Positions 1 through 64,000 of a DNA stretch of 64,000 nt are shown here, in pieces. The DNA is from Macrostomum lignano. Lineage: Eukaryota. The stretch lies in assembly GCA_002269645.1 (NCBI GenBank), contig NIVC01000027.1, positions 124,001 to 188,000 of the forward strand, read 5' to 3'. The notes beneath the pieces are model-generated. The model worked only from the letters and a program-made list of their open reading frames with translations. It was not told where the DNA came from and made no database searches. The translations under genes and the position numbers were made by a program. Every line of letters starts with the position of its first letter. Positions within the stretch are counted from its first letter, which is position 1.

Positions 1-216
1 CCCTAATTGTCAAATATATTGTAAGAGCTGGGTTAGAGAATGAAGCCCCACACACCACCCACCTCACACCAATATACTTTAGGCTAGAAAACAAGGTTGG
101 CTGTACTCACCCTTAACATGCACGTTGCAACAAGCAGCAATCCTCCCCCCCCCCCAGACAGTGACTGAACCTTACATACGCAGAAGACAGCCCGTTATGT
201 AAAAGTCCATAAAATA

Positions 217-757
<541 letters not shown>

Positions 758-792
758 GTGTCCCATCAACCGCAGCCGCTCCATCACCGCAG

Positions 793-1046
793 GCGAGCTG
801 CTCACCACAGCCGCTTGGATTCGCAAATTCGTCACCGAGCACCCGGCCTACCAGCGCGACTCCCGCTGCACGGAGGCGATCAGCTCGGATCTGATGGCCA
901 AATGCGTGGAAATCACTCAGGGCTCGTACAGGCCTGACGAATTATTGCCCTGCACTAGCAGTAAAACCAGCGACACTCTGCCTCAGGTGATCTCGGACGC
1001 TGAGCTCTACTTGGACAACCGTCCGAGACGCAACGGTCCGAAATGA
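793..1046 (+). CDS. GCLC: Glutamate-cysteine ligase catalytic subunit, final coding exon (gene continues upstream of the window)
   Basis: Acceptor ccgcAG at 791-792. Translation GELLTTAAWIRKFVTEHPAYQRDSRCTEAISSDLMAKC matches the GCLC C-terminal motif GEL.T.A.W.R.F...HP.Y..DS. TGA at 1044-1046 and AATAAA at 2032-2037. Confidence 0.88.
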
Positions 1047-2300
1047 TGCTCGAAGTTTCTTTTTTTGTTATTTAGTTTTAATCGACATTTCAATTGCAGC
1101 CGTAGAAAAACTATTCAAACTACTGATAGTTGGCTTGTGAGTAGTGCAAAACATTTTTAAGAGAGCGAATAGAAAAAGTAAACTAGGCAAAAAAGAACAT
1201 TTTTCATTGTGTTGCTACTTATTACTTTTTTCTATCAGTAGTAATGGCATAGCATTATTTTCTTTTAAATTTATTTCTTTCGTATTTTTTTTCATTGCTA
1301 AATGCAAGAATTTCAAAAAAGCAATAAAATCAAATCAACTGTCGTCATGTCAAAGATCGCAAGTTGTCGCAGTTTTTTTTAATTTAAAATAGTTCAGCTT
1401 ATTTATTTGTCATTCCGATGGAGCACGCTTTGAAATCTTTAATTTTTAGATAGAGTCTGTAGTATAGTTATTTACGAGATGCACTTTTGTGTAATATATA
1501 ATAAGGAGCAATAAGTTATATTTTTAATGAGTTTCCATAGGTACGATTTGTTTTAAATCTGTAATTTTTCTTTCTGGCTTGAACACTGCAGACTGGCTTG
1601 TTATATTATATTCCAGAATTTTTAGGACTGTTCATTTCATATTTAGTGTGCTCTGCTGTGCTCGAATCACTAGGCAACTGTAATTGTAATTCACTTCGAA
1701 CGTTTTTCTATCTATCTATTCCAATATAATTGTTTTCTATATTTAATCAAAGTTTTATTTATTTTTTTGTGAAATGAAAATGCTGTTTATATGCCTTATA
1801 GTAGAGCTTCAGTAGTGGCCGATGCAAGATACTATTGTAAAATTTGGTGTTACGCAATGCCTCATCCTTAAGATGCTGACATGTTGGGTTTTTTTATTTT
1901 CTTTTGTTTAGAATAGCGCCTCCCTGTAACGACTGAATGTCAAATGATGAGAAGAGATACAAATGCAACCATATTTTCTAATGCCTACTCAAGATACTGA
2001 TCAGTAGTAGTATAAACTTTCTACGGCGACGAATAAAATCTTTATTTTTGTGCATTGTAATACAAATACTCTATTTTTACTACTGCGTTAGTTAGTAGTC
2101 TGCTATGCAGCGTCTGAAGCAAATGTTATTATTTAGTCTTACTCTGCTATATATATTTAATGACTCAATAGTGACAATTCTTTCTACTGTTTTCTGTGTT
2201 TTAAGATGTTTCGCCAACTAAAGATACCCAGTGTGTGTTTTTTGTCTGGGTCAGTAGTTTTGCGTGCTGATTTTTTCCTTATTTTGTGTGCGACTCATTA

Positions 2301-3334
2301 GTTACTGGGCCAGCCTCCCAGATGCTCAGTTGCTGGGCCAGCCTCCCAGATGCTCAGTTACTGGGCCAGCCTCCCAAATGCTCAGTTGCTGGGCCAGCCT
2401 CCCAGATGCTCAGTTGCTGGGCCAGCAGCCTCCCAGATGCTCAGTTGCTGGGCCAGCCTCCCAGATGCTCAGTTGCTGGGCCAGCCTCCCAGATCCTCAG
2501 TTGCTGGGCCAGCCTCCCAGATCCTCAGTTGCTGGGCCAGCCTCCCAGATGCTCAGTTGCTGGGCCAGCCTCCCAGATGCTCAGTTACTGGGCCAGCCTC
2601 CCAGATGCTCAGTTACTGGGCCAGCCTCCCAGATGCTCAGCTGCTGGGCCAGCCTCCCAGAGTGTCAGTTGCTGGGCCAGCCTCCCAGATCCTCAGTTAC
2701 TGGGCCAGCCTCCCAGATGCTCAGTTGCTGGGCCAGCCTCCCAGATGCTCAGTTGCTGGGCCAGCCTTCCAGATCCTCAGTTGCTGGGCCAGCCTCCCAG
2801 ATCCTCAGTTGCTGGGCCAGCAGCCTCCCAGATGCTCAGTTGCTGGGCCAGCCTCCCAGATGCTCAGTTGCTGGGCCAGCCTCCCAGATCCTCAGTTGCT
2901 GGGCCAGCCTCCCAGATGCTCAGTTGCTGGGCCAGCCTCCCAGATGCTCAGTTACTGGGCCAGCCTCCCAGATGCTCAGTTACTGGGCCAGCCTCCCAGA
3001 TCCTCAGTTGCTGGGCCAGCCTCCCAGATGCTCAGCTGCTGGGCCAGCCTCCCAGATGCTCAGTTACTGGGCCAGCCTTCCAGATGCTCAGTTACTGGGC
3101 CAGCCTCCCAGATGCTCAGTTACTGGGCCAGCCTCCCAGATGCTCAGTTGCTGGGCCAGCCTCCCAGAGTGTCAGTTGCTGGGCCAGCCTCCCAGATGCT
3201 CAGTTACTGGGCCAGCCTCCCAGATGCTCAGTTACTGGGCCAGCCTCCCAGATCCTCAGTAGCTGTGTCAGCAGCCTCCCAGATCCTCAGTTGCTGGGTC
3301 AGCAGCCTCCCAGAGTGTCAGTTGCTGGGCCAGC
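2301..3334 (+). repeat. 28-bp minisatellite GTTGCTGGGCCAGCCTCCCAGATGCTCA, ~37 units
   Basis: Direct reading. Lies between GCLC and PRPF31. Confidence 0.97.
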
Positions 3335-3414
3335 TTTAATCCTTTTAGTCAAAAAAAAATCCATCCAAATCTTCATTCTTCAGCTCCAAAGACGCGTCAT
3401 TCGCGCACTGAGTC

Positions 3415-6400
3415 ATGTCGCTCACCGAAGAGCTCCTGGCAGATTTGGAGGAGACCGCGGCCGCCGCCGCCGACGCCATCAAGGAGGAACCGATTGACTC
3501 CGAGGAGTTCAACAATGGCGATGGCACGGACTCGGCTGCGGCCGCAGCTGCCGCCGCCGCGCAGTTGGCGGCCTCGGCCGCTAGCGGCCCGGTGCACTCG
3601 GTTGCCAAGCTGAGCGACAGCGAGCAACTGGCCCGGGTGCTGGAACAGATCGAAGCATTCGAAGCTGGCCCGAAGCGGCAGGCCAGCGAAATTCAAGGGC
3701 CCGTGAGTTGGTAGAGCCGTTTGTTAAGCATTGATGGACAGATGGTTTCGGCTCATTTCCTAGAATGAATCCGGCTGCTTTCCTAGAAAAATATCCGCTG
3801 ATTTCCTAGAAAGATATTGGCTGATTTCCTAGAACGATATTGGCTGATTTCCTAGAAAGATATTGGCTGATTTCCTAGAAAGATATTGGCTGATTTCCTA
3901 GAAAGATATTGGCTGATTTCCTAGAAAGATATTGGCTGATTTCCTAAAAAGATTACAACTCATTTCCAAGAAAAATATAGGCTTTTTCCTCGAAAGATTC
4001 TGGTTCGTTTCCTAGAAAGATATTGGCCGATTTCCTAGAAAGACATCGACGTTTCCTAGAAAATTCCGCTCATTTCTTGAAAAGATATCGGCTAATTTCT
4101 TAAAAATTCTAGATATCTTAGAAAGACATCAGTCTATTTTCTGTTAAGGCATTGCCCTAATTTCTGGAATGACAAACTTATTTGTTTAAATTAACTTGGC
4201 CCAATTTCTAGTTTTGAAGATTAGTTATTTCTAAGAAATATTCTGACTAATTTCTTGGAAAACTCGAAAAATATCTAGACTGAAATTTCGCCTAGAAAGA
4301 ATTTGTTATCGAATCCCGTTTCCCTCTCCCGCCAGGTCGAAGCGGACCCCGAATACCAGCTCATTGTCGAGGCCAACAATTTAGCCGTTAAAATTGACGA
4401 CGAAATTCACATAATTCACCGGTACTGCCGGGATAGGTACGCGACTCGATTCCCGGAGCTAGAGACCCTTGTACCGTCGCCTGTTGAGTACTTGCAAACT
4501 GTACAGCAGTTGGGCAACGAACCTTTGGAGCGGTCCAAGTGCCCCGGCACCCTCCGGCCTTACCTGGCTCCTGCCACCATCATGGTGGTGTCGGTGACCG
4601 CTTCAACTACTCAAGGCGTGAGGCTGTCCGATCAGGAGCTCGACTGGATTATGGAAGCCTGCGATATGGCTAATAAATTGCTAGTTCAACGGGAACGAAT
4701 ATTGAGCTATGTTGAGTCAAGGATGCAGCTCATTGCACCGAATTTGTCTGCTGTTGTTGGCGCCTCGGTGGCAGCTAAATTGCTGGGCTCTGCGGGTGGT
4801 CTGTCTGCCTTGATTAGAATGCCCAGCTGCAATATTCAGGTGAGTGTTGGGTACTCAGTTGATGAGTCAGCTTCTCAGATCCCCAATTTGAGCAGTCACC
4901 ATCCCAGATCCCCAATTTGAGCAGTCACCATCCCAGATCCCCAATTTGAGCAGTCACCATCCCAAATCCCCATTTTGAGCAGCTGCTATCTCAGATCCCC
5001 AATTTGAGCAGCTGCTATCCCAGATCCCCAATTTAAGCAGTCCATCCCAACTTCCCAAGATCTCCAATTTTAGCAGTCACCATTCCAGATCCCCAATTTG
5101 AGCAGTCATCATCCCAAATCCCTAATTTAAACAGTCACCATCCCAGATCCCCAATTTGAGCAGTTAAACCATCCCAAATCCCCAATTTGAGCAGCTGCTA
5201 TCCCAGATCCCCAATTTGAGCATCTGGTATCTCAGATCCCCAATTTGAGCAGCTGCTATCCCAGATCCCCAATTTGAGCATCTGGTATCTCAGATCCCCA
5301 ATTTGAGCAGCTGCTATCCCAGATCCCCAATTTGAGCATCTGGTATCCCAGATCCCCAATTTGAGCATCTGGTATCCCAGATCCTCAATTTGAGCAGCTG
5401 CTATCCCAGATCCCCAATTTGAGCAGTCCATCCCAACTTCCCAAGATCTCCAATTTGAGCAGTCACCATTCCAGATCCCCAATTTGAGCAGTCATCATTC
5501 CAGATCCCTAATTTAAACAGTCACCATCCCAGATCTCCAATTTGAGCAGTCAAACCATCCCAGATCCCCAATTTGAGCAGTAAAATCATCTCAGATCCCC
5601 AACTGGAGCAGTCACCATTCGAAATTCCAATTTGAACAGTCACCATCCCAGATCCCCAATTTGAGCAGTCAAATCATCTCAGATCCCCAATTTGAGCAGT
5701 CAAATCATCCCAGATCCCCAGTTTCCAACAAAATCAATTCAGCTTGTACATCCCAAAACCCCACCGCAGGTCCTTGGCTCCACCCGCAAGCAGCTATCTG
5801 GTTTCTCCAGCGCCACCCAGGGCCTCCACCGCGGCCATCTGTACGAGTGCGCCGCTGTCCGCTCGCTGCCGCCGGACCTCCGTAGCAAGGCCGTCCGCCT
5901 GATTGCGGCCAAGTGCACCCTGGCCGCCAGGGTGGACAATTTTCATCAGGCTCCCGACGGGAGCAGGGGTCGCCAGCTGAACATGGAATTAGAATTGAAG
6001 TTCGAGAAGCTGACCGAGCCTCCACCGGTCAAACAGGTGCGATCTGATGGGCAGAGCGGTAGTGCGAGGTTGACAAAGGAGCAGAATAGAGAGCAAGGCT
6101 CATGCAGTTGGGAAAAGGGTATTAAGCGAAGGGGAAGGCAAGTAAAGACAACTAGAAGGGATGAAGGGATAGATACATTTAAACGCATATAGAGACAGGT
6201 AGAGACAGATAGAGACAGATAGGGACAGGTAGAGACAGATAGAGACAGATAGAGACAGATAGAGACAAGTAGAGACAGGTAGAGATAGATAGAGACAGGT
6301 AGAGACAGATAGAGACAGATAGAGACAGGTGTACAGGAGAAAGACAGGTAGAGATACAGGTAGAGACAAGGGAGAGACAGGCATAGGTAAAGAGAAGGTC

Positions 6401-8099
6401 AAACTACCCTGGGCTTTGCACTACTATGAGTAGGCTAAAAAAGACATTCTTCCCACCCGCCGCTACAGGTAAAGCCGCTCACCGCGCCAATCGATCCGCC
6501 GTCGAAGAAGCGCGGCGGTCGTCGGCACCGCAAGATGAAGGAGCGACTTGGCATGACCGAGATGCGAAAGGCAGCCAATCGCATCAATTTTGGCGATGTT
6601 CAGGTACTTACTTGACTTAGCTGCATGGGGTACTGTCCAGCGGATGCAGCGGAGGGGATCGCCCATTCCGCTAGTCCCTGGCAACCTGACAGTGAGTAGT
6701 CAGGAGTCTACCTGACAGTGAGCAGTCAGGAGTCTACCTGACAGTGAGCAGTCAGGGGTCTACCTGACAGTGAGCAGTCAGGGTTCTACCTGACAGTGAG
6801 TAGTCAGGAGTCTACCTGACAGTGAGCAGTCAGGAGTCTATCTGACAGTGAGCAGTCAGGGGTCTACCTGACAGTGAGCAGTCAGGGTTCTACCTGACAG
6901 TGAGTAGTCAGGAGTCTACCTGACAGTGAGCAGTCAGGAGTTAACCTGACAGTGAGTAGTCAGGAGTCTACCTGACAGTGAGTAGTCAGGAGTCTACCTG
7001 ACAGTGAGCAGTCAGGGGTCTACCTGACAGTGAGTAGTCAGGGGTCTACCTGACAGTGAGCAGTCAGGAGTCTACCTGACAGTGAGTAGTCAGGAGTCTA
7101 CCTGACAGTGAGCAGTCAGGAGTTAACCTGACAGTGAGTAGTCAGGAGTCTACCTGACAGTGAGTAGTCAGGAGTCTACCTGACAGTGAGCAGTCAGGGG
7201 TCTACCTGACAGTGAGTAGTCAGGGGTCTACCTGACAGTGAGCAGTCAGGAGTCTACCTGACAGTGAGCAGTCAGGAGTCTACCTGACAGTGAGCAGTCA
7301 GGGGTCTACCTGACAGTGAGCAGTCAGGAGTCTACCTGACAGTGAGCAGTCAGGAGTCTACCTGACAGTGAGCAGTCAGGAGTCTACCTGACAGTGAGCA
7401 GTCAGGAGTCTACCTGACAGTGAGTAGTCAGGAGTCTACCTGACAGTGAGCAGTCAGGGGTCTACCTGACAGTGAGTAGTCAGGGGTCTACCTGACAGTG
7501 AGCAGTCAGGAGTCTACCTGACAGTGAGCAGTCAGGGGTCTACCTGACAGTGAGCAGTCAGGAGTCTACCTGACAGTGAGCAGTCAGGGGTCTACCTGAC
7601 AGTGAGCAGTCAGGAGTCTACCTGACAGTGAGCAGTCAGGTGTCTACCAGCACTGCATAGGCATAAACCAACCCTCCCTTCCCAGGACGACGCCTACCAG
7701 GAGGACCTGGGTTTCTCGCTCGGCAATCTCGGCCGTTCGTCCAGCGGCCGAATCCGCGCCCCGGTAGCTGACGCGAAGACCAAAGCCCGAGTGTCCAAAG
7801 CGCTCGCCCAGAAGCTGCAGCGTCAGGAGCAGCAGCTGCAGCGGCATCAGCTGAACCAGCTTCACGGAGGCGCCAGCACCATGAGGCGACCTGTCAGCGG
7901 CACCGTGTCCTCGGTTGCCTTCACCCCGGTGCAGGGCTTGGAGATTGTCAATCCGAGAGCGTCGGAGCGTTCGGCCGAAGAGGAGGGGGCTAATGCCAAG
8001 TATTTCGGTACAAAGAGTACTTTCTTTCACGTTGGCACGGATCTGCTGGGGGCGGCTAGGAGGGCGGCTGGAGGCCCGTCCACCTCTGGGACCAGCTGA
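3415..8099 (+). CDS. PRPF31: Pre-mRNA processing factor 31 (U4/U6 snRNP), 5 exons, ~535 aa
   Basis: Exons 3415-3702, 4336-4839, 5770-6036, 6469-6603 and 7686-8099, all with GT-AG phase-0 introns. Motifs MSL.EELLADLEE, RFPELE, TIMVVSVTASTTQG, AAKCTLAARVD, KKRGGRR.RKMKERLG, AYQEDLG and SSVAFTP.QGLEIVNP. AATAAA at 8723. Confidence 0.97.
3770..4130. repeat. 23-bp minisatellite TTGGCTGATTTCCTAGAAAGATA, PRPF31 intron 1
   Basis: Perfect core at ~3836-3950 with degenerate flanks. Confidence 0.9.
4870..5725. repeat. 29-bp minisatellite CAGTCACCATCCCAGATCCCCAATTTGAG, PRPF31 intron 2
   Basis: Direct reading. Confidence 0.95.
6190..6385. repeat. 10-bp repeat AGAGACAGRT, PRPF31 intron 3
   Basis: Direct reading. 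Confidence 0.9.
6685..7640. repeat. 26-bp minisatellite CCTGACAGTGAGCAGTCAGGAGTCTA, ~37 units, PRPF31 intron 4
   Basis: Direct reading. Each unit has an internal CCTGAC/GTCAGG inverted repeat. Confidence 0.97.
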
Positions 8100-8118
8100 G
8101 ATCGAGGGACTTGGTCGG

Positions 8119-8500
8119 AGAGTGACTCGTTTAGTGTGACTGATTGAGAGTGACTTGTTTAGAGTGACTGATTGAGAGTGACTTGTTTAGAGTGACTTGC
8201 TTAGAGTGACTTGCTTAGAGTGACTTGTTTAGAGTGACTGATTGAGAGTGACTTGCTTAGAGTGACTGATTGAGAGTGACTTGTTTAGAGTGACTTGTTT
8301 AGAGTGACTTGCTTTGAGTGACTTGTTTAGAGTGACTTGCTTTGAGTGACTTGTTTAGAGTGACTGATTGAGAGTGACTTGCTTAGAGTGACTGATTGAG
8401 AGTGACTTGTTTAGAGTGACTGATTGAGAGTGACTTGTTTAGAGTGACTGATTGAGAGTGACTTGTTTAGAGTGACTGATTGAGAGTGACCTGTTTAGAA
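8119..8500. repeat. 14-bp repeat AGAGTGACTTGTTT/AGAGTGACTGATTG in the PRPF31 3' UTR
   Basis: Direct reading. Confidence 0.93.
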
Positions 8501-9034
8501 TGGTTGATAAGTAACTGGACTGGTAACTGGTAACTGGTTAAGATGGACTTATTTAAAGTAACTGTGTGTGACCCATTCAAAGTGACTAGATGAGAGCGAC
8601 TGATTGATGAGTGCTGAGTGAGTGCTAGAAGTAATAAGAGTGACTGAGTCAAGCACGAGATTCAAAAGTACTGTGAACTAACCCCGCAGATTAGTTTTAT
8701 AGTTCACGGGTATTCAATCTTTAATAAAGTTATATTTGTCCTTTACTAAACTAACTACAGTTAGTAATCTCTGTGTTTCTGACAAACAAACTAAACTAGT
8801 TATAATTCGCGTACAAATTGCATTGCATATTGTTGACCAGTGTTGTACAAATATACTCCGCTTCTAGCCAGTCACGCCAACCTGCAATTCATTGGTGTGC
8901 GAAATCAGAAACTTTTATTGCTTTTATCTGACTTTGTATCTGACTCTGATTTTGTATATTTGGGACTTGAACAACAATTTTGACTGAAATTGGAGCAAAA
9001 AGAAAAACTTTCAAATACTGCTCATTGAAAAGCA

Positions 9035-9310
9035 GGGTAGAGTAGGGAGATGTTGGGTAGAGTAGGGAGATGTGGGGTAAAGGAGGGGATGCTGGGTAGA
9101 GTAGGGAGATGTTGGCTAGAGTAGGAAGATGTTTGGGTAGAGTGAGGAGATGTTGGGTAAAGTGGAGAGAGAAGTTGGGTAGAGTGGAGAGAGAAGTTGG
9201 GTAGAGTAGGAAGATGTTGGGTAGAGTAGGAAGATGTTGGGTAGAGTAGGAAGATGTTGGGTAGAGTAGGAAGATGTTGGGTAGAGTAGGAAGATGTTGG
9301 GTAGAGTAGA
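9035..9310. repeat. 20-bp repeat GTAGAGTAGGAAGATGTTGG in the ankyrin-gene 3' UTR
   Basis: Direct reading. Confidence 0.9.
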
Positions 9311-9428
9311 ATTGTGACAGTGGAACTGGGAAGCGGAGTTGGTAGGATGTTGAGCGAGGTGGGTAGGGTGGAGAGAGGGGCACAGCCGCACGAGAAAACA
9401 AAAATGAATATTGGTGTTAATACAATAA

Positions 9429-12400
9429 TCAGTCGGCTTTAATCTTGTTGGCCGTCCACAGCAGCGCCTTGAGTGCGTCCCACAGGCTGGCACCGTTGAG
9501 AATGAGCTGCTTTGCCAAGCTGATGTAGCCCGCTAGAGTGGCCAGGTGGACCTGCCGGGGCAGTGTGATTGATTGGCTTGCATCAATCGGCTTCTCTTTC
9601 TCCTCTGCTTTTGAAATTGTCACAATTTCTAACATCTTGGTGTAGATGCAGCTGCATGTAATTCTGCGACTTCTCTGTGACTCTCGCATGCGAAGCTGGT
9701 CGATCTCACTCTCTGACACCCCATTCTCTCTAAGCATCTCTAATATCATCATCATCTCATCATCTCACATCATCTCATACCCTCCTACACCGTCTCACAC
9801 CTCATCATGTCACACCATGATACACCCCCTCTCATCATCTCACTCTCTCACACCCTCTCATCATCTCACACTCTCTCACACCCTCTCATCCTCTCACACC
9901 CTCTTATCATCTCACACTCTCTCACACCCTCTCATCATCTCACACTCTCTCACACCCTCTTATCATCTCACACTCTCTCACACCCTCTTATCATCTCACA
10001 CTCTCTCACACCCTCTTATCATCTCACACTCTCTCACACCCTCTCATCATCTCACACTCTCTCACACCCTCTCATCATCTCACACTCTCTCACACCCTCT
10101 TATCATCTCACACTCTCTCACACCCTCTTATCATCTCACACTCTCTCACACCCTCTCTCATCATCATCATCTCACACTCTCTGACACCCTCTCAGACCCT
10201 CTCTCATCATCTCACACCCTCTAATCATCCCACACCCTCTCTAATCATCCCACACCCTCTCTAATCATCCCACACCCTCTCTAATCATCCCACACCCTCT
10301 CTAATCATCCCACACCCTCTCTAATCATCCCACACCCTCTCTAATCATCCCACACCCTCTCTAATCATCCCACACCCTCTCTAATCATCCCACACCCTCT
10401 AATCATCCCACACCCTCTCTAATCATCCCACACCCTCTCTAATCATCCCACACCCTCTCTAATCATCCCACACCCTCTCTAATCATCCCACACCCTCTCT
10501 AATCATCCCACACCCTCTCTAATCATCCCACACCCTCTCTAATCATCCCACACCCTCTCTAATCATCCCACACCCTCTCTAATCATCCCACACCCTCTCT
10601 AATCATCCCACACCCTCTCTAATCATCCCACACCCTCTCTAATCATCCCACACCCTCTAATCATCCCACACCCTCTCTAATCATCCCACACCCTCTAATC
10701 ATCCCACACCCTCTCTAATCATCCCACACCCTCTCTAATCATGCCACACCCTCTCCCAGAAGCTCAACTTTTGCCAACTCTTGTGGCCGGCCCAAGAGAC
10801 AATCAAAACAAAGCTCCGCGCAGACTAAGCTGAGGCCATCGACAATGTCATAAGTTTTTAAAATCTTTAAAATGAAAATCTGAAGAAAAATGCAGATGAG
10901 CTGAGCACTCACGGGAGTCCGGCCTCGGTGGTCCCGATTGTCAAGTCTAGCGCCGCGTTTCAACAGCAGCTGGAGGCAATCGTCGAAGCCGCGAACAGCG
11001 CACAGGTGGACCGGGGTTCGACCCTTGGAGTCGCGCGAGTCCACGGGTAGTTCGAGACTGTCGACCAGGTAGGCGAGGGTTTCCAGGTCACCGGCTAAGC
11101 AGGCCAGGTGCACAGCCGTGTAGCCGTGGGGCCTGAGCACTGCTCTGGCGTTGGCGCCCTTGAGTCGGAGCGCTCTGCAGACTGGAAGGTGGCCGTGACG
11201 GGCAGCCAAAAGAAACGGAGTCCAGCCGTGACGGTTCAGCCTGCGTGAGGCGACGGGAGGGTTACACTCGAATCTTCACAAACCCGAATCTTCACAAACC
11301 CGAATCTTCACAAACCCGAATCTTCACAAAAAATCTTCACAATCCCGAATCTTTACAAACCCGAATCTTCACAAACCCGAATCTTCACAAACCCGAATCT
11401 TCACAAACACGATCAATCTTCACAAACCCGAATCTTCACAAACTGGAATCTTCACAAACCCGAATCTTTACAAACCCGAATCTTTATAAACACGAATATT
11501 CACAAACTGGAATCTTCACAAACTGGAATCTTCACAAACCCGGATATTCACAAACCCGAATCTTCAAACACTATTAATCTTTACAAACCCGAATCTTCGC
11601 AAACCCGGGTCTTCACAAACCCGAATCTTCACAAAAAAATCTTCACAATCCCGAATCTTCACAAACACGAATCTTCACAAACCCGAATCTCCACAAACCC
11701 GAATCTTCACAAACCCGAATCTTCACAAACCCGAATCTTCACAAACCCGAATCTTTACAAACCCGAATCTTTATAAACACGAATATTCACAAACTGGAAT
11801 CTTCACAAACTGGAATCTTCACAAACCCGGATATTCACAAACCCGAATCTTCACAAACACGATCAATCTTTACAAACCCGAATCTTCGCAAACCCGGGTC
11901 TTCACAAACCCGAATTTTCACAGACCCGAATCTTTACAAAACCGAATCTCCACAAACCCGAATCCTCAATAATTCGAATCTTCACAAATCCGAGTCTTCA
12001 CAGACAGATATAGATTCGAATCGTCACAAATCTGAAACTTCAGAAACCCGAAACCTTACAGACCTGAGAATATACATGATATAAATAGAAATGACAGTGG
12101 CAGTTAAAGATGAATTCCTGAATTTACCTACTAACAATAGAAAACTAAAAAAATGAAAAACTTCTTAAAAGTCGCACAGTGAAATCTCCAGCCCAACCTG
12201 AATTATCCTACTAACAGTAGAAATGCAAGCAAATCTCACTTATCGGGATCGGCTCCCTTCCGCATCAGCAGGGTCACCACGCTGGTGTGGCCGGCTTCCG
12301 CAGCGTAGTGCATCGGAGTGGAGTGCCACGCCGTTCTCTCGTTAACCGACGCCCCGAGAAGGTCAAGTACTCCACTAGCTCGTGACTGCCCAGCTGGGAG

Positions 12401-13888
12401 GCCACCATCAGGGGCGTCACACCCTTGGCGGTGCCCTGCGAAATGTCAGTGGACTTGGACATGAACAGCCGGGCGGCTCTGGTGTTGACCCTGTAGCAGG
12501 CGAGGTGCAGCGGCGTCACCCTGTCGTTGAAGGTGGTAGCGTTGACCGAAGCGCCGAAGCGGACCAGGTGCTGGCACACCTGCAGGTGGTCGCCCCAGAC
12601 AGCTTTGTGCAAAGGCGTCCACCCGATGGCGTCGCAGTGGTTCACGGGGCTGTCGTGCCGGATGAGGAGCTGCGCGATGCCCAGGTGGCCGTAGCGGCTG
12701 GCGGCGTGCAGCGGCGACCAGCCGTCGACGTCGCCGTATTTGAATTTCATGCCGGAGTCAACCAGCAGCTGCACCGCCTGGATGGAGGAAGGAGTCAGAG
12801 TGTGCGGCCTGACTGCGGCTGACAGGGAGAGGCTGAGGGGGAGAGGCTGAGAAGGAGAGGCTGAGAAGGAGAGGCTGAGGGGGAGAGGCTGAGAAGGAGA
12901 GGCTGAGAAGGAGAGGCTGAGGGAGAGGCTGAGAGGGAGAGGCTGAGAAGGAGAGGCTGAGAGGGAGAGGCTGCAGGGAGAGGCTGAGAAGGAGAGGCTG
13001 AGGGGGAGAGGCTGAGGGAGAGGCTGAGAGGGAGAGGCTGAGAAGGAGAGGCTGAGAAGGAGAGGCTGAGAAGGAGAGGCTGAGGGAGAGGCTGAGAAGG
13101 AGAGGCTGAGGGAGAGGCTGAGGAGAGGCTGAGGGGGAGAGGCTGAGGGAGAGGCTGAGGGAGAGGCTGAGGGAGAGGCTGAGAGGGAGATGCTGAGGGA
13201 GAGGCTGAGAGGGAGAGGCTGAGATGGAGAGGCTGAGAGGGAGAGGCTGAGGGAGAGGCTGAGAGGGAGAGGCTGAGAAGGAGAGGCTGAGAGGGAGAGG
13301 CTGCAGGGAGAGGCTGAGAAGGAGAGGCTGAGAGGGAGAGGCTGAGGGAGAGGCTGAGAGGGAGAGGCTGAGAAGGAGAGGCTGAGAAGGAGAGGCTGAG
13401 AAGGAGAGGCTGAGAAGGAGAGGCTGAGAAGGAGAGGCTGAGAGGGAGAGGCTGAGAAGGAGAGGCTGAGGTAGAGGTAGAAGCTGATGAGGAGAGGCCG
13501 AGGAGAAACAGAGAGGCAGAAGATAAAGAGCTGATGCACAGCGGACAAGCAGCACCACTCTCCCCAGGCTCACCTCCAGATGTCCGTAGCGAGCTGCGTA
13601 CCACACAGGCGCCCGTTTCCTCTCGTCCTGACCCTCCATCCAGCAGGCGGCATGGAGGAAAATCTCGAGAATGTCTCGCCTGCCCTGCCGGGCCGCCGCG
13701 TGCACCGGCGACCACAGGTAGCGGCAGTCCGGCTCCGTCCGCTCCAGCTTGTAGGTGGCCGCCCGGCGGATGAGGTCCAGATTGTCGGCCAGGTAGCGGG
13801 TGTACTCCAGCCCGCCGCCTGGCGCGTCAATCTCCGACATCAGCTTGCTGGCCACGTCGCAGATTTTGAAGCCGTAAGTTGAGGACAT
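9429..13888 (-). CDS. Multi-ankyrin-repeat protein, 4 exons, ~434 aa if one frameshift is corrected
   Basis: Exons 13888-13574, 12777-12240, 11240-10913 and 9551-9429 with consistent GT-AG phases. Ankyrin repeats (GWSPLHAASRYGH, GWTPLHKAV, GVTPLMVAS, GRTPVHL) run across the junctions (GHLE|AVQLL, GRTP|VHLAT). There is a 1-nt deficit at 12359-12360. Minus-strand AATAAA at 8914-8919. Confidence 0.85.
9800..10757. repeat. Adjacent 28-bp (CACTCTCTCACACCCTCTCATCATCTCA) and 20-bp (CTAATCATCCCACACCCTCT) arrays, ankyrin intron 3
   Basis: Direct reading. The unit switches near 10220. Confidence 0.93.
11268..12060. repeat. 16-bp repeat AAACCCGAATCTTCAC, ankyrin intron 2
   Basis: Direct reading. Confidence 0.94.
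12825..13470. repeat. 10/14-bp GAGAGGCTGA-type repeat, ankyrin intron 1
   Basis: Direct reading. Confidence 0.94.
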
Positions 13889-13984
13889 CGACTCGCTGGG
13901 ATGGGGTTGAGTTGCGACTCAACTGATGGGTGGAGGTGGGCGTTTCTTGGTGAAGAGAAGTAAGTTGATTATGTTTGGGGCGAT

Positions 13985-14350
13985 TTTTTGAGTTAAGAGG
14001 CGATTTTTGTGGGTTTAGAGATTTTTGGGGTTTAGAGGCGATTTTTGTGGGTTTAGAGGCGATTTTTGTGGGTTTAGAGATTTTTGTGGGTTTAGAGATT
14101 TTTGGGGTTTAGAGGCGATTTTCGTGGGTTTATAGGAGATTTTTGTGGGTTTAGAGAAGATTTTAGAAGATTTTTGTGGGTTTATAGGATATTTGTGGGT
14201 TTAGAGGAGATTTTTGTTGGGTTTAGAGGCGATTTTTGTTGGGTTTAGAGGCGATTTTTGTGGGTTTAGAGGAGATTTTTGTGGTTTAGAGGCGATTTTT
14301 GTGGGTTTAGAGGAGATTTTTGGGGTTTAGAGGCGATTTTTGTGGGTTTC
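13985..14350. repeat. ~21-bp repeat GATTTTTGTGGGTTTAGAGGC between RCBTB1 and the ankyrin gene
   Basis: Direct reading. Confidence 0.9.
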
Positions 14351-14502
14351 TGAGCGATTATCTTGAGAGCAGTTGTTGTGGATTCAATGGAGATTTTCAA
14401 GGCTTCAAAACTTACCAAAATGCACTGCTCAATTTCGAGCAATATAATGCTAATATACAATGCTAATCTACAGACAGCTGGCCTCTCAGTGAGCTCAGTC
14501 TT

Positions 14503-14742
14503 TTAGAGTCGGTCTGTCTGTCCCGGCTTCTCAGAGGATTCATGCGGAGGGCTAGAAGATCCGCGTACAGAGCCATCCGTGTAGACTGAGAGCTCAGGAC
14601 GTGCAGTACTCAGGGCAGCTAGTTCCTCTGTACACTGGTGCAGCAAGCCCCAGCCCGTGGCCAACAACCGCACGCGAAACTCTTCCTCGAAAACCCCACA
14701 GCCCTTCTCCCAGCTCAGCCAACTGTACTCAAGTATTTGCAT
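14503..14742 (-). mobile_element. Retroelement fragment with an RNase H-like motif
   Basis: Short GC-rich ORF containing ELSVYTDGSV, which resembles the first catalytic Asp motif of retroelement RNase H. No other domain is visible. Confidence 0.35.
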
Positions 14743-15073
14743 GCTGCCAAGGTCGATAAATTCACTTGGAAAGGCGGGAATGCAGTAGTTTTAGTTTATT
14801 TAGTTATAGCCATTAATCTGCTGCATATATTTTGCACATTAACAATAAGCTCATTGCACATTATAAATATCCAATAATAAACAAAATAGAATAAATTAAT
14901 ATTACCAAAGAATATTATTAATTTCGCATTAAAAATGTCAATGAATTTCCAGCTGCATTTGATGTGAAGGGAAGTTTATATAATTAACACAGACTCCATA
15001 TGACTTGGTCCAATTTGAGTTAAAATAATATTCATAAAACGCCATAAAACGCGCTATCTACTACTGGTTGTGA

Positions 15074-18000
15074 TCAATACTTGAACGCCCCCGCTTTGGC
15101 CGCCAGCCGCATGAACTGCTTCAAAGTAAATTCGTCCAGCTGACTGAAAGACTCGGCAGAGACCACCGCGCTCAGGTTGTAGACTGCGAAGTTGAAGCAG
15201 AACTGCTCCAGAGTCTGCAACAGGCAGGCAGCGCCGAAAAGCATTGGGGATTGCTGCAAACTTAGCAGAGAATCAGAGAGATGGGTCAGCATGGGGATTA
15301 CACAGGTGGGTCAGCAGGGGAATACACAGGTGGGTCAGCATGGGGATCACACAGATGGGTCAGCATGGGGATTGCACAGGTGGGTCAGCATGGGGATTAC
15401 ACAGGTGGGTCAGCATGGGGATTGCACAGGTGGGTCAGCATGGGGATCACACAGGTGGGTCAGAATGGGGATTACACAGGTGGGTCAGCATAGGGATTAC
15501 ACACAGATGAGTCAGCATGGGGATCACACAGATGGGTCAGCATGGGGATGACACAGATGGGTCAGCATGGGGATGACACAGGTGGGTCAGCATGGGGATT
15601 ACACAGGTGGGTCAGCATGGGGATCACACAGATGGGTCAGCATGGGGATTGCACAGGTGGGTCAGCATGGGGATTACACAGGTGGGTCAGCATGGGGATT
15701 GCACAGGTGGGTCAGCATGGGGATCACACAGGTGGGTCAGAATGGGGATTACACAGGTGGGTCAGCATAGGGATTACACACAGATGAGTCAGCATGGGGA
15801 TCACACAGATGGGTCAGCATGGGGATGACACAGATGGGTCAGCATGGGGATGACACAGGTGGGTCAGCATGGGGATGACACAGGTGGGTCAGCATGGGGA
15901 TGACACAGGTGGGTCAGCATGGGGATCACACAGATGGGTCAGCATGGGGATCACACAGATGGGTCAGCATGGGGATCAGTATCACACAAATGGGTCAGCA
16001 TGGGGATCAGAGATGGGTCAGCATTGATCACACACAGATGAGTCATCACAGGAACTCACAGGAGCGGAGAACCGGATCGCGGCAGCGTACAACTCCAGGG
16101 CATTGTCAACGTTGACCCGCTGCTCAATCAGCTCCTCGCACAGCGACTTCAGCCGGGTCTCGCAATAGCAGTTTGCCAGATCAAGAAGTCCAACTGACGA
16201 AGCGTCGTGATCGTCCTCAGGCGACAGACAGACGGTGTCGCTGTACAGGTACTCAAGGAAAGCCCGGTAGACGCTATAGGAGTAGTCGCGAACTTCGATA
16301 ACCTCCTGTCGGTGCTCGGACCAGCTGTCGCTAAGCATGCTTCGGAAATGTCTACACCGAATCCTGAGCAACGATCTGTGAGCTCGAATGTCGCGACCGT
16401 CGACTCGAAAAGTGACGTCGCTAGTTGAAGGATCGTCGAATGCCTGGCGAATGCTGTCGGCCACGGTGGCCGGGGCTGATGACTCATCAGCTGTGTCCGA
16501 GGCAGGCTCTGTTTGGGGGGGACAGGAAACAAAGTCATATAGTGGAACTGCATTGCGGTTGCTATGGAAACTTGATTTTATTGTAGGGCAGGTAGCGGTT
16601 GCTATGGAAACTCGATTTTACTGTAGGGCTGCTAGCGGTTGCTATGGAGTCGATTTTACTGTAGGGCTTCTAGAGGTTGCTATGGAAACTCGTCACCACC
16701 TGAAGGGTACATACTAACCGCAACCAACTCTGCTTAACTCACTGCAACCGCCAGACAGCAGCAGCCTCCGACAGGTCACGGCTGGACTTGACAGACAGGC
16801 GAAAGCGTCGTTCAACTCAGCGAATCGAGTCTGCACGGGAACGGACAAGGACTGGCCCCGGCTGTGGCCCCAGGCGAACACCACGGGCGTGTTGGGCGAC
16901 CCGCAGCCAGAACCATTTGGCGAAGCGACAAGAGCAGTGGACAGATTGCTATAGTGCGCCGCCCCGATGTCCAGCACTCGATAGGCAGCGACATCGTCGC
17001 CCCGACCTTGAACCTGGGCAATTATGGAAATACCGAAATGCGTTATATGCTACTACGAGTAAAATAAGGGAATGACAAGGCTCCCAGGGGAGTTCCTGAG
17101 ATGTCGTGGCACAAAGAGGGAAAACTCTATTTCTTCATTTAGTACTTTCCCCCATGGGGGGCTGAGATGGCTAGTCCACTACACTATATTATACGGAAAA
17201 TTAACTCCTAAATCAGTAGCCCAATGAAAACGGTACCGAGGCCAAGAAGCGTCCCGGAGTCACTTGCGTCGCCCCAAAGTCGTTTATTTCAGACGCGTTG
17301 CAGATCGCGTCTTTTAATCGGGCAATGAACACTCAGTTTTAGCCTATTTAACTCTAATTGCACTCTAAATAGCCTACTGAGTTGTAGGAAGTTAACCGGG
17401 CCAGCACAACGATTCTTGGACGACTTTTTGCGACTAATTTACGATTCTACAACTCACGTGACGCGATTGTGATGCAACAGTCGCCTCTGCATCGCATTTG
17501 ACGCGTTTGAGTTGTTAAAAAGTCACAAGAGTCGCCTCAGATGCACAAGAGTCACTAGAGAGTTGTTTGCAAATGACTCTACCATGTCTCTAGGCTTACC
17601 CCAACGCCAGAAGGAATATTGACTGCCGTTGGTGCCGACGAGTTCGACTTGCCCCCAGTGCCCAGCTGGCCGTGCGAGTTCGCGCCCCAGGCGAACAGGC
17701 GGCCGCTGGTGGACACGGCCAGCACGTGACCGGCGCCACAGGCCAGACGGGCCACGCCTCCGCCAGCGCCGCTGACGCCTCCGACGCCTCCCCTGGGCCA
17801 GTTGTCGAGTCGGATCGGCAACGGCTGATTTGCGCAACCGCCTGTGCCCAACTGGCCGCTGCCGTTGAAGCCCCAGGCGTGCACCTTGGTGGATCGAAAG
17901 TGATAAGGTAGTATATGTTGATTTGGGCGCCACATTAAAGAATCTAGAGATAAGAGACTATGGCGGCACACCAAAGAATCCAGATATAAGAGACTACGGC

Positions 18001-19960
18001 AGCACATCAAAGAAACCCGAGATAAGAGACTACGGCGGCACATCTAAGAAACCAGAGGTAAGAGATAAGGAGCGGCACATCAAAGAAACCAGAGATAAGA
18101 CATAAGGAGCGGCACATCAAAGAAACCAGAGATAAGACATAAGGAGCGGCACATCAAAGAAACCAGATATAAGAGACTACGGTGGCACATCAAAGAAACC
18201 ATATAGGTAAGAGATAATGGGAGGCACACCAAAGAAACCAGAGATAAGAGGCTGCGGCTGAACATCAAAGAAACCAAAGATATGGCGGCACATCAAAGAA
18301 ACCAGATATAAGAGACTACGGCGGCACATCAAAGAAACCAGAGATAAGAGACTGCGGCGGCACATCAAAGAAACCCAGAGAAACCCAAAGAAACATTGCT
18401 CACCTCTCCGACTTCGTCCACTGCAAAAGAGGAAGTCTGACAGCAGGCCACGATTCGCACCGGCCTGCCGCTGGCCAGCGAGCCGCCAGCCCGCCTAGGC
18501 GTGGCCTGAGTAGCCGCGGCCGCGCCGCAGCCCACCTGGCCGTAGTTATTCTGGCCCCAGGCGAACACTTCGCCCTGTACGCAGCAACTGTTGCCGTTGC
18601 CACCGCTGGAGCACGAGGCCACCAAAGCCAGTGAGTGATTGCCACCGCAGGCAATCGACAGCACCCGAACACCGTCATCTAGGCCGGCGCAAGGCGCGGG
18701 CGTCAGCAACTGGACGGTGCCACCGTTGCCAAGCTGTCCATAGCCATTGTGACCCCAGCAGTAGAGTCTGCCATCTGCGGTCAGCGCCAGGCAGTGAGGC
18801 CCGGAGCCACAGGCTAAGTCGACTAACACGATGCCGCGAAGGGCTTCGATCTGAATGTAGAGGTAGAGGTTTGCGGAAGGTTACCCGACTGTTAACTGCA
18901 TGGATAAGTCAGAACCAATCAGAACCCATGCTGATTTTCTCTGACCAATCAGAACCTATGCTGATTTTCTCTGACCAATCAGAACCCATGCTGATTTTCT
19001 CTGACCAATCAGAACCCATGCTGATTTTCTCTGACCAATCAGAACCCATGCTGATTTTCTCTGACCAATCAGAACCCATGCTGATTTTCTCTGACCAATT
19101 AGAACCCATGCTGATTTTCTGACCAATCAGAACCCATGCTGACTTTTCCGGACCAATCAGAACCCATGCTGATTTTCTGACCAATCAGAATCCATGCTGA
19201 TTTTCTGACCAATCAGAACCCATGCTGAATTTTCCGGACCAATCAGAACCCATGCTGATTTTCTGACCAATCAGAACCCATGCTGATTTTCTCTGACCAA
19301 TCAGAACCCATGCTGATTTTCTGACCAATCAGAACCCATGCTGATTTTCTGACCAATCAGAACCCATGCTGATTTTCTCTGACCAATCAGAACCCATGCT
19401 GATTTTCTCTGACCAATCAGAACCCATGCTGATTTTCTCTGACCAATCAGAACCCATGCTGATTTTCTCTGACCAATCAGAACCTATGCTGATTTTCTGA
19501 CCAATCAGAACCCATGCTGACTTTTCCGGACCAATCAGAACCCATGCTGATTTTCTGACCAATCAGAACCCATGCTGATTTTCTCTGACCAATCAGAACC
19601 CATGCTGAGATCCGCGTTGACTAATAAAAACGCATGCTGTCTTTTCCCAACCAATCAAATCTTCATAACAAGTCCTGACTAATAGCAGCTGCACCCAATG
19701 AGAACAGTACATACCTCAGTCGGATTCAGACAACTCTGAGCATCTCCCAATCCAAGGCATCCGCTAGAATTGGTGCCAACGCTTAGCACTCGACAATCTG
19801 AGCCCTGCTCTCTGTTAGCAACTAAGATTGCTTCGCTGCCGTTGTTTCCAAACACAACTGCCCAGGAAATCTGATCCCACAGCTCCGGTTCAATCAGGCT
19901 GAACACGCCCCACCTGTCAAGCTGGTGCCTGCGACTTGTGGCAACAATGTGGCTGGCCAT
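15074..19960 (-). CDS. RCBTB1: RCC1 and BTB domain-containing protein (RCBTB1/2 family), 6 exons, ~612 aa
   Basis: Exons 19960-19715, 18850-18404, 17884-17600, 17013-16743, 16508-16060 and 15214-15074, phases consistent. RCC1 repeats (CWGHNGYGQLG, FAWGQNNYGQVG, AWGANSHGQLG), BTB domain (SDVTFRVDGRDIRAHRSLL..RCRHFRSM, YRAFLEYLYSD) and C-terminus AKAGAFKY. Minus-strand AATAAA at 14795-14800. RCBTB1 and RCBTB2 cannot be distinguished. Confidence 0.93.
15278..16035. repeat. 25-bp minisatellite GGGTCAGCATGGGGATTACACAGGT, RCBTB1 intron 5
   Basis: Direct reading. Confidence 0.95.
16553..16690. repeat. ~39-bp degenerate repeat (GGTTGCTATGGAAACTCGATTTTACTGTAGGG..), RCBTB1 intron 4
   Basis: 3-4 imperfect units. 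Confidence 0.75.
17945..18375. repeat. 36-bp repeat GGCGGCACATCAAAGAAACCAGAGATAAGAGACTAC, RCBTB1 intron 2
   Basis: Direct reading. Confidence 0.9.
18910..19608. repeat. 28/30-bp repeat CTGACCAATCAGAACCCATGCTGATTTTCT, RCBTB1 intron 1
   Basis: Direct reading. Every unit contains CCAAT. Confidence 0.95.
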
Positions 19961-20214
19961 GAATTATTAATTAGTTTATTAACTAAATTCAACTTTGTGG
20001 ATTGCTATTAGCGAACATTGAAGCCTGAGTACCCGGGTTTGATTCTGTGCACGATTCACACCTATGTGAGCCAAATGCCTTGGCACAGTGTACATGCCTG
20101 GCGATTGGAGTCAGGACCGCTGTACACCCTGTCTGAGCGCGATAACTATACAGCATGACTGCTTGCCTACTCATTCTACCTATCTATTATGCTACATTAA
20201 GATCTATCCATCCG

Positions 20215-20243
20215 CCAATATCTATCTACCTATCTATCTATCC

Positions 20244-20306
<63 letters not shown>

Positions 20307-20311
20307 CATCC

Positions 20312-20370
<59 letters not shown>

Positions 20371-20474
20371 CATCCATCTATCTATCTACCTATCTATCTA
20401 TCTATCTACCTATCTATCTATCTATCTACCTATCTATCTATCTATCTACCTACATATCTATCTATCTATCTATA

Positions 20475-20512
<38 letters not shown>

Positions 20513-20684
20513 CCTACCTACCTATCTATCTATCTACCTATCTATCTATCTATCTATCTACCTTATCTATCTATCTATCTACCTTATCTATCTATCTACC
20601 TATCTATCTATCTATCTACCTATCTATCTATCTATCTACCTATCTATCTATCTATCTACCTACATATCTATCTATCTATCTATA

Positions 20685-20722
<38 letters not shown>

Positions 20723-21060
20723 CCTACCTACCTATCTATCTATCTACCTATCTATCTATCTATCTACCTTATCTATCTATCTACCTTATCTATCTATCTA
20801 TCTATCTATCCATCTATCTTTGACTCTTTTAATTAGCTTTTTTGCATTTTTGTTGTTATAAAATAAATAATTAAACCCTAAAGAAAGCCTAGTCTAGGCC
20901 GTAATATCGGTTCCAATAAACCTAGTCGAACTGTGTGCGTGAATTTTTCCTTTGTTTTTATATCTATATCTATCTATCTACCTATGTATCTACCTATGTA
21001 TCTACCTATCTATCTTCTATGTATCTATCTATCTATGCATCTATCTACTTATTCACCTAT
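20215..21060. repeat. (TCTA)n microsatellite (main block 20215-20820)
   Basis: Direct reading. Confidence 0.96.
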
Positions 21061-21629
21061 TTACCTAGCAACAATTTGATATTTAAAGACCAAAATTTGA
21101 TCTGCTTCCAGTACCAGTATTTGCTGAGATCCAAAGGCTGTCAAACCAGCAAAATCAAAACTCGACCTATCTCTGCTACGAGTATTTATTAGGACGATGT
21201 TCTTTTAGACGGATTCCCTCAAGTATCAATGGCAAATCCCTTCAGGCAATACTTTGGGCAATTCCGAAAATATGAATTCTAGCTAGATAAATATGTGAAT
21301 AGATAGATAGATATGTACTATGTAAAACTAAGATATGTCCTGAGCGCTGTAACTGTACACATCGGAGTTGCCTTAAATGTTGGCCTTCATGGTCAATAAA
21401 TGACAAATTAGCCATTTAGAATACGTAACGAAAAATGAATACATTAACTTTTATTGTGTTTATTTATCTTTTATGTCAGTGTTTTTGTACTAGGTTGCTA
21501 ATTAAAAGAAAACGAATAGTTTAGCAAATGATTTAGACGCAAAGACAGTTAAACACTTTAGTTAGGTGATAAAAAGAAAGAAAATAGACAGCGGGGGTCG
21601 AAGGAAAGAAAGAGAGGAGAGACATGTGC

Positions 21630-23195
21630 GAGATAGAGAGGGGAGATGAAGAGGGAGATAGAGATGGGGAGATGGAGAGGGAGATAGAGATGGGGAGATG
21701 GAGAGGGAGATAGAGATGGGGAGATGGAAAGGGAGATAGAGATGGGGAGATGGAGAGGGAGATAGAGATGGGGAGATGGGGAGGGAGATAGAGATGGGGA
21801 GATGGGGAGGGAGATAGAGATGGGTAGGAGAGGGAGATAGAGATGGGGAGATGGAGAGGGAGATAGAGATGGGTAGGAGAGGGAGATAGAGATGGGGAGA
21901 TGGAGAGGGAGATAGAGATGGGGAGATGTAGAGGTAGATATAGATGGGGAGATGTAGAGGTAGATAGAGATGGGGAGATGGAGAGGGAGATAGAGATGGG
22001 GAGATGAAGAGGGAGATAGAGATGGGGAGATGTAGAGGTAGATAGAGATGGGGAGATGGAGAGGGAGATAGAGATGGGGAGATGAGAGGGAGATAGAGAT
22101 GGGGAGATGGAGAGGGAGATAAGATGGGGAGATGGAGAGGGAGATAGAGATGGGGAGATGGAAAGGGAGATAGAGAGGGAGATAGAGATGGGGAGATGGA
22201 GAGGGAGATAGAGATGGGTAGGAGAGGGAGATAGAGATGGGTAGGAGAGGGAGATAGAGATGGGGAGATGGAAAGGGAGATAGAGATGGGTAGGAGAGGG
22301 AGATAGAGATGGGGAGATGGAAAGGGAGATAGAGATGGGTAGGAGAGGGAGATAGAGATGGGGAGATGGAAAGGGAGATAGAGATGGGTAGGAGAGGGAG
22401 ATAGAGATGGGTAGGAGAGGGAGATAGAGATGGGTAGGAGAGGGAGATAGAGATGGGGAGATGGAAAGGGAGATAGAGAGGGGAGATAGAGATGGGGAGA
22501 TGGAGAGGGAGATAGAGATGGGTAGGAGAGGGAGATAGAGATGGGTAGGAGAGGGAGATAGAGATGGGGAGATGGAGAGGGAGATAGAGATGGGTAGGAG
22601 AGGGAGATAGAGATGGGGAGATGGAAAGGGAGATAGAGATGGGTAGGAGAGGGAGATAGAGATGGGGAGATGGAAAGGGAGATAGAGATTGGTAGGAGAG
22701 GGAGATAGAGATGGGTAGGAGAGGGAGATAGAGATGGGTAGGAGAGGGAGATAGAGATGGGGAGATGGAAAGGGAGATAGAGATGGGTAGGAGAGGGAGA
22801 TAGAGATGGGGAGATGGAAAGGGAGATAGAGATGGGTAGGAGAGGGAGATAGAGATGGGGAGATGGAAAGGGAGATAGAGATGGGTAGGAGAGGGAGATA
22901 GAGATGGGGAGATGGAAAGGGAGATAGAGATGGGTAGGAGAGGGAGATAGAGATGGGTAGGAGAGGGAGATAGAGATGGGTAGGAGAGGGAGATAGAGAT
23001 GGGGAGATGGAAAGGGAGATAGAGATGGGTAGGAGAGGGAGATAGAGATGGGGAGATGGAAAGGGAGATAGAGATGGGTAGGAGAGGGAGATAGAGATGG
23101 GGAGATGGAAAGGGAGATAGAGATGGGTAGGAGAGGGAGATAGAGATGGGGAGATGGAAAGGGAGATAGAGATGGGTAGGAGAGGGAGATAGATG
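21630..23195. repeat. Purine-rich 23/26-bp repeat (GAGATGGGTAGGAGAGGGAGATA / GAGATGGGGAGATGGAGAGGGAGATA)
   Basis: Direct reading. The + strand has essentially no C. Confidence 0.96.
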
Positions 23196-23800
23196 AAGAG
23201 GCGTGATACAGAGGGAGTCAAAGTATAGGACTATAAAACAGAAAACAATAACGCACTTACTTACTATTTTCAGTCTGTATAATTATATATTCAGCTAATA
23301 AAGTTACAACATTCAATGATTTATTAAGCGCAAAAAACAAACCAACTCCTTGAATAGCGGAGGCCAGGCAGAAAAACACTCATACAAAAATTGCTTTGAA
23401 CATAATTATAGAAAAACAACTTGTCTATTAATAATCTTAAGCAACTATACGCTTGCTTACTAATAGCAATATAAATACTTACAAAATTTATAATAGGCAA
23501 AAACGTTAACAAACAGAACGCATTTTTATCATCTTGTAGCCTTGTACAAAATTTTATATTATCGATTTTAATTAAATACGTTAATTCCGCAGTACTTTAA
23601 AACGTGTTCGCATCGAATAACAAAGCTTCAAGATGCAAGGGAAAGTATTAAATTATTAAATACTAAACTCTATAATCTAAATTTAAACCCTAAACACATT
23701 TTCACTATCGAGCTTAGCCAAGGTCTCAAATTTTTATGCAACTTAATTTATGAATATAAAGTGTGTATTACTGTGAGGTGTTGTGTTAATTTGCTTGGGC

Positions 23801-24189
23801 GGCCCAGCAACTGAGGATCTGGGAGGCTGGCCTAGCAGCTGAGGATCTGGGAGGTTGGCCCAGCAACTGAGGATCTGGGAGGCTGGCCCAGCAGCTGAGG
23901 ATCTGGGAGGCTGGCCCAGCAACTGAGGATCTGGGAGGCTGGCCTAGCAGCTGAGGATCTGGGAGGTTGGCCCAGCAACTGAGGATCTGGGAGGCTGGCC
24001 CAGCAGCTGAGGATCTGGGAGGCTGGCCCAGCAACTGAGGATCTGGGAGGCTGGCCCAGCAACTGACACTCTGGGAGGCTGGCCCAGAAGCTGACACTCT
24101 GGGAGGCTGGCCCAGCAGCTGAGGATCTGGGAGGCTGGCCCAGCAGCTGAGGATCTGGGAGGCTGGCCCAGCAACTGAGGATCTGGGAG
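23801..24189 (-). repeat. 28-bp minisatellite, reverse complement of the 2301-3334 array, ~14 units
   Basis: GGCCCAGCAACTGAGGATCTGGGAGGCT, including the same rare GACACTCT variant. Confidence 0.95.
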
Positions 24190-24392
24190 CATTCTCAACA
24201 CATATCTATGTTAATCACAGAGCCAAAGGCTAAGCACACAGATAGACAATAAGCATAATTTCAACTCCATCGCATAAGTAGTTTTTAGCAAATAAAGAAT
24301 AAAGAATACAAACCATCATTGCCAGATTAATTTTGAAAAGTCAAGTCTCCTACGCACGGAGACACAGCACGCAGAGTATGCACTATAATAAA

Positions 24393-27300
24393 TTAGTTGA
24401 TTCTAATTTTACGATAACTAAGCATGGCCTCTTGCCGCTTCATGTATTTAGCATAGAACTCGTGACCTTCGGGTATGTAGCCACCGTGCTGGCGCAGAGC
24501 GTGCCTGTAGCCTTTCAGGTGCGCCTCCATTAGGTCTTGGGAGGTAACAGCTGTATCGCACACTTCGCACACGAAGCCTTTGCTGCGAACTGCGAATTAA
24601 ACACAGGGAATTAAAATTGGGGCATTAAGAGGGGATTGAATTGGGGAATGAAAGTAAGTTAAGATAAAATTTAATTGTTCGCTTCGCGTCCAAGAGCTGG
24701 TCTACCAATAATTCAAAGACTCAGTTCTAGGATAGTTGGAAGCCGAAAGCTAATCTTGTCCTCAAGCGAACCCTTGCTGTCACTTAGAAGTTTATAACAG
24801 CGAGGGAATTAGGAAGGACATTGACAACCAATTTGAGTAGTTTCAGCCTTAGAATTATCGAAAATTATGACATGTTTCCAATCAAAGACAAATGAGAGAT
24901 AGCGGTAACCATTGAAGGACAGGTGGGAGACAGCCGGCAACCACTGAAGGACAGGTGGGAGACAACGGCAACCACTAAAGGACAAGTGGGAGACAGCGGC
25001 AACCACTGAGGGACAGGTGGGAGACAACGGCAACCACTGAAGGACAGGTGGGAGACAACGGCAACCACTGAAGGACAGGTGGGAGACAGCCGGCAACCAC
25101 TGAAGGACAGGTGGGAGACAACGGCAACCACTAAAGGACAAGTGGGAGACAGCGGCAACCACTGAGGGACAGGTGGGAGACAACGGCAACCACTGAAGGA
25201 CAGGTGGGAGACAACGGCAACCACTGAGGGACACGTGGGAGACAGCGGCAACTACTGAAGGACAGGTGGGAGACAGCGGCAACCACTGAGGGACAGGTGG
25301 GAGACAGCGGCAACCACTGAAGGACAGGTGGGAGACAACGGCAACCACTAAAGGACAAGTGGGAGACAGCGGCAACTACTGAAGGACAGGTGGGAGACAG
25401 CGGCAACCACTGAGGGACAGGTGGGAGACAGCGGCAACCACTGAGGACACGTGGGAGACAGCGGCAACTACTGAAGGACAGGTGGGAGACAGCGGCAACC
25501 ACTGAGGGACACGTGGGAGACAGCGGCAACTACTGAGGGACAGGTGGGAGACAGCGGCAACTACTGAAGGACAGGTGGGAGACAGCGGCAACCACTGAAG
25601 GACAGGTGGGAGACAGCGGCAACCACTGAAGGACAGGTGGGAGACAGCGGCAACCACTGAAGGACAGTTATGAGAGTTGAAAAAGTGAATAAGAATTTCA
25701 ATTCAGATGTTCGCTTCGCGTCCAAGAGCTGGTCTACCAATATTTATAAAGACTCAGTTCTAGGATAGTTGGAAGCCGAAAGCTAATCTTGTCCTCAAGC
25801 GAACCCTTGCTGTCACTTAGGAGTTTATAACAGCGAGGGAATTAGGAAGGACATTGACAATCAGGTTGAGTAGATTAAGCCTTTGAAAAATATGGAAAGT
25901 TATGACACGACTCCAATTAAGGCTTACACTGAAACAAGCCTTGATACAGTATTATACAGTATTACAGCCTTGATTCAGTACTATACTGAAACAATAGTAC
26001 ATCACTAGTAGTAGCAGGTAACATTCCAACATTGTGTATGTTTGCTTCGCGTCCAAGAACTGGCCTACTGATCGCACATCAAGATCCAGTTCTAGGATAG
26101 TTGGAAGCCTAAATCTAATTTTGTCCTCAAGCGAACCCTTGCTGTCAATTGGAGTTCCCATAGCAGCAAGGGAATTAGGAAGGACTGAGGTTCCTGCATG
26201 CACTCCTGTCAAAGTCCAAGACCTATATGTGGGAAACTACATAAAACTGACAAACAGGAAGACCGTTACCCTCCACTGACACTGATACAGATTGGAATAA
26301 TTACCCTCCACTGACACTGATACAGATTGGAATAATTACCCTCCACTGACACTAATACAGATTGGAATAATTACCCTCCACTGACACTGATATAGATTGG
26401 AATAATTACCCTCCACTGACAGCGATACAGATTGGAATAATTACCCTCCACTGACACCGATATAGATTGGAATAATTACCCTCCACTGACACCGATACAG
26501 ATTGGAATAATTACCCTATATAAACTAATAATTAAACTTTCTTTTGTAGTTAGACTACAAGTATTTCCTTTAACTAAAGAGCTCAGAGCAAGAAGTTAAA
26601 ATTAAATCAAGATATGTCAATGTTCGCTTCGCGTCCAAGAGCTGGTCTACCATTCAATCATAAAGACTCAGTTCTAGGATAGTTGGAAGCCTAAAGCCAA
26701 TCTTGTCCTCAAGCGAACCCTTGCTGTCACTTAGGAGTTTATAACAGCGAGGGAATTAGGAAGGACATTGACAACCAAATTGAGTAGTTTTAGCCTTAGA
26801 ATTATTATTAAAAGTGATGACACGTTTCCAATAGAGGACAGGTGGGAGACAGCCGGCAACCACTGAAGGACAGGTGGGAGACAGCCGGCAACCACTGTAG
26901 GACAGGTGGGAGACAGCCGGCAACTACTGAAGGACAGGTGGGAGACAGCCGGCAACTACTGAAGGACAGGTGGGAGACAGCCGGCAACTACTGAAGGACA
27001 GGTGGGAGACAGCCGGCAACCACTGAAGGACAGGTGGGAGACAGCCGGCAACCACTGAAGGACAGGTGGGAGACAGCCGGCAACCACTGAAGGACAGGTG
27101 GGAGACAGCCGGCAACTACTGAAGGACAGGTGGGAGACAGCCGGCAACCACTGAAGGACAGGTGGGAGACAGCGGCAACCACTGAAGGACAGGTGGGAGA
27201 CAACGGCAACCACTGAAGGACAGGTGGGAGACAGCCGGCAACTACTGAAGGACAGGTGGGAGACAGCCGGCAACCACTGAAGGACAGGTGGGAGACAGCC

Positions 27301-30300
27301 GGCAACCACTGAAGGACAGGTGGGAGACAGCCGGCAACCACTGAAGGACAGGTGGGAGACAACGGCAACTACTGAAGGACAGGTGGGAGAGTTTAAAAAA
27401 TTAATAAGAATTTCAATTCAGATGTTCGCTTCGCGTCCAAGAGCTGGTCTACCAATATTTATAAAGACTCAGTTCGAGGATAGTTGGAAGCCGAAAGCTA
27501 ATCTTGTCCTCAAGCGAACCCTTGCTGTCACTTAGAGATTATACTAACAGCAAGGGAGTTAGGAAGGACGAACGCTCTGATGTACATATTTTAAATACAT
27601 AAACAATGTTTGCTCCGCGTCCAAGAGCTGGTCTACCAATGAGTCATTAGACTCAGTTCTAGGATAGTTGGAAGCCTTTAAACTAATAATCTTGTCCTCA
27701 AGCGAACCCTTGCTGTCAATTAAAAAAGAGTTTTATAAACAGCAATGGAATTAGGAAGGACAGGATGAAGAAAGCAGTGTCGGTAATTATTCGAATCTAT
27801 AACGACATTAAATTACCTTTTTTGAATTGTAATTTTAATGTTGTTTCCCCAAAGCTCCGGGAATTGTTGAGGAGCTGAGGCCAACAACTGCAAATACAGA
27901 ATATTATTAGATAGATATATATATAAGAAATTATGCTAAATAAGTTCAATGCACTGCACCACTCACTCTGGTCGCGTTGAAGCTTTTGAAAGGCCATCCG
28001 GTGAGCTTTAGAATTGAAATGCAACTCGGCCTCTTTGAACGCGTCGAAATCTGCATTGCAAACTGAGCAACGCATTTGGTATTGTTTGAGCAGTTTTTTA
28101 ATCAATTGTTCTTTAGTTAGGCTGCTCAGATATTGCTCTATTGACTGCACAGTGACTGCCTGTTGCTGGGTGCCATTCTGGGCATCAGCTGTAGCAGCAG
28201 TTTCGTCAGCAGCCGATGATGATGAGGCTTCAGTGGCACCGCCGGGAGGCTGCAGTGAGGATAGGAGAAATTTATGATCGGTAGTTCAACTGAACAGCCG
28301 TACGCAGCCTTCAGACGCGCCGCGCAATAGCTGGTTTGTTTAATTTTGATCAATACCTGATGTCTGACAGGTCACACCTGATGTCTGACAAGTCACACCT
28401 GATGTCTGACAGGTCACACCTGATGTCTGACAAGTCACACCTGCATACCTGACAGGTCATACCTGATATCTGACAGGTCACACCTGCATATCTGACAGGT
28501 CATACCTGCATGTCTGACAGGTCACACCTGCATATCTGACGGGTCACACCTGATGTCTGACAGGTCACATCTGCATATCTGACAGGTCACACCTGATGTC
28601 TGACAGGTCACATCTGCATATCTGACAGGTCACACCTGCATATCTGACAGGTCACACCTGATGTCTGACAGGTCACATCTGCATATCTGACAGGTCACAC
28701 CTGATGTCTGACAGGTCACATCTGCATATCTGACAGGTCACACCTGCATATCTGACAGGTCACACCTGCATATCTGACAAGTCACACCTGCATATCTGAC
28801 AAGTCACACCTGACATCTGACAGGTGTCACCGCTGCATACATGACAGGTCACCTGATATCTGACAGGTCGTACCTGACATCTGACAAGTCACACCTGCAT
28901 ATCTGACAGGTCGTACCTGACATCTGACAAGTCACACCTGACATCTGACAAGTCACACCTGCATATCTGACAGGTCACACCTGACATCTGACAAGTCACA
29001 CCTGGATATCTGACAGGTCACACCTGATATCCGTCAGGTCACACCTGATATCTGACAGGTCACACCTGATATCTGATAAGTCACATCTACATATCTGATA
29101 AATCAAAACACAAAATCTAAAAAATAATACCGTAAAGTTAACAATAAACTAGAGCTAGATAGCTATTTACACGGTAATAAAAGTCTGCACTCACCTTATC
29201 CTTATCCGCGGCACTCTCCGCTGGGTCCAATCGATAGATGCCAGGTGGTAGAGCAGACTTTCCAGTTGGCGATTTCTTAGCACCGCTGCCGCCTCGGTTG
29301 AGCGCCCCAGCAGCAGCTTTGCGATGCTTGACCCCGGCCCGATGCGATTTCATGAGCTCCGGGTGCAGTGTTAAATTGCAAATGTCGCAGTACACTTCCG
29401 GGTCTTTCGCTTCGCTTAGTTCGCGGAATTTCTTCTCCTTTTCCTTCTTGAGGTGCCTGGCAAGCGAAAATACATAAGCAATTGAAAGTTCCATTTAAAA
29501 CAAGAAGAGTAGGGGCTGAAAAATGTAGCAGGACCAACTGAAGTACATGAAGGAATCTAGCAGGACCAACTGAAGTACCTGAAGGAATCTAGCAGGACCA
29601 ACTGAAGTACATGAAGTAATCAAGCAGGACCAACTGAAGTACCTGAAGGAATCAAGCAGGACCAACTGAAGTACCTGAAGGAATCAAGCAGGACCAACTG
29701 AAGTGACTAAAGGAATCAAGCAGGACCAACTGAAGTACCTGAAGGAATCAAGCAGGACCAACTGAAGTACCTGAAGGAATCTAGCAGGACCAACTGAAGT
29801 ACCTGAAGGAATCAAGCAGGACCAACTGAAGTACCTGAAGGAATCAAGCAGGACCAACTGAAGTGACTGAAGGAATCTAGCAGGACCAACTGAAGTACCT
29901 GAAGTAATCAAGCAGGACCAACTGAAGTACCTGAAGGAATCTAGCAGGACCAACTGAAGTACCTGAAGGAATCTAGCAGGACCAACTGAAGTACCTGAAG
30001 GAATCTAGCAGGACCAACTGAAGTACATGAAGGAATCTAGCAGGACCAACTGAAGTACCTGAAGGAATCTAGCAGGACCAACTGAAGTACATGAAGGAAT
30101 CTAGCAGGACCAACTGAAGTACATGAAGGAATCAAGCAGCACCAATTGAAGTACCTGAAGGAATCAAGCAGCACCAACTGAAGTACATGAAGGAATCAAG
30201 CAGGACCAACTGAAGTGACTGAAGGAATCTAGCAGGACCAACTGAAGTACCTGAAGGAATCTAGCAGGACCAACTGAAGTACCTGAAAGAATCTAGCAGG

Positions 30301-30909
30301 ACCAACTGAAGTACATGAAAGAATCAAGCAGGACCAACTGAAGTACATGAAGGAATCTAGCAGGACCAACTGAAGTACATGAAAGAATCTAGCAGGACCA
30401 ACTGAAGTACATGAAGGAATCTAGCAGGACCAACTGAAGTACATGAAGGAATCTAGCAGGACCAACTGAAGGACCAATGGAAGAGCAGCGTCAAGGGTAC
30501 TATGTACTTTTAAACTACAAGACCCGCATACTGACGGTTGCATTGCAGACAAAATTCAAACGTACTTGGAACCCTCTCTGTGCAATTTAAACATCGCCTC
30601 GCCAGTGCATTTCGCGTCGCACAATTCGCAGTGAAACTGCTGCACAGGCGGCCGCTGCGGTGCAACAACAACGCTACTATTGTTCCTACCCAGACCGTTG
30701 TTAAATTTTCGTTTAAACTGCGGCTGTTGCTGTCGATATGGCTGCAGCATGTGGGGTGGCGGCGGCCCGCCGCGGTACTGCCGTTTAGCAGAAAGCTGCT
30801 GACCCTGCTGCTGAAGCATGAGATCGGACACACTCTGCAGGTTTGTCTCGGGCCCGCTTGGTTTGTTATAGAAGCCGCAATAGGCACTTGATGGCACTGT
30901 CACTTCCAT
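24393..30909 (-). CDS. Matrin/U1-type (JAZ/ZNF346/ZNF385-like) C2H2 zinc-finger protein, 4 fingers, 4 exons, ~361 aa; snoRNA host gene
   Basis: Exons 30909-30566, 29456-29195, 28249-27967 and 24589-24393 with consistent phases (2, 0, 1). Fingers: CELC..LHREGSKH, CDIC..SHRAGVKH, CSVC..LHFNSKAH and CEVC..AHLKGYRH. The start ATG is inferred, 13 nt after an acceptor AG. Confidence 0.82.
24673..24820 (-). ncRNA. Box H/ACA snoRNA-like, copy 1 (most 3')
   Basis: Hairpin GUCCU..AGGAC with an internal pocket, H box AGAUUA, second hairpin GCUUC..GAAGC, and ACA at + strand 24676-24678. Each box lies 14 nt below its upper stem. Intronic and sense to the host. Confidence 0.82.
24915..25667. repeat. 31/32-bp minisatellite GAAGGACAGGTGGGAGACAGCGGCAACCACT between snoRNA copies 1 and 2
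   Basis: Direct reading. Confidence 0.95.
25705..25853 (-). ncRNA. Box H/ACA snoRNA-like, copy 2
   Basis: Same architecture. H box AGAUUA, ACA at 25708-25710. Confidence 0.82.
26036..26186 (-). ncRNA. Box H/ACA snoRNA-like, copy 3 (divergent loops)
   Basis: H box AAAUUA (still ANANNA), ACA at 26039-26041. Guide pockets are unchanged while the apical loops differ. Confidence 0.78.
26266..26517. repeat. 35-bp repeat TTACCCTCCACTGACACTGATACAGATTGGAATAA between snoRNA copies 3 and 4
   Basis: About 7 units. Confidence 0.93.
26618..26767 (-). ncRNA. Box H/ACA snoRNA-like, copy 4 (H box variant AGAUUG)
   Basis: Same architecture, ACA at 26621-26623. The last base of the H box is degenerate. Confidence 0.7.
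26837..27390. repeat. 31/32-bp minisatellite (same family as 24915-25667) between snoRNA copies 4 and 5
   Basis: Direct reading. Confidence 0.95.
27420..27570 (-). ncRNA. Box H/ACA snoRNA-like, copy 5
   Basis: H box AGAUUA, ACA at 27423-27425. One substitution in the hairpin-1 5' guide (CUAAC). Confidence 0.76.
27604..27762 (-). ncRNA. Box H/ACA snoRNA-like, copy 6 (most 5')
   Basis: H box AGAUUA, ACA at 27607-27609. Lower stem GCUUC/GGAGC is kept by a G-U pair. Loops are divergent. Confidence 0.78.
28357..29100. repeat. 21-bp repeat CACCTGATGTCTGACAGGTCA, zinc-finger gene intron 2
   Basis: Direct reading. Confidence 0.94.
29527..30470. repeat. 32-bp repeat GCAGGACCAACTGAAGTACCTGAAGGAATCTA, zinc-finger gene intron 1
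   Basis: Direct reading. Confidence 0.96.
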
Positions 30910-30975
30910 CACGGCCAAGTAGCTTTGTATGGCAGAAAGTTTATATCCTAATTTTTTAAATGCCTTTATTGATAG

Positions 30976-31403
30976 ATCAGTAGATAATCCCTAAATTCAG
31001 CAGATATCCATAAATCAGTAGATAATCCCTAAATTCAGTAGATATCCCTAAAATCAGTAGATATCCCTAAAATCAGTAGATATCCCTAAAATCAGTAGAT
31101 ACCCCTAAAATCAGTAGATATCCCTAAAATCAGTGGATATCCCTAAAATCAGTAGTTATCCCTAAAATCAGTGGATATCCCTAAAATCAGTAGTTATCCC
31201 TAAAATCAGTAGATATCCCTAAAATCAGTAGATATCCCTAAAATCAGTAGATATCCCTAAAATCAGTAGATACCCCTAAAATCAGTAGATATCCCTAAAA
31301 TCAGTGGATATCCCTAAAATCAGTAGTTATCCCTAAAATCAGTGGATATCCCTAAAATCAGTAGTTATCCCTAAAATCAGTAGATATCCCTAAAATCAGT
31401 AGT
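30976..31403. repeat. 19-bp repeat GATATCCCTAAAATCAGTA upstream of the zinc-finger start
   Basis: Direct reading. Confidence 0.95.
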
Positions 31404-31869
31404 TGTAACTAATTTAGTAAAAAGCAAGCACAATCACCAAACAAATCTATCGTGTATGGATATGCGCATTAAGAATTTATTTTCGTTTACTAAGCAGCAG
31501 AGCACGGGTGCAAACTTGGTGTTTGGAAGCTGCGAGATGTATGTAAAAAAGTCAAAGGAGAAATCATAAATAGCTATAGAATAGCATACATGGGTATATA
31601 TATGCTTTAAGCTTAAAATGCACATGCGTCTGATTTCATAAACAAAGGAAGTGAACGATTGCATACAGAACCGTGCGATGATATAAACTATATTCTTGCA
31701 AAATAGTCTAACAGATAGTTAAAAAACCGGAACTATGCTACTGAAAAGTAGTTAAGCGTTTATGAGAGTTCGCAAAGCTACATGCAAAGTCAAATACGAG
31801 GGAGAAGCAACGAGATTAATTTGAACTTTTTAAAGGGCAATTAACGTCAAAAGTAATGGTGGATTTCCC

Positions 31870-33545
31870 GTAATCAGCAGACATCCCCTAATCAGTAATC
31901 CTCCAATAGACGGACATCCCCTAATCAGAAATCCTCTAATTAGACAGACATCCCCTAATCAGAAATCGTCTAATAGACAGACATCCCCTAATCGACGATT
32001 CTCTAATAGACAGACATCCCCTAATCGACGATTCTCTAATTAGACAGACATCCCCTAATCAGAAATCGTCTAATAGACAGACATCCCCTAATCGACGATT
32101 CTCTAATAGACAGACATCCCCTAATCGACAATTCTCTAATAGACAGACATCCCCTAATCGACGATTCTCTAATAGACAGACATCCCCTAATCGACAATTC
32201 TCTAATTAGACAGACATCCCCTAATCAGAAATCGTCTAATAGACAGACATCCCCTAATCGACAATCCTCCAATAGACGGACATCCCCTAATCAGAAATCC
32301 TCTAATAGACAGACATCCCCTAATCAGTAATACTCTAATAGACAGACATCCCCTAATCAGTAATACTCTAATAGACAGACATCCTCTAATCAGTAATACT
32401 CTAAAAGACAGACAGCCCCTAATCAGAAATCCTCCAATAGACAGACATCCCCTAATCAGAAATCCTCCAATAGACAGACATCCCCTAATCAGAAATCCTC
32501 TTATAGACAGACATCCCCTAATCGACGATTATCTAATAGACAGATATCCCCTAATCGACAATTCTCTAATAGACAGACATCCCCTAATTGACAATTCTCT
32601 AATAGACAGACATCCCCTAATAAAAAATCCTCTAATAGACAGACATCCCCAAATCAGAAATCCTCTAATAGACAGACATCCCCTAATCAGAAATCCTCTA
32701 ATAGACACACATCCCCTAATCAGAAATCCTCTAATAGACAGACATCCCCTAATCAGTAATCCTCCAATAGACATACATCCCCTAACAGTAATCCTCTAAT
32801 AGACAGACATCCCCTAATCAGTAATCCTCTAATAGACAGACCCCCTAATAAGAAATTCTCTAATAGACAGACATCCCCTAATCAGTAATCCTCTAATAGA
32901 CAGACCCCCTAATAAGAAATTCTCTAATAGACAGACATCCCCTAATCAGTAATCCTCTAATAGACAGACCCCCTAATAAGAAATTCTCTAATAGACAGAC
33001 ATCCCCTAATCAGTAATCCTCTAAATAGGCAGACATCCCTTAATAAAAAATCCTCTACTAGACAGACATCCCCTAATCAGTAATCCTCTAATAGACATAC
33101 ATCCCCTAATAAGAAATTCTCTAATAGACAGACATCCCCTAATCAAAAATTCTCTGATAGACAGACATCTCCAAATCAAAAATCCTCTAATGGACAGACA
33201 TCCCCAAATCAGAAATCCTCTAATAGACAGACATCCTCTAATCAGAAATCCTCTAATTAGACAGGCATCCCTTAATCAGAAATCCTCTAATAGACAGACA
33301 TCCCCTAATCAGTAATCCTCTAATAGACAGACATCCCCTAATCAGTAATCCTCTAATAGACAGACATCCCCTAATCGACAATCCTCTAATAGACAGACAT
33401 CCCCTAATCGACAATCCTCCAATAGACAGACATCCCCTAATCGACAATTCTCTAATAGACAGACATCCCCTAATCGACAACTAATTCTCTAATAGACAGA
33501 CATCCCATAATCGACAATTCTCTAATAGACAGACATCCCCTAATC
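31870..33545. repeat. 33-bp repeat AGACAGACATCCCCTAATCAGTAATCCTCTAAT starting at the B3GAT stop codon
   Basis: Direct reading, ~50 units. Confidence 0.96.
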
Positions 33546-33547
33546 AA

Positions 33548-36246
33548 TCACACATGGCCAATCACTGGCGGCAGTGTCAGCCCCCGTTCAGCCAGCAGGG
33601 CAACATTATTAAGCTTTGGCGGCGCTGTTCTGGTGTGCCAGACAAGAATTCTGCTGCAATCGTTGGCCCGAGCTTCCAGGTCAGACTGACGGACGCCCAG
33701 GCTGGTTAACAGCAGGCTCTCCTGTTGATGCGTTGAAACGGCGTAATTCTTTTAATTACATTACTATTAAGAATCTGCGCATGGTAGATATACCAAATTA
33801 GGTAGATATACCTAAAACCACAAACCAGTAGATATCCCAAATCAGCAGATATCCCAAACCATTAGATATCCCAAACCAGTAGATAACTTAAATCAGTAGA
33901 TATCCCAAATCAGCAGATATCCCAAATCAGCAGATATCCCAAATCAGCAGATATCCCAAATCAGTAGATATCCCAAACCTGCAGATATCCCAAATCAGTA
34001 GATATCCCAAACCTGCAGATATCCCAAATCAGTAGATATCCCAAACCTGCAAATATCCCAAATCAGTAGATATCCCAAATCAGCAGATATCCAATTATAC
34101 AATTTCAAATGGATACTCAAATGACTAGAGCTAGCTAATGCGAGCAAATCCGATACCTGAAATCCTCTTTCAACCTTGTAGGCCAGTTTGGCTGCCGGTC
34201 GCTCATGCAGCAGCTGCAAATTGATGGCGAAACCGGCCATGTCCAGGGGAAACTGGCGGTGCGGCTTGAACGCGACAATCCAACCCTGTTTTTGAGGTGG
34301 CGGAGTTTTTAATGCCAGTTCTTTGTGTACTTTTCAAATGCATTTGTGAGTACGTCATGCCTGTGGAAGTGTCTTAGCCTAATGGCTGTGAAAGTGTGGT
34401 AGCCTAATGGCTGTGGGAGTGTGGTAGCCTAATGGCTGTGAAAGTGTGGTAGCCTAATGGCTGTGGGAGTGTGGTAGCCTAATGGCTGTGGAAGTGTGGT
34501 AGCCTAACGGCTGTGGGAGTGTGATAGCCTAATAGCTGTGAGAGTGTGGTAGCCTAATAGCTGTGAGAGTGTGGTAGCCTAATGACTATTCTGGTAGCCT
34601 AATGACTATTCTTGTAGCCTAATGACTATTCTGGTAGCCTAATGACTATTCTTGTAGCCTAATGACTATTCTGGTAGCCTAATGACTATTCTTGTAGCCT
34701 AATGACTATTCTGGTAGCTTAATGACTATTCTGGTACCCTAATGACTATTCTGGTAGCCTAATGACTATTCCGGTAGCCTAATGACTATTTTTGTAGCCT
34801 AATGACTATTCTTGTAGCCTAATGACTATTCTGGTAGCCTAATGACTATTCTGGTAGAGTAAGAGCTAGCTATTTTGTAGCTAAATAATATGAAAAATGA
34901 TGCCTTAAAGAACAAAATGTACTTTTAATAACGCAATAAACCAACGCCTGCTTACTAGTACTCGACCATGAGCACAGCGAATTCCCTCGTACAGCAGGCC
35001 GCCAGCAAAGGCTACAGGCCATACCGATACTCGCCGAGTAGCCCTAATCTCGTCAAACAATCGCACATCATAGGTATTGTCATCGTCAGCTATGTACATA
35101 ACGCCAGTTCTAGACGGATCGTTGCGTAACCATTCGAAAGCCAAATTGCGCTGTCTGACACCCTCCGGCCGCCACCAATAGGGCTCAGTTGACTTGAGCT
35201 TCTCATCCTCTGGTGTGGCCACGTATAGATGAGTATAAGAAAGCACACCGCAGTTCCCAATGGTGTCGGCAACCAGAGACGATGGAGAATCGGCGTCTTC
35301 TACAACTAGCCAGTGAATTGCAGGCACTCTGGCGAGGGTGTTGCAGAGTCTAGTGAGTTCAGCTCGCTGCTCAGGTCGCCTAGAGTTAAGGTTGAGACAT
35401 TGTTGCGTAACTAAGGCAGAAGTCCGTAGGGAAACGCTCAAATTTTTTTACCAGTGTACACTTGGCAACGTGTTAAAGCTTCCACCCCGAAACGGGGGTT
35501 TCATAACTCCGAAAAGCAGCTTGTTTTCATATCTCCGACACTTCATAACTCCGACAATTCATGTCTCCAACCAACTTAACCCTAACGGAGAAATGAAGTC
35601 TCGAAGATATGGTGTCAGAACTGTGAGATTCTGCTGAACTGAAGTGTCAGAGATATGAAATTTCGGATATATAGGCCCCCACTAACACTAATTTAACCAA
35701 TCAAAGCCACGCCCGTAGTTTTCGTCTCAAATAGGGATGATGCAATTTGCGTCACAAGGAGGCCCTAGCATAGGTTGGTGAGGAGAGAGTGAGAAGTAAT
35801 GGCTAGCGTTGTATTAAAGCTACCAGTCTCAATTCTCAGTCCTTATAATCTGGTTTCGGGTGGAAACTATAACATGTTGCTGAGAGTGCAATCGATGCAT
35901 TGTTCGAACGGATAATAAATGTGCAAAAGCAGTCATGTGATGAAATTTGTACTTGGGGTAAATTTACATTGTTGCTATTATTGTGTTTAGGCTAAAGTCC
36001 AACTGTGTTATAACCTTACTTGTAAGTAGCTGTCACAACATAGATAGTTGGTAAGATATTCCCATTGGAGGCAGCCCTAGAATCCAACTGACAAATCCAA
36101 ATACCGAATGTTAGTCCAAGCACAAATGCACAAATCAATGGCAGCAGGACTGCTAGTCGACAATATTGATGAGTTCGCCAAAAATACTGCCATACAATGC
36201 GTTTAAATGATTTTCTGTCTCCAATGCACCGACTGTTAGGTGGCAT
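33548..36246 (-). CDS. B3GAT3: Galactosylgalactosylxylosylprotein 3-beta-glucuronosyltransferase (GT43, B3GAT family), 4 exons
   Basis: Exons 36246-36020, 35379-34956, 34285-34157 and 33721-33548. N-terminal TM segment, then LPTIYVVTATY, HWLVVED, QRNLA, YIADDDNTY (DxD), VSVWPV, FPLDMAGFAIN, ES.LL and ILVWHTRT. The paralogue identity within B3GAT1-3 is uncertain. Confidence 0.92.
33826..34092. repeat. 17-bp repeat GATATCCCAAATCAGYA, B3GAT intron 3
   Basis: Direct reading. Confidence 0.92.
34370..34858. repeat. 25-bp then 20-bp arrays sharing GGTAGCCTAATG, B3GAT intron 2
   Basis: Direct reading. Confidence 0.92.
35494..35680. mobile_element. Small fold-back (MITE-like) element in B3GAT intron 1
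   Basis: 19/20 inverted repeat at 35526-35545 and 35640-35659, GGGG..TCCGAA / TTCGGA..CCCC ends, and a central TAACCCTAAC. No TSD seen. Confidence 0.45.
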
Positions 36247-37394
36247 GATTGCCACATTGAGGTGTAGCAGATAAGCATATATGCAGCAGATCAAGGCATA
36301 AAATATGGGTTTAACAAGACACTTTCTTAACAAATCAGTGCTATGATTAGTCAATTTATAACTACTTATTTAATGATTTAAAATAATAAAATAAGAAACT
36401 GATTTCTATATAATTCTAGATTATTCCTGGTTTTAGATTCTATGAATAATAGACTAATAAGTACTTAAGCCAAGACAACATGCAAAAAATCTAAACAAAT
36501 TAGGCCTAATCATTTCAAATTGTCTTAATGATGTAACCACGCTCTGGTCGCGGGATAGGGCAGGGGAACTTTTTCGAAAGTGCCTCCTATCGCCGTGCAC
36601 CCCCTGCACAGAGCTGTTGAGACTCGGCCGGTCTTCGACCAGGCCTGGAGACTCCCGCTCTGCTGCAACCCCCCTGCTGCCTTGGCTCCGTCTCCCCTGC
36701 CGCCACACTTGCCTTTCCGGAGCTCCCCCTCCCTCTTTGTACCCTCCCCCTCTACCTTATCTCCCCTGCGCGCCTCCCTATTCTCTATGCACTCTTCCTG
36801 TCTCCCCTCTTTTTTTGCCCCTTTTCGCCCTATTTTCCTGCGCTGTCCTCCCTTTCTCTGCGTCTACTTACAGTATTCTGTGCGCTCACCGTCACCCCAT
36901 TCCTTCTCAAACTCTCAAATGGTGACGCAAGTCGTGTGAACCCTTCTTCCCCTCGATGACTCATCGATGACTCACCCCCCTCTCTTGCGCAACCTTTTCT
37001 CACGCCATTGTTCTCCCCCCCAAATTTCTCATGCGACACCCACCCCACCTCCGCTTCTATTGTTCTCGTTTTTTATTCTTTTGTTCTCTTTACCCCCACC
37101 AATTATCACATTTTCTCCGATTTTCTCTTTCTATTGTTCTCGTTTTCGCATCTAATCACCTTTTCCCCAATGTTTGCTTTTCTATTGTTCTCGATTCTCC
37201 CCAATTATCCCCGATTTCCAATTCCTTTGTTCTCGACCCCAGCCCCATTGTTCTCAATGTTTGCTTGCGCAACACTTTCGCGACCACCCGCTGCGCCAAT
37301 TATCCCCCCACCCCACCTCCGGATTGCGCAATTTCCCTTTTTCTCATGTTGCTATGCCGGTCTCATGCTTCTCATCATGACTCATTCTGCCAGC

Positions 37395-37790
37395 AGCCAA
37401 TCAGAGAGAGGGAGTCATGGAAACGACCTTGGAGCGGCGGCTGGGAAGGCTATATAAGGAAGCGGTTTTCGGCATGAGAAGACTCAACTTTTGCCCACCT
37501 TTGGGCTCCTCGTCTTTCTTTAGACTTGCCGTCAGACTGAGTTCTGACCCATTCGTCTATAAGACGAATCCCTGCCGGTCCGCGGTCTGTTACCGCCAAG
37601 TTATCTTCAGCTCCCCAAGTGAGCTCGCCTATTGGCCAGCGGTCTGACACCGCCCAGCATCATCAGCTTCGCCTGATCTACACCAGCGCCTCGTCGCTTC
37701 AGCGCATCGCCGCTTCACTGTCCGCCTGACTGCAGCCTACAGCCGCCCTCTCTCTCTCTCTCTCTCTCTGTGCAGCTGCCGGTAAGTTCC
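37395..37790 (+). promoter_or_regulatory. Candidate (possibly bidirectional) promoter and non-coding first exon
   Basis: CCAATCAG near 37399, TATATAA at 37451-37457, ATTGG near 37632, a (CT)n tract, and a strong donor CCG|GTAAGT at 37782. Lies divergent from B3GAT. Confidence 0.35.
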
Positions 37791-39346
37791 TATTACTGAT
37801 TTGTGCTGTAATTGCCTTTGCTTATCCGGAGTTTGCCTATTTTTCCATTGTCTGATTAGAGAGCTGAGCCTTTTGCTGTATTTTTACTCAATAGTGAAGC
37901 CGCCTAATTGCCTGATTATTTGCCTAAGGGCCTAATTATTAACTATTAACTAACCTCATCATTATTCACTCTTTCACCATCATTTCACTCATGGCTTGCT
38001 AAGCCTTTCTCCCGCGGTGGCAAAGCATAGGGAAGTTTGGGGAAGCTAATGGCCTCTCCCCGTGCAAAGCCCGCCTGTGAGTGCGTGCTGTGGGGCCGCG
38101 TGTGTGTGCAGTAGAGGGATTAGCGAGTCTTGGCACAGAATGGCAGTAGGAAGGTTGCAACCCTATGCTGACGCGTCCCTTCGCCCTGAGCAATCTAAAC
38201 TATAGACAGTACATGTTCGCCTCATACTACTCTTAGTAATCAAAGTCGCAAGTCAGTCTCGCTCACAGCCACAAAGGATCCCCTGCTGAGAAATCCTCCA
38301 GGATTGAGCCTAGAGTTCCCGATCATGCCCCAAGCAGAGTCCCTGTACTCGGCTGCATGCGTCTCCCCTGTTAGCCTAAATCCCCTGGTAACCAATCCAG
38401 GCGGGGCTCTAGCCTCGAGAGGTCTGGTAGCAAGATCCAGGTGCGCCAGGTCACATAGAGTGGTGGCAGCCACTTGGTCATACCATGACCAAGTGAACAA
38501 CTATTGCACCTTGGCTACAGGTGGGGTCCATGTGGGTCCTTGGCCCTCTGGTCACAAAGCGCTACCAAAGCTATCAATCATGTGGGCGAGATAGTCTGGT
38601 GCTGGAGGTCCATCAGGTCATTGCCCAGTCATAGGCAGCCTATGGTCATTGCCCCCTCTAGTCATGCGGTTCATTTCTCAACGGAGTGGACAGGCAACAA
38701 GGGCAGTTACATCATTAATTTAAAAAAATAATTTCATTTAAGTTACAAAAAGTGAGATTTTTGAAAGAAAAAATTCACAGAATAAATAATCATTTAGGAT
38801 TCTAAATTGGAATACCCAAATAGTGATTTATATATGATAGTCTTTTTTATTTATATGATTACAAAGCAACTTTTAAATATAAAGGACTCAAAAAAGATTT
38901 TTTAAAAGTATTTTTAGCATTTTTATTCCATTTGATAAATTTTACTGGCCTCAAAAAAGACACAACTTAGGAAACTAGTTAAAGTAAAAATAGTAAAGAC
39001 GTTACTAAACCTTTTTTATCTTTAATGGTAGAAACGGCAGTTTTTTAGAGTTTATAGAGTTTTTGAAAAGCTTATATTTCTGCAATATTACTCATTGTTG
39101 AATTTTAGTGGACTTTAGAAAATTGTTACTTTGCTTAATGATGCTGCTAAGATGATGCTCTAACTGCTAGGCAAATCATTGAGATGCTTAATGCTCAAGG
39201 ATCAAGTAATGGAGCATGCTTGTAGTTTGTAGTTGTATGTCATATACACAATTGGCAAAGCAGTTCTAGCTATTGTTATTATATGTGTTATGAATTAAGA
39301 CCAAGTAGACCTAGCATGCAAAAAATGCATCTAATTGTATCTCAAT

Positions 39347-40232
39347 TAGGGATTCCAAAATCCCGACATTTTACAATCCCGGGATTGAATAGTCCCGAAA
39401 TCCCGATGCTGTTGAAATCCCGGGATTCAAAATCCCGGAATCCCAGTGCTTTTGCAATCCCGGGATTAAAAATCCCGGGATTCGATTCCCAAAAAAAATC
39501 CCGGGATTCAAATCCCGGATTTTTGGCCCCAATCCCGAAATTGCTAGACGGACTGTGCGGCGTGCCGCGTGCAGTAGTCATGGTCTCGCGACTCTCAGAG
39601 TCTCAGGGCCTTTTCATATTACCAATTCCAGAACCAGAATCGGTTCGGAATTCGAAGAAAAACAGCAGTATAACTATTAAACTCTGTTAATATTTGACTG
39701 CCTTAACAGCCTCACTTTGCACGATTTTTCACTTTCTTCTTGGCGACTGTCATTCAATAATAAAAACTTTATAGCACGTATCTCCCTCTAGTTATGGAGA
39801 CAAAAAGTTTATACTTCACAAATTGGTTCTTGTTCTGGAACCAGAGCAAGCAATATGAAAAGGCCCTCAGTCTCGTCTTGTGGTAGAAAACGAAAAAAAG
39901 TTAAAATTATCTATCATTTACAGTTCACATTAACAATTTTTAGCTCAATTAGGACAGGAGCTTTGCAAATGTTTAACGTTTTATTGAGAAACAGCAAAAA
40001 CAAATAAATGTTTTATTATTCAAATAAACGTTTAGACTTTAAATTATCTAATTTAGGCATTGAAAGGTCGTTCTAATCCCGGACCAATCCCAGGATTAAG
40101 GCCTTGAAATCCCGGGATCCCGATCCTGGTCTTTTGCAATCCCGGGATTAAAAATCCCGGGATTCGATTCCCAAAAAAATCCCGGGATTCAAATCCCGGA
40201 TTTTTGGCCCCAATCCCGGGCCCCAATCCCTA
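39347..40232. mobile_element. Non-autonomous hAT-type MITE, 886 bp, rich in AATCCCGGGATT palindromes
   Basis: Ends TAGGGATT...AATCCCTA. 8-bp TSD ATCTCAAT at 39339-39346 and 40233-40240. A ~100-bp subterminal block occurs twice in direct orientation (~39436-39536 and ~40131-40218). Confidence 0.85.
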
Positions 40233-43200
40233 ATCTCAATGCCTCTAAGAATGAATCTAGGAGCTATATATATAGCCACAAAGAAGTTCTTGAGGCTGGC
40301 AGTGATAGCCTAGATAGCTGTATAGGCAGCAATAGCCTTATTTATAACAGTGACAATTTAAGACCGCACTATCAAATATTGTCACACATCTATTTCTTAT
40401 GAAGCCTTGCATAGTGAATAAAAGCACTTGTGTAACATTTACATTATATGTTGCTACTTTTGGTCTAGCATTTTGAAAGATGCACTTAAAATGCAGACAT
40501 TCTTAGAACCATTGGCCACCCAATGGAGGCACTTTCTTCAAACTGAACTAGAGAAGCACACAATATGTTCGATCATTTTTGACAAGAGATATTATATACA
40601 TACATAACATGTATGTATATAATATGTTTCCTACAATGCTTCACTATAAATAAAACAGGTTATGCACTGTCTGCACCCAAGGTATAAAACTTTTGAAACA
40701 ATAGTTTTTAAAAGATATCTGCTGACTCACCTATCTATAGAACACATGGTCTATATCTATAAAGCAGGTGATAAACACAATGCTCTATTGCTGGAATTTT
40801 ATCAGCAAACCAATAAAATGATAGCTAAACTATAGCTTAACAATAACCACTAAAATTCTAAAAAATAGCAAGTAGGTCTTTCTTGACAATCTCATTAAAG
40901 TGGACAAGTGTCTGCTAAAAGCAAAGAACTTTAAGCAAGTCAAAACAAAATGCATAAAGATGAATCTGATTGCTAGCTGACTACATTCAATAATCAGTAA
41001 TACAATTCAGAGAAATGAAGATCCACTTGGCAGTGCCAGTTTGGAAAACTCTTAAGGGAATATTAAAACCATTACAGTGCATCCTTTTGAGCTCACTATG
41101 CTCTCCAAAGGTCAACTCAGAATGATCCTTGATAGCATGCACAAGAGGCATGTATTGTATTTTGATGCTACTAACAGAATTGTCAAAAAAGTGTATGTAA
41201 CTGGCAAACCATTTTTGTATTTAACCATATCATAGCAACAATATTTTACTATGACACTGTTTAGCACACATGGTGCAGTACAAAATATTTTGTTGGCTTT
41301 TACTAAGAGAGTTGCAGAATACAAGTCAGTTGAGACTCTAAATGTTTTTAACACATCTGAAATGAAAGTTTTTTGAAATACATCATTCATGGGAATTATC
41401 TATGACACAACTAGCATATGCCAAAAGTTGCCTTTCTTTGCAAAGTTTGCCTACTATATTAAGATAGATGCCACAAGTGAAAATTACAATATGGTAAATT
41501 ATATACATGAGTATAAAGGATTTGATGTAAATTAGGAAAGGAAAGAGCTAGGCAATGGTTCTTATGGATGTATTGGTATAATGGAAAGTTATTAAAAAAT
41601 GGGAGTGTGAAAAATAGGCAATATGCTTGCCATATATTTATAGATATTATTTGGTTTTTGAGAAAGTTCTAGAAATATTTCTTGCAGTACAACAAATTGT
41701 AATTGCATTTAAATTGTGGCTAATTTTTCTGATGCTACTTAAATAAAATTAATTAATTATTAACCATTAATAAATGCTTGAAATTAGAATACATTAAGCA
41801 AAGAGAAATTTCTAGAAAGATTGCTACATACGAATTTTTAGGATTTCTGATTTCTGATTTCTAGAATGTTCAATCATTATAGTAAATGGAATTTTCCATT
41901 TTATAGTAATTGGACATTCTATGCCAAGCTTACAATTTATTATTTTTATTCAATTTAAAAAGTACTTATCAAAAGCATTTAACTTTTCATGTCATCATTG
42001 TAATTAGCATTTCCCATGATAAAGAATTTATAGTTTGTTATTAACCCAATCAAATGAAAACTAGATATACATAGGCCTATACTCATAAAAGTTTTTTTTT
42101 TGTCTAATTTTTTTTGCTTTTTATTTCATAGTGACTTAATTTGCCAACCATTGATTTATGAAGTCAATTTGCTAAAAACTTTGCCAAAATTTTTGTCTAG
42201 ACTTCTAAGTCAATAGTACTATACATAGTGGGTGCTAGAAATTTGTCAATTGGCATTTTGTCAATGGTTGATAGACTTATATACAACTGATGAATGACTA
42301 TATTTTTCTTAATTCTATTTTGTCTATTTTGTGACAATTATTTTAAGGTTATTTATTTTGGTAACATTACTTTGGTTTTGGTACCAAATATATATAGAGC
42401 ATTGAGTGTTTGCTTAAAAGTATTAATTTTTAGTTTTAAGGGTTACTAAGTGGCCTATTTAATATTTACTTAGACTTCAATTGTTTATCATTAATTATCA
42501 TATATTATATTATTATAAATAATATTATAGTAGATTATAGGTCCATTTGCTATCTCTAATCATGTACTTAATCATGTTTTAAGTGTTTCAATTAGCAATT
42601 GATTAAATTGGCAAAGTTTAGAAGCCTAACTACTGACTGGCTAATTAGTTTTGATTTAAGGTTAATGATAGCTTCCTAGTTGATAAAATGCCAATTGATA
42701 ATTTGACTAGGATCCTATGCAACATGGTCAACAAGTTTTTATTAATGTTTAAAGAATATTTAATGCTATGCTAAAAGTAGACCTAGGCTATGGCTATATA
42801 ACAATTGAATTAATAATAGGCCTTTAGATTGATATATATTAGGTAGGACCTACACAAGTAGGCAACCATTTTAAAATAAAAATAATCAAATGAACAAATT
42901 ATATTTGTGATAAATTAATTGATGGTCATGATCATAGTCATAGTCAGTTGTGATCATTAATTGAAATAGGAGATTTCAGTTGTTAATTGATCAATATAAG
43001 ACTATCAAACCACTATATAATCATAGGCCTAACTAGCTAACCTATAAAATAATTTGTTAAATTATTTTCTCATGGGTTATTAAGTGATCTTAGCATTTTA
43101 GAAATCCAAAAGGCTTAAATAATATTAAATTAATGCTTTAGAATAAAAGAACAAAACAAATTAAATTGATAGTGATCATAGTCATGAGGCACAAGAACTT

Positions 43201-44613
43201 GCTGTTACTATATACATATGTACTTGTATAAACTTCATGCTATTGTCTATGATTGTTATAGCCAAGATTATTTTCATATTAGTAGTATATACTGGTTCTA
43301 ATGAGAGAAAAAATATGACTGCATTTGTATACTATACTAATATCATTATACCAATACTAAGACTAAAAAATGTGTTACTAACATAATGTTTCCAGTTTTG
43401 AATTTCCATTAGGCCTAGTATTATATCATGTATATTAGGTTTCCATACATTTTGGTGCTTGTGCTTTTAGATGTACAGCTTTTAGGTAGGGCCTATCCTA
43501 GATTGCTTTTTGATACCCTGGCCTAGTTTATAATGCCAAAAAATAATAAAAAGAATTCTAATAGCAAATATAATAAATACTTTACAAAACTTTTAGGCAG
43601 TATCCATTTTGTTAAACTGGTGTTTTTAAATTTTGAAAAAAACTAGTCAATTTAATAGTCATGCATTTGTTGTATATTGTATCTTATGTTATAATTATAA
43701 ACTATAAGGTTGCCCTTAGCATGCATGCTAAGAAGAGTTATTTAGGTAAAGATGAAATCTATCAACAATGCTAATTAATTGTAGTTTAGATCAAAATTAT
43801 GAAATATGACAAATCTATTCTATTATTAATTTTTTGGGTCATAGGGTCTATGATATGATCCTATTTTATTTATTGAAAAATCAAATCAAAAGAAAAAAAT
43901 GAAACGAAATGAGACCACTTTTTAAATTAAAACACTAGGGGGCCTATGTCAGCTTAACAAAATGAAGAATAGGCCTAAGCCCTACCTTAGTTTTTTAAAG
44001 TAAATAAGTACTGCAAATTAAAAAGCACTTATTGCTAAATTAAGGCTTAGCCAAGATATCCTAGTATATTACCTTCCAAACTAGCCTATGATTATTGATT
44101 ATTCATGATTATTGCTACCTATTGTTTAGAAAAACAAAGTTGCTCTGTTTTTTATTATAAAATAATGCTTTAATGTTTGTTAAATAAGCTTTTTGGATTC
44201 TTTAAATACTAAGAACATTTTAAACAATGAAAAAAATTAATAGGGCCTAAACAATTCTATAGGTTGCAAGATAGCTACCTAACCTAATGTTTTCTGGCTT
44301 TTGTCCTTTTGATAAATAAACTTGGTAAAAAGATTAATTTAACTATTTTATCAAATCAACTTGGTAAAAATGTTTTTGGTGGATTATCTAGATTCTAGAA
44401 CACTTTTGTTTTGTTTAATAGGCCTTTATTCATGTCATAAAATTTTCTTGCAAAGTTAGGCCTGTTTATTTGCGAAAAAAAACTATTTTATATATAATAT
44501 TTTACACTGTAAATTTAGGACACATATTGGCAAGGTCCAACTTCAAGTCATGGGACCCTCACTAATAGGCCTAGGCCTACTAATAGTAATAGTCCTTTCC
44601 AATTCCAATATAT

Positions 44614-45148
44614 TAGGGGTTGACAAGGCAACCTCTAGCCTATGGGCCAGATCCAGCCTGCAAAGACTTTCTATGCAGCCTGCAAACTTCCTTTATCTTC
44701 ATTTTTAAAATCTGGCCTGCACCTTTAGGCTTTATTGTAACTGCATTGTTTCATCCACAAAAGTTTTATGCACTAAAAATGGGGAATTTCTTTCCTCAAT
44801 TGCTAACTTAAATGACAAAAAGTAATGAAACACGAACTGAGTATAAGTGGCTGTTTACAAAGTCTAGACTAGATAACACATCAGTTAAAACTTGAACAAA
44901 ATAGAAATAGGGGAACTGGCGGCAAAGGAAAGTGAGATAGTGATGGGCTAACAATGGGGGGTTACAAATGTAGTAAATGCAGTAATGTACTAAAAGACCC
45001 AGGGGGGGAGTTTTGGAGGGTAAACACCCAATGAGGGGGGGGCAGAGTAATCAAGGGGGGAGTAATTGAGGGGGGGCAGCCTGTTTCCTGTGGTCTTGAA
45101 CTGAAAACCCTATTTGGCCCTTAAGTGGAAAAAGGTTGCCAACCCCTG
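44614..45148. mobile_element. Non-autonomous hAT (Charlie-like) MITE, 535 bp
   Basis: Ends TAGGGGTTG(acaa)GGCAACC and GGTTGCCAACCCCTG. 8-bp TSD CAATATAT at 44606-44613 and 45149-45156. Confidence 0.85.
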
Positions 45149-45483
45149 CAATATATAGACGCAGGTTGAAGTTGAAAAAGCTAGAAAAAATTCACCGAAG
45201 TACCTGGTTATTGGTTTAATTTACAAGATCTAAGAATTTGGGTGAGTAATTTTCAAATTAAGATTTGGCTTTTGAGTTTGAGTTTTAAAGCAAGAAGTCA
45301 AGACTAGATGTCAAGATAAATTAATTTGTCAAAATTGTTAAAACGGAAACAGGATTAGGCCTAATGTGATGATAAGTTCCGAGAAAGCGCTGGCGTGGGC
45401 TAGTGCAGCATAATGATAGGCAACTAGGCCTATCGTCTTTGTCTATCGCATGCCATGACATCACCTTGCGTGGTCAAGTTATA

Positions 45484-45755
45484 CTCAGCAACATTGAAAG
45501 TCGCCACTCTATGCGCCAGTGAGCAAAATTTCTCTTGGACTATTCTGAATTAAAAGATATGAGAAAACTGATCAGGGTAGCTTTAATCCGTCCAACCCTC
45601 GCACACCGCTCCCCCCACTTCATTCTTCAACTCAAGTCTGCCGTAGCGTAGCTGAGTTGCGTCACTCGTAAAGATTGAGAGACTTTACCTGCACTCTCAA
45701 AAGTGGCGACCACAGACGGAATCTTCTGTGATGGCGACTTTTCGATGTTGCTGAG
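45484..45755. mobile_element. TA-flanked MITE (Tc1/mariner-like), ~272 bp
   Basis: Inverted termini CTCAGCAACATTGAAAGTCGCCA and TGGCGACTTTTCGATGTTGCTGAG, both flanked by TATA. Confidence 0.7.
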
Positions 45756-46044
45756 TATAAGTACTAGCAATCTAGCGCCCCCCTTCGGGGTGGCCAATAA
45801 GCAAGGGACGAATCCTTTAAAATGAAAAAAAAATTCTTAGGGAGGGGGGCTAGGAATCGAATTCTCATTTTAATTCCAGGCTTATGTACCAATAAAACAT
45901 GTTTGTGCAGAATTTTATAACAGACATTGAAATTCAACCATACTTGCCTTCTTTCAGAGCTACTTCTACCAGTATGCTTCAGTACGCTACCAGTACCCTT
46001 GCAAGCCTTGACATGTCAGCAATCCCCCCCCCACAAGCCTTAAC

Positions 46045-49000
46045 CAAGGACTACTTAAGTATCGTTTATAGAAGGACGCTGCACTCGCGGTTCGTGTAAT
46101 TTTTTTTGAAGGCCAATTTTCGCCGAAAAATACATTAACGAGATACAAAAAATTCACGATTTTCATCTTCAATGGCTTGCTCAGACTGACTACAACCCTG
46201 CTGAAAAGAAAAAACTGCTGAAACTTATCAAAAAGACCTAGTGTATTCGCTCCTCTATTGTATTTCGCCAAGTTAGTGTCCTTGACACGTTTACTTTTAA
46301 ATACTTCGTATTTTTTCGAGGGTTTTCAATTCTGTAATGTTAAATGTTAAAGGTTGGATTAAAGTGTTAGTTTCTCTCAATAATCAGTAGTTTCTTTAGC
46401 ATTCTATGATGACTGCTTTCTATGTCTTTATTTTTTTGGTAAATTTAAATTAGCTATAGACATTCTATATTAAATGTTAGTCTATACCCTGGCTATGCCT
46501 GATATATAATAATATCTAGGGCCTACTATGCTTTTTTAGCATGTTCTACAAAAATGTTGTGTAGAAAGGACCTACTGATTAGTTTATGAGTAGATCGTTA
46601 TAAAGTATTATTCTTAATTTGAAGGTAGATAGATATTAGATACTTGCATATTGTATAGAAGGTACTAATTTTACTATTCTGTCAAATATCTGTAGATTAG
46701 GCTTCTTAAACGGTTCTACTGGATACAAAAGTTCTATTTTCAGACTTGTCTTGAAACTTTATATTTTATTTAAATGATAGGCCTAACAACATATTGAATT
46801 TATTTCTGCTGTTTGGAGAGCAGTTTTTTAACCTAGTCTAGTTTAATGGAACCAAGATATATTCAATACTCAGGCCTTGCATTGAATTTAAAATATAAAT
46901 ATTTATATATAGAAAGTGATTCTAAAGGAAAATGCGTATAATAGACTTTAGAAGACAAATTTTCAACTTTAGTAATACTATTGAAGTGATTTAGTATAGA
47001 ATTGATTATATTGGCCTGTTGGGATAAAAGCAATACAGTATTGTAGCAATTTTTTTACTAGATATAATGTATAGAAGCTGTATATATTTCTTTTTGTTAG
47101 CTTCAGAATTTCTGCAATGCCAATGAAATGCTGTCTTCCAAAGTGTACAAGTAACTACAAATCTGGTGAGAAGGTGACAGTGTATAGCTTTCCAAAGGAT
47201 AAAGAAGACTACAGCATGTGGATCCGAGCTTTGCCACCAAATGTTAAGGTATGGTGCTATTGCTGCTATTGCATATTCTTGTCTTGCTTAATTCACATGC
47301 TAATGGAACATTAGTACAATATGATATAATACTTACTGTTTTAGAGTCCATCTAAATACATGGGCATTTGCCAAAAACATTGGCCAACAAATGCACCAAT
47401 GTTAAAGGTCAAGCGATTCATGCGCCCTATGGACCCACCAAGTGTATTCCCAAATCTTCCAACAGGCTCTCTTCGCCTGACTGAGCCAAGTAAGTATATC
47501 TCATAGCAAGGTTAAATATTACAGTTTGTACCAAATGATAGGCTTTCTATAATATTTTACTTAATTAAGTTTTTGTCTGATTTCATACCTTACATATTAT
47601 TATTCTTACTTCAGAGCACTCTAGAGATGTTCAACGCCGCGGTATTCTGTTAAACCAGCGGGCTCAAATTGCTGATGAAATGGACTCATTCAATGAGACT
47701 GATCGGATTCACTCATGGAGTTCCTTTGTTGAGAAATCTGCCACCCTTGACTTCGTTGCAAATGAGTGGATAGTGCAGCGTGACGAATCATGTGTGCGAT
47801 TTGTCCTTCTTTGGGAACTAAGAGTTGAATGCTCAATTTCAGTCATGTCCGACTTTTCTGTTATTGCAAATCGTCATAACACCCCAGTGTCAGTGTCTGA
47901 GCTGCTGGGTTTTCAACATCGACTTGAGCGCTACAGCCAATTGGAAGCAGTACAAAATAAAGTTCGACAAGCTGAAGTAAATCCAATCAAGGAATTCAAT
48001 GCATATTTGGACGCACTACAGCCACTTTGTCAGGAGCTGCAGAACCCGCGCCATTCATTCCTTGTTCGACAGCTGCAACTGAGTGTTGTTCAGCATCATG
48101 GCGTACGGTATGCTGCAAATGATATAATGACAGCTGCCAGAATGTACTTCACCAGTCGTGCTGGCTATCGTGCAATGAGAGAGTTCGCCTGTCTACCACA
48201 TCCAGACACTCTCAAACGTCATCTGGGTGGACTTGGCAGCATTGGAACCGACACCGACTGTCAGCAAATTGTCAAGTCGAATTTCGAACACAACACACCG
48301 TCTCAGTGCCTGTGCTCAATCATCTTTGATGAAGTGTATGTGCAACCTTCACTTCGTCTCAAAGGTGTCCATGTAGTTGGCTTTGCTGAGGATGTTCCAC
48401 AGAAGCTTGCTCGGACTATTCTCGCCATTATGGTAAAACCATTTATGGGCGCACCTGCGTTTGTTGCCAGACTTGTGCCAATCTATAGTTTACAGCCTGC
48501 TTTTTTACACAGACAGGTTGTACGACTTATTGAAATTGTCCACGGCTGTGGTGGTACAGTTGTGAGCTTGATTTGCGATAATCACTTCACTAACCAGAAC
48601 TGTTTCAAACTGTTTCATTGCGACACAAACACACCATGGCTTGCCGAAAACCCTGCAGACGCAGAGAAACCATTGTTTCTGTTGTTTGACACAGTGCATT
48701 TGTTTAAGAATATAAGAAATAATTGGTTCACTCAAGCGCACAAGGAGATCGATTTTCACCCATCAGCAGATAAGCAGGAACGTGTTTGCCGAGCACGCTG
48801 GAATGATATTGTTGAAATCGAGGAGCGATCCCGTGGACAAGTAGTTCGCCCGACTTCAGTCAACTCTGTCGCGTGCAATCCGTCTCCACTGGAGCGACAA
48901 AAGGTGTCACTAGTTGTCGACATCTTCAACGAGAAGACGGTTGCCGCACTTCGTGTTAACGGTCGCCATGACTCAGCCGACTTTGTGGACCATGTGGTCA

Positions 49001-51060
49001 CCTTTTGGAAAATAGTTAATGTTAAATCACCAGAATCACACGTTGCCTTGAATGACAAACTTAGGGCTCCAATTACGTCGGAAGAATCTAGCAGCTTGAC
49101 ACATTTACTTAATTTCTCCGCACTGGTGGAGCGCATGCCGGGTGGACGAGGTGCGGGACGCGGTCGGTCGCTCACCACAGAGACGCGCAACGCTTTAATC
49201 CAGACAACAAGAGGTCTGGTGGGCCTCAGCAGACACCTTCTAACCAACCATCGATTTTCTTACGTTCTTCTTGGTGAGTTCTTTGCATTATTTACATGCA
49301 GCAATCAGTTTTTGAATAATTGTTGCTAGGGAATGAATTTAATGAATTGTGGGGATGCAGGTCACGGCTATCTAATGGGTCACGAAATTGTCTTTAAGGT
49401 GTACTGCAATCAGACAGATTGGAGGCCGAGTTCGCTCTCTACCGCCAGGGCCACGGCGGGTGTTACTACATAACAGTCGAGCAAGTTATGGCCAGTGCTC
49501 GGCTGCACCGAATGAAATTGTACGGAGCGCTTCAGAACAGCTTTGAGGCTCATGAGCCGGCGACATGCTGTTCCGATGGGATGAAGGACTCTGATCTAGA
49601 GGTGTTTGATCAGCTTCAAGACAAGATCAGCCACAATACAGATGAGGAGAATGCTTCTTTGTACTATATTTCCGGTTACGTTGCTGCTAAAGAGCATCTT
49701 CCAGAAGTTTTTGAAGCATTTGCAACTGAGTTTCCTGGCGGTAGCGAATTTACATCGCTGCTATCTCGTGGCAAGCTCCGGCACCCGCCAGAGTGGCTTT
49801 TAGTTTTCTCCAGCCTGTGCTATGCTTTTTTCTCCTCTGTCAAGATCCACTGCGTCAACTATTGTGTCCGATCTTTTATTAACGTTTTTGAAGCTTTCAT
49901 GGATGTAACTGTTTCAGATCCAGCTCAGGTTAGCCGCATTTCCAGGAGGTTAGCTAACACATTTTTTAAAGGACTCGTGCGTCGTGATTCGGACCATGTA
50001 CGAGAGACGCCCGGCAGTGGACGGCGTCTGCGAAAGTTAGCATCAAGTTAGTTATGAGCTGTTTGTACGCTTTTTGAGAAATCCGTGACATTCTATCAAC
50101 ACACCGAGTTCGTATAAAACTTGAACACCCATTGTACACTTAGACACCTCTAATTTAAACAAACGAAGTGGACACTGGAAAATATCGAAATATCCAACCA
50201 AAAATGCAATAAGCCAAAATCGGAGGCAACATAGCTCGTAGAATTGAAGCGAACATTGTTAATTGATTGAGCATGTAATTTGACCCATAGTCCATGGTTG
50301 TCCATGTTTTATACAGACCCAATTCACATTCACGTCATTGAATATGCTTATGCTTTCATAAGTTGGTTTATGCATCTGTTGCTGCTTTCATACGTTGGTT
50401 TAAACATTTGTTGCTGCTTTCATAAGTTGGTTTCTGCATTTTACTGCTGTTGCCTACCCAATAGTTGCCACAGTTTCTATACACTATACACTATACACAG
50501 TCTTATATTTGCAGCCTTACATACATATTTGCCTTACTGTAGCTATCAATTGAGATTAAAGTACAATGAGCTGCTGTGCAACAAGCAACCAGTTCAGTTC
50601 AACATTTTTTGTTTCCAGTCCAACAACGATACATCGATTGTTATCAGCACTGGCATTGTGCCAGTTTCTCTGCTTTTGCTCTTTGTTATTTTATTGTTGA
50701 AAAGATCAGGGATGGCTTTTGAAAAGTACAGACTGACGGGCTTCGTTCTTTGTTAATCTCATCTCATTTTAATTGGATTACATTAGCTCAATTGTCGGAA
50801 TTATCCTTTAAATATCCTAGCTTTATTGTTCTATAATAAAGAAGGGGGTAACAGTACCTTGCTGTACATTTCTCGCGAATACATGTAGTTGCAGCCGAAA
50901 CTGTTCACTCATCTAAAAGAGGAATAAATTCTGAGCAACCCCGTGAAAAAACTAGACCTCTACATGCAACCATTTAAAAATAACAGCATTTTGAAAAATG
51001 GCCTTCAAAAAAATCTACACCATTCGGGAGTGCAGCGTCCTTCTACTTAAGTAGTCCTTG
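46045..51060 (+). mobile_element. Autonomous P-superfamily (THAP-domain) DNA transposon, 5,016 bp
   Basis: Terminal inverted repeats CAAGGACTACTTAAGTA at 46045 and 51060, extending imperfectly to ~70 bp (GAAGGACGCTGCACTC, TTTTTTTGAAGGCCA). 8-bp TSD GCCTTAAC at 46037-46044 and 51061-51068. The paralogous locus near 57127 has a single GCCTTAAC. Confidence 0.95.
47117..50051 (+). CDS. P-element/THAP9-like transposase, 4 exons, ~862 aa, apparently intact
   Basis: Exons 47117-47248, 47345-47489, 47615-49273 and 49399-50051 with consistent phases. THAP domain (CCLPKC..FP..W..C..HW). Motifs IFDEV, ICDN, FDTVHLFKNIRNNW, RQKV, QSDRLE and C-terminal YYISGYVA. Confidence 0.93.
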
Positions 51061-52139
51061 GCCTTAACATATCAACTCCCCCCTTGACATCTCAGCGATG
51101 CTCCCATAAGCCTTGAAATCTTAAAAAATCTGTCTACTTTCTAACCCTAACCCTAACCCTAACCCTAACCCTAAAGCATTGAAATTTCAGTAATTCTCTC
51201 TAAGAGTCATTATAGCACTACTACAGCATTATAGCGATTCCCTGCAAGCCTCGACATCGTAGGGATTCCCAAATGAATCTCTTAACTTCGACATGAAGCT
51301 TCTTTTTTTTACATTACGCTTTTTCTATCAGCGATCCCTCCCGTGAGGAGCCAACAAATAATGTAATAACTTTTTTCCAATAAACTACATGTAGCTTCTG
51401 ACATTAGCCTTGACATCTCATTTATTCCCCCGTGAGCCTTGACATCTCAGCTATAGATAGATAGATAGATAGATTCCCCTCGTAAGCCTTGACATGTCAG
51501 CGATGCCCCCCATAAACCTTGAAATCTAAAAAATCCCCTGTTAACCTTGAAACGCGCTAAAATCTAACCCTCAACCCAAACCTGACGTAAACCTAACTTT
51601 CACCCAACCTAAAGCCTTGAAATCACAGCAATTCTTCTTCCCTAAGCCTTGGCATTTAAGTGATTCCTTCTTTAAGAATCACAGCACTATAACGATTCCC
51701 TCCAAGCTTTGACATCGTAGCAATTCCCAAATGAATCTTTTAACTTTGACATGACTTTTATTTTATGTATACATAGTGCTCCTTTTATTTTTACATGACT
51801 CTTCTTCTATCAGCGCCCCCCCCCACCGTGGCAAGCCAACAAAGAATGCAATAAAAAACTTAAGTAAAGTACATGTACTTTGAAGTAGCTTCTGACTTTT
51901 GCTTTAACATCTCAGAAACCCCCCTGTAATCTCAGTTATTCTCTGTGAGCCTTGACGTCTCAGTAATTCTCCCCAGCACAGCACTGTACTATAGCTTCAT
52001 TTAATTTTTATTTGACATTTCTTTCATGTCTGACATGACGCTTCTTTTGATTTTTACGTTACGCTTCTTTTATTCTTCCATGATGCTTCTTAATTTTTTA
52101 AATGACACACTTTCATTAGTTTTTATATGAGGCTTCTAT

Positions 52140-52340
52140 GATTTTTTCATGACGCTTCTATGTTAACATGACGCTTCTATGCTTGTTTACATGACGCTTT
52201 TATGATTGTTTACATGACGCTTCTATGATTGTTTACATGACGCTTGTATGATTGTTTACATGACGCTTCTATGATTTTTTACATGACGCTTCTATGATTT
52301 TTACATGACGCTTCTATGATTTTTACATGACGCTTCCATA
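52140..52340. repeat. 22/23-bp array ACATGACGCTTCTATGATTTTT in E1 (~9 units)
   Basis: Direct reading. Confidence 0.92.
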
Positions 52341-52396
52341 ATTTTTTTTTCTCTTGGCGTTAAAAAGCTTTAATTAAAAAAACTCTACTCTCTAAA

Positions 52397-52456
52397 AATT
52401 CGAACCATCGTCCCTGCATTTAGCAGTTTAGTCTGTTTACCTCTAGGCTAGCTCTC
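52397..52456 (-). other. tRNA-like Pol III head (A box TAGCCTAGAGGTAA, B box GGTTCGAAT) within E1; sister copy at 59091-59150
   Basis: A/B box-like motifs at tRNA-like spacing, no complete cloverleaf. Confidence 0.5.
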
Positions 52457-52769
52457 ATGAATTTTAGTCATTATCCCTAAATAGAAAATATTCCCAAGAC
52501 AGCAAGCATCCCCCCAGTAGCAAGCATCCCCTAATACTCCTAGCAAGCATCCACCCAGATAGCAAGCATCTGCAGATAGCAAGCATCTGCAGATAGCAAG
52601 CATCTTGCAGATAGCAAGCATCTTGCAGATAGCAAGCATACCCCAAATAATGTAGAAGCATCCTTCCAGATAGCAAGCATCCTGCACATAGCAAGAATCC
52701 CTAAATAGCAAGCATCCCTGGATAGAAATAATCCTATACATGTAGCCAAGCTTATCAAGCGCAGTAATC

Positions 52770-53490
52770 CTTGGCTATCGAGTGCAGTAATTCTTGGTTT
52801 GCCAAGTGCAGTAAGTAATCCTTGGTTTATTAATAGCAATAATCCATGGCTTATGAGTGCAGTAATCCTTGGTTTATTAATAGCAATAATCCTTGGCTTA
52901 TCGAGTGCAGTAATCCTTGGTTTATTAATAGCAATAATCCTTGGCTTATCGAGTGCAGTAATCCTTGGTTTATTAATAGCAATAATCCATGCCTTATCGA
53001 GTGCAGTAATCCTTGGTTTATTAATAGCAATAATCCTTGGCTTATCGAGTGCAGTAATCCTTGGTTTATTAATAGCAATAATCCATGGCTTATCGAGTGC
53101 AGTAATTCATGGTTTATTAATAGCAATAATCCTTGGTTTATCGAGTGCAGTAATCCTTGGTTTATTAATAGCAATAATCCTTGGCTTATCGAGTGCAGTA
53201 ATCCTTGGTTTATTATAGCAATAATCCTTGGCTTATCGAGTGCAGTAATCCTTGGTTTATTAATAGCAATAATCCATGGCTTATCGAGTGCAGTAATTCA
53301 TGGTTTATTAATAGCAATAATCCTTGGCTTATCGAGTGCAGTAATCCTTGGTTTATTAATAGCAATAATCCTTGGCTTATCGAGTGCAGTAATCCTTGGT
53401 TTATTAATAGCAATAATCCTTGGCTTATCGAGTGCAGTATTCCTTGGTTTGCCAAGAGCAATAATCCTTAGCTTATCGAGTGCAGTAATC
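52770..53490. repeat. 48-bp (2x24 dimeric) array TCGAGTGCAGTAATCCTTGGTTTATTAATAGCAATAATCCTTGGCTTA in E1 (~15 units)
   Basis: Direct reading. Confidence 0.95.
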
Positions 53491-53551
53491 TAAGTGTTTT
53501 TATTTAGTCCTTTAATAAAAGCTTTTAATAAAAAATTTTACACTACTACTT

Positions 53552-53611
53552 AGATTCGAACCCAGGTCGCTGCATTAGCAGTCTGGTCTGTTCTGCTCTA
53601 GGCTAGCTCTC
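53552..53611 (-). other. Second tRNA-like head (TAGCCTAGAGCAG..GGGTTCGAATC) within E1; sister copy at 61483-61542
   Basis: Homologous to the head at 52397-52456 (AGAGCTAGCCTAGAG..ACTGCTAA.TGCAG.GAC..GGTTCGAAT). Confidence 0.5.
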
Positions 53612-54519
53612 ATCGAAGTTATCAGTGAATTTGTACCACTTATATAATTCAACACTCACTCCAAGTCAGGTAGAGTAAAAAGTCACGCGAAGCAGTTATG
53701 ACATAATCAATTTCTTAGGCAAGTCAGTACCAGTGTCTATGAAAGCTAACAATATGGTTACGTAATATAAATTCAGTACTGCACTATGCTTTCACACTCA
53801 AAGCTGTGACGCAATTCAATTGAGTGCCAAATTCAGCCAGTACACAGACGATAAATAAAGTGTATTGTGATGCAATCTATTTCAGAATCAGAATTCAACC
53901 AGTCAGTTTTTTCTCTAGCATTTTTACAGTGCGTTTCAAGTCGAAATAGCTGCTTGACCTTTGCAAAAAAGCATGTTTTTCGAATATTTAATCCCTTTAG
54001 CATCGAGCAATTTCTTAGCCACGATGCATGTACCGTCACGGAAAAATTTCTGATCGAATGGTGCAAGTTTGAAGAAAATCGGCTGAGCCATTTTTGCTAA
54101 AATCGATCACACACACATATACCGACAGACCATTTTTAGTATATGGACTAGCCATTTAGCCCCCCTCCGGGTGGCTTCTTAGCAGTTTAGCGCTTGTCTA
54201 TAAGCAGTTTTGCACAGTCGCTGAGCAAATCACACTAATCTCCGAGCAGTTCTGCAGTAGCAAATCTCTAAGCAGTTGTACACCAATTTTACTGAGACTA
54301 AAAAGTTCGAAAAAGTTACATTTCTTCATGTTTGAAACTTTGCAATGTCAATTCATTTTTAGTTCTTTTATGATTATTCGTTATTTTCAAATCCTCATCA
54401 GATTACCACTATTCTCCCACATTAGCCCTACACCCCCAGATTAGCCCCACTTCCCCCAGATTAGCACTACTCCCCCCATATTAGCCGCACACACCAGATT
54501 AGCCCCACTTCCCCCAGAT

Positions 54520-54790
54520 TAGCACTCAGCCCAGATTAGCACTCAGCCCAGATTAGCACTCAGCCCAGATTAGCACTCAGCCCAGATTAGCACTCAGCCC
54601 AGATTAGCACTCAGCCCAGATTAGCACTCAGCCCAGATTAGCACTCAGCCCAGATTAGCACTCAGCCTAGATTAGCACTCAGCCCAGATTAGCACTCAGC
54701 CCAGATTAGCACTCAGCCCAGATTAGCACTCAGCCTAGATTAGCACTCAGCCTAGATTAGTACTCAGCCCAGATTAGCACTCAGCCTAGA
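54520..54790. repeat. 17-bp array CCAGATTAGCACTCAGC in E2
   Basis: Direct reading. Confidence 0.94.
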
Positions 54791-56033
54791 TTAGCACCGC
54801 TCCACAGATTACCGCCGCTTCCCAGATAGTTTCACCTTCCCAGATTAGCACCACTCCGCAAAAATTCGCACCGCTACTTCCTCCAGATTAGCACCACTCC
54901 GCAAAAATTCGCACCGCTACTTCCTCCAGATTAGCCCCCCCACTCCTTTATATTAGCCCCACTCCCTTAGATTAGCACCGCTCCCCAGATTAGCACCACT
55001 CCCAAACTGCTAAAAGGTGACTACTATTATCGCCTCAGAAGTTTAAAGTTAAACCCTCCCCAGAAATTGGCAGTTATCCCCACAACAACCTGAAATTATC
55101 CCTTCTAATTCCGCAAAACAGAAATGCAGTCATACAACTCATTTGCACTCTACAACTTTTATTATTATTATTCATTTATCCCTCAGGGACCCAGAATTGT
55201 CCCTTCTGCAAGCTACAATTATTCACAGTTAGATATCCTCCTCAGAAGTCTGCCATTATTATCCTAGCAGTCTGCAGCTATCCCCTCGGCAGTTTGCAGC
55301 TTATACGCTCATAAGTCTCGAGAAACTAACGTCAGCAGTTTGCAGTTTGTCCCCTTTGCAGTCTGCAATGATCCCTTCAACAATCTGCAGTTCCCCTCAG
55401 TAGTCTGCAGTCAATTCATTTGCAGTCAGCAAGTGTTTCCTTAATAATTCTCATTTATCCCCTCAGCAGTCTGCAGTTCTCTCAGCTGGCCCCTTAGTAT
55501 TCTCAGCAAACTGCAATGATCTTTTCAATGATTTAAAAATTTTCTCAGCATTTACGACGGCGCACTAATCAATTTTCGATACATATTGGCAGTCTTGCGC
55601 AACTCAGCATTTAGCAATACCTCAGCAGTTTAGCAGCATCGTCTACTGCAATGATCCTTTCAACAATGTAGAAATAAGCTCAGCATTTTATGGCTCACTA
55701 ATCGATTTTCGATACATATCGGCAATCTTTTGCACCACTCAGCATTTAGCAATACCTCAGCAGTTTAGCAGCATCGTCTGCAGTTTAGTAATTTAATCCC
55801 CTGCAGTTTAGTCCTATATACTAAAAATCTACTTCTATAGACCTAGATAATAACAATTAATGGGATCTTAGGATTTTACAAATCAAATCAAATTTGCTTA
55901 GTGGCTTGTGCGAGTAGCAAAAAAAAATGTAATTAATAAAAAAAATTTACAATTAATCAAAAATTTTCAAAATAGTCGAGGCAGAAGCTACTAATGAATG
56001 AATTTATTTAATTTTAATTATCCGCTGGGGAGG

Positions 56034-56104
56034 CGGACTCGAACCTTGGACCTTATGCCTAGCCTAAACCTAGTCCTAGTGCCTACGCTGCGGCTATTCC
56101 GCCT
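56034..56104 (-). other. Degenerate tRNA-like head within E2
   Basis: GGCGGAATAGCCGCAGCGTAGG...GGTTCGAGTCCGCC. A/B boxes present, T-stem broken. Confidence 0.4.
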
Positions 56105-56623
56105 ACTGATCGGAGGGCGCAAAAATCAGCCATATATGCTTCTGCACTGCAGTCAAATACATAGCAGTGATAGGCTGCTCAGTTCATTAAGCAGTTATGT
56201 GCAGGCAGAGCCAATGCACAATTGAGTGAAATCTATAAATAGCAATTGTCTATGCAGTCCGCCAGTCAGCCAGGGTCAGAAAGTACACACGCCGCCACTG
56301 AGCATTATTTTCCTCTCCCTTATTGCAGCTAGTATTGAGGCGTGCACAGTGAACAGAGAAAAGTTGTGGCGCAATCTTAATTGGAATTGAAATTCAGTTA
56401 GTGAGATTTTGACCTTTTCTAGCCTCCCATTGAAAGCATTAAAAAAACTCGTTTTTCGAATATTTAACCAACTTCTCATTCGAATTTTTCAATGCAATTA
56501 CACCCACACAATCTCACAAGAATTTGCAATTGAATGAAGCAAGTTTGAAAAAAATCGGTTCAGGCATTCAGGCTGTAGACTGAAATACCGGTCAGACAGA
56601 CCTTAGAGATTTAGTATATTGTG

Positions 56624-56874
56624 ACTAGCTAAAGTTTTGCCCCCCTTCGGGGAGCAGAAATAATTAATATTAGTCTAATATAATATACCTTTTAGCAGGA
56701 GTACTTTAAGTGTCTTTCTTAAGCTTAAGCTTAAAATAGGAATTTTTGGAGATCGTTAATAACGCATTTTAGGTAAAACAAAACTATCAACTTTTTACAG
56801 TTTTTTAGTTTAGAGCCCTGTATATGTCAACGTGTTTGATAAAAATTATTTTTATCATTTTTGATAAAAAATGG
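56624..56874 (+). mobile_element. 5' stub E3 of the same element family
   Basis: ACTAGCTAAAGTTTTGCCCCCCTTCGGGG immediately after the end of E2, interrupted by E4. Confidence 0.45.
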
Positions 56875-58209
56875 CCTTCGGGGTGGCCAATAAGCAAGGG
56901 ACGAATCCTTTTAAATGAAAAAAAATTCTTAGGGAGGGGGCTAGGAATCGAATTCTCATTTTAATTCCAGGCTTATGTACCAATAAAACATGTTTGTGCA
57001 GAATTTTATAACAGACATTGAAATTCAACCATACTTGCCTTCTTTCAGAGCTACTTCTACCAGTATGCTTCAGTACGCTACCAGTACCCTTGTAAGCCTT
57101 GACATGTCAGCAATCCCCCCCCACAAGCCTTAACATATCAACTCCCCCCTTGACATCTCAGCAATGCTCCCACAAGCCTTGAAATCTTAAAAAATCTGTC
57201 TATTTTCTAACCCTAACCCTAACCCTAACCCTAACCCTAAAGCATTGAAATTTCAGTAATTCTCTCTAAGAGTCTATAGCACTACTACAGCATTATAGCG
57301 ATTCCCTGCAAGCCTCGACATCGTAGGGATTCCCAAATGAATCTCTTAACTTTGACATGAAGCTTCTTTTTTTTTACATTACGCTTTTTCTATCAGCGAT
57401 CCCTCCCGTGAGGAGCCAACAAATAATGTAATAACTTTTTTCCAATAAACTACATGTAGCTTCTGACATTAGCCTTGACATCTCATTTATTCCCCCGTGA
57501 GCCTTGACATCTCAGCTATAGATAGATAGATAGATTCCCCTCGTAAGCCTTGACATGTCAGCGATGCCCCCCATAAACCTTGAAATCTAAAAAATCCCCT
57601 GTTAACCTTGAAACGCGCTAAAATCTAACCCTCAACCCAAACCTGACGTAAACCTAACTTTCACCCAACCTAAAGCCTTGAAATCACAGCAATTCTTCTT
57701 CCCTAAGCCTTGGCATTTAAGTGATTCCTTCTTTAAGAATCACAGCACTATAACGATTCCCTCCAAGCTTTGACATCGTAGCAATTCCCAAATGAATCTT
57801 TTAACTTTGACATGACTTTTATTTTATGTATACATAGTGCTCCTTTTATTTTTACATGACTCTTCTTCTATCAGCGCCCCCCCCCACCGTGGCAAGCCAA
57901 CAAAGAATGCAATAAAAAACTTAAGTAAAGTACATGTACTTTGAAGTAGCTTCTGACTTTTGCTTTAACATCTCAGAAACCCCCCTGTAATCTCAGTTAT
58001 TCTCTGTGAGCCTTGACGTCTCAGTAATTCTCCCCAGCACAGCACTGTACTATAGCTTCATTTAATTTTTATTTGACATTTCTTTCATGTCTGACATGAC
58101 GCTTCTTTTGATTTTTACGTTACGCTTCTTTTATTCTTCCATGATGCTTCTTAATTTTTTAAATGACACACTTTCATTAGTTTTTATATGAGGCTTCTAT
58201 AATTTTTTC

Positions 58210-59035
58210 ATGACGCTTCTATGCTTGTTTACATGACGCTTGTATGATTTTTACATGACGCTTCTATGATTGTTTACATGACGCTTGTATGATTGTTTAC
58301 ATGACGCTTCTATGATTTTTTACATGACGCTTCTATGATTTTTACATGACGCTTCTATGATTTTTACATGACGCTTCTATGATTTTTACATGACGCTTCT
58401 ATGATTTTTACATGACGCTTCTATGATTGTTTACATGACGCTTCTATGATTGTTTACATGACGCTTCTATGATTTTAACATGACGCTTCTATGATTTTTT
58501 TACATGACGCTTCTATGATTGTTTACATGACGCTTGTATGATTGTTTACATGACGCTTGTATGATTTTAACATGACGCTTCTATGATTGTTTACATTACG
58601 CTTCTATGATTGCTTGCATGACGCTTCTATGATTTTTTATGACGCTTTTATGATTTTAACATGACGCTTCTATGATTTTTTTACATGACGCTTCTATGAT
58701 TGTTTACATGACGCTTTTATGATTTTAACATGACGCTTCTATGATTGTTTACATTACGCTTCTATGATTTTTACATGACGCTTCTATGATTTTTACATGA
58801 CGCTTCTATGATTTTTACATGACGCTTGTATGATTGTTTACATGACGCTTTTATGATTTTAACATGACGCTTCTATGATTGTTTACATTACGCTTCTATG
58901 ATTTTTACATGACGCTTCTATGATTTTTACATGACGCTTCTATGATTTTTACATGACGCTTCTATGATTGTTTACATGACGCTTCTATGATTGTTTACAT
59001 GACGCTTGTATGATTGTTTACATGACGCTTCCATA
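58210..59035. repeat. 22/23-bp array in E4 (~36 units)
   Basis: Direct reading. Confidence 0.95.
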
Positions 59036-59439
59036 ATTTTTTTTGTCTTGGCGTTAAAAGGCTTTAATTAAAAAAACTCTACTCTCTAAAAATTCGAACC
59101 ATCGTCCCTGCATTTAGCAGTTTAGTCTGTTTACCTCTAGGCTAGCTCTCATGAATTTTAGTCATTACCCCTAAATAGAAAATATTCCCAAGACAGCAAG
59201 CATCCCCCCAGTAGCAAGCATCCCCTAATACTCCTAGCAAGCATCCACCCAGATAGCAAGCATCTGCAGATAGCAAGCATCTTGCAGATAGCAAGCATCT
59301 TGCAGATAGCAAGCATACCCCAAATAATGTAGAAGCATCCTTCCAGATAGCAAGCATCCTGCACATAGCAAGAATCCCTAAATAGCAAGCATCCCTGGAT
59401 AGAAATAATCCTATACATGTAGCCAAGCTTATCAAGCGC

Positions 59440-61410
59440 AGTAATCCTTGGCTATCGAGTGCAGTAATCCTTGGTTTATTAATAGCAATAATCCATGGCT
59501 TATCGAGTGCAGTAATCCTTGGTTTATTAATAGCAATAATCCTTGGCTTATCGAGTGCAGTAATTCATGGTTTATTAATAGCAATAATCCTTGGCTTATC
59601 GAGTGCAGTAATCCTTGGTTTATTAATAGCAATAATCCATGCCTTATCGAGTGCAGTAATCCTTGGTTTATTAATAGCAATAATCCTTGGCTTATCGAGT
59701 GCAGTAATCCTTGGTTTATTAATAGCAATAATCCTTGGCTTATCGAGTGCAGTAATCCTTGGTTTATTAATAGCAATAATCCATGGCTTATCGAGTGCAG
59801 TAATCCTTGGTTTGCCAAGAGCAATAGTCCTTGGCTTATCGAGTGCAGTAATCCTTGGTTTGCCAAGAGCAATAGTCCTTGGTTTATTGAGTGCAGTAAT
59901 CCTTGGTTTATTATTAGCAATAGTCCTTGGTTTATTGAGTGCAGTAATCCTTGGTTTATTAATAGCAATAATCCTTGGCTTATCGAGTGCAGTAATCCTT
60001 GGTTTGCCAAGTGCATAATCCTTGGTTTATCGAGTGCAGTAATCCTTGGTTTATTAATAGCAATAATCCTTGGCTTATCGAGTGCAGTAATCCTTGGTTT
60101 ATTAATAGCAATAATCCATGGCTTATCGAGTGCAGTAATCCTTGGTTTGCCAAGAGCAATAGTCCTTGGCTTATCGAGTGCAGTAATCCTTGGTTTGCCA
60201 AGAGCAATAGTCCTTGGTTTATTGAGTGCAGTAATCCTTGGTTTATTAATAGCAATAGTCCTTGGTTTATTGAGTGCAGTAATCCTTGGTTTATTAATAG
60301 CAATAATCCTTGGCTTATCGAGTGCAGTAATCCTTGGTTTGCCAAGTGCATAATCCTTGGTTTATTAATAGCAATAATCCTTGGCTTATCGAGTGCAGTA
60401 ATCCTTGGTTTATTAATAGCAATAATCCTTGGTTTATCGAGTGCATTAATCCTTGGTTTATTAATAGCAATAATCCTTGGCTTATCGAGTGCAGTAATCC
60501 TTGGTTTATTAATAGCAATAATCCTTGGTTTATCGAGTGCATTAATCCTTGGTTTATTAATAGCAATAATCCTTGGCTTATCGAGTGCAGTAATCCTTGG
60601 TTTATTAATAGCAATAATCCTTGGCTTATCGAGTGCAGTAATCCTTGGTTTGCCAAGAGCAATAGTCCTTGGTTTTTTGAGTGCAGTAATCCTTGGTTTA
60701 TTAATAGCAATAGTCCTTGGTTTATTGAGTGCAGTAATGCTTGGTTTATTAATAGCAATAATCCTTGGCTTATCGATTGCAGTAATCCTTGGTTTATTAA
60801 TAGCAATAATCCTTGGCTTATCGAGTGCAGTAATCCTTGGTTTATTAATAGCAATAATCCTTGGCTTATCGAGTGCAGTAATCCTTGGTTTGCCAAGAGC
60901 AATAGTCCTTGGTTTTTTGAGTGCAGTAATCCTTGGTTTATTAATAGCAATAGTCCTTGGTTTATTGAGTGCAGTAATGCTTGGTTTATTAATAGCAATA
61001 ATCCTTGGCTTATCGAGTGCAGTAATCCTTGGTTTATTAATAGCAATAATCCTTGGTTTATCGAGTGCAGTAATCCTTGGTTTATTAATAGCAATAATCC
61101 TTGGCTTATCGAGTGCAGTAATCCTTGGTTTATTAATAGCAATAATCCATGGCTTATGAGTGCAGTAATCCTTGGTTTATTAATAGCAATAATCCTTGGC
61201 TTATCGAGTGCAGTAATTCATGGTTTATTAATAGCAATAATCCTTGGCTTATCGAGTGCAGTAATCCTTGGTTTATTAATAGCAATAATCCATGGCTTAT
61301 CGAGTGCAGTAATCCTTGGTTTGCCAAGAGCAATAATCCTTGGCTTATCGAGTGCAGTATTCCTTGGTTTGCCAAGAGCAATAATCCTTAGCTTATCGAG
61401 TGCAGTAATC
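59440..61410. repeat. 48-bp array in E4 (~41 units)
   Basis: Direct reading. Confidence 0.96.
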
Positions 61411-62586
61411 TAAGTGTTTTTATTTAGTCCTTTAATAAAAGCTTTTAATAAAAAATTTTACACTACTACTTTTAAACTACTTAGATTCGAACCCAGGTCG
61501 CTGCATTAGCAGTCTGGTCTGCTCAGCTCTAGGCTAGCTCTCATCGAAGTTATCAGTGAATTTGTACCACTTATATAATTAATTCAACACTCACACCAAG
61601 TCAGGTAGAGTAAAAAGTCACGCGAAGCAGTTATGACATAATCAATTTCTTAGGCAAGTCAGTACCAGTGTCTATGAAAGTTAACAATATGGTTACGTAA
61701 TATAAATTCAGTACTGCACTATACTTTCACCCTCAAAGCTGTGACGCAATTCAATTGAGTGTCAAATTCAGCCAGTACACAGACGATAAATAAAGTGTAT
61801 TGTGATGCAATCTATTTCAGAATCAGAATTCAACCAGTCAGATTTTTCTCTAGCATTCTTACAATGCATTTCAGGTCGAAAGAGCTGCTTGACCTTTGCA
61901 AAAAATCATGTTTTTCGAATATTTAATCCCTTTAACATTGAGCAATTTCTTAGCCAATATGCATGTACCGTCCCGGGAAAATTTCTGATCGAATGGTGCA
62001 AGTTTGAAGAAAATCGGTTGAGCCGTTCGGGAGAAAATCAATTACAAGCAAGCAACCAAGCATTTCATTTTTAGTATATTAGAAAATTAAGTTAGACCAC
62101 GCCCGGCCCGCCGTCCGTAACGTGTATAACATTTACCGACCGATATTCCGATCGATATTCCTGTCGATAACGTGTATAACATTTACCGACCGATATTCCG
62201 ATCGATATTCCTATCGATATTCCGACCGATATTTTAGTGTACTAAAACAAAGTTTACAGCAACTAGATTTTCCATTTTTTTGCTAAAAATTACTATTACA
62301 AACAAATTAGTTTTGTTTTTTATTATTTCGTAATCATAAAAAACAATTATTTCAGAACACATTTACGTATCATAAAATGCAGCTTATCGTTGATGAGGAC
62401 TTTAATTTCAACACTAAAATACCATAAAAAAACATTTTTCAATGACTCCACCTTCAAATTAACTGCTGAAGTCTAGAAGAGTGCATGAAAAATATAAAGC
62501 TTTAACAGTTCTTGTTAAACATAAAACGCAACATAATAAAATGTTTTAACAGTACGAGATATTAGCTGCAAGAAGGCCGAATTCAA

Positions 62587-64000
62587 CTACTGTCGGGACG
62601 AAGCATTAACTGTCGGGACAAAGCATAAACTGTCGGGATATGGCCGAATTTAACTGTCGGGACGAAGCATTAACTGTCGGGATATGGCCGAATTTAACTG
62701 TCGGGATCAAGCATTAACTGTCGGGACAAAGCATTAACTGTCGGGACGAAGCATTAACTGTCGGGACAAAGCATTAACTGTCGGGACGAAGCATTAACTG
62801 TAGGGATATGGCCGAATTTAACTGTCGGGACGAAGCATTAACTGTCGGGACGAAGCATTAACTGTCGGGATATGGCCGAATTTAACTGTCAGGACGAAGC
62901 ATAAACTGTCGGGACGAAACATTAACTGTCGGGATATGGCCGAATATAACTGTCGGGACAAAGCATTAACTGTCGGGATATGGCCGAATATAACTGTCGG
63001 GACGAAGCATTAACTGTCGGGATATGGCCGAATATAACTGTCGGGACGAAGCATTAACTGTCGGGACAAAGCATAAACTGTCGGGACGAAGCATTAACTG
63101 TCGGGATATGGCCGAATTTAACTGCCGGGATGAAGCATTAACTGTCGGGACAAAGCATTAACTGTCGGGACGAAGCATTAACTGTCGGGATATGGCCGAA
63201 TTTAACTGTCGGGATGAAGCATTAACTGTCGGGACAAAGCATTAACTGTCGGGACGAAGCATTAACTGTCGGGATATGGCCGAATTTAACTGTCGGGACG
63301 AAGCATTAACTGTCGGGATATGGCCGAATTTAACTGTCGGGACGAAGCATTAACTGTCGGGACAAAGCATTAACTGTCGGGACGAAGCATTAACTGTCGG
63401 GACAAAGCATTAACTGTCGGGACGAAGCATTAACTGTCGGGACGAAGCATTAACTGTCGGGACAAAGCATTAACTGTCGGGACGAAGCATTAACTGTCGG
63501 GATATGGCCGAATATAACTGTCGGGACAAAGCATTAACTGTCGGGATATGGCCGAATTTTACTGTCGGGACGAAGCATTAACTGTCGGGACGAAGCATTA
63601 ACTGTCGGGATATGGCCGAATTTAACTGTCAGGACGAAGCATTAACTGTCGGGACGAAGCAATGACTGTCGGGATATGGCCGAATATAACTGTCGGGACG
63701 AAGCATTAACTGTCGGGATATGGCCGAATTTTACTGTCGGGACGAAGCATTAACTGTCGGGATATGGCCGAATTTAACTGTCGGGATCAAGCATTAACTG
63801 TCGGGACAAAGCATTAACTGTCGGGACGAAGCATTAACTGTCGGGACAAAGCATTAACTGTCGGGACGAAGCATTAACTGTAGGGATATGGCCGAATTTA
63901 ACTGTCGGGACGAAGCATTAACTGTCGGGGCGAAGCATTAACTGTCGGGATATGGCCGAATTTAACTGTCAGGACGAAGCATTAACTGTCGGGATATGGC
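62587..64000. repeat. Satellite of interspersed 20-bp (AACTGTCGGGACGAAGCATT) and 24-bp (AACTGTCGGGATATGGCCGAATTT) units, running off the window
   Basis: Direct reading. Confidence 0.96.

What the first reader, a model, noticed from the sequence alone, without database searches (positions are those of the whole stretch)
24673..27762. Six paralogous box H/ACA snoRNAs packed into a single intron
Seen: six ~150-nt copies lie between the donor at 27966 and the acceptor at 24590 of the zinc-finger gene. These flanking exons join in phase, so no intervening exon is needed, and copies 5 and 6 are only ~35 nt apart. On the host-sense (-) strand each copy folds as hairpin-hinge-hairpin-tail. All six have ACA after the second stem, five have an ANANNA H box, and each box lies 14 nt below its upper stem. 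The pocket strands (UUCGCUU, CAACUAUCCU, UGGACGC) are invariant while apical loops and spacers diverge freely, which suggests purifying selection. Established: H/ACA architecture and the 14-16 nt rule; vertebrate intronic snoRNAs are normally one per intron, and multi-copy intronic H/ACA clusters are known mainly from Drosophila and plants. Inference: this is a polycistronic intronic snoRNA cluster that needs endonucleolytic separation, hosted by a putative dsRNA-binding zinc-finger gene.
Basis: partly seen in the sequence, partly recalled or inferred. Interest (0 to 1): 0.85.

Follow-up and report, generated by a model that had tools for sequence, protein, structure and literature searches.

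The report
Six H/ACA snoRNA genes in one intron
The last intron of a zinc-finger gene of the flatworm Macrostomum lignano carries six tandem copies of a pseudouridylation-guide (box H/ACA) small nucleolar RNA related to human SNORA52 and fly Psi28S-1192; this layout is already known from flies and rice, so it is a new example and not a new kind of system.

Summary
Six 148-159-nt copies lie on the minus strand between 24673 and 27762, all inside one intron (27966..24590) of a four-exon gene. My gene model is 100% identical to the NCBI Macrostomum lignano protein BOX15_Mlig017401g1. Each copy folds as hairpin-hinge-hairpin-tail with an H box (AGAUUA), an ACA, and box-to-upper-stem distances of 14 and 15 nt.

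Rfam gives only sub-threshold hits, all on the minus strand, to SNORA52 (30-32 bits) and Drosophila snopsi28S-1192 (19-30 bits). The 5' pocket matches both consensuses and pairs 7+5 bp around one U of a conserved 28S site (AAGCGAA-U-G-AUUAG). The 3' pocket target is unresolved.

Two further M. lignano loci carry the same six copies in the same intron, so the assembly holds at least 18 genes. Only the minisatellite spacers change length between loci.

Old divergence between copies spares the pockets (2/33 variable columns) and hits loops and hinge (27/33). Recent divergence between loci shows no such bias.

Expression, co-transcription and endonucleolytic separation could not be tested. Intronic clusters of H/ACA snoRNAs are known in Drosophila and intronic snoRNA clusters in rice, so this is a new member of a known kind, first noted in a flatworm. 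Interest is modest.

The parts
27604..27762 (-). snoRNA copy c1 (159 nt), the most divergent copy (76-81% identical to the others). Its second-hairpin lower stem is only 5 bp.
   Evidence: (nhmmer E = 1e-45)
27420..27570 (-). snoRNA copy c2 (151 nt). It lies 33 nt downstream of c1 and carries two private pocket substitutions (CCUAACU; CCUC next to the upper stem).
26618..26767 (-). snoRNA copy c3 (150 nt). Its H box is AGAUUG in this window and AGAUUA in the two paralogous loci.
26036..26186 (-). snoRNA copy c4 (151 nt), a divergent copy with H box AAAUUA. A C-to-U change turns the AxC mismatch in the second upper stem into an A-U pair. It is identical in all three loci.
25705..25853 (-). snoRNA copy c5 (149 nt), used as the reference copy. 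Elements: lower stem 25853-25847 / 25796-25790; 5' pocket strands CCUAAUU 25846-25840 and UUCGCUU 25803-25797; H box AGAUUA 25789-25784; 3' pocket strands CAACUAUCCUA 25771-25761 and UUGGACGC 25725-25718; ACA 25710-25708.
24673..24820 (-). snoRNA copy c6 (148 nt). ACA is at 24678-24676, and the predicted 3' end lies about 83 nt upstream of the 3' splice site.
24590..27966 (-). Last intron (3,377 nt) of the zinc-finger host gene, with the GT donor at 27966-27965 and the AG acceptor at 24591-24590. It contains all six copies.
27967..28249 (-). Host gene exon 3, which encodes ...CSVCNADFDAFKEAELHFNSKAHRMAFQKLQRDQ.
24393..24589 (-). Host gene exon 4 coding part, ending at stop codon TAA 24395-24393. 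It encodes IRSKGFVCEVCDTAV...YRKIRIN.
29195..29456 (-). Host gene exon 2.
30566..30909 (-). Host gene exon 1 coding part, from ATG 30909-30907.
24896..25667 (.). 31-nt minisatellite (24.9 units) that forms the c5-c6 spacer. The length of this spacer differs between the three loci.
26835..27390 (.). 32-nt minisatellite (17.5 units) that forms the c2-c3 spacer. It is homologous to the 31-nt array. The block c3+array+c2 (26621-27569) is about 92% identical to the block c6+array+c5 (24676-25852).
26266..26517 (.). 35-nt minisatellite (7.2 units) in the c3-c4 spacer.

Best explanation
The six elements are genes for one box H/ACA pseudouridylation-guide snoRNA of Macrostomum lignano. It is a distant relative of human SNORA52 and Drosophila Psi28S-1192. 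Tandem and segmental duplication amplified it inside the last intron of a JAZ-type zinc-finger gene.

Shown:
- the H/ACA anatomy;
- the sense orientation of all copies within a single annotated intron;
- a 5' pocket identical to the SNORA52 and psi28S-1192 consensus, which pairs 7+5 bp around one U of the conserved large-subunit rRNA sequence AAGCGAA-U-G-AUUAG, 14 nt from the H box;
- the same six-copy array in three loci of the assembly.

Inferred:
- The array is transcribed as part of the host pre-mRNA.
- Each copy is bound co-transcriptionally by the dyskerin/NHP2/NOP10/NAF1-GAR1 proteins.
- After splicing and debranching, exonucleases trim from the intron ends. The internal copies need at least one endonucleolytic cut per spacer, as with RNase III cleavage of yeast and plant polycistronic snoRNAs.
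- The mature ~150-nt RNPs then convert the 28S uridine to pseudouridine.
- The 3' hairpin is probably also a guide, because its pocket strands are invariant in 17 of 18 copies. The best candidate target is the conserved 28S site CCC-U-CAGGAUAGC, 42-51 nt (mode 45) upstream of the first target in almost all rDNA contigs.
- With at least 18 redundant copies, individual copies now appear to drift almost neutrally.
For: - Six copies, all on the minus strand and none elsewhere in the window.
- Hairpin-hinge-hairpin-ACA folds with z-scores of -2.9 to -4.1.
- Rfam matches on the minus strand only. SNORA52 scores 30-32 bits (E = 2.6e-5 for one copy). snopsi28S-1192 aligns over its full length at 19-30 bits (E = 7e-4). 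Both show the same pocket strands, UCCUAAU / UUCGCUU.
- AAGCGAATGATTAGAGG occurs in more than 120 metagenomic rDNA contigs. A register-constrained scan returns this site with 12 Watson-Crick pairs. In L028 the site lies inside LSU_rRNA_eukarya.
- The host gene model equals NCBI protein P0001, and the exon junction is shared with P0002.
- The paralogous loci L122 and L123 each hold six copies in the same order and in the same intron.
- Variable columns between copies: pockets 2/33, loops plus hinge 27/33, Fisher p = 1e-10.
- An AxC mismatch in the second upper stem is repaired independently to A-U (c4) and to G-C (L123 c2).
- Precedent for this arrangement in rice, Drosophila and Plasmodium (PMC2780460, PMC5932544, PMC2656528).
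Against: - No RNA-level evidence of any kind was obtainable.
- No Rfam family reaches its gathering score.
- Fold energy is no better on the minus strand than on the plus strand.
- Compensatory covariation is essentially absent.
- Recent substitutions fall in pockets and stems as often as in loops. Several copies carry potentially damaging changes: window c2 in both pockets, L123 c1 with UUCGCUU changed to UCCGCUU, and L122 c2 in the lower stem.
- The 3' pocket pairs only imperfectly with generic rRNA: 7 contiguous pairs plus 3 on one arm and 3 plus 2 on the other at the 28S candidate. A rival 18S site scores similarly.
- The M. lignano rRNA itself was not available, so even the first target is inferred from its conservation in other eukaryotes.
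Confidence: 0.8

Rival explanations
1. The copies are real snoRNA genes, but unannotated non-coding or alternative exons lie between them. Each splicing event would then release one snoRNA per intron, as in snoRNA host genes of the UHG/GAS5 type, and no endonuclease would be needed.
For: A 73-nt segment bounded by AG and GT exists at 27888-27816. The minisatellite spacers contain many CAG and GT motifs. Alternative splicing of snoRNA-cluster hosts is documented in Neurospora (PMC2780460).
Against: The annotated protein in three loci joins exons 3 and 4 directly. The 73-nt segment lies upstream of c1, not between copies, and has an in-frame stop. c1 and c2 are only 33 nt apart, which leaves no room for an exon with its splice signals. 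Spacer lengths vary freely between loci.
Confidence: 0.1
2. The copies are independently transcribed snoRNA genes, each with its own promoter, that happen to lie inside an intron. This is the case for many nematode and plant snoRNAs.
For: snoRNA promoters in flatworms are uncharacterised, so none can be recognised or excluded by sequence. c3, c5 and c6 share about 75 nt of upstream flank.
Against: The upstream flanks of c1, c2 and c4 share nothing with one another or with those of c3, c5 and c6. The upstream region of c2 is the 3' end of c1 plus 33 nt. All 18 copies are in the host-sense orientation. The shared flank of c3, c5 and c6 is explained by the segmental duplication.
Confidence: 0.07
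3. The elements are decaying duplicates, that is, snoRNA-derived repeats carried along by minisatellite-driven expansion in an extremely repeat-rich genome. Few or none would still be functional.
For: Recent substitutions are spread evenly over functional and non-functional positions. snoRNA bodies are not clearly more conserved than unique spacers between loci. Some copies carry damaging changes. Minisatellites fill every intron of the gene.
Against: Copies that differ by 20-25% overall still keep the pockets, boxes and stems. c4 and c5 are identical in all three loci. The six-copy layout is kept in three loci while the spacers change length. The 5' guide remains perfectly complementary to the conserved rRNA site in 15 of 18 copies.
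Confidence: 0.05

Closest known systems
[quoted passage not shown] 2004 J Mol Biol 341:669; Huang et al. 2005 RNA 11:1303; cited in PMC5932544 and PMC2780460)
   Same: Several H/ACA snoRNAs lie in one intron of a protein-coding host gene, in the sense orientation. The arrangement departs from the vertebrate and yeast rule of one snoRNA per intron. That the fly clusters often consist of sequence isoforms of one guide is from my own knowledge; the primary papers were not held.
   Different: The organism is a flatworm (Platyhelminthes, Macrostomorpha) and the host gene is different. Three of the five spacers are 31-35-nt minisatellite arrays whose length varies between loci. Expression and processing are not shown here, whereas the fly clusters were validated experimentally (my knowledge of those papers; the full text was not held).
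Rfam RF00542 snopsi28S-1192 (Drosophila H/ACA snoRNA)
   Same: The alignment is end to end (model positions 1-138) on the minus strand for all six copies. The 5' pocket strands are the same (UCUAAUUC / UCGCUU). The H box AGAUUA is at the same place. UAUCC(U) is shared in the 5' strand of the second pocket.
   Different: Scores are 19-30 bits against a gathering score of 44. The 3' strand of the second pocket differs (UUGGACGC here, GAGAAAC in the fly consensus). The apical parts do not align.
Rfam RF00419 SNORA52 (vertebrate ACA52)
   Same: The first hairpin matches almost base for base in the lower stem and both pocket strands (GUCC-UCCUAAU...UUCGCUUG-GGAC). The H box is at the same distance.
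   Different: Only the first hairpin matches; the model's 62-nt second hairpin is skipped. Scores are 30-32 bits against a gathering score of 71. The human gene is a single copy in an intron of RPLP2 (my own knowledge, not checked here).
Polycistronic and intronic snoRNA clusters of plants (rice), yeast polycistronic snoRNAs cut by RNase III/Rnt1p and trimmed by Rat1p, and two snoRNAs in one Plasmodium intron (PMC2780460 and its reference B48; PMC2656528)
   Same: Several snoRNAs lie on one precursor, so endonucleolytic cuts in the spacers followed by exonucleolytic trimming are logically required.
   Different: Those clusters are mostly box C/D or mixed and hold different snoRNAs, not six paralogues of one guide. 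No RNase III-type stem was identified in the spacers here.

Membership tests
Box H/ACA snoRNA (class) | Hairpin-hinge-hairpin-tail secondary structure of about 130-160 nt | tested here: met
   Folds of c2-c6 have z-scores of -2.9 to -4.1. c1 forms the first hairpin, but its second is not the minimum-energy fold. 92.6% of cells are paired in the hand-drawn structure over 14 distinct sequences, against 33-48% when partners are slid.
Box H/ACA snoRNA (class) | H box (ANANNA) in the hinge and ACA after the second hairpin | tested here: met
   The hinge has AGAUUA or AAAUUA in 5/6 window copies and AGAUUG in c3 (AGAUUA in both paralogous c3 copies). ACA is present in 6/6 window copies and in all 12 copies of the paralogous loci. 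Whether the mature 3' end lies 3 nt after ACA cannot be read from DNA.
Box H/ACA snoRNA (class) | An internal pocket with bipartite complementarity to a target RNA, placing an unpaired U 14-16 nt upstream of the H or ACA box | tested here: met
   First hairpin: 7+5 Watson-Crick pairs flank the U of AAGCGAA-U-G-AUUAG in eukaryotic LSU rRNA, 14 nt from the H box. Second hairpin: the distance is 15 nt, but the target is inconclusive. The M. lignano rRNA itself was not available.
Box H/ACA snoRNA (class) | Stable RNA bound by dyskerin, NHP2, NOP10 and GAR1; target uridine actually pseudouridylated | not testable with these tools
   No RNA-seq, immunoprecipitation or modification data are accessible here.
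Rfam RF00419 SNORA52 | Covariance-model score at or above the gathering score (71 bits) | tested here: not met
   29.9-32.1 bits, and only the first hairpin aligns.
Rfam RF00542 snopsi28S-1192 | Covariance-model score at or above the gathering score (44 bits) | tested here: not met
   19.3-30.4 bits, with full-length alignment.
Rfam RF00419 / RF00542 (guide function) | Same guide sequence in the first pocket, and hence the same rRNA target | tested here: met
   The pocket strands CCUAAU(U) and UUCGCUU are shared with both family consensuses.
Intronic snoRNA gene cluster (rice/Drosophila type) | Two or more snoRNA genes within a single intron, in the same orientation as the host gene, with no exon between them | tested here: met
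   All six copies lie between the donor at 27966 and the acceptor at 24590. The annotated proteins at three loci join the flanking exons directly. Non-coding alternative exons cannot be excluded without transcript data.
Intronic snoRNA gene cluster (rice/Drosophila type) | Copies released from the host pre-mRNA or intron, not from promoters of their own | not testable with these tools
   This rests only on indirect arguments: the 33-nt c1-c2 spacer, unrelated upstream flanks, and uniform orientation.

The most novel reading that the evidence does not exclude
Amplified intronic arrays of a single H/ACA guide, at least 18 copies over three loci, could be a regular mode of snoRNA gene organisation in flatworms. 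In this reading the minisatellite spacers are not passive filler. They would act as structured, length-variable processing spacers; each 31-32-nt unit can form a small CCACCUG/CAGUGG hairpin that could offer endonuclease entry sites. If so, polycistronic intronic processing would extend to Spiralia and would link minisatellite dynamics to snoRNA dosage.
Probability: 0.1. Interest if true: 0.45.

Novelty: new member of a known kind. Interest (0 to 1): 0.3.

Why it matters
Flatworm snoRNAs are almost unannotated. A homology survey of Schistosoma found no unambiguous homologue of any known snoRNA except U3 (PMC2770079), and I found no paper on M. lignano snoRNAs.

This locus supplies a flatworm H/ACA snoRNA whose first guide can be traced to human SNORA52 and fly Psi28S-1192. 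That supports an old, conserved pseudouridine in domain II/III of the large-subunit rRNA.

It also extends the 'several snoRNAs in one intron' arrangement from insects and plants to a spiralian. M. lignano is a transgenic, regenerating model animal, so the endonucleolytic processing step could be studied there.

The biology is otherwise conventional. The value lies mainly in annotation and in seeding a covariance model for flatworm genomes.

Tried and rejected
1. Rfam at gathering thresholds found nothing in the window. Only E-value mode gave leads.
2. Fold energy as a strand test failed, because the plus strand folds as well or better. Strand assignment therefore rests on the boxes, the rRNA complementarity, the Rfam hits and the host orientation.
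3. Covariation tests on 6 and on 14 sequences have almost no power.
4. A register-free duplex-energy target scan (RNA.duplexfold) was rejected. It ranked the SNORA52-type target of the first hairpin only 8th, so it does not discriminate. The register-constrained pair count was used instead.
5. The second-hairpin target stayed unresolved. The 28S site CCC-U-CAGGAUAGC (the C after AGGAUAG is invariant in 120 rDNA contigs) and the 18S site UUAA-U-AGGGAUAGUUGG both fit imperfectly. A perfect GCGUCCA left arm occurs only in variable regions of unrelated organisms.
6. I considered fetching M. lignano rDNA through a spurious rDNA-encoded ORF. I dropped this as too unlikely to succeed for the cost of a full protein search.
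7. Look-ups of the UniRef-only paralogues P0002 and P0004 found no contigs.
8. Literature searches for the exact residue numbers guided by SNORA52 and Psi28S-1192 led nowhere. Huang et al. 2005 is not held.
9. A CAB box (UGAG), which would make this a Cajal-body scaRNA, was rejected. UGAG lies in a stem, not a loop, and is absent from c4.
10. A transposon or SINE origin was rejected. The copies are confined to one intron in one orientation, with no poly(A) tails or target-site duplications, and the flank homology is explained by a local segmental duplication.

Full report
WHAT IS THERE

Reading the minus strand of 24400-28100 shows six similar ~150-nt elements separated by tandem repeats. MAFFT alignments and an nhmmer profile scan of the whole 64-kb window find exactly six copies. 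All are on the minus strand, and there are no further or fragmentary copies.

Measured from the first base of the first stem to three bases after ACA, the copies are:
- c1 27762-27604
- c2 27570-27420
- c3 26767-26618
- c4 26186-26036
- c5 25853-25705
- c6 24820-24673

The outer limits equal those of the finding. Three spacers are minisatellites: 31-nt units at 24896-25667, 35-nt units at 26266-26517 and 32-nt units at 26835-27390. The c1-c2 spacer is 33 nt and the c4-c5 spacer about 180 nt of unique sequence.

A self-comparison shows that the block c6-array-c5 (24676-25852) is about 92% identical to the block c3-array-c2 (26621-27569). Part of the array therefore arose by duplication of a two-copy segment. 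c1 and c4 are the old, divergent members, 76-82% identical to the rest.

ORGANISM AND HOST GENE

I assembled a four-exon model on the minus strand:
- exon 1: 30909-30566
- exon 2: 29456-29195
- exon 3: 28249-27967
- exon 4: 24589-24393

The donor GT starts at 27966 and the acceptor AG ends at 24590. The exons join in phase 1.

The 361-aa product is 100% identical over its full length to NCBI protein PAA93455.1, 'hypothetical protein BOX15_Mlig017401g1' of Macrostomum lignano. The window lies in contig NIVC01000027.1 of assembly GCA_002269645.1. The junction ...QKLQRDQ|IRSKGFVCEVC... is also present in UniRef paralogue P0002.

Pfam finds zf-met (39.9 bits) and zf-C2H2_jaz (31.3 bits), both above their cut-offs. 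All six copies lie in the last intron in the sense orientation.

A 73-nt segment at 27888-27816 is bounded by AG and GT. It lies upstream of c1 and has an in-frame stop. I found nothing to indicate an exon between the copies, but only transcript data could exclude non-coding exons.

ARE THEY H/ACA snoRNAs?

Structure. Each copy folds as hairpin-hinge-hairpin-tail. For c2-c6 the minimum-energy fold is that structure, with z-scores of -2.9 to -4.1. c1 forms the first hairpin, but its second hairpin has only a 5-bp lower stem and is not the minimum-energy fold.

Anatomy of c5, read from the sequence:
- lower stem UGUCCUU/GAGGACA
- pocket strands CCUAAUU and UUCGCUU
- a 12-13-bp upper stem
- H box AGAUUA, 14 nt below the upper stem
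- second lower stem UCG(G)CUUC/GAAGCGA
- pocket strands CAACUAUCCUA and UUGGACGC
- a 10-bp upper stem
- ACA, 15 nt below it

Boxes. ANANNA holds for AGAUUA or AAAUUA in five copies. This is a private change of this locus, because c3 reads AGAUUA in both paralogous loci.

Rfam. Nothing reaches a gathering score. In E-value mode every copy, on the minus strand only, matches SNORA52 (29.9-32.1 bits, gathering score 71) and Drosophila snopsi28S-1192 (19.3-30.4 bits, gathering score 44). For a single copy the E-values are 2.6e-5 and 7e-4. The SNORA52 match covers only the first hairpin but is almost base for base in the lower stem and both pocket strands. The fly model aligns end to end, with the same first pocket and the H box in register.

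Limits. Fold energy does not favour the minus strand. Covariation is nearly absent. The one informative pair is an AxC mismatch in the second upper stem, which became A-U in c4 and G-C in L123 c2. Strand and class assignment therefore rest on the boxes, the distances, the family matches, the rRNA complementarity and the host orientation.

TARGETS

First pocket. By the H/ACA rules it predicts the target 5'-AAGCGAA-U-N-AUUAG-3'. A register-constrained scan returns that site with 7+5 Watson-Crick pairs. In the complete rDNA unit L028 the site lies inside LSU_rRNA_eukarya.

The first hairpin is therefore a guide for a conserved uridine of the large-subunit rRNA. It is the same guide as in SNORA52 and Psi28S-1192. 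The fly family name points to 28S position 1192, but I could not verify residue numbers in the literature.

Second pocket. It fits generic rRNA only imperfectly.
- 28S candidate CCC-U-C-AGGAUAGCUGG. It lies 42-51 nt (mode 45) upstream of the first target in almost all rDNA contigs (two at 56, one at 64). It gives 7 contiguous pairs plus 3 on one arm and 3 plus 2 on the other. The fly consensus second pocket (UAUCCU / GAGAAAC) fits the same site by my reading, which is a lead only.
- 18S candidate UUAA-U-A-GGGAUAGUUGG. It pairs 10-11 nt on one arm but weakly on the other, and this sequence is present in only some eukaryotes.

The second pocket strands are invariant in 17 of 18 copies, which argues that the second hairpin is functional.

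PARALOGOUS LOCI

The 90% cluster of the host protein holds two more NCBI M. lignano proteins. Their loci are L122 (NIVC01001310.1, gene 16.1 kb) and L123 (NIVC01003258.1, gene 7.2 kb). Both have the same upstream glycosyltransferase-43 neighbour.

Each locus holds six copies in the same order and intron. Start-to-start spacings are:
- window: 192/801/582/332/1033
- L122: 191/722/722/333/414
- L123: 192/651/655/332/1128

Only the minisatellite-bearing spacers change. The assembly thus has at least 18 genes for this snoRNA.

SELECTION

Between copies within the window (old divergence), variable columns number 2/33 in pockets, 2/9 in boxes, 20/82 in stems and 27/33 in loops plus hinge. Comparing pockets plus boxes with loops plus hinge gives Fisher p = 1e-10. 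This mosaic at a 10-20-nt scale is what constraint on a guide RNA predicts. Duplication boundaries or gene conversion do not explain it.

Between the three loci (recent divergence of about 2%) there is no such signal:
- snoRNA bodies are variable at 17/931 sites and unique spacers at 30/909.
- By class the figures are pockets 2.0%, stems 1.9%, loops 2.7% and flanks 2.2%.
- Several copies carry changes in pockets or stems: window c2, L122 c1, L123 c1 and L122 c2.
- c4 and c5 are identical in all three loci.

This is as expected with 18-fold redundancy.

MECHANISM

The anatomy, the location, the first target and the conservation of the array are shown. The following steps are inferred from established H/ACA biology and from the geometry:
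- The copies are made from the host pre-mRNA.
- The H/ACA proteins assemble on each copy and protect it.
- Exonucleases trimming a debranched intron can free only the outermost ends, so the spacers need endonucleolytic cuts. This is the case for yeast polycistronic snoRNAs cut by RNase III and trimmed by Rat1p (reference B48 in PMC2780460).

The 33-nt c1-c2 spacer, the unrelated upstream flanks of c1, c2 and c4, and the uniform orientation all argue against individual promoters.

COMPARISON AND NOVELTY

[quoted passage not shown] Huang et al. [quoted passage not shown] Plasmodium has two snoRNAs in one intron (PMC2656528). The arrangement is thus a known kind.

What is new is the phylum and the particular gene. 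No paper on M. lignano snoRNAs was found. The Schistosoma survey detected no homologue of known snoRNAs other than U3 (PMC2770079).

VERDICT

I rate it a new member of a known kind, with interest about 0.3.

Noticed in passing
window 218-678, 2264-3497, 9646-10224, 12274-13888, 20088-20861, 21533-23221, 23801-24189, 28355-29098, 29522-30475, 31020-31400, 52799-53493, 59432-61413: The window is saturated with minisatellites of 21-49-nt units. They fill every intron of the zinc-finger gene and much of the intergenic DNA, and they produce long spurious ORFs in several frames.
   Followed up: partly
L122 3001-19121, L123 3001-10155, window 24393-30909: Three copies of the same host gene in the assembly encode proteins in one 90%-identity cluster (>=90% identical) but span 16.1, 7.2 and 6.5 kb. 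Within the snoRNA intron the differences are changes in minisatellite length. The other introns of L122 were not inspected.
   Followed up: partly
window 24896-25667 and 26835-27390 compared with the snoRNA 5' ends (e.g. 25853-25846): The 31/32-nt minisatellite unit (..CCCACCUGUCCUUCAGUGGUUGCC..) shares the octamer UGUCCUUC with the first 8 nt of the snoRNA. The unit can also form a small CCACCUG/CAGUGG hairpin. My rough estimate of the chance of such an 8-mer match is about 0.07, so this may be coincidence.
   Followed up: no
window 27816-27888 (minus strand): A 73-nt segment between the donor and c1 is bounded by a polypyrimidine tract plus AG and by GTAAT. In the phase set by exon 3 it has an in-frame stop. 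It could be a cryptic or poison exon, or nothing at all.
   Followed up: no
window 47680-49329 and 49419-50051 (+): A long ORF of 549 aa matches the Pfam TNP-like RNase H N-terminal domain (P-element/THAP9-type transposase, E = 3e-7). A 210-aa ORF follows it. This is probably a DNA transposon remnant.
   Followed up: partly
window 4303-4920 (+), 10739-13888 (-), 16018-18829 (-), 34905-36354 (-): Neighbouring gene fragments are: a Nop-domain protein (PRPF31-like by my reading), an ankyrin-repeat protein, an RCC1+BTB protein and a glycosyltransferase-43 (B3GAT-like) gene. The glycosyltransferase also neighbours the host gene in L122 and L123, so the paralogous loci are syntenic.
   Followed up: partly
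window 40139-40255 (-): A sub-threshold Rfam match to the bacterial Pseudomon-1/ErsA sRNA (31 bits, gathering score 50, E = 0.04). This is almost certainly chance in a eukaryotic contig.
   Followed up: no
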